Source: an uncultured Propionivibrio sp.
Lineage (GTDB): Bacteria; Pseudomonadota; Gammaproteobacteria; Burkholderiales; Rhodocyclaceae
Direction of reading: 5' to 3'
Length of the DNA: 32,000 nucleotides
Assembly (NCBI GenBank): GCA_964563685.1
Contig: CAZLXL010000003.1
Span: 237,585 to 269,584, forward strand
The notes below the pieces were generated by a model. That model saw only the letters and a program-made list of their open reading frames with translations, was not told the DNA's origin and searched no databases. The translations under genes and the position numbers were made by a program. Numbering within the stretch: position 1 is the first letter of the stretch; each line of letters opens with the position of its first letter. Shown here piece after piece: positions 1 through 32,000 of this stretch.

Positions 1-1
1 A

Positions 2-133
2 TGGCCTGGGTTGTGGATGCGCCAAGGGCGACGAACTCAGGAAGTACGGCAGAAAGCAAACGCCCCCCTCAGCGCCAGGCCGGGAAGGCACGAGGGGGCT
101 CGGAATCTAGGAACCCGGTCAGCGGAAGAATGA
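2..133 (+). CDS. possible 3' end of a gene cut by the window edge (44 codons)
   Basis: Frame 2 is open from the window edge to TGA at 131-133. A stem-loop plus T-run follows 8 nt later. No recognisable motif; Arg-rich. Confidence 0.2.
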   Translation, partial: WPGLWMRQGRRTQEVRQKANAPLSARPGRHEGARNLGTRSAEE

Positions 134-140
134 TTTTTCT

Positions 141-168
141 GCGTTGCCAATGGGTGGCAGCGCTTTTT
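141..168 (+). terminator. rho-independent terminator candidate
   Basis: gcgttgcca/tggcagcgc forms a 9-bp stem (one G-U pair) with a 5-nt loop, followed by TTTTT at 164-168. Confidence 0.5.
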
Positions 169-190
169 AACCTCTCTCAAGGAGATGAGC

Positions 191-361
191 ATGTGTGATG
201 AAACTACGTTCAATCCCATCAATCCGGCCACGGGCTTGCCCATGAATGACGCCAGCTATGGTGGCGTCGATGTGGGTGGAAATCCTTATGGCTTCGATAA
301 CGCTGCCTGGCAGCGCAACCCGTGGTTTTCTGCTGAGTTGGAATGGGGCGTTGATACCTGA
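191..361 (+). CDS. small hypothetical protein, 56 aa (MCDETTFNPINPATGLPMNDASYGGVDVGGNPYGFDNAAWQRNPWFSAELEWGVDT)
   Basis: ATG is preceded by AAGGAGA with about 6-nt spacing. The ORF is below the 60-aa cutoff of the supplied track. Gly/Asn/Pro/Trp-rich with no hydrophobic segment. Confidence 0.45.
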   Translation: MCDETTFNPINPATGLPMNDASYGGVDVGGNPYGFDNAAWQRNPWFSAELEWGVDT

Positions 362-755
362 CGCAGCAATTTCAGGTTGCTCTACTCAAGCGTCTGGCAG
401 TACGGATTAGGGCGAGGCAAATGGTTAAGGCGGTGGTCTCTCGTTGTCACCCCTGCCATTGGCCAAGTCCAAATTCCGGTTCTCGAGCCAAAATCCCGCA
501 GCGTATTAGTACGTTTTTTGCTGGATTATGTCTTTGTTATATTTTCAGCGGCAATCACATAACCATGCAAGCGATAGGTAGAATACCAAGGATTAAAAGG
601 CAAAACCGCTGAAAAGCGGTGACGCAAAGCTACTGGGCTAAAAGCGAACAGGGGGTCGCAATGCCAGCAGGGCTGCCGGTGCTAGACATCGTCATTCCTG
701 AGCTTCTTCCTGTTGCTTGGTATTAACGCACTCTATTAGGAAGCAAGCGAAAAAC

Positions 756-1991
756 ATGAAAAAAGTATCTCTGTCGTCAGGCCTTTCTGTTGTCCTGGCC
801 GGACTCACCTTGTCTTTGGCTGCAAGTGCAGCCGATATTCGGGACCAAATGGAAGTACAGACGGGAAAAGCCGAATTGGTAATTCCGGACATGACTCCAC
901 AAGCCGTAGCGACGCAAGTAAAAGAAGCCATTTCCCAATGGTCAATTCCCGCTAATGCGAATTTCCGAAGTCTTCCTTCAACGATTCCTGCTCGCCCGGA
1001 TGAGCCGAGTGCGGTTCAGAAATACTATGGAGGCGCTCCGGCTGTCTTGTACGAATGCAAAACGGCCTATGCTCAAATCACAAAGATGCCTCCGCCAGTT
1101 CAAAATGCTTTTGCTTTCATTGCAGAAGAGACCCAAGCTTGTGTTTATCCCTTCCAAAAAGGGGTAAAAGTTTATCTGTTACTTACGCGAGCCAAGAAAA
1201 CGGAGTCACTCACCGCAGGGCTCTTCAATGGCATCACCAAGGCCATTCAGGGCAGTGATGACGAGAGAATTACGAAGCAACTGAATGAGAACATTGCTTC
1301 AATTAAGGAAAAAATTCCCTCATTGCTTATTGAGAAAATCGAAGTGCCGGGAGTGGCCGTTCAAGAACCGGACAAGGAAGCGGTTGCAGCGCTGATTCCC
1401 AAAAAGGTTGAAGCACCTCTCCAGGTTACTGCGCAGGCGGTTGTTCCTGCTACCGCCCCCACGCCCCAACAGGCATCTACACAAGCGAAAATTGAAGCTC
1501 GCAAAAACCTTACCGCGATGGGCATGCAGTATCACTCGCAGGAACACTTTGTGGCGGCAATTCGCCGCAAGGATGATGTGGCAGTCCAGCTTTATCTGGA
1601 TGCCGGAGGCTTGGACCTCTCTGCCAAGGAAAATGGCAAAAGTTTCGAGATGATTGCGGAAGAAGTAGGGGCGAAAGAGATCGCCAAGATGATTTCCGAC
1701 AAGAAAACGCCTCCTCCAGCAAGCAATATCCCGAAACAGGATCCATCCAATGCTTCCGTGCTGCCGCCACCACTGACTACTGCGGAAAAGAAAGAAATTT
1801 TAGACAAAATTCAAGCGAGCCTCTCGCCAGAAAAACAACGTCAGGTGGAAGAAGTGATGTCGCAGTTGCCAGTTTCGCCTGAAATCAATTCTGACCAACG
1901 GGAGATATTTCGCGCCCAGATACTTTCCATACACACCGATTTGGAAAAATTCACGGATCGCATCGATCCTGAAACAGGAAACTTACGTTGA
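756..1991 (+). CDS. secreted hypothetical protein with ankyrin-like segment (411 aa)
   Basis: Starting at ATG 756 gives MKKVSLSSGLSVVLAGLTLSLAASA|AD, a Sec signal peptide with an AxA cleavage site. FVAAIRRKDDVAVQLYLDAGGLDLSAKENGKSFEMIAEEVGAKEIAKMI fits the ankyrin helix-turn-helix pattern. Pro-rich linkers are present. The track ORF begins at TTG 717. Confidence 0.7.
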   Translation: MKKVSLSSGLSVVLAGLTLSLAASAADIRDQMEVQTGKAELVIPDMTPQAVATQVKEAISQWSIPANANFRSLPSTIPARPDEPSAVQKYYGGAPAVLYECKTAYAQITKMPPPVQNAFAFIAEETQACVYPFQKGVKVYLLLTRAKKTESLTAGLFNGITKAIQGSDDERITKQLNENIASIKEKIPSLLIEKIEVPGVAVQEPDKEAVAALIPKKVEAPLQVTAQAVVPATAPTPQQASTQAKIEARKNLTAMGMQYHSQEHFVAAIRRKDDVAVQLYLDAGGLDLSAKENGKSFEMIAEEVGAKEIAKMISDKKTPPPASNIPKQDPSNASVLPPPLTTAEKKEILDKIQASLSPEKQRQVEEVMSQLPVSPEINSDQREIFRAQILSIHTDLEKFTDRIDPETGNLR

Positions 1992-2017
1992 TCAAATCTT
2001 ATTAGTAGGAAATTCAC

Positions 2018-2650
2018 ATGTTTCAACTAATTGCGGAAGTGATTTACGCGGGCGTCGCTCTTACGTTCGCCATAATGCCTGTCGAGACTTATTTTTTGCC
2101 CAAGGCAGGTCAAGTAGTTCCAGTAGTATTCAATGAGGTCAAGCCCATTTGGGTCGATCCTTGTAAATTCTCTGGGCTGATCGTTCCGTTTGAGCGTGAT
2201 TGGGAAGAGCGCACCACAAGCTTTGACGGCCAAGAAGAGATTGTTCCGGCCGAGCCGGGCAAAATTGGCGGCTATGCGATGATCTTCAACAAGAAGGAAT
2301 GCCCTGGTGAAGCCGCACAGCCGGTCTCTATGGCGATTACCAAGATGGGAGAGGATCGCCTTATCTTCGCCAAACGCCATTACATTGCAAACAGTCTGGA
2401 CTCTGCTACCGAAGAGATGAAGCCAAAATGGTTGCCACAAGTCACCAAAGTGCTGGAAGCCAAGGCGGAAAGCGATCCGGCGGTAGCCAGCTTTATTGCG
2501 TTCTCGAAACAAAATGCCAAGACTTCAGCAGCAGAGACGCCTGCCACAGAGTCTAAGGCTCAAGCGCTTGGACAGCCCGCTGAAGTGCCTAGCACTGAGG
2601 CCCTTGAAACACCAAAGGCCGAGGCTGACCCTGCACTTGGCAAAGTCTGA
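2018..2650 (+). CDS. hypothetical protein with N-terminal hydrophobic anchor and low-complexity acidic tail (210 aa)
   Basis: Starts 26 nt after the previous stop, with an AGGAAA Shine-Dalgarno. N-terminus is MFQLIAEVIYAGVALTFAIMPV. C-terminus is an A/E/P/T-rich tail. No recognised family. Confidence 0.6.
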   Translation: MFQLIAEVIYAGVALTFAIMPVETYFLPKAGQVVPVVFNEVKPIWVDPCKFSGLIVPFERDWEERTTSFDGQEEIVPAEPGKIGGYAMIFNKKECPGEAAQPVSMAITKMGEDRLIFAKRHYIANSLDSATEEMKPKWLPQVTKVLEAKAESDPAVASFIAFSKQNAKTSAAETPATESKAQALGQPAEVPSTEALETPKAEADPALGKV

Positions 2651-2733
2651 AAAATTTTAAGGTGTAATGGACGGCCGACGATAGGTCTTGAGCGGATGCT
2701 GCGAATGTACTGCATTGCCAATTTTCTAGGTAC

Positions 2734-2752
2734 GCCCCCATTGCTAGGGGGC
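2734..2752. terminator. stem-loop between convergent genes
   Basis: gccccc-attgcta-gggggc lies between the stop at 2650 (+) and the stop at 2761 (-). No clear T-run on either strand. Confidence 0.35.
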
Positions 2753-2760
2753 TTGCCTGC

Positions 2761-3753
2761 TTACGCTGCGGCACGAACCGCTGCCACTAAATCGGCGGCA
2801 GTTGGGTTGTAGTAGCGCATGGCCATCTGAATGGTTTTCCAGCCCATGACTTTCGCCAAGGTGGCAACCGGCATATGCGGCGCGAGACGCGATGCCGCCT
2901 CGTGCCGTAGGTCATGGAAGCGCAGCCCGGTAATGCCGGCGCGCTCACAGGCGCGCCGAAATGCTGCGCTCAACCCGCGTGAGTCGTAAAACTTGGTCAG
3001 GCGGCCTCCATTAATCGGCCTAGGAAGTGCGCGAATAGCGGCTTCTGCTGCTTCGGTAAGCGGCACGATGCGTCGGTCGCCGTTCTTGGTCATGTCCAAC
3101 CTAATGACGCCATGGAAAAGGTCGATTTGCTCCCAGAGCAGCCCGACAATCTCCCCTGCGCGCATGCCAGTTTCCAAAGCTAGGACGATGCAAAAACTGA
3201 GAGTCGCTGCCTTGCTCTCGTCGGCAGCCTGCAATAGCCGGACTTGCTCATCTTCGGACAACCGGCGCTCGCGGTGCTGTCCGGTCTGCGGCTTGCGGAT
3301 GCTGGCGATGGGGTTGTCAATCGGCAGGGACCAGTCCGTGCGGGCAGTGTTGAGCACATGGGAAATGATGACCAACTCACGTTTAACGGTGGCCGGACTG
3401 CATTTCTTCAGGCGTTCATCCCGGTAGTTGGCGAAGTCCAGGCTGCGTAGGCTGGCCAGGGAACGGGCTGCCAAGGGTGTCTTTTGAAGTGCTTTGATAC
3501 GGTACATTTCCGTTTCCCAGCCCCGCTTGTCTTGGGTGACCTCGCGGGCGTAGCGGTCCAGCGCCTCACCGAAAGTGGTGCGCTCGGCTTCCGACCGATC
3601 AACGAACATACCTCGGTGCATCTCTGACTCGATGGTCGCAGCCCAAGCTTCCGCTGCTTTATGGGTCTCGAAAGTCTTTTGCTGGAAGGGGTAGCCCTTG
3701 CGGCGAATCTGGGCTTGAAATTGGTAGGGGCCGCGTTTGATGATGGATGCCAT
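2761..3753 (-). CDS. tyrosine recombinase / phage-type integrase (island B)
   Basis: Catalytic signature: ETGMRAGEI (Arg I), RFHDLRHEAAS (H-x-x-R), GWKTIQMAMRYY (Trp/Tyr). N-terminal arm-type domain MASIIKRGPYQFQAQIRRKG. Lies 137 nt from the orphan tRNA half, in the orientation usual for an integrase next to its att site. Confidence 0.9.
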   Translation of the reverse strand: MASIIKRGPYQFQAQIRRKGYPFQQKTFETHKAAEAWAATIESEMHRGMFVDRSEAERTTFGEALDRYAREVTQDKRGWETEMYRIKALQKTPLAARSLASLRSLDFANYRDERLKKCSPATVKRELVIISHVLNTARTDWSLPIDNPIASIRKPQTGQHRERRLSEDEQVRLLQAADESKAATLSFCIVLALETGMRAGEIVGLLWEQIDLFHGVIRLDMTKNGDRRIVPLTEAAEAAIRALPRPINGGRLTKFYDSRGLSAAFRRACERAGITGLRFHDLRHEAASRLAPHMPVATLAKVMGWKTIQMAMRYYNPTAADLVAAVRAAA

Positions 3754-3816
3754 AACTTGTCTCCGGTTTCGGTTACCCGGAGGGAAGTCCCATCCGGTAC
3801 AAGGTATAGCTCCAAC

Positions 3817-3834
3817 TGCTGCAAAATTGCAGCA
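3817..3834. promoter_or_regulatory. palindrome upstream of the island B integrase (possible operator)
   Basis: tgctgcaa-aa-ttgcagca is an 8+8 perfect inverted repeat about 65 nt upstream of the integrase start. Confidence 0.3.
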
Positions 3835-3852
3835 AAAACCCGGCTTCGATGT

Positions 3853-3883
3853 AAAAAAGGCTTACACCGAAGTGTAAGCCTTT
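3853..3883 (-). terminator. rho-independent terminator just downstream of the orphan tRNA 3' half
   Basis: The minus strand reads aaaggcttacac-ttcg-gtgtaagccttt followed by a T-run: a 12-bp perfect stem. Confidence 0.6.
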
Positions 3884-3890
3884 GAATTTA

Positions 3891-3935
3891 TGGCGCGCCC
3901 GAGACGATTCGAACGTCCGACCCCTGCCTTCGGAG
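3891..3935 (-). repeat. orphan 3' half of tRNA-Arg(CCG); att direct repeat (distal junction of island A)
   Basis: tggcgcgcccgagacgattcgaacgtccgacccctgccttcggag is identical over 45/45 nt to 14198-14242. The sequences diverge immediately afterwards (tgctt versus ggcag). Confidence 0.9.
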
Positions 3936-3993
3936 TGCTTAGGACTAATCTACACAAGCAGTATTTTCAAGGCGTTCAAACAATATATCTGCA

Positions 3994-4015
3994 AAGTAGT
4001 ATAGAAGTAGTATAG
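3994..4015. repeat. tandem AAGTAGTATAG x2 (arm-type site candidate, distal arm)
   Basis: The 11-mer sits at 3994-4004 and 4005-4015. The same 11-mer recurs as an inverted pair at 14112-14139 near the other island end. Confidence 0.6.
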
Positions 4016-4098
4016 CGTTAGGGCACGAAACTCAGGCTATGAAACGCCAGATCGCCCCTGTTTACAACACCCACAAATCAATGCTTTTGTCATTATAA

Positions 4099-4117
4099 GT
4101 GTCGTTTTAACCGACAC
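4099..4117 (+). repeat. TGTCG-N7-CGACA element, copy a
   Basis: gTGTCGttttaacCGACAc. It abuts, by 1 nt, the stop codon of the CDS at 4117-4350. Confidence 0.8.
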
Positions 4118-4350
4118 TATATGCTTGCTTGCATCAACGGTTTCGCTGGACGACCACCGCAGTAATCACAAGACGGATCATCACAGCACGCCGCTTCCTG
4201 CCATTCATTACACGATGCGCAGAACAACGCGTCGTAGCGTTCCGAGTAAATCAGCTTCTTGCTGCATTTCGGGCAGCGCTCATCTGTCTCTAAGCGCGGT
4301 ATAGGCTCGCCACCGCTATCGATCAGTGTGTTTTTGCTTGCGTCTTTCAT
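4117..4350 (-). CDS. small Cys-rich zinc-ribbon-like protein (77 aa)
   Basis: CPKC-x17-CASC plus CCDDPSCDYC. ATG 4350 is preceded by a GGGGG Shine-Dalgarno. The track ORF extends to 4386. Confidence 0.5.
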   Translation of the reverse strand: MKDASKNTLIDSGGEPIPRLETDERCPKCSKKLIYSERYDALFCASCNEWQEAACCDDPSCDYCGGRPAKPLMQASI

Positions 4351-4467
4351 CAGCCCCCATGAGCGTCTTGAAACGGGACGCTTCAACGCCGTCGATTATA
4401 TTCGTCACACCAACTTCTGCTCGGTGTATTGCCAAGGCTATTGGCTGGCATTCGTACTAACTTGCAG

Positions 4468-4980
4468 CTATTCGCAATCGCAGCCTTCACGAAGGAAACG
4501 TGAAATACGGTTTTGCAGACTTTCATAGTCTTTAGTTTGACATTCCCAGATGACGAGCACTTTCCACCCCAGCCCCCTCAATTTAGAAATATTTTCCGCG
4601 TCTCTCGCACAATTTCGAGCTAATTTCGGCCCCCAGTAGTCCAAATTTGACTTCGGGGAACGGCCCGCTCTGCATAATGGATCTGAGTGTTGATGCCAGA
4701 AACATCCGTGAACAAAAATTACAGCGCTGAAACGAGGAAAGACTAGATCAGGAACTCCTGGCAAGTCTTTTCGATAAAGGCGGAAGCGAAATCCGAGCGC
4801 GTGAGCAGCGCGCCTAACGAGAAACTCGGGCGCAGTATCCCGAGACCGAATACGCGCCATGTTCTCGCTGCGAGTCATGGGGAGGTGAGTAGCGCGGCGC
4901 TCTATATCGGTCAATTCCACCATCCGTTCGCGCTTTACAATTTCGTGCAAACTATCGACGGACCCGTTTGCTTCAGTCAA
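4468..4980 (-). CDS. vsr: very-short-patch repair endonuclease (Vsr)
   Basis: TRSENMARIRSRDTAPE...PGVPDLVFPRFSAVIFVHGCFWHQH matches the E. coli Vsr core motifs. Position 4980 is a TTG 3 nt after the dcm stop. Alternative ATG starts at 4923 and 4878 would remove a 19-34 aa N-terminal extension. Confidence 0.85.
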   Translation of the reverse strand: MTEANGSVDSLHEIVKRERMVELTDIERRATHLPMTRSENMARIRSRDTAPEFLVRRAAHALGFRFRLYRKDLPGVPDLVFPRFSAVIFVHGCFWHQHSDPLCRAGRSPKSNLDYWGPKLARNCARDAENISKLRGLGWKVLVIWECQTKDYESLQNRISRFLREGCDCE

Positions 4981-4983
4981 TAG

Positions 4984-5970
4984 CTATGCTGTCACAGCTG
5001 ATAAGGGCGGTGCTTCGGTCTTGATTGCCTCTGTCGCAGGTTCGGATAGGAGACTTGCTCGTACTCGCTCTCCCAGCCACTCGGCTACCTGCGGGGTTAC
5101 AGAATTGCCCACTGCGTGATATCGAAGAGAGTCTACGTCGTCTTCAGATCCCTTGGCTGGGATTCGTGTCCAATCGAGAGGAAAACCTTGAATCTCTTCC
5201 ACTTCATTAGGCATAAAACGACGGACTCTTCCATCGGGATACCAAACGTAATTGCGGCTCCAGTCTGTTCCTGTATGCCTCGCTGATTCGGCGTATATAC
5301 AGTGAGCTCTTGCTTTTACGAACCCTGTGCTAGGATTTCCAACGACTGTCTGAAAGAGGGAATCAGATTTCTTCCCATTCTGTCCACGCGACGCAGAATG
5401 CCTCGAGCTGCATTCGGGCTCAAAAAGTATGTCTGCGGCACGTCTGGGGTCCTGATGTACCCCGACAATGTAGACTCGACGTCGTGACTGTGGGATTCCG
5501 AAGTGTTGACTGTTAAGCACACGCCACGCCACGCCATACCCGAGTTGGTCCAGCGTCTTGAGTACGATGGCGAAGTCTCGTCCTCCGTGGCTAGTAAGAA
5601 GCCCGTGGACGTTTTCGAGGATAAGGACTCTTGGAAGACACTCTCCAGCAAGTCGAGCAATCTCAAAAAAGAGTCCTGACTTGGCTCCTCGAAGTCCGTC
5701 ACGCCTGCCCATTCTTGCAAGCGAGAGGTCTTGGCAGGGGAATCCTGCGGTCCAAACATCGGCAGCTGGAATTTCAGAACCTTTGACACTACAGATATCC
5801 TTTGCTTTGGGTAATTTCGGCCAATGATGCGCGAGCACTCGATAGCAAAAATCTTTTACTTCGCATTGAAAAACACTCTTGATCCCAGCTCGTTCAAATC
5901 CGAGATCGAAACCACCAATACCGCTAAAGAACGAGGCATGATGTAGCTTTTTCCTTGAGGTCGCTGACAT
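4984..5970 (-). CDS. dcm: DNA (cytosine-5)-methyltransferase
   Basis: Motif I FFSGIGGFDLG, motif IV GFPCQDLS, motif VI ENV, motif VIII QSRRRVYIVG, motif X GNSV. ATG is at 5970; the track uses GTG 5976. Confidence 0.9.
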   Translation of the reverse strand: MSATSRKKLHHASFFSGIGGFDLGFERAGIKSVFQCEVKDFCYRVLAHHWPKLPKAKDICSVKGSEIPAADVWTAGFPCQDLSLARMGRRDGLRGAKSGLFFEIARLAGECLPRVLILENVHGLLTSHGGRDFAIVLKTLDQLGYGVAWRVLNSQHFGIPQSRRRVYIVGVHQDPRRAADILFEPECSSRHSASRGQNGKKSDSLFQTVVGNPSTGFVKARAHCIYAESARHTGTDWSRNYVWYPDGRVRRFMPNEVEEIQGFPLDWTRIPAKGSEDDVDSLRYHAVGNSVTPQVAEWLGERVRASLLSEPATEAIKTEAPPLSAVTA

Positions 5971-6895
5971 GACCACCTTTCACATTACTTGGCGCCCGAG
6001 CGGCGGACGCGGAGAATTCGAATACAGCCCCGTTGATTCAGCATTTGAAGACAAACCAATTGCAATTTGTGTTGGCATCAAAGGTGCGGATTGTATGATA
6101 TCCACCGATGGCTTTCTTGCAAGAAACGGCGGCAAAAGACGCCTTCGGCGGACAGCACCCAACGACCGCACGCACCTGTCCATCCCAAATCTGGTATCCG
6201 CGATGCTAGCGGTTCCCAAACCTACGCGCGACCGAGACAATATTACTGCCCCCAGCTTGACCGAAGGGAAATGGGCCATCGGAACAATCGAACTGTCGAT
6301 TGAATCGCAGCCAACAGACACAATTTTACGCGTTCGTCCCTTGTCGCTGAAACCACGGCACTTTTTCTCTCCAATCGACGTGCAAAACAGATTGGAAACT
6401 TTGGAATCCGAAGCTAAACAGGGAGACACGCTGGGTAGCGAAGTTGATGCGCACCTGACTTTACTAGCTTCTGGTACCAATACGGTTGCACTTGAGAAGT
6501 CTGCGCTAACAGTCTTCAGCGCATTCGAGGCAAAGAACGGCGACCTTCCACTAATGGCAAGCCCCGAAGAGGTCGAACAAGCTCGTCTGTTCGGTGAGGC
6601 TGAAGCGGATTCTCTGCCAGCGCTTAGCATGACGGAGGGAAAGAAGAAACTGGTCGCGCACTTGCTGCGAGAGCGGAAAAAAGCATTGGTAAAACAGAAA
6701 AAAGACAATTTTTCTGCGAAACACGGTCGCCTGTTCTGCGAATGCTGCAAGATGAGTCCCTTGGACATGTATGGCTCCGACTTGAGCGGGCTAATCGAAG
6801 CACACCACCGCATACCGCTCAATGAATGTTCCGATGATGAGGTACGTGTCACATCTCTCGATGATCTCGTACTCCTTTGCAGGAACTGCCACTGA
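5969..6895 (+). CDS. HNH-motif nuclease, probable restriction endonuclease partner of the methyltransferase
   Basis: C-terminal CECC...EAHHRIPLNE...LLCRNCH is an HNH / beta-beta-alpha-Me signature. The N-terminal ~250 aa is not recognised. GAGG Shine-Dalgarno lies 8 nt upstream. Head-to-head with dcm. Confidence 0.7.
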   Translation: MTTFHITWRPSGGRGEFEYSPVDSAFEDKPIAICVGIKGADCMISTDGFLARNGGKRRLRRTAPNDRTHLSIPNLVSAMLAVPKPTRDRDNITAPSLTEGKWAIGTIELSIESQPTDTILRVRPLSLKPRHFFSPIDVQNRLETLESEAKQGDTLGSEVDAHLTLLASGTNTVALEKSALTVFSAFEAKNGDLPLMASPEEVEQARLFGEAEADSLPALSMTEGKKKLVAHLLRERKKALVKQKKDNFSAKHGRLFCECCKMSPLDMYGSDLSGLIEAHHRIPLNECSDDEVRVTSLDDLVLLCRNCH

Positions 6896-7013
6896 GCCAT
6901 CCATAGAATAGATCCTCTGCCATCGTTGGAAGAGCTCAAAGCACATCTGCGGATGGTTTTACGACCCGTATAAGAAAACAATGTTCAACAGGCCTCAGGT
7001 TTGACCACTGGGG

Positions 7014-7454
7014 TTATTTCGCAAATCCAGCTTTTACCGCCCCCGCGACCGCCTCAATCTGCGCATCCAGTTCGCCGCTCTCAACGGCTTGCTTCAAAAC
7101 TTCCAGCGTCGCGACCAGTTCCTTCTCGCTTGCCAGTTCCACCGCTGTTTTTCCCTTGGCGATCTCAACGACCTTCGCCCCGTAGCGCAGCGACAGGCAC
7201 AGCTTGCCGCTGCCGCTCGTAAACCACCATTCCTTGACACGCTTGGGCACAGACACGGTTTTGTTCAACCCCGTCTCGGCGTCCTTGACCGTCCGCAGCC
7301 GCGTCGGCGAAAACGCCTTCCCTTCCAGCGTCGATTTCGCCAGTTCAATTTGTTCGTAGATGCGCTTGGCGACATTGTTGCGCCGCTGAACAACAGGCGA
7401 CAGATGAACGGGGCGCTTGGCGCTAACCAGCTTCAGATTGGCAAGTGCGGTCAT
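7014..7454 (-). CDS. hypothetical protein (146 aa), conserved-looking island protein of unknown function
   Basis: AAGGAG Shine-Dalgarno 8 nt upstream of ATG 7454. Protein-like composition (MTALANLKLVSAKRPVHLSPVVQRRNN...). I believe relatives exist in other proteobacterial islands but cannot verify this. Confidence 0.65.
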   Translation of the reverse strand: MTALANLKLVSAKRPVHLSPVVQRRNNVAKRIYEQIELAKSTLEGKAFSPTRLRTVKDAETGLNKTVSVPKRVKEWWFTSGSGKLCLSLRYGAKVVEIAKGKTAVELASEKELVATLEVLKQAVESGELDAQIEAVAGAVKAGFAK

Positions 7455-7468
7455 TTCGTCTTCTCCTT

Positions 7469-7493
7469 ACAGTTATGTATGTGCCATAACTGT
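7469..7493. promoter_or_regulatory. 9-bp inverted repeat in the divergent promoter region (operator candidate)
   Basis: acagttatg-N7-cataactgt lies between the divergent starts at 7454 (-) and 7573 (+). Confidence 0.4.
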
Positions 7494-7572
7494 ATGGTCT
7501 GAACCCAGCCAGAGCAACCGAAGATTTCGGTCTGTTTTTCTTTGGTTCTGTCATCGGCGCATAAATACGTTT

Positions 7573-8085
7573 ATGACCCACGACGACTTTAAATTGAGAC
7601 AGGCGCACATTGACTGGATGGAGCAATACGCAGGCGCACTCACGCACGCCGCGACACTGACGCTCAAGCCCTACCGCGCTGTCCTGACCGCACGCGGCGA
7701 AATCCGCGAGCCGATCACGCCGCTGGCTGCATCACAGGATTTCGGTTTCTTCATTCAACGCCTCAATGCCTCGTTGTTCGGTCATGCTGCCAAGCGCTAC
7801 GGCAAATCGATTGCGATCCTGCCCACGCTTGAAGGCTTGCAACGCGGCAAACTGCTCCACTACCACTGCGCACTCGGGCAATTCCCGACGCAGCTCTGTG
7901 AAAAAGCCATTGACGCAAAAATCCGCGAAGCGTGGCAGAAGACTCGATTTGGCAACGAGCAGGTTGATGTTCGGCGCATGGCGACGGCAGGCTGGCTGTC
8001 GTACATGGGCAAGGAAATACGCAGTAACAACGCAGACGCACTGGATATTGCCAATGTGCGCCTGCCCTCAGCATCGCTGGTCTAA
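7573..8085 (+). CDS. small HUH-motif Rep/relaxase-like protein (170 aa)
   Basis: Three motifs occur in canonical order: ATLTLKP (motif 1, FLTLT-like), LLHYHCAL (HUH), WLSYMGKE (YxxK). The assignment rests on motif pattern only. Confidence 0.4.
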   Translation: MTHDDFKLRQAHIDWMEQYAGALTHAATLTLKPYRAVLTARGEIREPITPLAASQDFGFFIQRLNASLFGHAAKRYGKSIAILPTLEGLQRGKLLHYHCALGQFPTQLCEKAIDAKIREAWQKTRFGNEQVDVRRMATAGWLSYMGKEIRSNNADALDIANVRLPSASLV

Positions 8086-8506
8086 GCGCCCTTTGCTGTG
8101 ATTGGAGATGAAGCGGACAGCAGTTCGCTTTAATTGCCTGAACATGGCTATTTTTCCTAAAAGAACAACATCACAGAAATAACAAGTTGAGAAAAGCTCA
8201 GAAGAACAAAGACAGGAAACAGAAATACCCCACGCAGCAAAACAACCGCAGGCACGCAGGAACAATCGACAAGGGACGATCCGCAGCGTGCGCAGGTTAG
8301 CAGTGCTGGGGCTGGTGCAAAACAGAGCACAGAGCGCACGCGCAAATTCGCGTAAATACAAAAACAAAGGAAATAGCGAAATGCTTTGGTTCATTACTAA
8401 CTTACTGAATAAATTGAATAACACGCCTGACAAAAATCGGTTGTGCACCACAAATCAAAGACCATACACTATGACTAATGAATCATTTGATTTGGAGAGG
8501 AAAAAG
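8086..8506 (+). promoter_or_regulatory. 420-nt non-coding region: candidate replication origin or long leader/ncRNA
   Basis: No credible ORF. The plus strand is strongly T-poor over about 8158-8366. Five CGCAG pentamers lie in 8233-8295. GCGTGCGC/GCGCACGC inverted repeat sits at 8286-8293 / 8334-8341. An AT-rich tract spans 8381-8430. A 9-bp inverted repeat lies at 8451-8459 / 8486-8494. Confidence 0.35.
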
Positions 8507-9073
8507 ATGGGACAGGCAAAAACACTGACAGATCAGGAACTGAAGCGCGTACTCAATTTCATTTCCTGCCAGAAGCACGCGCAGCGCAATCGGGCGATGC
8601 TGCTGATTACCCACTATTCGGGAATGCGCGTTGGCGAAGTTGCCGCGCTCAGGATCGGCGATGTCTGGTCAGCCGAAAGCGGCGTGAAACCCGAAGTGCG
8701 TTTGCTGCCAGAACAGACGAAGGGCAAGCACCCTCGCGCCGTGTTCATTCCACAGAAGCTGCGCAGGGAATTGGCGACATACTTGGCAACCATCGACCGC
8801 ACCGATGTTTCCAAGCCGCTCTTCTCCACCCAAAAGCGCGATCACTTCACTGCCAATACACTGTGCCAACATTTTCACTGGCTCTACAGACAGGCGGGGA
8901 TTGCTGGCGCAAGCAGCCACAGCGGACGACGGACATTTATTACAGCACTGGCAAACAAGGGCGTCGGCGTGCGCGTGTTGATGGCGCTGGCTGGGCATCG
9001 CAACATCTCAACAACGCAAGCCTACATCGACGTAAACGACGAGATGAAACGGGCTGCGGTCGAGTTGATTTAA
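8507..9073 (+). CDS. short tyrosine recombinase (188 aa, catalytic domain only; FimB/FimE-sized)
   Basis: SGMRVGEV (Arg I), SHSGRRTF (H-x-x-R), GHRNISTTQAYI (His/Tyr). GGAGAGG Shine-Dalgarno lies 6 nt before ATG 8507. Alternative in-frame starts are at 8471 and 8381. Confidence 0.8.
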   Translation: MGQAKTLTDQELKRVLNFISCQKHAQRNRAMLLITHYSGMRVGEVAALRIGDVWSAESGVKPEVRLLPEQTKGKHPRAVFIPQKLRRELATYLATIDRTDVSKPLFSTQKRDHFTANTLCQHFHWLYRQAGIAGASSHSGRRTFITALANKGVGVRVLMALAGHRNISTTQAYIDVNDEMKRAAVELI

Positions 9074-9092
9074 CTGTCGGGTAAAACGACAG
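9074..9092 (-). repeat. TGTCG-N7-CGACA element, copy b
   Basis: The plus strand reads ctgtcgggtaaaacgacag and the reverse strand reads cTGTCGttttaccCGACAg. It fills exactly the 19-nt gap between the convergent stops at 9073 and 9093. Confidence 0.8.
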
Positions 9093-10010
9093 TCAGTTGT
9101 TACCTTCGTCCCAATCTTCGCCATAAATCGGCTGATCGGCGGGTCGCAAGCTCAAGTCTAATGACCACCACGCTTCCTCAAGCGCTTTGTGTCTTGCCAG
9201 ATGTCTCGGTGAATAATAGCCTTCTGTGTTCGGCTGATACATATAAAAGACGGGAAAGCGACCGTAGGTAACACACGAAATCAGCTGGTTGGCACGCCGT
9301 AAATAGCGACTGACCGTCGCCCGCATTCGATTCTGTCTTCGCTTCAGCTCATCGTAATCATCGGACAGCAGCGCATTTGCTGGACTCAGGTTCAGCATTT
9401 TTCCCAATTGAAATAGGTCGCAACGCTCTTGTTCGGCACTTGGATTCAAGCCTGCTGCACGCTTTGGCTTGAGGATCAATTCGCGGTGTGCGCTCCATAC
9501 CTGATGCGTTTTCTCCAAAACGTGGAGTCTGTAAGCAACGGGGTTAATCGGAAAACTGGAATTGCTTGTTTCGAGGACGTTGCGCGGACGCGCGAAATCC
9601 ACAGTTGCGAGCATTTTGCGTATCTGCTTCATCACAGTTTCCTTACGCAAAATCAGCGGCACTTCCAGTAACGCGCGATCCTTGCTTGGCTCACGAAGAT
9701 CCGACAGATCGGGTTTGATCATCTTGACCCTCGGTGGATCAATTTGCTCCTCAAAGACATGGCACCCCCTGCGACGCCACCATTCGTCAAACGACACACT
9801 GTAGATGTCGCCAAACGCATCCCAAACCCGCAAGAGCGTGGGATCAAACGTCCGTCCATAAGTCCTCGATAACAGCCAATAGGTCTTGCTGAGGCGCAAG
9901 AACTCAAACCACCACCGCCGCACGCTGATTCTCGCATCACGCAGTTCATCTTCTTCGTTCTTGTATCTGAAGCGCGGGAAGCCCTTTTGTGGTCGTCGTT
10001 GTACCAGCAT
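9093..10010 (-). CDS. hypothetical protein (305 aa) with Trp-rich N-terminal motif RRWWFEFLRLS
   Basis: GGGAG Shine-Dalgarno before ATG 10010. Protein-like composition. No family recognised with confidence. Confidence 0.65.
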   Translation of the reverse strand: MLVQRRPQKGFPRFRYKNEEDELRDARISVRRWWFEFLRLSKTYWLLSRTYGRTFDPTLLRVWDAFGDIYSVSFDEWWRRRGCHVFEEQIDPPRVKMIKPDLSDLREPSKDRALLEVPLILRKETVMKQIRKMLATVDFARPRNVLETSNSSFPINPVAYRLHVLEKTHQVWSAHRELILKPKRAAGLNPSAEQERCDLFQLGKMLNLSPANALLSDDYDELKRRQNRMRATVSRYLRRANQLISCVTYGRFPVFYMYQPNTEGYYSPRHLARHKALEEAWWSLDLSLRPADQPIYGEDWDEGNN

Positions 10011-10027
10011 TTCTCCCTCTTTTTCGG

Positions 10028-10074
10028 CAGATTAACAGTGTGGTGCTCAATTGTGACATACGACGGTTAATCTG
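10028..10074. promoter_or_regulatory. 9-bp inverted repeat in the divergent promoter region
   Basis: cagattaac (10028-10036) and gttaatctg (10066-10074) lie between the divergent starts at 10010 (-) and 10159 (+). Confidence 0.3.
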
Positions 10075-10158
10075 GAAAATGAACTCCATCGACAGCGCAA
10101 CACACCACGGCACCTTCGCCTCCACTGCGCGATCGATCTTTCAAAAAGGAGAAACACC

Positions 10159-10974
10159 ATGCAAGACCAAGTCAACGTCACCAAAGCCGCCATCGCCACC
10201 ATTACTGTCGGGCAAAACGACACTGTGAACGTTGCTGCTGAGAAAGCAGTCACGCCCGATTTTGCGGCGAACTACAAGCGTATTCAGCAACTTGTTGTTG
10301 AACGTGAAGTATGGGAAAACACGGTCCTGCGCACGTGCAACGATCAGCTTTATGCGCTGCTTGCGAAGTGCTACGCGCTTTACTTTGAAATGGTCGGCAG
10401 TTCCGAAGCAGCGAAAGCAATGCGCAGCGCACTCGAAAGCGTGATCAACACCAAGGGCTATCGCTTTACCAAGGGCACGCACACGCTCACCAAAATCGTC
10501 AAATGCGTGTTTGGCGTCGATCGTCGTCGCGTGTCTGCCTATAGTCTCGTGCTGCGCGAAGCTTTGTCGCGCAATCTCAAAGATGCTGAAATCGCCAGCT
10601 TTATCGCGGGAAAAGGCGGCGTCGAAGAGATTCGTCGTAGCAAGAGCGCAACTGCTATCACCCCAAAGCAAAAAGCAGAGCTGGGCAAGCAAGCTGTTAG
10701 CGCCACGCATCTCGGCGTCATCAGCAGCAGCAATATCGCCGAAAAAATCGATATTGCAAATGTAGGCAATGATTTGGTCGCCATCGTCACGCAGCAAGCC
10801 GACGGCAGTCTGATCGTGCGTGCGCTGATTAACAGTCAAAGCGTCCTAAACGCTGCGCTCGCGTGCGCTTACACCGAAAACAAAGGTGTCGTGCAAACCG
10901 ACATCAACAACGCCAAGCCTGCAAACGATGACCAGTTTCGCGCTGATCTTATCGCCAACGCAGCAAGCAACTAA
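10159..10974 (+). CDS. hypothetical protein (271 aa), first gene of a co-directional cassette
   Basis: AAAGGAGAAA Shine-Dalgarno. Protein-like composition (…WENTVLRTCNDQLYALLAKCYALY…GGVEEIRRSK…). Function unknown. Confidence 0.7.
   Translation: MQDQVNVTKAAIATITVGQNDTVNVAAEKAVTPDFAANYKRIQQLVVEREVWENTVLRTCNDQLYALLAKCYALYFEMVGSSEAAKAMRSALESVINTKGYRFTKGTHTLTKIVKCVFGVDRRRVSAYSLVLREALSRNLKDAEIASFIAGKGGVEEIRRSKSATAITPKQKAELGKQAVSATHLGVISSSNIAEKIDIANVGNDLVAIVTQQADGSLIVRALINSQSVLNAALACAYTENKGVVQTDINNAKPANDDQFRADLIANAASN
10205..10223 (-). repeat. TGTCG-N7-CGACA element, copy d (inside a CDS)
   Basis: The plus strand reads ctgtcgggcaaaacgacac and the reverse strand reads gTGTCGttttgccCGACAg. It spans codons 16-22 (TVGQNDT) of the gene starting at 10159. 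Confidence 0.75.
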
Positions 10975-10996
10975 TCGCACTACACGGGCGCGGGCA

Positions 10997-11013
10997 TGTC
11001 GCCCGCCCCGACA
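10997..11013. repeat. TGTCG-N7-CGACA element, copy e (GC-rich spacer)
   Basis: TGTCGcccgcccCGACA lies in the 65-nt gap before the AAA+ gene. It shares the right flank cccgacactc with copy c. Confidence 0.7.
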
Positions 11014-11039
11014 CTCACTCTAAACAAAGGAGAAATGCA

Positions 11040-11696
11040 ATGTTCTACACGCCTTCAAATATCAACGACATCGTCTATCACTCAGTGGTAGAGCGGAAGC
11101 TGATCAACGACATAGCAGCAGGAACGATTCAATTTCCTGCATGCGGCAAAAACGGCATCTTGCTCTACGGCATCTACGGCACAGGCAAGACAACGTTGGC
11201 AAGGCTGTTGCCAGAAGCGATTGAGCGCGGCAAGGGCGGGGGCAGTGTTTACTACGACTTTTTTCCCTGCGAGCAAGGGCAGAACGGGGTGCAAGTGATC
11301 ACCAAAATTCGCAACACTGCGGAAAAGGTTTCAATTTTCAACTACAGCGGATATCACTACTTTGTGCTGGACGAGGTGGACAACTTGACCGATGCCGCGC
11401 TGGCGTCGCTGAAAACAGCGATGGGCATTCCGCAGACGATCTTCATCATGACCACCAATCACATCAGCGAGATTGATGCTGGTGTTCAAAATCGCTGCGT
11501 GCGCATCAATTTCAACGCGGCGCAAGCGAGCGAATGGTTGCCGTTTGCAAGACGCGTGCTCAACGATTGCGACGCAGGCGAGATCAGCGACGACAAGCTC
11601 ATCCCCGTCATTGATAGCTGCAAAGGCTCTGCGCGAGAAATCGCGGAAGCAATGCAGAGAATCGCAGCGCATCAAACCGTGACCGTATCTCTTTGA
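11040..11696 (+). CDS. AAA+ ATPase, clamp-loader (RFC / DnaX / gp44)-like, 218 aa
   Basis: Walker A GIYGTGKTT, Walker B YFVLDEVD, sensor-1 IFIMTTN, and QNRCVRINF resembling the clamp-loader SRC motif. AAAGGAGAAA Shine-Dalgarno. Confidence 0.75.
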   Translation: MFYTPSNINDIVYHSVVERKLINDIAAGTIQFPACGKNGILLYGIYGTGKTTLARLLPEAIERGKGGGSVYYDFFPCEQGQNGVQVITKIRNTAEKVSIFNYSGYHYFVLDEVDNLTDAALASLKTAMGIPQTIFIMTTNHISEIDAGVQNRCVRINFNAAQASEWLPFARRVLNDCDAGEISDDKLIPVIDSCKGSAREIAEAMQRIAAHQTVTVSL

Positions 11697-11726
11697 TTTC
11701 AACACCACAAACGAAAGGAAATAACA

Positions 11727-12209
11727 ATGATTACGCTGAAGATTGTTGAGAAGATGGCTGAAAAAATGAAGTGGGAGCAACGGTTTTTCACGGCTTACAA
11801 AGGAGGGCTACTACCAATATCTGACGTGATTTTTAGTAGTTTATGCAAGTTCCTCGTTGCTGTTGAAGACGGTAAAGAACTTGGATTTATGCGTCTGAGT
11901 GATTATTCACGCAAAGGCGTGGGATATCTGAGCGAGGAGTTTTGGAGCATATCCGATGCTTACGTGAAGCCCCGTTACAGAGGCAAAGGTGTTCTCCGTG
12001 AAATGATTTCTCAAGCCGTACGCGATCACAGCGTTAAGATGCTTTTCATCGAAACAAGTCGGCTTGCAAAAAACTACGACTATTACTCAACGCTCGGATT
12101 CTCCGATGTCAAACTGGTAGAGGAAGGCAAAATGGCATACGTGCGCCATGTCGGCACGCATAAAGTTCGATTGGCTAGCAATGATGCGCAATACAAGATT
12201 TGCGCATAG
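11727..12209 (+). CDS. GNAT-family N-acetyltransferase-like protein (160 aa)
   Basis: AYVKPRYRGKGVLREMISQAV matches the GNAT motif A (R-x-x-G-x-G) acetyl-CoA pocket. AT-richer than its neighbours. AAAGGAAA Shine-Dalgarno. Confidence 0.6.
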   Translation: MITLKIVEKMAEKMKWEQRFFTAYKGGLLPISDVIFSSLCKFLVAVEDGKELGFMRLSDYSRKGVGYLSEEFWSISDAYVKPRYRGKGVLREMISQAVRDHSVKMLFIETSRLAKNYDYYSTLGFSDVKLVEEGKMAYVRHVGTHKVRLASNDAQYKICA

Positions 12210-12219
12210 ACAGAAATAA

Positions 12220-12238
12220 CTGTCGTTTTTCCCGACAC
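12220..12238 (+). repeat. TGTCG-N7-CGACA element, copy c
   Basis: cTGTCGtttttccCGACAc, 10 nt after the GNAT stop codon. Confidence 0.8.
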
Positions 12239-12355
12239 TCTCCAATGCTCGCCTTACAAGCGGGCATTTTGCTATGTGCGCCACTTGCCGTCCCGAATTT
12301 CGTCGGATTCTCCCAATTTCCCGCCGATAAATACAAGAAACAGGGAGAAATCACC

Positions 12356-12634
12356 ATGCGTTTCGCTGAATTTGCGCCACCTGCCAGCGCAGCACAAAAC
12401 AGGCAACCACGACAGCAGCAGAAGCGGCAGCCTGCCGCATTGGAGCCGACCGATGTAGCACGGGGAAGAATGCGGCGCGAACTGGCGAAGAAGATTGCCC
12501 AGTCACAAGCCCAAGTCCAGCCCACGGAAGATGATCTTGCCATCGCCTTTATGCGTGCTTGCCAAGCGCAGAATGCCGTCGATGACGCCGCGCAGCAGAC
12601 TGGCGATTACCGCCCCAAACGCTTCAACGGCTAA
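12356..12634 (+). CDS. small basic/Gln-rich hypothetical protein (92 aa)
   Basis: GGGAGAAA Shine-Dalgarno before ATG 12356. Its stop overlaps the convergent integrase stop (CTAA at 12631-12634). No HTH recognised. Confidence 0.5.
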   Translation: MRFAEFAPPASAAQNRQPRQQQKRQPAALEPTDVARGRMRRELAKKIAQSQAQVQPTEDDLAIAFMRACQAQNAVDDAAQQTGDYRPKRFNG

Positions 12635-13992
12635 TCGGCGTCCTGCTGCTTTCCGCTGGTTTTGGCTTTCCTCTTTCTACGCGACTGAAGCATTCCCACG
12701 CCGTCCTCGCCTTTCAACTGCGCCGCGTAGAATCGGTCGATCATTTCAGGCGAGGTCCGCGCATTACGCGCCAGCGTGATCACATCCATCTTCTCGCCAT
12801 ACAGCAGGCGATACATGATGCAGGTATGGCGCAGCGAATACATGGTCCTGTCTTCGCCTTTCGCTGCCTTGCTCAAGTTCGTGCTCCACATCAGCACATC
12901 AAACTGGCGCTGGAGTTGTTTGAGCGCGTAATCCCGTTTTTCGTATTGCGGCAGGAAAACATAATCGTCAGGCGCTACGCCGAGCCCGCGAGCGCGATTG
13001 AGTGCAGTGAGGCGCTCATACACATCCACCGCTTTGGGCATCGTTACGATGGGCGCGTCGTGCTTCTTGCTGAGCGGCAAGCTCAAGCGCAAGTACACGT
13101 GGTCGTTGCGCAGGATTTCGACATGCTTGTGTTGCAGGTGCTTGATGTCCGTCGGGCGAATGAAGCTGTTGCTCATGAACACGATCAGTTCGACCAAGTC
13201 CGCCGTGATTTCAATGCTGCGTATCTTTCTGCCGTTCCCTTTGTGACTGCCAGCAGGAAAGTATTGCGCCAGTTCTTCTCCGCCTTTCTTGTTCTTCAGT
13301 TTCACCGCGTCAAAACGCTTGCCAATCAGCGCACGCGCTCGGCTCCATAACAGCCGATACTCGCGGGTCGTGAAGTAGCCTCGGGGATTGTCGGGTGTCA
13401 CGACACTTGGAAAGTGCGGGATCATGCTGATCAGTTGCCGCTTGTAGGCATGGTTCAGCACCTTGCGCACGAGCTTCATATAGCTGGCGATTGTCGATGG
13501 GCTTAGCTTCGGCTGTATATGCGACAACTCGCTGAGATAGCGCTCCAGCAAGTCATAGTTGATATCGGCGGCGTCACGCTCGCCGAAGAACGGCAGGATG
13601 CTTTTCTGGAGCCTATAGTCGGTGATCTCGTAGGTCTGCTTGGTTATTTCACCGCGTGCCACCTGCGCCTTCATCGATGCCAGCATGGCAACCGCACACA
13701 TGTCGAAACGCGATTTGGTGGTGACTGACAGACCTTGCGCACGCCGCAGATTAATGTCGTCGTAGAACTGCTTGGCGAATCGGAACGCCTCGTTCTTGTT
13801 CTCGGTCTTGGTGCTGCGTCGGACGATCTTGCCGTCGGTGTAATAGCGCACCCACCAATAGCTGCTCGCTTCCAGTTTGTAGATGATCAGTTTCTTAGGA
13901 TAGCCAGGCACAGGCGCTAAAGACCCCGCCAGCGGCACGGTTCGATGTTTCTTCTGCAAAGCAGCGGTCTGGATCGTTTTCTCTTCTTGCAT
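12631..13992 (-). CDS. tyrosine recombinase / integrase of island A (453 aa)
   Basis: FIRPTDI (Arg I), SLRHTCI (H-x-x-R), IDRFYAAQ (Tyr). Arm-type N-terminus KLIIYKLEASSYWWVRYYTDGK. Start taken as ATG 13992; the track ORF extends to 14055. Lies about 200 nt from the tRNA. Confidence 0.9.
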   Translation of the reverse strand: MQEEKTIQTAALQKKHRTVPLAGSLAPVPGYPKKLIIYKLEASSYWWVRYYTDGKIVRRSTKTENKNEAFRFAKQFYDDINLRRAQGLSVTTKSRFDMCAVAMLASMKAQVARGEITKQTYEITDYRLQKSILPFFGERDAADINYDLLERYLSELSHIQPKLSPSTIASYMKLVRKVLNHAYKRQLISMIPHFPSVVTPDNPRGYFTTREYRLLWSRARALIGKRFDAVKLKNKKGGEELAQYFPAGSHKGNGRKIRSIEITADLVELIVFMSNSFIRPTDIKHLQHKHVEILRNDHVYLRLSLPLSKKHDAPIVTMPKAVDVYERLTALNRARGLGVAPDDYVFLPQYEKRDYALKQLQRQFDVLMWSTNLSKAAKGEDRTMYSLRHTCIMYRLLYGEKMDVITLARNARTSPEMIDRFYAAQLKGEDGVGMLQSRRKRKAKTSGKQQDAD

Positions 13993-14047
13993 AGAGCACC
14001 TATGTCTCAGCGCACTATATGCTCTACACCGCTCAAATACAAGACTT

Positions 14048-14081
14048 ACAGCCATTCAAGCAGACAGCAACACAGCCATTC
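14048..14081. repeat. direct repeat ACAGCCATTC x2 in the integrase-proximal arm
   Basis: Perfect 10-mers at 14048-14057 and 14072-14081, upstream of the integrase start. Confidence 0.45.
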
Positions 14082-14111
14082 TGTTTGCCTAAACTGGCGA
14101 AAATATGGCAG

Positions 14112-14139
14112 AAGTAGTATAGATTACACTATACTACTT
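14112..14139. repeat. inverted pair of AAGTAGTATAG (arm-type site candidate, tRNA-proximal arm)
   Basis: aagtagtatag (14112-14122), attaca, ctatactactt (14129-14139). The same 11-mer occurs as the tandem pair at 3994-4015. Confidence 0.6.
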
Positions 14140-14143
14140 TTAT

Positions 14144-14171
14144 GCAAAATAAAACCCGCACAAAGCGGGTT
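14144..14171 (-). terminator. rho-independent terminator downstream of tRNA-Arg (island-encoded)
   Basis: The minus strand reads aacccgc-tttgt-gcgggtt followed by ttatttt. It lies 27 nt past the tRNA 3' end, inside island A. Confidence 0.6.
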
Positions 14172-14197
14172 AAATACTTGATATTACTGAGAATTCT

Positions 14198-14274
14198 TGG
14201 CGCGCCCGAGACGATTCGAACGTCCGACCCCTGCCTTCGGAGGGCAGTACTCTATCCAGCTGAGCTACGGGCGC
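14198..14274 (-). tRNA. tRNA-Arg (anticodon CCG), 77 nt with encoded CCA
   Basis: The reverse complement reads GCGCCCGTAGCTCAGCTGGATAGAGTACTGCCCTCCGAAGGCAGGGGTCGGACGTTCGAATCGTCTCGGGCGCGCCA. The cloverleaf is foldable by eye, with anticodon loop CUCCGAA. Very similar to E. coli tRNA-Arg(CCG). Confidence 0.95.
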
Positions 14275-14341
14275 GTTGAGGGTGGCAAGCATAGCGGTTT
14301 TGCCCGCCGGAGTCCATCATGCGGTGCTGTCGTGTGGTGAT

Positions 14342-15226
14342 TTACTGCTTCGACCGCCGGCTGCGTGCAGTCTCCAGATGCCGGCAAAGTTGCTCGGCGC
14401 CGTCGAGCAGACGGGGGGTGTGGCGCTGAATCAGCTCCGGCGGCACGAAAAAGAGATTGTTGCGCGCGACGGCCTGGATAGTCGGCCAGCGCTGCCAGTC
14501 ATCGAGCCAGTCCGGCCTGGCTTCGCCCATGCCGCTGGCGACAATGGCTTCAGGGGACGCGGCTATCACGGCTTCGACAGTGACCACCGGCGCCAGCGAT
14601 TCGAGCGTTCCGAAAACATTTTCGCCGCCGCACAGCCGGATCACGCTGGTGATGATCTGTTTGCTGCCGATAGTCGACAGCGGTTGTTTCCAGATCTGGT
14701 AGAAGGTCCGGACGACAGGCTTCTGCGCGTAACGTTTCTCCAGGGCGGCAAGGCGTTTGCGGAAAACCTTCGCCGTTGCCCGGGCTTCCTTGTCGGTTCC
14801 CGCCAGACGCCCGATGCGTTCGATTTCGCTGGCGACGTCCTCGATGCGATTGGGCTGCGAGATGTAGATCGGAAATCCGAACCCGCGCAGTTTTTCGACA
14901 TGCGCCGCTGCATTGCCGCTGAGCCAGGCAATGATCAGATCGGGTTTGAGTGCGGCGATGGCTTCAAGGTCGAGGCGTGAATAGCCGCCGACCCGCGTGA
15001 CTTTCTTTGCCGCCTCGGGGAAGTCGCTGTATTCGACGGTGCCCACGAGTTTGTCGCCGGCGCCCGCGGCGAAGAGGGTTTCCACCAGATGCGGCGCCAG
15101 TGTGACGATGCGGCGGGCCGGCTGCTCCAGGCGGACGCGTGCGCCGGTATCGTCGATCACGCTGACTTCCGCCGCAGTCAGCGCGGCTGGGAATAACAAG
15201 GTCAGGGCCATCAGGATTCTGCTCAT
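14342..15226 (-). CDS. btuF: periplasmic cobalamin-binding protein (BtuF-like ABC substrate-binding protein)
   Basis: Signal peptide MSRILMALTLLFPAALTA. RIVTLAPHLVETLFAAGAGDKLVG...LKPDLIIAW is typical of class III binding proteins / BtuF. Sits in the cob gene context. ATGA overlap with the upstream gene. Confidence 0.75.
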   Translation of the reverse strand: MSRILMALTLLFPAALTAAEVSVIDDTGARVRLEQPARRIVTLAPHLVETLFAAGAGDKLVGTVEYSDFPEAAKKVTRVGGYSRLDLEAIAALKPDLIIAWLSGNAAAHVEKLRGFGFPIYISQPNRIEDVASEIERIGRLAGTDKEARATAKVFRKRLAALEKRYAQKPVVRTFYQIWKQPLSTIGSKQIITSVIRLCGGENVFGTLESLAPVVTVEAVIAASPEAIVASGMGEARPDWLDDWQRWPTIQAVARNNLFFVPPELIQRHTPRLLDGAEQLCRHLETARSRRSKQ

Positions 15227-16221
15227 GTGTTCTTCCAGTCGGTGATGACGGCCGCCAGGCGTTGCCACTGCACTTCACTGCCGGGCAGACCGAAACGCAG
15301 CAGGCCGTGGGTGTCGAAGCGCCGGATCAACAGCCCGCGCCGCGCGAAATGCTCAGCCAGTGCTGCGGCGATTTGGGGGTGGTTGCCGGTGTCGACACTG
15401 CAGAAAAGCGCGGTGCGGGACACGGAACCCAGCGGAGCGAGCAGGCCGGCCAGCCGTTGCGAATGCGCGGCCAGTTTTTTCCGTGCAGCGGCCTGCCAGG
15501 CATGATCTTCCAGCGCCCGGCGCGCCACGTGACGCGCGGGGTGGGAAACTGCCCACGGCCCGAGCATTTCGCGCAGCGGTTCGAGCTTCTCCGGAGCGGC
15601 GAAGATGAAGCCGACGCGCGCACCGGCCAGTCCGAAAAATTTGCCCAGCGAGCGCAGCACGATCAGGTTCGGTGCCTGTTCGCTTCCGGCCAGATGGGCG
15701 ACCGTGTTCTCCGGCTCCGCATCGGCGAAGGCTTCGTCGACGATCAGCCAGCCTCCTCGTTGCCGAAGTTGGGCAGCAGCGTCGAGCAGTTCCTGACGGG
15801 GGAGTTGACGGGCGGTCGGGTTGTTCGGGTTGCACAACAGCACGAGCGGGGTAACGACGCTTACGGCGCGTTGCAGCGAAGGCAGGCGGCGCAGTTTGTG
15901 CCCGGCCTTTTCCCAGGCATGCGGATGTTCCTCGTACAACGGCGAAACGCAGGCTACGACGACGGGCTTGAACAGGAAGGGCAGCGACTGGATGGCCGCC
16001 TGCGATCCGGGCAGGGCCAGCAGGCGGTGGTTGCCGTAGTATGCGGCGGCGGCGGCTTCGAGCCCGTCGTTGTCTTCCGGCAGGCGTTGCCAGCACAAGG
16101 GATCGATCGGCGGGATGGGGTAGGTGCCCGGATTGATCCCGGTGGACAGGTCAACCCAGTCGCTGAGCGGAATGCCATAGTCCTGTGCGGCCTGCCGCAG
16201 GCGTCCGCCATGTTCAAGCAC
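15223..16221 (-). CDS. cobD: L-threonine-O-3-phosphate decarboxylase (CobD in Salmonella nomenclature; CobC in Pseudomonas)
   Basis: [31 protein letters not shown] is the characteristic N-terminus. Aminotransferase class I/II fold. GTG start with an 8-nt overlap with cbiB. Confidence 0.8.
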   Translation of the reverse strand: MLEHGGRLRQAAQDYGIPLSDWVDLSTGINPGTYPIPPIDPLCWQRLPEDNDGLEAAAAAYYGNHRLLALPGSQAAIQSLPFLFKPVVVACVSPLYEEHPHAWEKAGHKLRRLPSLQRAVSVVTPLVLLCNPNNPTARQLPRQELLDAAAQLRQRGGWLIVDEAFADAEPENTVAHLAGSEQAPNLIVLRSLGKFFGLAGARVGFIFAAPEKLEPLREMLGPWAVSHPARHVARRALEDHAWQAAARKKLAAHSQRLAGLLAPLGSVSRTALFCSVDTGNHPQIAAALAEHFARRGLLIRRFDTHGLLRFGLPGSEVQWQRLAAVITDWKNT

Positions 16222-17188
16222 CGAAGGCCCCCATCATTCCGATTGCGACAAAGACTGTCAGCCACAGAGCGATGCTGCGTCGTACCAGGGCCAGTGCCCG
16301 CCGGATGTCGGGTCCGCTGGCCGGACGGCCTGCACCGAGTATCGGGCGTTCCTCGATCTGTCCGTGGTAAATGGCCGCGCCGCCGAGCGCGAGGCCGAGG
16401 CTACCCGCGCCGGCCGACATCACCGGTCCCGCGTTCGGGCTTTCCCAGCGCGGTGCCTGGCTGCGCCAGCAGGCCAGTGCCGTGCGGGTACGGCCAAAGA
16501 AGGCGTAGGACAGGGCGGTCAGGCGTGCGGGAATGTAGTTGAGCAGGTCGTCGAGGCGTGCGGCCGCCCAGCCGAAATGCAGGAAGCGTGGAGTCTTGTA
16601 GCCCCACATGGCGTCCAGGGTGTTGGACATGCGGAAGAGCACGGCGCCGACGCCGCCAAGCAAGGCGAACCAGAACAGCGCGCCAAATATTGCGTCGTTG
16701 CCGTTCTCCAGCGTCGACTCGACGCAGGCCTTGGCCACGCCCGACTCGTCGAGTTCGGCGGTGTTGCGCGAGACGATCCAGCCGACGTGCTTGCGCGCGG
16801 CGGGCAGGTCATGCATCTCCAAGTCCGCTGCGACGCGTTCCGCGTGTTCCGCCAGGCTGCGTCCGCCCAGCGCCAGGTAGAGCAGCGCGACATCGATCAG
16901 CCAGCCGAAAAAGCTTTCCTGCCGGCCCCACCAAACCAGAGCGGTCCACGGCAGAACGATCAACGCCCAAGCGAGGACGCCGCGGGCGCGGCGAGTGTGC
17001 CCCCGGTTGAGTGCGCGCTCGATCGCGTTGGCCAGCCACCCGAAACCAACCAGAGGATGCCAGCGGCGCGTTTCGCCGAGCAACCGATCGAGCACCACGC
17101 CGGCCACGGCAGCCGATGGCAGCCACAAAGCGGCAGGAAGCGCCCAATCAAACAACGCAAACAACGCGGGAGAAAACGGATGAGACAT
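16214..17188 (-). CDS. cbiB: adenosylcobinamide-phosphate synthase (CbiB; CobD in Pseudomonas nomenclature)
   Basis: Polytopic membrane protein. [20 protein letters not shown] and [11 protein letters not shown] are CbiB hallmarks. Start taken at ATG 17188 ([10 protein letters not shown]). Confidence 0.85.
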
Positions 17189-17231
17189 GAGAAAATCGCG
17201 GGCTACGCAGCCAGGAACTCGCAATTTTACG

Positions 17232-18746
17232 ATGAATATGCCGAACACCCCCAGCAAAACGCCTTCCCTGATGGTTCAGGGCTGTACTTCGGATGCCGGA
17301 AAATCGGTTCTGGTCGCCGCGCTCTGCCGCGTGCTGGCGCGGCGCGGGGCGCATGTGGCCCCCTTCAAGCCGCAGAACATGGCGCTCAATTCGGCGGTCA
17401 CCGTGGATGGCGGCGAAATCGGCCGTGCTCAAGCGCTGCAGGCGCAGGCCGCGGGCGTTCCCGCGCACATCGATTTCAATCCGATCCTGCTCAAACCGTC
17501 GACCGACAAGCAGGCGCAGGTGATCATCCACGGCAAGGCGCACGCCGATCTCAACGCCCGCGATTACCACGAGTACAAGCCGCGTGCGATGAAGGCCGTG
17601 CTCGAATCATGGAAACGCCTGTGCGCCGCTTACGATTGCGTGGTCATCGAGGGCGCCGGCAGCCCCGCGGAAATCAACCTGCGCGCCCGTGACATTGCCA
17701 ACATGGGGTTTGCCGAGGTAGTTGATTGTCCGGTGATCCTGATCGCCGACATCGATCGGGGCGGCGTTTTTGCGCATCTGGTCGGCACGCTGGAACTGCT
17801 GTCGCCGAGCGAGCAGGCCCGGATCAAGGGCTTCGTCATCAATCGCTTCCGTGGTGATATCGGCCTGCTCGAACCCGGGTTGCGCTGGCTGGAGGAACGC
17901 ACCGGAAAACCGGTGTTCGGCGTCTTGCCTTATCTGCACGGGCTTTACCTCGATGCGGAAGATGCCTTGCCGCGTGGGCGCGAGGAAAAGGAAGCGGCCG
18001 CACTGCGCGTCGTCGCGCCGGCTTATCCGCGGATTTCAAATCACAACGATCTCGATCCGCTGCGCTTCCATCCGGACGTCGATTTCCGTTTCGTCGGTTC
18101 GCACGATGCCGTGCCGCCCTGCGACCTGATCGTATTGCCAGGCTCCAAGTCCGTGCAAGCCGACCTGGCCTGGTTGCGGGAAATGGGCTGGGAAGACGCG
18201 ATCCGTCGCCATCTGCGCTACGGCGGGAAACTGATCGGCATTTGCGGCGGCCTGCAGATGCTCGGTCGGCAACTGCATGACCCGCTCGGTCTCGAAGGCG
18301 CAAAGGGCAGCATTCCGGGTTTGGGATTGCTCGATTACGAAACGACGCTGGAAACGGAAAAGACACTGGAAAACGTGAGCGGGACACTGATCCTGCCGGG
18401 GGCGCCCAAGGTCGCCGGTTACCGTATTCACATGGGCGTGACGCACGGTCCGGCATTGCAGCGTCCGTTGACCCGGTTGGGCGAAGAGCCTGAGGGCGCG
18501 GTTTCGGAAGACGGGCAGATTCTGGCGACTTACTGTCATGGATTGTTCGACCAGCCCGAAGCGCTTGCTGCGCTGCTGGAATGGGCCGGACATCATCCGA
18601 CAGCCAGCTTTGACCCCAACGCGCGACGGGAGCGCGATCTCGACCGGCTGGCCGATGCCGTCGAACAACACATGGACCTGGCGCGGCTCGCCGAATGGCT
18701 GCCGGCCCTCGATAATTCAAAATTTTTCAGGGAGTTCAACAAATGA
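17232..18746 (+). CDS. cobQ: cobyric acid synthase
   Basis: [14 protein letters not shown]-loop. GATase domain with [10 protein letters not shown] and YCHGLF. The start is uncertain: ATG at 17187, 17232, 17238 or 17271, none with a good Shine-Dalgarno. Confidence 0.85.
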
Positions 18747-18907
18747 AAAGCCGATTCAACGGATTGCTGCTGATTGTCGCCGGCGGTCTGGCGCTGGCCT
18801 ACAACCTTGGTTACCTGAACGTCAATCTGATGCACCTGTTCCGCGTCTGGTGGCCGGTGATTCCGATTGCCATCGGGATTGGCTACTTTTTCTCATCGAG
18901 CCGCTGA
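18743..18907 (+). CDS. small two-helix membrane protein (54 aa)
   Basis: ATGA overlap with the cobQ stop. GGGAG Shine-Dalgarno 8 nt upstream. Sequence [54 protein letters not shown]. Below the 60-aa track cutoff. Confidence 0.55.
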
Positions 18908-18921
18908 TCCGGACCAGAAAA

Positions 18922-19899
18922 TTACCGCGATTGGCCTTCCGCAACCGGTCCGGTTGTGAGCGCGCCGGATTCGACGCCCAGACAATCGCAGGTTTGTCGA
19001 TAGATGTCGCCGATCACTTTGGCGTATTCGTCCCAGGCCAGACCGTCAACGCTTAGTGTTTTCTGCAGCGTACAGCCGTCAACCGCGCCCGCCGAAACAA
19101 GCGCTTCGAGCACGGCGTGCTCATGGGCAGGTGGACGCAGCAGGAGCTTGCCTGTGAGCAGGGAAAGCGCGCCGGTCAGCGCATAAGCGCCCCAGTTGGA
19201 AATGCCTGCTGGTATGACATGATCCGCCGGCGTGGCGCAGAAAATCAGCTCGCCCTGGCTGATCCGGTCCTTCAGGCTGTCGCGCAGGCTACCCATGCCC
19301 AGCTCATTGCCTCCGTCGCCAATGGCAAGGGTGAGGTACTGGCGCTGTCCTTGCAGTTTGAACAGGCGGTCGGCTGCGGCCACCAGAGTGTCGAGTATTT
19401 CGCCGCGCATTGAATAGCAATGTCCGTCCGCTGCGCTGCCCGGGCGCTCGATCGCTACGACGTGAGTGGGTGAGAACGCTGCGAGGAGCGAATCAATCTC
19501 CGCGTCGGCATTGGCCTGCGGCAGGCTCAGACTGCGCACGGGAATTTCATTTCCTGAGACGGCGTTTGCGGCCTTCAGCAGTGGAACACTGAAATCGTCG
19601 GTCAGGAGCAGGACTTTCTTTCCCAGGTGAATGAGCGCGCAGGCGAGTGCCAGGGCCCCTGGAGGGCCATCCGTTTCTCCGATCAGTGCAGCGCGGATGC
19701 AGAATCCGGTAACGATGATGACGCGTTCGCTGGCCAGCAGTTCACTGGCCGCTGGGTAGAGCATGCCGGTCCCGGCGTGTGCGGCCAGACCTCGCCCTCC
19801 CGGGTCGCGGCGGGAGATCAGTTCAAGGGTGTTGATGGCGTCTTGCAGGGTCCGGTCATGCACGATTTGACTGCTCTCTTTTCTGCGACAAATCAGCAC
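18922..19899 (-). CDS. DUF4392 / D-glutamate cyclase-like protein
   Basis: VIIVTGFCIRAALIGETDGPPGALALA matches my recollection of the DUF4392 signature. GTG start at 19899, with an alternative GTG at 19863. Confidence 0.55.
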   Translation of the reverse strand: MLICRRKESSQIVHDRTLQDAINTLELISRRDPGGRGLAAHAGTGMLYPAASELLASERVIIVTGFCIRAALIGETDGPPGALALACALIHLGKKVLLLTDDFSVPLLKAANAVSGNEIPVRSLSLPQANADAEIDSLLAAFSPTHVVAIERPGSAADGHCYSMRGEILDTLVAAADRLFKLQGQRQYLTLAIGDGGNELGMGSLRDSLKDRISQGELIFCATPADHVIPAGISNWGAYALTGALSLLTGKLLLRPPAHEHAVLEALVSAGAVDGCTLQKTLSVDGLAWDEYAKVIGDIYRQTCDCLGVESGALTTGPVAEGQSR

Positions 19900-20313
19900 C
19901 GGACTCTAGCACGACTGGTGCCGTCAAGGCTTGCCCGGAAATAGGGCGAGGCAGAGGAGTGGTGCACCAAAGCGGTGATTGTTTTCGTGGCAAATATCAG
20001 CTTGCCGATGCCGAGCCCTGCCAAAACAACGCGTTGGATGAGGGTTTCAATGAAGATGATTTCTGGCACGCAAACTGCTGATACTTGGACGCTCGCTGCT
20101 TGACCGTGACGGCCATTTCACATTTGAAATAATTGACAACGAAGGCAGGCAGAAAAATTGTTTTTACGCTAACCTAGAAAACGTATCTCTTGAGTTTTTG
20201 TTGTGTTCATGTAGGTGAAAGCTGTCCCGTAACAAAACAAGAAGTGGGAAGTTCATTCTGTCCGGCCATGTCCGGAATCATTGGCATATCAGCAAATAAC
20301 TGGAGGTGAAAAA

Positions 20314-21282
20314 GTGAGAAAGCTAACTGTAATTGCCGCTGCCGTTGCTCTTGGTGCGACGCTCGCCAGCCCTGTAGCCGTAGCGCAACAGAAATTCGTC
20401 ACCATCGGAACCGGTGGCGTGACCGGCGTTTATTACGCGGCGGGCGGCGCCATCTGCCGGCTGATGAACAAGGAACGCGCCAAGCATGGCATCCGTTGTT
20501 CGGTGGAAAGCACGGCGGCGTCCGTGTACAACGTGAACACGATCAAGGCGGGAGAGCTTGATTTCGGCGTGGCGCAGTCGGACGTTCAGTTCAACGCAGT
20601 CAAGGGGCTGGCCCAGTTCAAGGAGGGCGGGCCGCATACCGATCTGCGCGCGGTTTTCTCCGTGTATCCCGAACCTCTGACGGTGGTTGCGCGCAAGGAA
20701 GCCGGTGTCAAGAAATTCGAGGACTTCAAGGGCAAGCGCTTCAACGTGGGCAACCCGGGGTCGGGAACTCGCGCTACGCTTGACATACTGTTGCCCGCGC
20801 TGGGCATGAAGTTCAGCGAATTTTCCCTGACCTCCGAACTCAAGCCGGACGAACATGGCGCTGCCCTGTGCGACAACAAGATCGATGGATTCGCTTATGT
20901 CGTCGGCAGTCCGGCAGCGAATATTCAGGATCCGACAACCACCTGTGGCGCCAAACTCGTTCCCATCACCGGCCCGGCTGTCGACAATCTGGTCAAGCAA
21001 TACCCGTATTTTGCGCACGCAACGATTCCGGGCGGCATGTACCCCGGAAACCCCGATGCGACGAAGACTTTTGGTGTGACGGCCAGCTTCGTGACCTCGG
21101 CCAAGGTGCCTGAAGCCGTGGTGTACGCGATGGTCTCGGCGGTGTTCGATAATTTCGAAGAGTTCAAGAAACTTCACCCTGCATTCGCCAGCCTTGATCC
21201 AAAGGACATGATCTCGAGCGGCATGTCGGCACCGCTGCATCCTGGCGCAGTCAAGTACTACAAGGAAAAAGGCTGGATGTAA
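20314..21282 (+). CDS. TAXI-family TRAP transporter solute-binding protein
   Basis: [23 protein letters not shown] and [13 protein letters not shown] are typical TAXI motifs. Signal peptide [31 protein letters not shown] Shine-Dalgarno before GTG 20314. Confidence 0.85.
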
Positions 21283-21322
21283 CAAGCGCGACAGGATGAA
21301 TCGTCTTGTTAACTGATCCACG

Positions 21323-21345
21323 GACGGCTCCATCACGGAGCCGTC
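21323..21345 (+). terminator. intercistronic stem-loop between binding-protein and permease genes (attenuator/stabiliser candidate)
   Basis: gacggctcc-atcac-ggagccgtc is a 9-bp perfect stem. Only TT follows it. Confidence 0.4.
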
Positions 21346-21381
21346 TTGCTTGCGTCCGGAATTCATACATTGGGGTGGTCT

Positions 21382-23973
<2,592 letters not shown>

Positions 23974-23993
23974 CGCGTTTTTGATCCGCAAGG

Positions 23994-24022
23994 ACGCTGC
24001 CTCCGGGCAGCGTTTTTTTTTT
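23994..24022 (+). terminator. rho-independent terminator
   Basis: acgctgcc-tccg-ggcagcgt followed by ten T residues. Confidence 0.85.
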
Positions 24023-24099
24023 GCTTCAAGGTGGTGTGTTGGGGCAAAAAAAATTACGATGAGCGCAGTTCGTGTTTCAGTGCAGGAAGGACGTTGGCG

Positions 24100-25509
24100 A
24101 TGCGAGAAGATGACGGCAGCTATATTCTGGTCGATCAGCTCAGAGTCGGGTTGTACGTTCACCTGGACCTGAAGTGGTTCGAGCATCCATTTGCCTTCAA
24201 CAATTTCAAGATCAAGGATGAAGAGCAGATCCAGGTCATCAGAAGCCTGGGCTTGAAGAAGGTGCGTTATGACCCGGCACGCAGCGAGGCCAAGCCGCAA
24301 CAGGTAGCGGCGAAGTCGTCGCAGGTGCAGGCAGGCGGAGTGCCAGCGCAGGCGGGGCGGACCGGAGGAGGGCCAGCACAGCCTGCTGCGCAAGGGGAAA
24401 TGGAAACGTCCACGGCGGAGAATTCGCAAGCGCAGCCAGCAGGAACGGGCGAGACGGAGGCAGCGAAACCGGTGCTCAAGGAGCACCCGGCACTGGCCGC
24501 GAAGCGTGCACTGATTGAAAAGATCAAGATACAGCGTGAAGCGGCGGCGCGCATTGAACACGCCTTTGTCGATACGGCCAAGACGATCCACAACGTTGAG
24601 AAGAATCTGCTGACCAACCCGAAGGAAACGGTGCAGCAGGCCAGTCAACTGGTCGAGCAGATTGCCGATTCGATCCTCAGCGCGCCCGATCTGGCGATTC
24701 ACGTGATGGGCGACAAGATCGGTAGCGAGGAGCTGTATTTCCATTCGCTCAATGTCACCATGCTTTCGCTGATGATGGCGCGCGATATCAAGTTGCCGCA
24801 GGAAGTCGTGCAGGCGCTGGGCATGGGGGCGCTGTTCCACGATGTCGGACTGCGCGAGATTCCGGACAAGATTCTGATGAAAAGCGAGCCGCTGACTCAT
24901 GCGGAGCAGAATTACTACGAGCTTCACTGTGCGTACGGCGTGGAGATCGGGAAGAAACTCGGATTTCCTCCGGCGACCCTGGCGGTCATCCACGAACATC
25001 ACGAATTCAACGATGGCAGCGGCTATCCGCAAAAACTCGCCGGCGAGTCCGTCAGCCTGCTTGCACGCATCGTGGCGATTGCCAACTTTTACGATGAGTT
25101 GTGCAATCCGCATGACATTGCGAAGGCGCTCACTCCGCACGAGGCGCTGGCGACAATGTTCGCCAAGCTGCGCACGAAATTCGATTCGAAGCTGCTGCAG
25201 GTCTTTGTCCGCTGTCTGGGAGTCTATCCCCCGGGTACCATCGTGCAGCTTTCCAACGGGGTGATCGGCATGGTGGCTACCATCAATACCGCCCGGCCGA
25301 TGAAGCCGACCGTCGTGGTCTACGATGCAGAGATTCCCAAGGACGAAGCCATCCTGGTCGATATGGAAAGCGAGGCGGACGTGAATATCGTCAAGGCCAT
25401 CCGGCCGGCTCAATTGCCAAGGGAAATCTACAATTATCTGAGTCCGCGCAAGCAGGTCAGCTATTACTTTGATGCCGGCAAGCCGGCGACCGAACGGATT
25501 CAGGCATGA
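24100..25509 (+). CDS. HD-GYP domain c-di-GMP phosphodiesterase-type protein
   Basis: LFHDVGL (HD) and HHEFNDGSGYP (GYP). N-terminal YILVDQLRVGLYVHLDLKWFEHPF domain and a low-complexity linker. AGGAAGGA Shine-Dalgarno before ATG 24100. Confidence 0.85.
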   Translation: MREDDGSYILVDQLRVGLYVHLDLKWFEHPFAFNNFKIKDEEQIQVIRSLGLKKVRYDPARSEAKPQQVAAKSSQVQAGGVPAQAGRTGGGPAQPAAQGEMETSTAENSQAQPAGTGETEAAKPVLKEHPALAAKRALIEKIKIQREAAARIEHAFVDTAKTIHNVEKNLLTNPKETVQQASQLVEQIADSILSAPDLAIHVMGDKIGSEELYFHSLNVTMLSLMMARDIKLPQEVVQALGMGALFHDVGLREIPDKILMKSEPLTHAEQNYYELHCAYGVEIGKKLGFPPATLAVIHEHHEFNDGSGYPQKLAGESVSLLARIVAIANFYDELCNPHDIAKALTPHEALATMFAKLRTKFDSKLLQVFVRCLGVYPPGTIVQLSNGVIGMVATINTARPMKPTVVVYDAEIPKDEAILVDMESEADVNIVKAIRPAQLPREIYNYLSPRKQVSYYFDAGKPATERIQA

Positions 25510-27893
25510 GTACGCTCGAATGCCAGCTGCTGGACCAGGTCGATCAGATGCTCCTGGTCGTCGAGCCGGATTCGCTGCGCATCGTCATGGCCAACCGCGT
25601 GGCGACCTCCGTGCTCGGTTATTCCATGGAGGAGCTGCTCGAAAAAACCATTCTTGATGTCGAATGCGCGCTGCAGGATGTCTTTTACTGGGAGGAGGTG
25701 CGTTTCGGCCAACGCTCGAACATCGATTCCCAGGAAGGCTTGTATACCTGTGCCGACGGATCGATGTACTCGGCGATCAAATCGGTCAGGTCGGTCATGC
25801 TGGATGGAAAATCCTTCCTGCTGGTCCAGGCACGGGAAGTTCCGCGCGGCCTGAGCATCGAGGAGGATCTTGCATATACCACCTCGCAATTGCGCGCCAC
25901 CCTCGAATCCACAGGCAACGGCATCCTGGTGATCGACTGGCAGAGCAGGATTTCCAGCATGAACCGCCTGTTCAGCACCATGTGGCAGTTGCCGGAAGAG
26001 TTGCTGCTCACGCAGGACGAGCACGCCATCCTGGACCATGTCTGCGCCCAGGTCATCAATCCGGACGCCTTCCGCCAACGCTTGCGCGAAATCGTGGAAA
26101 GTCAGGAAACCCGTGAAACCGAGGATATTCTGCACCTCCGCGATGGGCAGGTGTTCCAGTGTAAATCACTGCCCCAGTATCTCGATGAGCGCATCATCGG
26201 ACGCGTTTTCGGGTTCAACGACATTACCGAGCGCATCAGTATCGAGAAAGCCCTGATTTCAGCGCGCGAGAAGGCCGAGTCGGCGAATCAGGCCAAGGCC
26301 GCTTTCCTGGCCATGATGTCGCACGAAATCCGCACGCCGATCAATGGGGTCATGGGCGTGGCGACATTGCTCTCCGATACGCCACTGGATGCCGAGCAGA
26401 AACGCTATCTGGAAATTATCCGCTCCAGTTCCGAGGCCTTGCTGACTATCGTCAATGACGTCCTCGACGTATCGAAAATCGAGGCGCATAAACTGGTGCT
26501 TGAGGCCATCGATTTCTGCATGCCGGATTTGCTCGAGGAAATTGCCGACTTGTACGGGCTGCGAGCCGACGAAAAGAATCTGGAATATGCCTGGAGCCTG
26601 GATCCTTCGGTGCCCGAACGTTTGTGCGGCGATCCCGGGCGAATTCGCCAGGTGCTGACCAACCTGATTGGTAATGCGCTGAAGTTTACGCATAGCGGAT
26701 CAATCTCGCTACGCGTGACGCGGTTGCCCGACCGTCAGGGGCGGATTGTTCTGCACGCCGAAGTCGAGGATACGGGGATCGGCATCGCCAGCGAAAATAT
26801 CGACAAGGTCTTTGCGCCCTTCGAGCAGGCGGACAGTTCCACGACGCGAAAATACGGAGGAACCGGGCTGGGCCTGACGATTACGCGGCAACTGGTTGAG
26901 CTGATGGAAGGCGAGATCGGGGTGGTCAGCCAGGAGCATGTCGGCACCACCTTCATGGTGGACATGCTTCTCAAGCCGGCGGTCAGTGAAACGGAACCGA
27001 TCAGGCCGCTTGCCGCCTTCCCGGAAATTCGGGCGCTGGTGGTTGATGACAACCCCGTGGCCAGGCATGGGCTGGCCTTTCAACTCAAGGCGCTGGGCCT
27101 GGTGGCCGATGAGGCGTCGAATGCGCAGGAAGCCATGACGCGTATGGCTTCCATGAATAAGGGGAGCTCTTCGTATCAGTGCGTTTTCATTGATCAGAAC
27201 ATGCCGGGATGCGACGGGAAATGGCTGGCGCGGCGCCTTGTCGAAGAGGGCGCAGATTCCGCCGTGCGCCTGATCCTGTGCATTTCGGCCGGCCGCCATA
27301 TCCGTGAAGAGGATATCCGGGCCGATGGTTTTGCCGCCTATGTGCACAAACCGGTCACCCGGAGGGCGCTGGCGCGATGTCTGGAACAGGTTTTTGCAGA
27401 ATCCCGGGCGTCGGAAGACAATCAAACGGACGCTGCTGAAAAGAAGCGCGTCGAAAAAGCGATTCAGCCATACAGCGTGCTGGTGGTCGAGGATAATGCA
27501 ATCAACATGCTGGTGATCAAGGGGCTTCTGGACAAACTGGGTTATGCGCGCATCGACAAGGCGCGCGACGGACTGGAAGGTGTCGAGCTGGCCAGCAGGC
27601 AGAGCTACGACCTGATTCTGATGGATTGCCAGATGCCGAAGCTCGATGGTTATGCAGCGACCCGCCGCCTGCGCGAGCTCGGCATTGAGACTCCGATCAT
27701 TGCCATGACCGCGCATGCCCTCGAAGGCGATCGCGAGAAATGCCTTGACGCCGGGATGAATGACTATCTGACCAAGCCGATCGACATCGGCAGACTTTCC
27801 GAGTGCCTGGGGCGCTGGCTGCCCGCTGCAGCGGAGCCGGCCAAAGATCAAGCCCGTGCGCCTGATGCCGGTGGCGGCTTGCTCAAGGTATAA
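25506..27893 (+). CDS. hybrid sensor histidine kinase with PAS domains and two receiver domains
   Basis: H-box MSHEIRTPINGV, N-box NLIGNALKFT, G-boxes DTGIGI and GGTGLGLTI. Receiver domains with VVDDNP...DQNMPGCDG and VVEDNA...MDCQMPKLDG. ATGA overlap with the HD-GYP gene. Confidence 0.9.
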   Translation: MSTLECQLLDQVDQMLLVVEPDSLRIVMANRVATSVLGYSMEELLEKTILDVECALQDVFYWEEVRFGQRSNIDSQEGLYTCADGSMYSAIKSVRSVMLDGKSFLLVQAREVPRGLSIEEDLAYTTSQLRATLESTGNGILVIDWQSRISSMNRLFSTMWQLPEELLLTQDEHAILDHVCAQVINPDAFRQRLREIVESQETRETEDILHLRDGQVFQCKSLPQYLDERIIGRVFGFNDITERISIEKALISAREKAESANQAKAAFLAMMSHEIRTPINGVMGVATLLSDTPLDAEQKRYLEIIRSSSEALLTIVNDVLDVSKIEAHKLVLEAIDFCMPDLLEEIADLYGLRADEKNLEYAWSLDPSVPERLCGDPGRIRQVLTNLIGNALKFTHSGSISLRVTRLPDRQGRIVLHAEVEDTGIGIASENIDKVFAPFEQADSSTTRKYGGTGLGLTITRQLVELMEGEIGVVSQEHVGTTFMVDMLLKPAVSETEPIRPLAAFPEIRALVVDDNPVARHGLAFQLKALGLVADEASNAQEAMTRMASMNKGSSSYQCVFIDQNMPGCDGKWLARRLVEEGADSAVRLILCISAGRHIREEDIRADGFAAYVHKPVTRRALARCLEQVFAESRASEDNQTDAAEKKRVEKAIQPYSVLVVEDNAINMLVIKGLLDKLGYARIDKARDGLEGVELASRQSYDLILMDCQMPKLDGYAATRRLRELGIETPIIAMTAHALEGDREKCLDAGMNDYLTKPIDIGRLSECLGRWLPAAAEPAKDQARAPDAGGGLLKV

Positions 27894-27957
27894 TCGCCTG
27901 CGATTTCACCAACGAATTTCAATTCGTCCTTATGTAACCTTTGCGACGGGGAATGAT

Positions 27958-28638
27958 ATGGCAGCAGCGACGATGAATACGGAAAAAGCGCGTTTCAACA
28001 TGATCCAGCAGCAGATACGTCCGTGGGAGGTGCTTGACCCTGAAGTGCTCGCGCTGCTATCTGTCGTGAAGCGCGAGGAATTCGTGCCTGCCAATCACCG
28101 TGATCTGGCATTTGCCGATGTTGAAATTCCGCTCAAGGCCAATGCGGTGCCCGGGCAGACGATGCTGGCGCCCCGTGTCGAAGCGCGACTGCTGCAGGAG
28201 CTGGCCATCAGGAATACCGACAAGGTGCTCGAGATCGGAACGGGCAGCGGCTACATGGCGGCCTTGCTGGCAGCCAAGGCCGAATTTGTCTATACCGTCG
28301 AGATCGATGCGGAACTGGTCGAGATGGCGCGCAGGAATCTGCAGCGGGCGGGAGTGGCCAATGTCAGCGTCGATCTGGGCGATGCCGCGCAGGGCTGGTC
28401 TCTGTATGCACCCTACGATGTGATCGTGGTTTCAGCCTCGATGCCGTTGCTGCCGCAAGCGCTGTTGCGCCAGCTCAAGATTGGCGGCCGCCTGGTGGCC
28501 ATTGTCGGCGAAGAACCGACCATGGAGGCGCAACTGGTCAAGCGCACCGAGGAGAACGCGTTCAGCACCGTCAATCTGTTTGAAACCGTGGTTGCGCCAC
28601 TGGTCAATGCACAGCAGCGCGAAAAATTCGTTTTCTGA
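27958..28638 (+). CDS. pcm: protein-L-isoaspartate O-methyltransferase family protein
   Basis: SAM-binding motif VLEIGTGSGYMAALLA. N-terminus ARFNMIQQQIRPWEV. Position upstream of tolC is typical. Confidence 0.75.
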   Translation: MAAATMNTEKARFNMIQQQIRPWEVLDPEVLALLSVVKREEFVPANHRDLAFADVEIPLKANAVPGQTMLAPRVEARLLQELAIRNTDKVLEIGTGSGYMAALLAAKAEFVYTVEIDAELVEMARRNLQRAGVANVSVDLGDAAQGWSLYAPYDVIVVSASMPLLPQALLRQLKIGGRLVAIVGEEPTMEAQLVKRTEENAFSTVNLFETVVAPLVNAQQREKFVF

Positions 28639-28678
28639 CATTCTGGCCTGCGGGAAACAGAGAGAGGAGTTGCGGTTC

Positions 28679-30004
28679 ATGCGCCTGAAGCGACTGGCAG
28701 GCTTGTCTCTCATGCTGGCCTTTTCATCGGCCGCAGCCTCGGCCGACCTGCTTCAGGTTTACCGCGAGGCGCTGTCCAATGATGCCCAGTATGCGGCGGC
28801 CCGCGCCACCGTCGAAGCCGGGCGCGAAAAATTGCCGCAAGGTCTGGCCGGCCTGTTGCCAAGCATCGGCGCCACGGCCAATACCGTCTGGAACGAAAAC
28901 AAATATCGCGCCGACAGCCAGTCGGCCCTGCGCAAGGAATACAACACCAACGGCTACAACGTCAGCCTGACGCAGCCGCTGTTCCGCTGGCAGAACTATG
29001 CGCAGTACGGACAGGCGCGCTGGCAAGTGATCCAGGCTGAGGCGAATTTTGCCCAGGCTCGGCAGGATTTGATCCTGCGCGTGGCCCAGGCCTATTTCGA
29101 TGTGCTCTATGCGCAGGAGAACCTGAAGGCGGTGCGCGCCAGCAAACAGGCCATAGCTCAGCAACTGGAGCAGGCCCGGAAGAATTTCGAGGTCGGCACG
29201 GCCACCATTACCGATACCCATGAGGCGCAATCGCGCTATGACCTGGCCAATGCCCAGGAGCTGGCCGGGGAAAACGAGCTGGAGGTCAAGCGTTATGCGC
29301 TGCGCGTGATTGTCGGCAAGGATCCGGGCGAACTCAACCGCTTGCGTGACGATGCGACGCTTTTGCCGCCACAACCGGCGATCATGGAAAAATGGGTCGA
29401 GGCAGCAGAACGGGACAGCTTCGCAGTGCAGGCGCAACAGGCCTCCGTCGAAGTGGCGAGCAAGGAAATCGAACGCGTTCGCGCGGGCCATTACCCGACG
29501 CTGGACGTGGTGGCGAACTACGGCAGGACCAACGGAGCGGTTTCGTTTTCGAGCAATTCCAGCCTGGAAACGGATGCGCGGAATATCGGGTTGCAGCTGA
29601 CGATCCCGCTATTCCAGGGCGGTGCGGTGAATTCGAAAACCCGCGAAGCCATCGCCAACCGGAGTGCGGCGCAATCGATGCTGGAAAATGCCCGGCGCAC
29701 GGCCACCCTGGGTGCCCGGCAATCCTTCCTCGGTGTGGTGAATGGGCTGGCGCAGGTCCGCGCGCTGGATGCGGCGCTCGTGTCGAGCACCAGCGCGCTG
29801 GAATCGAACAAGCTGGGTTACGAAGTCGGGGTGCGCATCAATATCGACGTGCTGAATGCCGAGCAGCAGGTTTATCTCACCCGGCGCGATCTGGCCAAGG
29901 CCCGTTTCGACACCCTGCTGGCGCAGCTCAAGCTGAAGGCAGCGGTGGGTACTCTCGACGAGAACGATCTGCAACAGATCAACCCGCTGTTCGAGGTGCC
30001 GTAG
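28679..30004 (+). CDS. tolC: TolC-family outer membrane channel
   Basis: Signal peptide MRLKRLAGLSLMLAFSSAAASA. DLLQVYREALSNDAQYAAARA and the repeated TolC half-domains. GAGAGGAG Shine-Dalgarno. Confidence 0.9.
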   Translation: MRLKRLAGLSLMLAFSSAAASADLLQVYREALSNDAQYAAARATVEAGREKLPQGLAGLLPSIGATANTVWNENKYRADSQSALRKEYNTNGYNVSLTQPLFRWQNYAQYGQARWQVIQAEANFAQARQDLILRVAQAYFDVLYAQENLKAVRASKQAIAQQLEQARKNFEVGTATITDTHEAQSRYDLANAQELAGENELEVKRYALRVIVGKDPGELNRLRDDATLLPPQPAIMEKWVEAAERDSFAVQAQQASVEVASKEIERVRAGHYPTLDVVANYGRTNGAVSFSSNSSLETDARNIGLQLTIPLFQGGAVNSKTREAIANRSAAQSMLENARRTATLGARQSFLGVVNGLAQVRALDAALVSSTSALESNKLGYEVGVRINIDVLNAEQQVYLTRRDLAKARFDTLLAQLKLKAAVGTLDENDLQQINPLFEVP

Positions 30005-30021
30005 TCGTTCAAAGCGATTTG

Positions 30022-30099
30022 CCACGAAGTTCGCGAAGAACTCAAGGCGAAACAATTCTTCTCTTGATTCTTTCTTCGTGCCCTTCGTGTTCTTCGTGG
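30022..30099. repeat. imperfect long hairpin with three tandem CTTCGTG heptamers between convergent tolC and waaA
   Basis: ccacgaag (30022-30029) pairs with cttcgtgg (30092-30099). CTTCGTG occurs at 30074, 30083 and 30092. Probably a bidirectional terminator or REP-like element. Confidence 0.45.
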
Positions 30100-30132
30100 T
30101 TAAGTTTTAGGATTTGCGATTTCGCGGTACGG

Positions 30133-31392
30133 CTAAACCAGCAATTCCTTGACGAGGGCGATCGTCCTGGCGGTCGCTCCGCGGTGCTCCTGGCTGAAGC
30201 GGATGGCTGCCTCGCGCATGATGGGCAATGCGCTTTTATCGAGCAGCAGGCGTTGTGTCGTGATTGACGCGTCTTCTGCGTCGGCAACGCGTTGTGCGGC
30301 CCCGCAAGCCAGCGCATCCTCGGTGGCCTGGGCGAAATTGTAGGTATGCGGTCCGACCAGGGCCGGGCACCCGCAGGCCGCGGCTTCGATCAGGTTCTGT
30401 CCTCCGAAAGGCAGCAAGGTGCCGCCGATCAATGCGATATCCGCGGTTGCGAAGTAGGCCGGCATCTCGCCCATGCTGTCGCCCAGCCAGACGCGCGTTT
30501 CTGGCAGCGGGAGGCGGCCTTCGCTGCGCCTGCAGAACGGGAGCCGGCACGCTTCGATCATCCCGGCCACTTCATTAAAGCGTTGCGGATGCCGCGGTAC
30601 GAGCAACAATAGCAAGCCGGGCTGGTCGAGCCGGGCAAAGGCGTCGAGGATGGCAGGCTCCTCGCCCTCGCGAGTGCTGGCGGCCAGCCAGACCGGACGA
30701 TCGCCGAGCGACTGCCGCCATTCCTTGCCAAGCTGCAATTTTTCCGGTGCGGGGGTAACGTCGAATTTCAGGTTGCCGCTGATGCGCACGTCGCGGGCGC
30801 CGATGCCCGACAGACGTTCCGCATCGGGCGCGGTTTGCGCTGCGATGCAGGCGATTTTTTCCATGGCCGGGCGGATGAGCGGCAGAAAGCGTTGGTAGCC
30901 GCGTTGCGATTTTTCCGAGAGACGGGCGTTGACCAGCAGCATCGGAATATTTCGTTCTTGCGCCGAGGCGATCAGGTTGGGCCAGATCTCGGTTTCCATG
31001 AGCAGGCCGAGGCGTGGTCTGAAATGGTCAAGAAAGCGGGCGCAGGCATCGGGCAGATCGTAAGGCAGGTAACACTGGATCAGGCGCGGGCCGTACTTGC
31101 CGATCAATTCGCCGCCCACAGCGCGCCCGGTCGGCGTCATGTGCGTGATCAGCAGGCTGTGATCGGGGTAGGTGGCGAGCAGGTCGCGGATCAGCGGTTC
31201 GGCGGCGCGCGTCTCACCCACCGAAACAGCGTGCAGCCAGAGCAGCCGGAGCGGGGCTTGCCGGCGATGAAATCCATAGCGCTCGCCGAGGTGCCGAAGG
31301 TATTCCGGTTGCTTGCGCGCGCGCCAGGCAAGGCGCAGCCAGATCAGTGGCTGCGCCAAGTAGAACAGCAGGCTGTAGATGAAGCGGCTCAT
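30133..31392 (-). CDS. waaA: 3-deoxy-D-manno-octulosonic acid (Kdo) transferase
   Basis: MSRFIYSLLFYLAQPLIWLRLAWR...LWLHAVSVGETRAAEPLI is characteristic of WaaA/KdtA. ATGA overlap with waaC. Confidence 0.9.
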   Translation of the reverse strand: MSRFIYSLLFYLAQPLIWLRLAWRARKQPEYLRHLGERYGFHRRQAPLRLLWLHAVSVGETRAAEPLIRDLLATYPDHSLLITHMTPTGRAVGGELIGKYGPRLIQCYLPYDLPDACARFLDHFRPRLGLLMETEIWPNLIASAQERNIPMLLVNARLSEKSQRGYQRFLPLIRPAMEKIACIAAQTAPDAERLSGIGARDVRISGNLKFDVTPAPEKLQLGKEWRQSLGDRPVWLAASTREGEEPAILDAFARLDQPGLLLLLVPRHPQRFNEVAGMIEACRLPFCRRSEGRLPLPETRVWLGDSMGEMPAYFATADIALIGGTLLPFGGQNLIEAAACGCPALVGPHTYNFAQATEDALACGAAQRVADAEDASITTQRLLLDKSALPIMREAAIRFSQEHRGATARTIALVKELLV

Positions 31393-32000
31393 TCCTGCAG
31401 CGCTTCGGAGATGGCTGCAAGGACATCCGCAACTCCGGGGGGCTGGCCGGGTCCGCCGAGATTGCGGCAATATCGTGCGCCGTGCACGCCGGTCAGCGCC
31501 GGGTTGGTTGCGGTGTAAAGGCCAAGGGTAGGAACACCCAGGGCCGCGGACAAATGCAGCAGTCCGGTATCGACTCCGGTGGCCAGTACGGAATGGCCGA
31601 TCAGTCCTGCCAGTTCACGCAGAGAGAGGGGTGGGGCGACAACGATTCCGGAGGATGCCGCGGCAATACGTTCGGCGCGCTGTCTCTCGGGTGTATTGCC
31701 CGATGGCAGGACGGGGGTTATGCCGCGATCGATCAGGTGCCGGGCTACGGCGATCCAGTGTGTCTCGTCCCATAGCTTGTCGTCGCGGCTGGTGGCCGTC
31801 AGCAAAATGGCGTGACGCCTTGCCTGCAGCCAGGAAAAATCGGAAGCGGGAGCTGAAATGCCGTAATCCAGAGGCAGGTCGACCGGATACTTAAAGGCTG
31901 CGGCGCTCAGCCAGCGGTTGCGTTCGACGGCATGCGCGTTGGGTGGGATGACGAAGGTCCTGTCATAGAACCAGGACGCCAGCGATTCGCGGGCCACTTC
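31389..32000 (-). CDS. waaC: lipopolysaccharide heptosyltransferase I, C-terminal part (gene continues past the window)
   Basis: TSRDDKLWDETHW...GVDTGLLHLSAALGVPTLGLYTATNPALTG matches the GT9 heptosyltransferase I C-terminal domain. Confidence 0.8.
   Translation of the reverse strand, partial: EVARESLASWFYDRTFVIPPNAHAVERNRWLSAAAFKYPVDLPLDYGISAPASDFSWLQARRHAILLTATSRDDKLWDETHWIAVARHLIDRGITPVLPSGNTPERQRAERIAAASSGIVVAPPLSLRELAGLIGHSVLATGVDTGLLHLSAALGVPTLGLYTATNPALTGVHGARYCRNLGGPGQPPGVADVLAAISEALQE

Follow-up and report, generated by a model that had tools for sequence, protein, structure and literature searches.

The genomic island at positions 3939-14190 of the window (the whole analysed stretch of 32,000 nt) carries seven exact copies of the gapped palindrome TGTCG-N7-CGACA. 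Judged from sequence comparison, there is about an even chance that these palindromes are core recombination sites of the island's small tyrosine recombinase and that they delimit exchangeable modules, like the pdif/dif modules of Acinetobacter plasmids.

Copies of the palindrome in the island

The island is 10.3 kb long and is integrated at tRNA-Arg. It is flanked by 55-nt direct repeats (3884-3938 and 14191-14245), which equal the 3′ half of tRNA-Arg(CCG) at 14198-14274. Its main features are as follows.

3884..3938, no strand: left att repeat, a copy of the tRNA-Arg 3′ half, 95% identical to 14191-14245
4117..6895, no strand: cargo block with the Cys-rich 89-aa gene, Vsr, a Dcm-type C5-methyltransferase and a putative HNH nuclease
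7014..7454, minus strand: DUF6641 protein, 146 aa, always near the small recombinase
7573..8085, plus strand: 170-aa protein, flanked by DUF6641 and the recombinase; its match to inovirus Rep ORF2/G2P is sub-threshold
8381..9073, plus strand: small tyrosine recombinase, 230 aa from the ATG at 8381 or 200 aa from the ATG at 8471, catalytic domain only
9093..10010, minus strand: p305, a small family without a Pfam model, forming the module between sites 2 and 3
10159..12209, plus strand: module of p271, a clamp-loader-like AAA+ ATPase (11040-11696) and a GNAT protein (11727-12209), bounded by sites 3 and 6
12631..14055, minus strand: large tyrosine integrase, the enzyme of the island's tRNA-Arg integration
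14191..14245, no strand: right att repeat, inside tRNA-Arg(CCG) (minus strand)

The palindromes are numbered from left to right.

Site 1, 4100..4116, plus strand: TGTCG-TTTTAAC-CGACA, directly adjoining the stop of the Cys-rich gene (89 aa), about 160 nt in from the left end of the island
Site 2, 9075..9091, minus strand: TGTCG-TTTTACC-CGACA, taking up the 19 nt that separate the convergent small-recombinase and p305 stops
Site 3, 10206..10222, minus strand: TGTCG-TTTTGCC-CGACA, within codons 16-22 of p271
Site 4, 10887..10903, minus strand: TGTCG-GTTTGCA-CGACA, inside the 3′ part of p271
Site 5, 10997..11013, no strand: TGTCG-CCCGCCC-CGACA, between p271 and the AAA+ gene, with an atypical GC spacer
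Site 6, 12221..12237, plus strand: TGTCG-TTTTTCC-CGACA, 11 nt past the GNAT stop
Site 7, 13389..13405, minus strand: TGTCG-TGACACC-CGACA, inside the large integrase gene

The original prediction had listed five copies. All five are present where it placed them, but the total is seven, as the copies in the 3′ part of the 10159-10974 gene (10887-10903) and in the integrase gene (13389-13405) had been overlooked. With these two added, the statement that copies lie mostly at gene ends holds for four of the seven, which are intergenic or at gene ends, and the other three are within coding sequence. The individual placements were correctly described: a copy abuts the stop of the 4117 gene, another occupies the gap 9074-9092, a third follows the stop at 12209, a fourth lies in the gap 10975-11039 before the AAA+ gene, and a fifth is embedded in the 10159 gene. 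The chance expectation had also been estimated well. In dinucleotide-preserving shuffles 0.03 copies were expected, and seven were reached in 0 of 100 shuffles. As had been claimed, the palindrome is confined to the island, with no copy in the remaining 21.7 kb of the window; when one mismatch was allowed, just two extra matches appeared outside it, about as many as expected by chance.

The oriented spacer TTTT-N-(A/C)-C was confirmed in four copies (4100+, 9075-, 10206- and 12221+), and these four canonical spacers differ from each other at 1-2 positions. Sites 6 and 2 together form a 24-nt inverted repeat. Several copies recur in related islands, designated here by L numbers. Site 1 is kept in L157 with 35 nt of its flank, site 4 is conserved in L060 with a similar copy in L085, and the site after GNAT is found at the equivalent position in L083 and L085. 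Site 7 is present in L157 with one spacer change; whether it is a functional site is uncertain.

The site family and mosaic structure of related islands

More than 100 related loci were fetched from freshwater and soil Betaproteobacteria. In related islands the palindrome, either the same or co-varied, is present in 3-8 copies, with inverted arms of 4-10 bp around an A/T-rich spacer that is usually 7 nt long (sometimes 5, 8 or 9 nt). The arm types include TGTCG, CGTCC, GTTG, AGTCG and CGTCG. Examples of sites are TGTCG-N7, TGTCGTG-N5-CACGACA, GCGTCC-N7-GGACGC, GCGTCG-N7, AAGTCG-N7-CGACTT, GTTG-TTTWAAA-CAAC and TGTCC-N8-GGACA. Arms are uniform inside one island or one of its modules, and between islands they differ by symmetric, compensatory changes, so the stem does covary. 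The sites recur past the stops of the catalytic-domain-only recombinase (~190-230 aa), of AAA+ or GNAT, and of DUF6641; in 13 of 16 p271 homologues a site is embedded 48-126 nt from the ATG. The idea of a dedicated, directional island element is thus strongly supported, as the palindrome, identical or co-varied, recurs several times at matching positions in homologous islands and is absent from unrelated DNA. This is a widespread, island-specific and apparently undescribed family of sites that marks the boundaries of gene modules.

Such features might suggest that the palindromes act in RNA, as bidirectional terminators lacking a U-tract, as attenuators, or as hairpins that stabilise or process 3′ ends and insulate modules; uniformity within an island would then come from duplicated module ends. 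The compensatory changes keep the arms paired, and a stop codon lies just ahead of four of the seven copies in the window and of most in relatives, often with convergent genes on either side. However, the stems have only 5 bp and a 7-nt loop (-3 to -6 kcal/mol), and the T-run is mostly absent. On this point the original prediction was essentially right, as a lenient terminator scan was passed only by the minus-strand readings of the copies at 12221 and 10887. The orientation of the copies relative to transcription is inconsistent, one copy is conserved within the p271 coding region, and further copies lie in the 3′ part of p271 and in the integrase gene. In the 10997 copy, the left arm is sequestered as the loop of a stronger, GC-rich alternative hairpin (-24 kcal/mol). 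The palindromes matched no Rfam family, and structure alone leaves unexplained why island copies share one arm sequence and an A/T-rich 7-nt spacer. Given the weak stems, the two orientations and the conserved coding copy, we consider RNA hairpins, which had been among the proposed roles, improbable.

The islands are mosaics, and in several independent cases their junctions fall exactly at the sites. Among Polynucleobacter islands with backbones 80-90% identical, homology ends 0-6 nt from sites. The same inverted site pair encloses unrelated cargoes, namely an autotransporter lipase, an ars operon, or a P-type metal ATPase with a MerR regulator, and one island has a single site at the cargo position. 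Of all 223 HSP ends, 31 are no more than 15 nt from a site, a zone that covers 1.2% of the DNA. L157 occupies the same chromosomal locus as the window island, with the recombinase 94.5%, the integrase 92% and DUF6641 88% identical; its p305/p271/AAA+ block is inverted and merely 24-30% identical. Homology between the two stops at 9071, which is the recombinase stop and the edge of site 2. In L083 and L085 the recombinase, p271 and AAA+ are 58-72% identical to those of the window and p305 at most 33%. Inverted blocks with sites at their ends distinguish the gene-order classes. Near-identical contig pairs were all colinear, with no inversion polymorphism seen, and in other island groups some mosaic junctions lie away from sites. 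Geometry also plays a part, since the very short intergenic gaps bring gene-end junctions close to sites.

We propose that the palindrome is a double-stranded DNA core site, in which two short inverted arms (a GTC core and flanking bases) would bind the recombinase and the 7-bp A/T-rich spacer would be the crossover region, its asymmetry giving direction. The core sites of tyrosine recombinases have overlap regions of 6-8 bp. The copies would split the island into a recombinase/DUF6641 block, p305, p271-AAA+(-GNAT) and cargo. Recombination might occur between copies in the same island, in co-resident islands or in their excised circles, and it would invert, delete or exchange modules. Copies that recombine in this way would account for mosaics with junctions at sites and for cargo between inverted site pairs. 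The spacer mismatches at 1-2 positions count against the proposal, since they would impede exchange by many tyrosine recombinases.

It is also conceivable that no dedicated protein is involved, and that the palindromes are hotspots of illegitimate recombination or template switching, or MITE-like terminal inverted repeats of cassettes that colonised the island family. Inverted copies do flank cargo, the loop of the p271 site is flipped between L044 and L045 without rearrangement, and hairpin-templated repair could maintain the perfect symmetry of the arms. But the sites are part of the conserved backbone rather than of the cargo, as they are covered by backbone HSPs and one copy persists in the 'empty' state. 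They also keep equal positions across proteins that are only 30-70% identical, which argues for selection. Arms of 5 bp are too short for efficient cruciform- or hairpin-driven events, and the strict tie to one recombinase family would be left unexplained. We therefore give this explanation a poor chance.

Candidate readers of the sites

The most likely reader of the sites would be the island's own minimal tyrosine recombinase (8381-9073). It matches the Pfam Phage_integrase model (1e-27), and its catalytic R, K, HxxR, H and Y all align with the Xer structures 4a8e and 5hxy. NCBIfam invertase models scored far below their cut-off (38.6 vs 221 bits). The family has at least 7737 clusters, typically of 188-230 aa. 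The short arms may suit an enzyme without an N-terminal core-binding domain, and we infer that this protein binds and cleaves the sites and exchanges strands there.

The end of its gene is almost always beside a copy: in about 33 related loci, by hand tally, a site lies <60 nt from the stop. Among the loci fetched, multi-copy sites occurred only where a close member of the family is encoded. No sites were found in L036-39 and L058, which have p305/p271/AAA+ without a close small recombinase, or in L047, L050 and L053, which have only a distant recombinase (25-31%). Conversely, L071-74, L087, L088 and L069 have sites without the p305 module. About one-third of the small-recombinase islands have no recognisable multi-copy palindrome, including those with the closest recombinase relatives (L068, L075 and L076, 88-92% identity).

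The earlier suggestion of dispersed sites for an island DNA-binding protein was right in spirit, although no protein of the ParB, KorB or ParA type was found; a tyrosine recombinase is indicated instead by the short inverted arms around a 7-nt A/T-rich spacer and by the protein that co-occurs with them. The sites might still bind another dimeric island protein (DUF6641, p305 or p271) as boundaries, roadblocks, silencing sites or KorB-style operators. No strand exchange would then occur, and junctions would fall at sites merely since these mark gene ends. The association of DUF6641 with the sites is as tight as that of the recombinase, and sites are missing from many islands that encode the recombinase. 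In L157 and L085 the arm type goes with the module. Arm type is tracked by p305/p271 identity at least as well as by recombinase identity (AUC 0.85 vs 0.70), in a test confounded by the faster divergence of p305 and p271. The chimeric L157 has hybrid-arm sites and two arm types alongside its one recombinase; the enzyme must then recognise no more than the GTC...GAC core common to both, or share the sites with another reader. A roadblock or autoregulatory role would fit the site that is conserved near the start of p271, beside the divergent p305/p271 promoter region.

However, no HTH, ParB or KorB-type domain was detectable in DUF6641, p305 or p271. The AF2 models of DUF6641 (an alpha/beta fold, pLDDT 66) and p305 (confident, pLDDT 81) had no fold match in the PDB, and thus none to a known DNA-binding fold. 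Islands with p305/p271/AAA+ but neither recombinase nor DUF6641 have no sites, some p305-less islands do have them, and the majority of copies are at 3′ gene ends, not promoters. In addition, the junctions of three different cargoes with the backbone lie only a few nt from one and the same site in an intergenic region of ~190 nt, a precision that is hard to obtain without site-directed events. Another binding protein is thus rather unlikely.

The original prediction had also considered the sites as single-stranded hairpin substrates of an HUH-like Rep protein (7573-8085), following the logic of REP/RAYT elements or rolling-circle origins. The 170-aa protein has a weak Pfam REP_ORF2-G2P match, and in part of the family its gene lies between DUF6641 and the recombinase, the trio being conserved in L155, L157 and L158. 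But the match is below the cut-off (E 0.003, 18 vs 27.8 bits), and the homologue and the sites are often apart. In L075, L076 and L155 the homologue is detectable and the sites are absent, whereas in ~24 of 29 site-bearing islands tblastn found no homologue (L157 and L158 are exceptions). The copies are in both orientations and are island-confined rather than genome-wide, a REP-like GTAG head is absent, and the stems are very weak. This role is very improbable.

Comparison with known recombination systems

MpsA/MpsB of SGI1 and TcpM are atypical relaxases resembling tyrosine recombinases that act at an inverted-repeat oriT (PMC6414798). Like SGI1, the present island is integrative and non-conjugative and has a second protein of the tyrosine-recombinase fold besides its integrase; in both cases the gene adjoins short inverted repeats. 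However, oriT is a single 125-bp locus, whereas here 3-8 copies are dispersed at module boundaries. A core-binding-domain partner like MpsB was not found; the modelled DUF6641 is an alpha/beta fold without a match.

Integrons (IntI, attI/attC) also have recombinase-associated punctuation at gene 3′ ends, exchangeable cargo, and palindromic sites that vary in sequence but keep their symmetry. In contrast, attC sites are imperfect hairpins of 57-141 nt recombined as single strands, and integron cassettes are co-oriented behind the Pc promoter, while the modules here carry promoters and multi-gene operons in both orientations. The recombinase here is ~200 aa and lacks the IntI-specific insertion.

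In shufflons (Rci/sfx, IncI plasmids) and the FimB/FimE system, the tyrosine recombinase gene likewise adjoins several short sites with a 7-bp spacer in both orientations, and blocks are inverted, as seen here between related islands. FimB and FimE are also ~200 aa and without an N-terminal domain. Nevertheless, the sites here bound whole modules and cargo rather than alternative C-terminal segments or a promoter, and the near-identical contig pairs revealed no phase-variable arrangement.

The pdif/dif modules of Acinetobacter, which are shuffled on Rep_3 plasmids in an XerC/XerD-dependent manner (PMC13141974, PMC6449649, PMC9947245), differ in detail. In the 28-bp pdif site the arms for XerC and XerD differ and the spacer is 6 bp, whereas the present sites have 17-19 bp, symmetric arms of 4-10 bp and a 7-nt spacer, with island-specific rather than dif-like arms and no strict alternation of orientation. 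Instead of the host XerC/XerD, the candidate enzyme is a single, self-encoded protein with only a catalytic domain. The elements that carry the sites are tRNA-integrated islands in betaproteobacterial chromosomes, and recombination is a proposal here. In both systems, many short recombinase-type sites per replicon delimit discrete modules, including backbone modules, and inversely oriented sites flank the cargo (resistance or toxin-antitoxin genes in the case of pdif). Both also have a shared backbone with whole-module differences, junctions at the sites and spacers nearly identical among copies. For dif modules, inversely oriented sites with near-identical spacers accompany single-module exchange through a cointegrate (PMC13141974). 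If our reading is true, the islands could exchange cargo in the manner of dif modules on Acinetobacter plasmids, following the same logic with a self-encoded enzyme in tRNA-integrated chromosomal islands.

The palindromes and the island that carries them

TGTCG-N7-CGACA had seven exact matches in the 32-kb window (4100, 9075, 10206, 10887, 10997, 12221 and 13389), compared with an expectation of 0.03 from dinucleotide-preserving shuffles of the window. All seven were located within the 10.3-kb island and none in the remaining 21.7 kb, so the enrichment claimed in the original prediction was upheld. The five copies listed there were all correct, but two others (10887-10903 and 13389-13405) had been missed. 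Each copy has perfect 5-bp inverted arms and a 7-nt spacer. Widening the spacer range to 3-12 nt yielded no extra copy in the window, and tolerating one mismatch yielded just two more matches, elsewhere and at chance level. The oriented spacer TTTT-N-(A/C)-C, noticed earlier in four copies, was indeed common to 4100+, 9075-, 10206- and 12221+. Three of the seven copies are in coding sequence. Along the window the site orientations read +,-,-,-,?,+, and the backbone sites do not strictly alternate.

The island ends are a 55-nt direct repeat (3884-3938 and 14191-14245) equal to the 3' half of tRNA-Arg(CCG), and its limits are therefore exact. Its G+C content is 50-53%, against 58-67% in the flanking chromosome. 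No DNA relatives of the island except the tRNA were found in phage and plasmid collections.

Genes of the island (window coordinates, strand)
4117-4386, minus: Cys-rich 89-aa gene
4468-6895: Vsr, Dcm-type methyltransferase and putative HNH nuclease
7014-7454, minus: DUF6641
7573-8085, plus: 170-aa protein with a sub-threshold inovirus-Rep match
8381/8471-9073, plus: small tyrosine recombinase, catalytic domain only
9093-10010, minus: p305, no Pfam family
10159-10974, plus: p271, no Pfam family
11040-11696, plus: clamp-loader-like AAA+ ATPase
11727-12209, plus: GNAT
12631-14055, minus: large integrase, adjoining the tRNA

A second tyrosine integrase of 330 aa (2761-3753, minus strand) lies directly to the left of the partial tRNA repeat 3884-3938. 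Because of this adjacency, the tRNA-Arg site seems to hold two tandem islands, the left one having about 49-58% G+C and extending past the window edge. An 18-nt inverted repeat, ATAGAAGTAGTATAGCGT / ACACTATACTACTTTTAT (4001-4018 and 14126-14143, 89% complementary), is situated about 60-70 nt inward from each island end and may be bound, as arm-type sites, by the large integrase or by an excision factor. A small Q/R-rich ORF of about 91 aa adjoins the 3' end of the large integrase gene. It is conserved in the window (12364-12639, plus strand) and in the related locus L157 (2736-3011), and may encode an excision or regulatory factor. Two ORFs overlap on opposite strands, 5969-6895 (plus, 308 aa) and 5980-6981 (minus, 333 aa). 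The former has a weak match to HNH / type IV restriction enzymes and the latter has no match. The former, lying beside Dcm and Vsr, is likelier to be the real gene, and together the three suggest a restriction-modification or methyl-directed restriction cassette.

The p305 family is small (64 clusters), with a conserved RWWWEFLRLSK-YW motif and no Pfam model. The AlphaFold model of p305 is confident (pLDDT 81, pTM 0.75) and mostly helical, and had no match in the PDB at E<=0.001; as modelled, p305 may have a new fold. Relatives of p305 and DUF6641 were not found in viral contigs. When the conserved module was examined as a defence system, the PADLOC matches were to generic AAA+ only.

Related islands and module borders

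Related loci were collected by a p305 homologue search (64 clusters, none annotated), a genome scan with the p305 alignment and a metagenome scan with the small recombinase. More than 100 loci came out of these three protein-based searches. Most belong to Betaproteobacteria of fresh water and soil, with Polynucleobacter, Limnohabitans, Zwartia, Paraburkholderia, Burkholderia and Sulfuriferula among the hosts. The core gene order across them is DUF6641(-), recombinase(+), p305(-), p271(+), AAA+(+), with the large integrase at one end. Homologous islands did carry the element: many have 3-8 copies of the identical or a co-varied palindrome. The arm-spacer-arm layout recurred in more than 100 copies among the relatives, some groups having an effective spacing of 5, 8 or 9 nt. 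A scan of viral contigs for the oriented motif gave single chance-level matches only, without clusters.

Arm types of the palindrome in related loci (L numbers are loci fetched for comparison)
TGTCG-N7-CGACA: L034, L040, L051, L056, L083 (5 copies), L085 (8 copies), L087, L088
TGTCGTG-N5-CACGACA: Polynucleobacter loci, L143, L131
TCAAGCGTCC-CGTTACT-GGACGCTTGA: L043 (7 copies)
ACGTCC-N7-GGACGT: L063
GCGTCG-N7-CGACGC: L054
AAGTCG-TTTAAAA-CGACTT: L059
GTTG-TTTWAAA-CAAC: L122, L126, L129 (6-7 copies)
TGTCC-N8-GGACA: L114 group
GTCCGATARTCGGAC: Paraburkholderia L071-74

The original prediction had set a covarying stem, as a sign of structure, against a fixed sequence, as a sign of a protein site. 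We found something of both. Arm changes between islands are symmetric, with compensatory pairs at three arm positions, a count with some circularity, since the sites had been picked by their inner five pairs. Within an island or island region, all copies have one arm sequence in common, with an A/T-rich spacer of about 7 nt. Therefore, sequence and symmetry are both constrained. Selection for hairpins alone is inadequate, because every copy of one island stays identical. As far as sequence comparison goes, the pattern fits a protein-read site, or a uniformity that is kept by recombination.

The sites occupy recurrent positions. By a hand tally, about 33 loci have one at most 60 nt past the stop codon of the small recombinase. 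Further sites stand after the stop of AAA+ or GNAT and after that of DUF6641. In 13 of 16 p271 homologues, a site is found 48-126 nt into the reading frame, where it is always translated V-x-x-N-D(T/S) (window 10159-10260; L034, L044-48, L051, L054-56, L059 and L060). The p271 N-terminus is of low complexity and poorly conserved save at this palindrome, which is a DNA-level constraint on the coding sequence. At an otherwise colinear, 81% identical position in L044 and L045, the p271 sites (9757 and 9749, respectively) have the same arms and a flipped 5-nt loop, TTTGA versus TCAAA. The flip points to conversion between inverted copies or to template switching at a hairpin.

Four Polynucleobacter islands have a common backbone that is 79-91% identical. 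Their shared block begins and ends 0-6 nt from two sites, and the next shared block resumes 2-4 nt before a third site, in an intergenic region of about 190 nt. The inverted site pair encloses unrelated cargo: an autotransporter lipase in L044, an ars operon in L045, and a P-type metal ATPase with a MerR regulator in L046. A single site is present at this cargo position in L048. Where L045 has one site, L044 has two in inverted orientation, and they enclose an additional integrase-like cassette of 1.1 kb. Cargo bounded by inversely oriented sites is seen in four Polynucleobacter cassettes. Among 223 HSP ends, 31 were at most 15 nt from a site, versus 1.2% of the DNA.

The most telling comparison was with L157, whose chromosomal locus is that of the window. 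Its large integrase (92%), recombinase (94.5%), 170-aa protein (94%), DUF6641 (88%) and Cys-rich protein (76%) are similar to those of the window, whereas its p305/p271/AAA+ block is inverted and only 24-30% identical. The homology ends at 9071, the edge of site 2. L157 has GCGTCC-type sites in the swapped-in block and TGTCG-type sites in the remainder, along with hybrid-arm copies. Elsewhere in L157 (13382-13437 / 14129-14416), the full Cys-rich gene is followed by a site, and a second site follows a 35-nt remnant of the 3' end of that gene, with two extra genes between them; this duplication is as expected from insertion at a site.

Other loci were mosaic as well. L083 and L085 are 44-72% identical to the window in the recombinase, p271, AAA+ and GNAT, with 33% or less in p305, while the p305 of L034 is 66% identical to that of the window. 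Arrangement classes across the loci differ by an inverted p305/p271/AAA+ block or an inverted DUF6641 block. Taken together, homology breaks 0-6 nt from a site in several independent comparisons. Some homology junctions in other island groups are away from sites, and some coincidences of junctions and sites are geometric because the intergenic gaps are very short. Near-identical contigs showed no inversion or deletion variants; all were colinear. Two copies only 11-70 nt apart occur in inverted orientation in L034 (1685-1744) and directly repeated in L056 (7945-8046), L059 (8193-8280) and L122 (10003-10045). Such pairs resemble 'empty' module slots, or the footprints left by lost cassettes.

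The candidate enzyme and other readings of the sites

The core site of a tyrosine recombinase consists of two inverted binding arms around a 6-8-bp central (overlap) region, and a 7-bp A/T-rich overlap is typical. At roughly even chances, in our judgement, the palindromes are double-stranded core sites for the minimal tyrosine recombinase of the island. The mechanism we infer is that the small recombinase would act on paired short arms flanking the 7-bp A/T-rich overlap, and that the sites would partition the island into modules to be inverted, lost or exchanged. In an alignment to the Xer structures 4a8e and 5hxy, the R, K, HxxR, H and Tyr nucleophile of this protein (200-230 aa) were all in place. 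It has no N-terminal domain, and the short arms would suit an enzyme without a core-binding domain. DUF6641 was checked as a trans-acting core-binding domain in the manner of MpsB; its AF2 model (pLDDT 66) shows an alpha/beta fold, for which the PDB had no match. By analogy with MpsA of SGI1 (PMC6414798), the small recombinase may instead have a mobilisation role. However, this would leave the dispersed copies at module borders unexplained.

Multi-copy sites were found only in loci with a close form of the small-recombinase family. Loci with only a distant recombinase (25-31%; L047, L050, L053) have no repeated palindrome. DUF6641 and the recombinase always co-occur, and they are therefore inseparable as site partners. 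A counter-observation is that about one third of the recombinase-bearing islands have no multi-copy palindrome, among them the closest recombinase relatives, which are 88-92% identical (L068, L075, L076). That the sites are protein-independent palindrome hotspots or terminal inverted repeats seems improbable to us.

We also think it unlikely that the sites are bound by another island protein as boundary or regulatory elements. A second observation counter to the recombinase is that, in a comparison aimed at the protein that reads the sites, arm type tracks the identity of p305 (AUC 0.85) and p271 (0.86) at least as well, with 0.70 for the recombinase and 0.66 for DUF6641; the comparison is confounded by unequal evolutionary rates and physical linkage. 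As to the co-occurrence with homologues of 9093-10010 and 10159-10974 that the original prediction had asked about, L036-39 and L058 have p305, p271 and AAA+, lack the close recombinase and DUF6641, and carry no repeated palindrome; conversely, L071-74, L087, L088 and L069 have sites but no p305 module. The KorB/ParB logic proposed earlier found no counterpart, since the larger island ORFs scanned with Pfam, NCBIfam, PHROGs and PADLOC had no ParB/KorB-family or ParA domain.

Hairpin readings fared worse. HUH/REP hairpins, another of the roles first proposed, are very improbable: the 170-aa Rep-like protein (7573-8085) matches REP_ORF2-G2P with only 18.2 bits against a 27.8-bit cut-off, and its presence is uncorrelated with the sites. 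On these grounds a REP/RAYT or HUH origin was rejected. REP dispersal or a single nick-site hairpin was rejected too, given seven copies confined to the island and three in coding sequence.

An RNA-level role, including the 3'-end hairpins initially suggested, is improbable. The stems are weak (-3 to -6 kcal/mol, as DNA), the copies occur in both orientations relative to transcription and partly inside coding sequence, and no Rfam family matched at the sites. The copies mostly lack T-runs, as had been stated for all five copies listed earlier, although two of 14 strand readings passed a lenient terminator scan. Intrinsic terminators were rejected in view of the weak stems, these 2/14 readings and the copies in coding sequence. 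In the 10997 copy, a far stronger competing hairpin takes up one arm. This GC-rich hairpin (10985-11010, GGGCGCGGGC-ATGTC-GCCCGCCCC), within a -24 kcal/mol fold just past the p271 stop, overlaps copy 5, and p271 may have its real terminator here.

Significance and comparison with known systems

Gene modules bounded by recombinase sites are a known principle. The searchable literature yielded no account of islands arranged like this, of DUF6641, or of the recombinase family of about 188 aa in this use. Tentatively, and with some doubt, we propose a self-contained system of module shuffling for chromosomal islands, in which a minimal recombinase of about 190 aa with a catalytic domain only, possibly with DUF6641, would act on island-specific 17-19-bp palindromic sites, and backbone and cargo modules, porins among them, could be inverted, lost and exchanged between islands across Betaproteobacteria. 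If true, a third 'cassette' logic would join those of integrons and Xer/dif modules, and the specificity of its sites would co-evolve from island to island.

As a simple sequence signature, the sites can be used to annotate where the modules of such islands meet. If they are recombination sites, they would give a mechanistic handle on mosaicism and cargo trade in small non-conjugative islands, whose hosts, such as Polynucleobacter, Limnohabitans and Paraburkholderia, are Betaproteobacteria abundant in fresh water and soil, and whose cargo includes arsenic and metal resistance, restriction-modification and toxin-antitoxin genes. 'Dif-module'-type organisation would then reach beyond Acinetobacter plasmids and host Xer enzymes. 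Attention would be drawn to the tyrosine recombinases of about 188 aa that consist of the catalytic domain only, a very large family of at least 7737 clusters, as enzymes with very short, programmable-looking sites, and so minimal a recombinase/site pair would be attractive for genome engineering.

Integron attC sites are imperfect hairpins of 57-141 nt with R''/L''-L'/R' boxes, recombined by an IntI-type integrase. The island sites, in contrast, are 17-bp perfect palindromes, and the 200-230-aa recombinase scored 56.7 bits with integron-integrase models, far below the 265-bit cut-off. FimB/FimE invertases are of similar size and also lack the N-terminal domain, but the invertase model NF007370 gave 38.6 bits against a cut-off of 221 bits.

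In the closest documented analogue, the pdif/dif-module system of Acinetobacter plasmids, inversely oriented Xer sites delimit the modules (PMC13141974). A pdif site is 28 bp long, with a XerC arm, a 6-bp spacer and a XerD arm; the spacers need to be near-identical, and exchange of one module can proceed by way of a cointegrate (PMC13141974). Inversely oriented bounding sites were seen in the four Polynucleobacter cargo cassettes; the backbone sites of the window do not follow strict alternation. The island sites differ in having 17-19 bp, symmetric arms, a 7-nt spacer and no similarity to dif. Moreover, pdif depends on host XerC/XerD and Rep_3/OrfX plasmids, while here the island, integrated at tRNA-Arg, encodes the candidate enzyme itself. 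With no likeness to dif, a candidate enzyme from their own island and a chromosomal carrier, the island sites fall outside the pdif/dif family.
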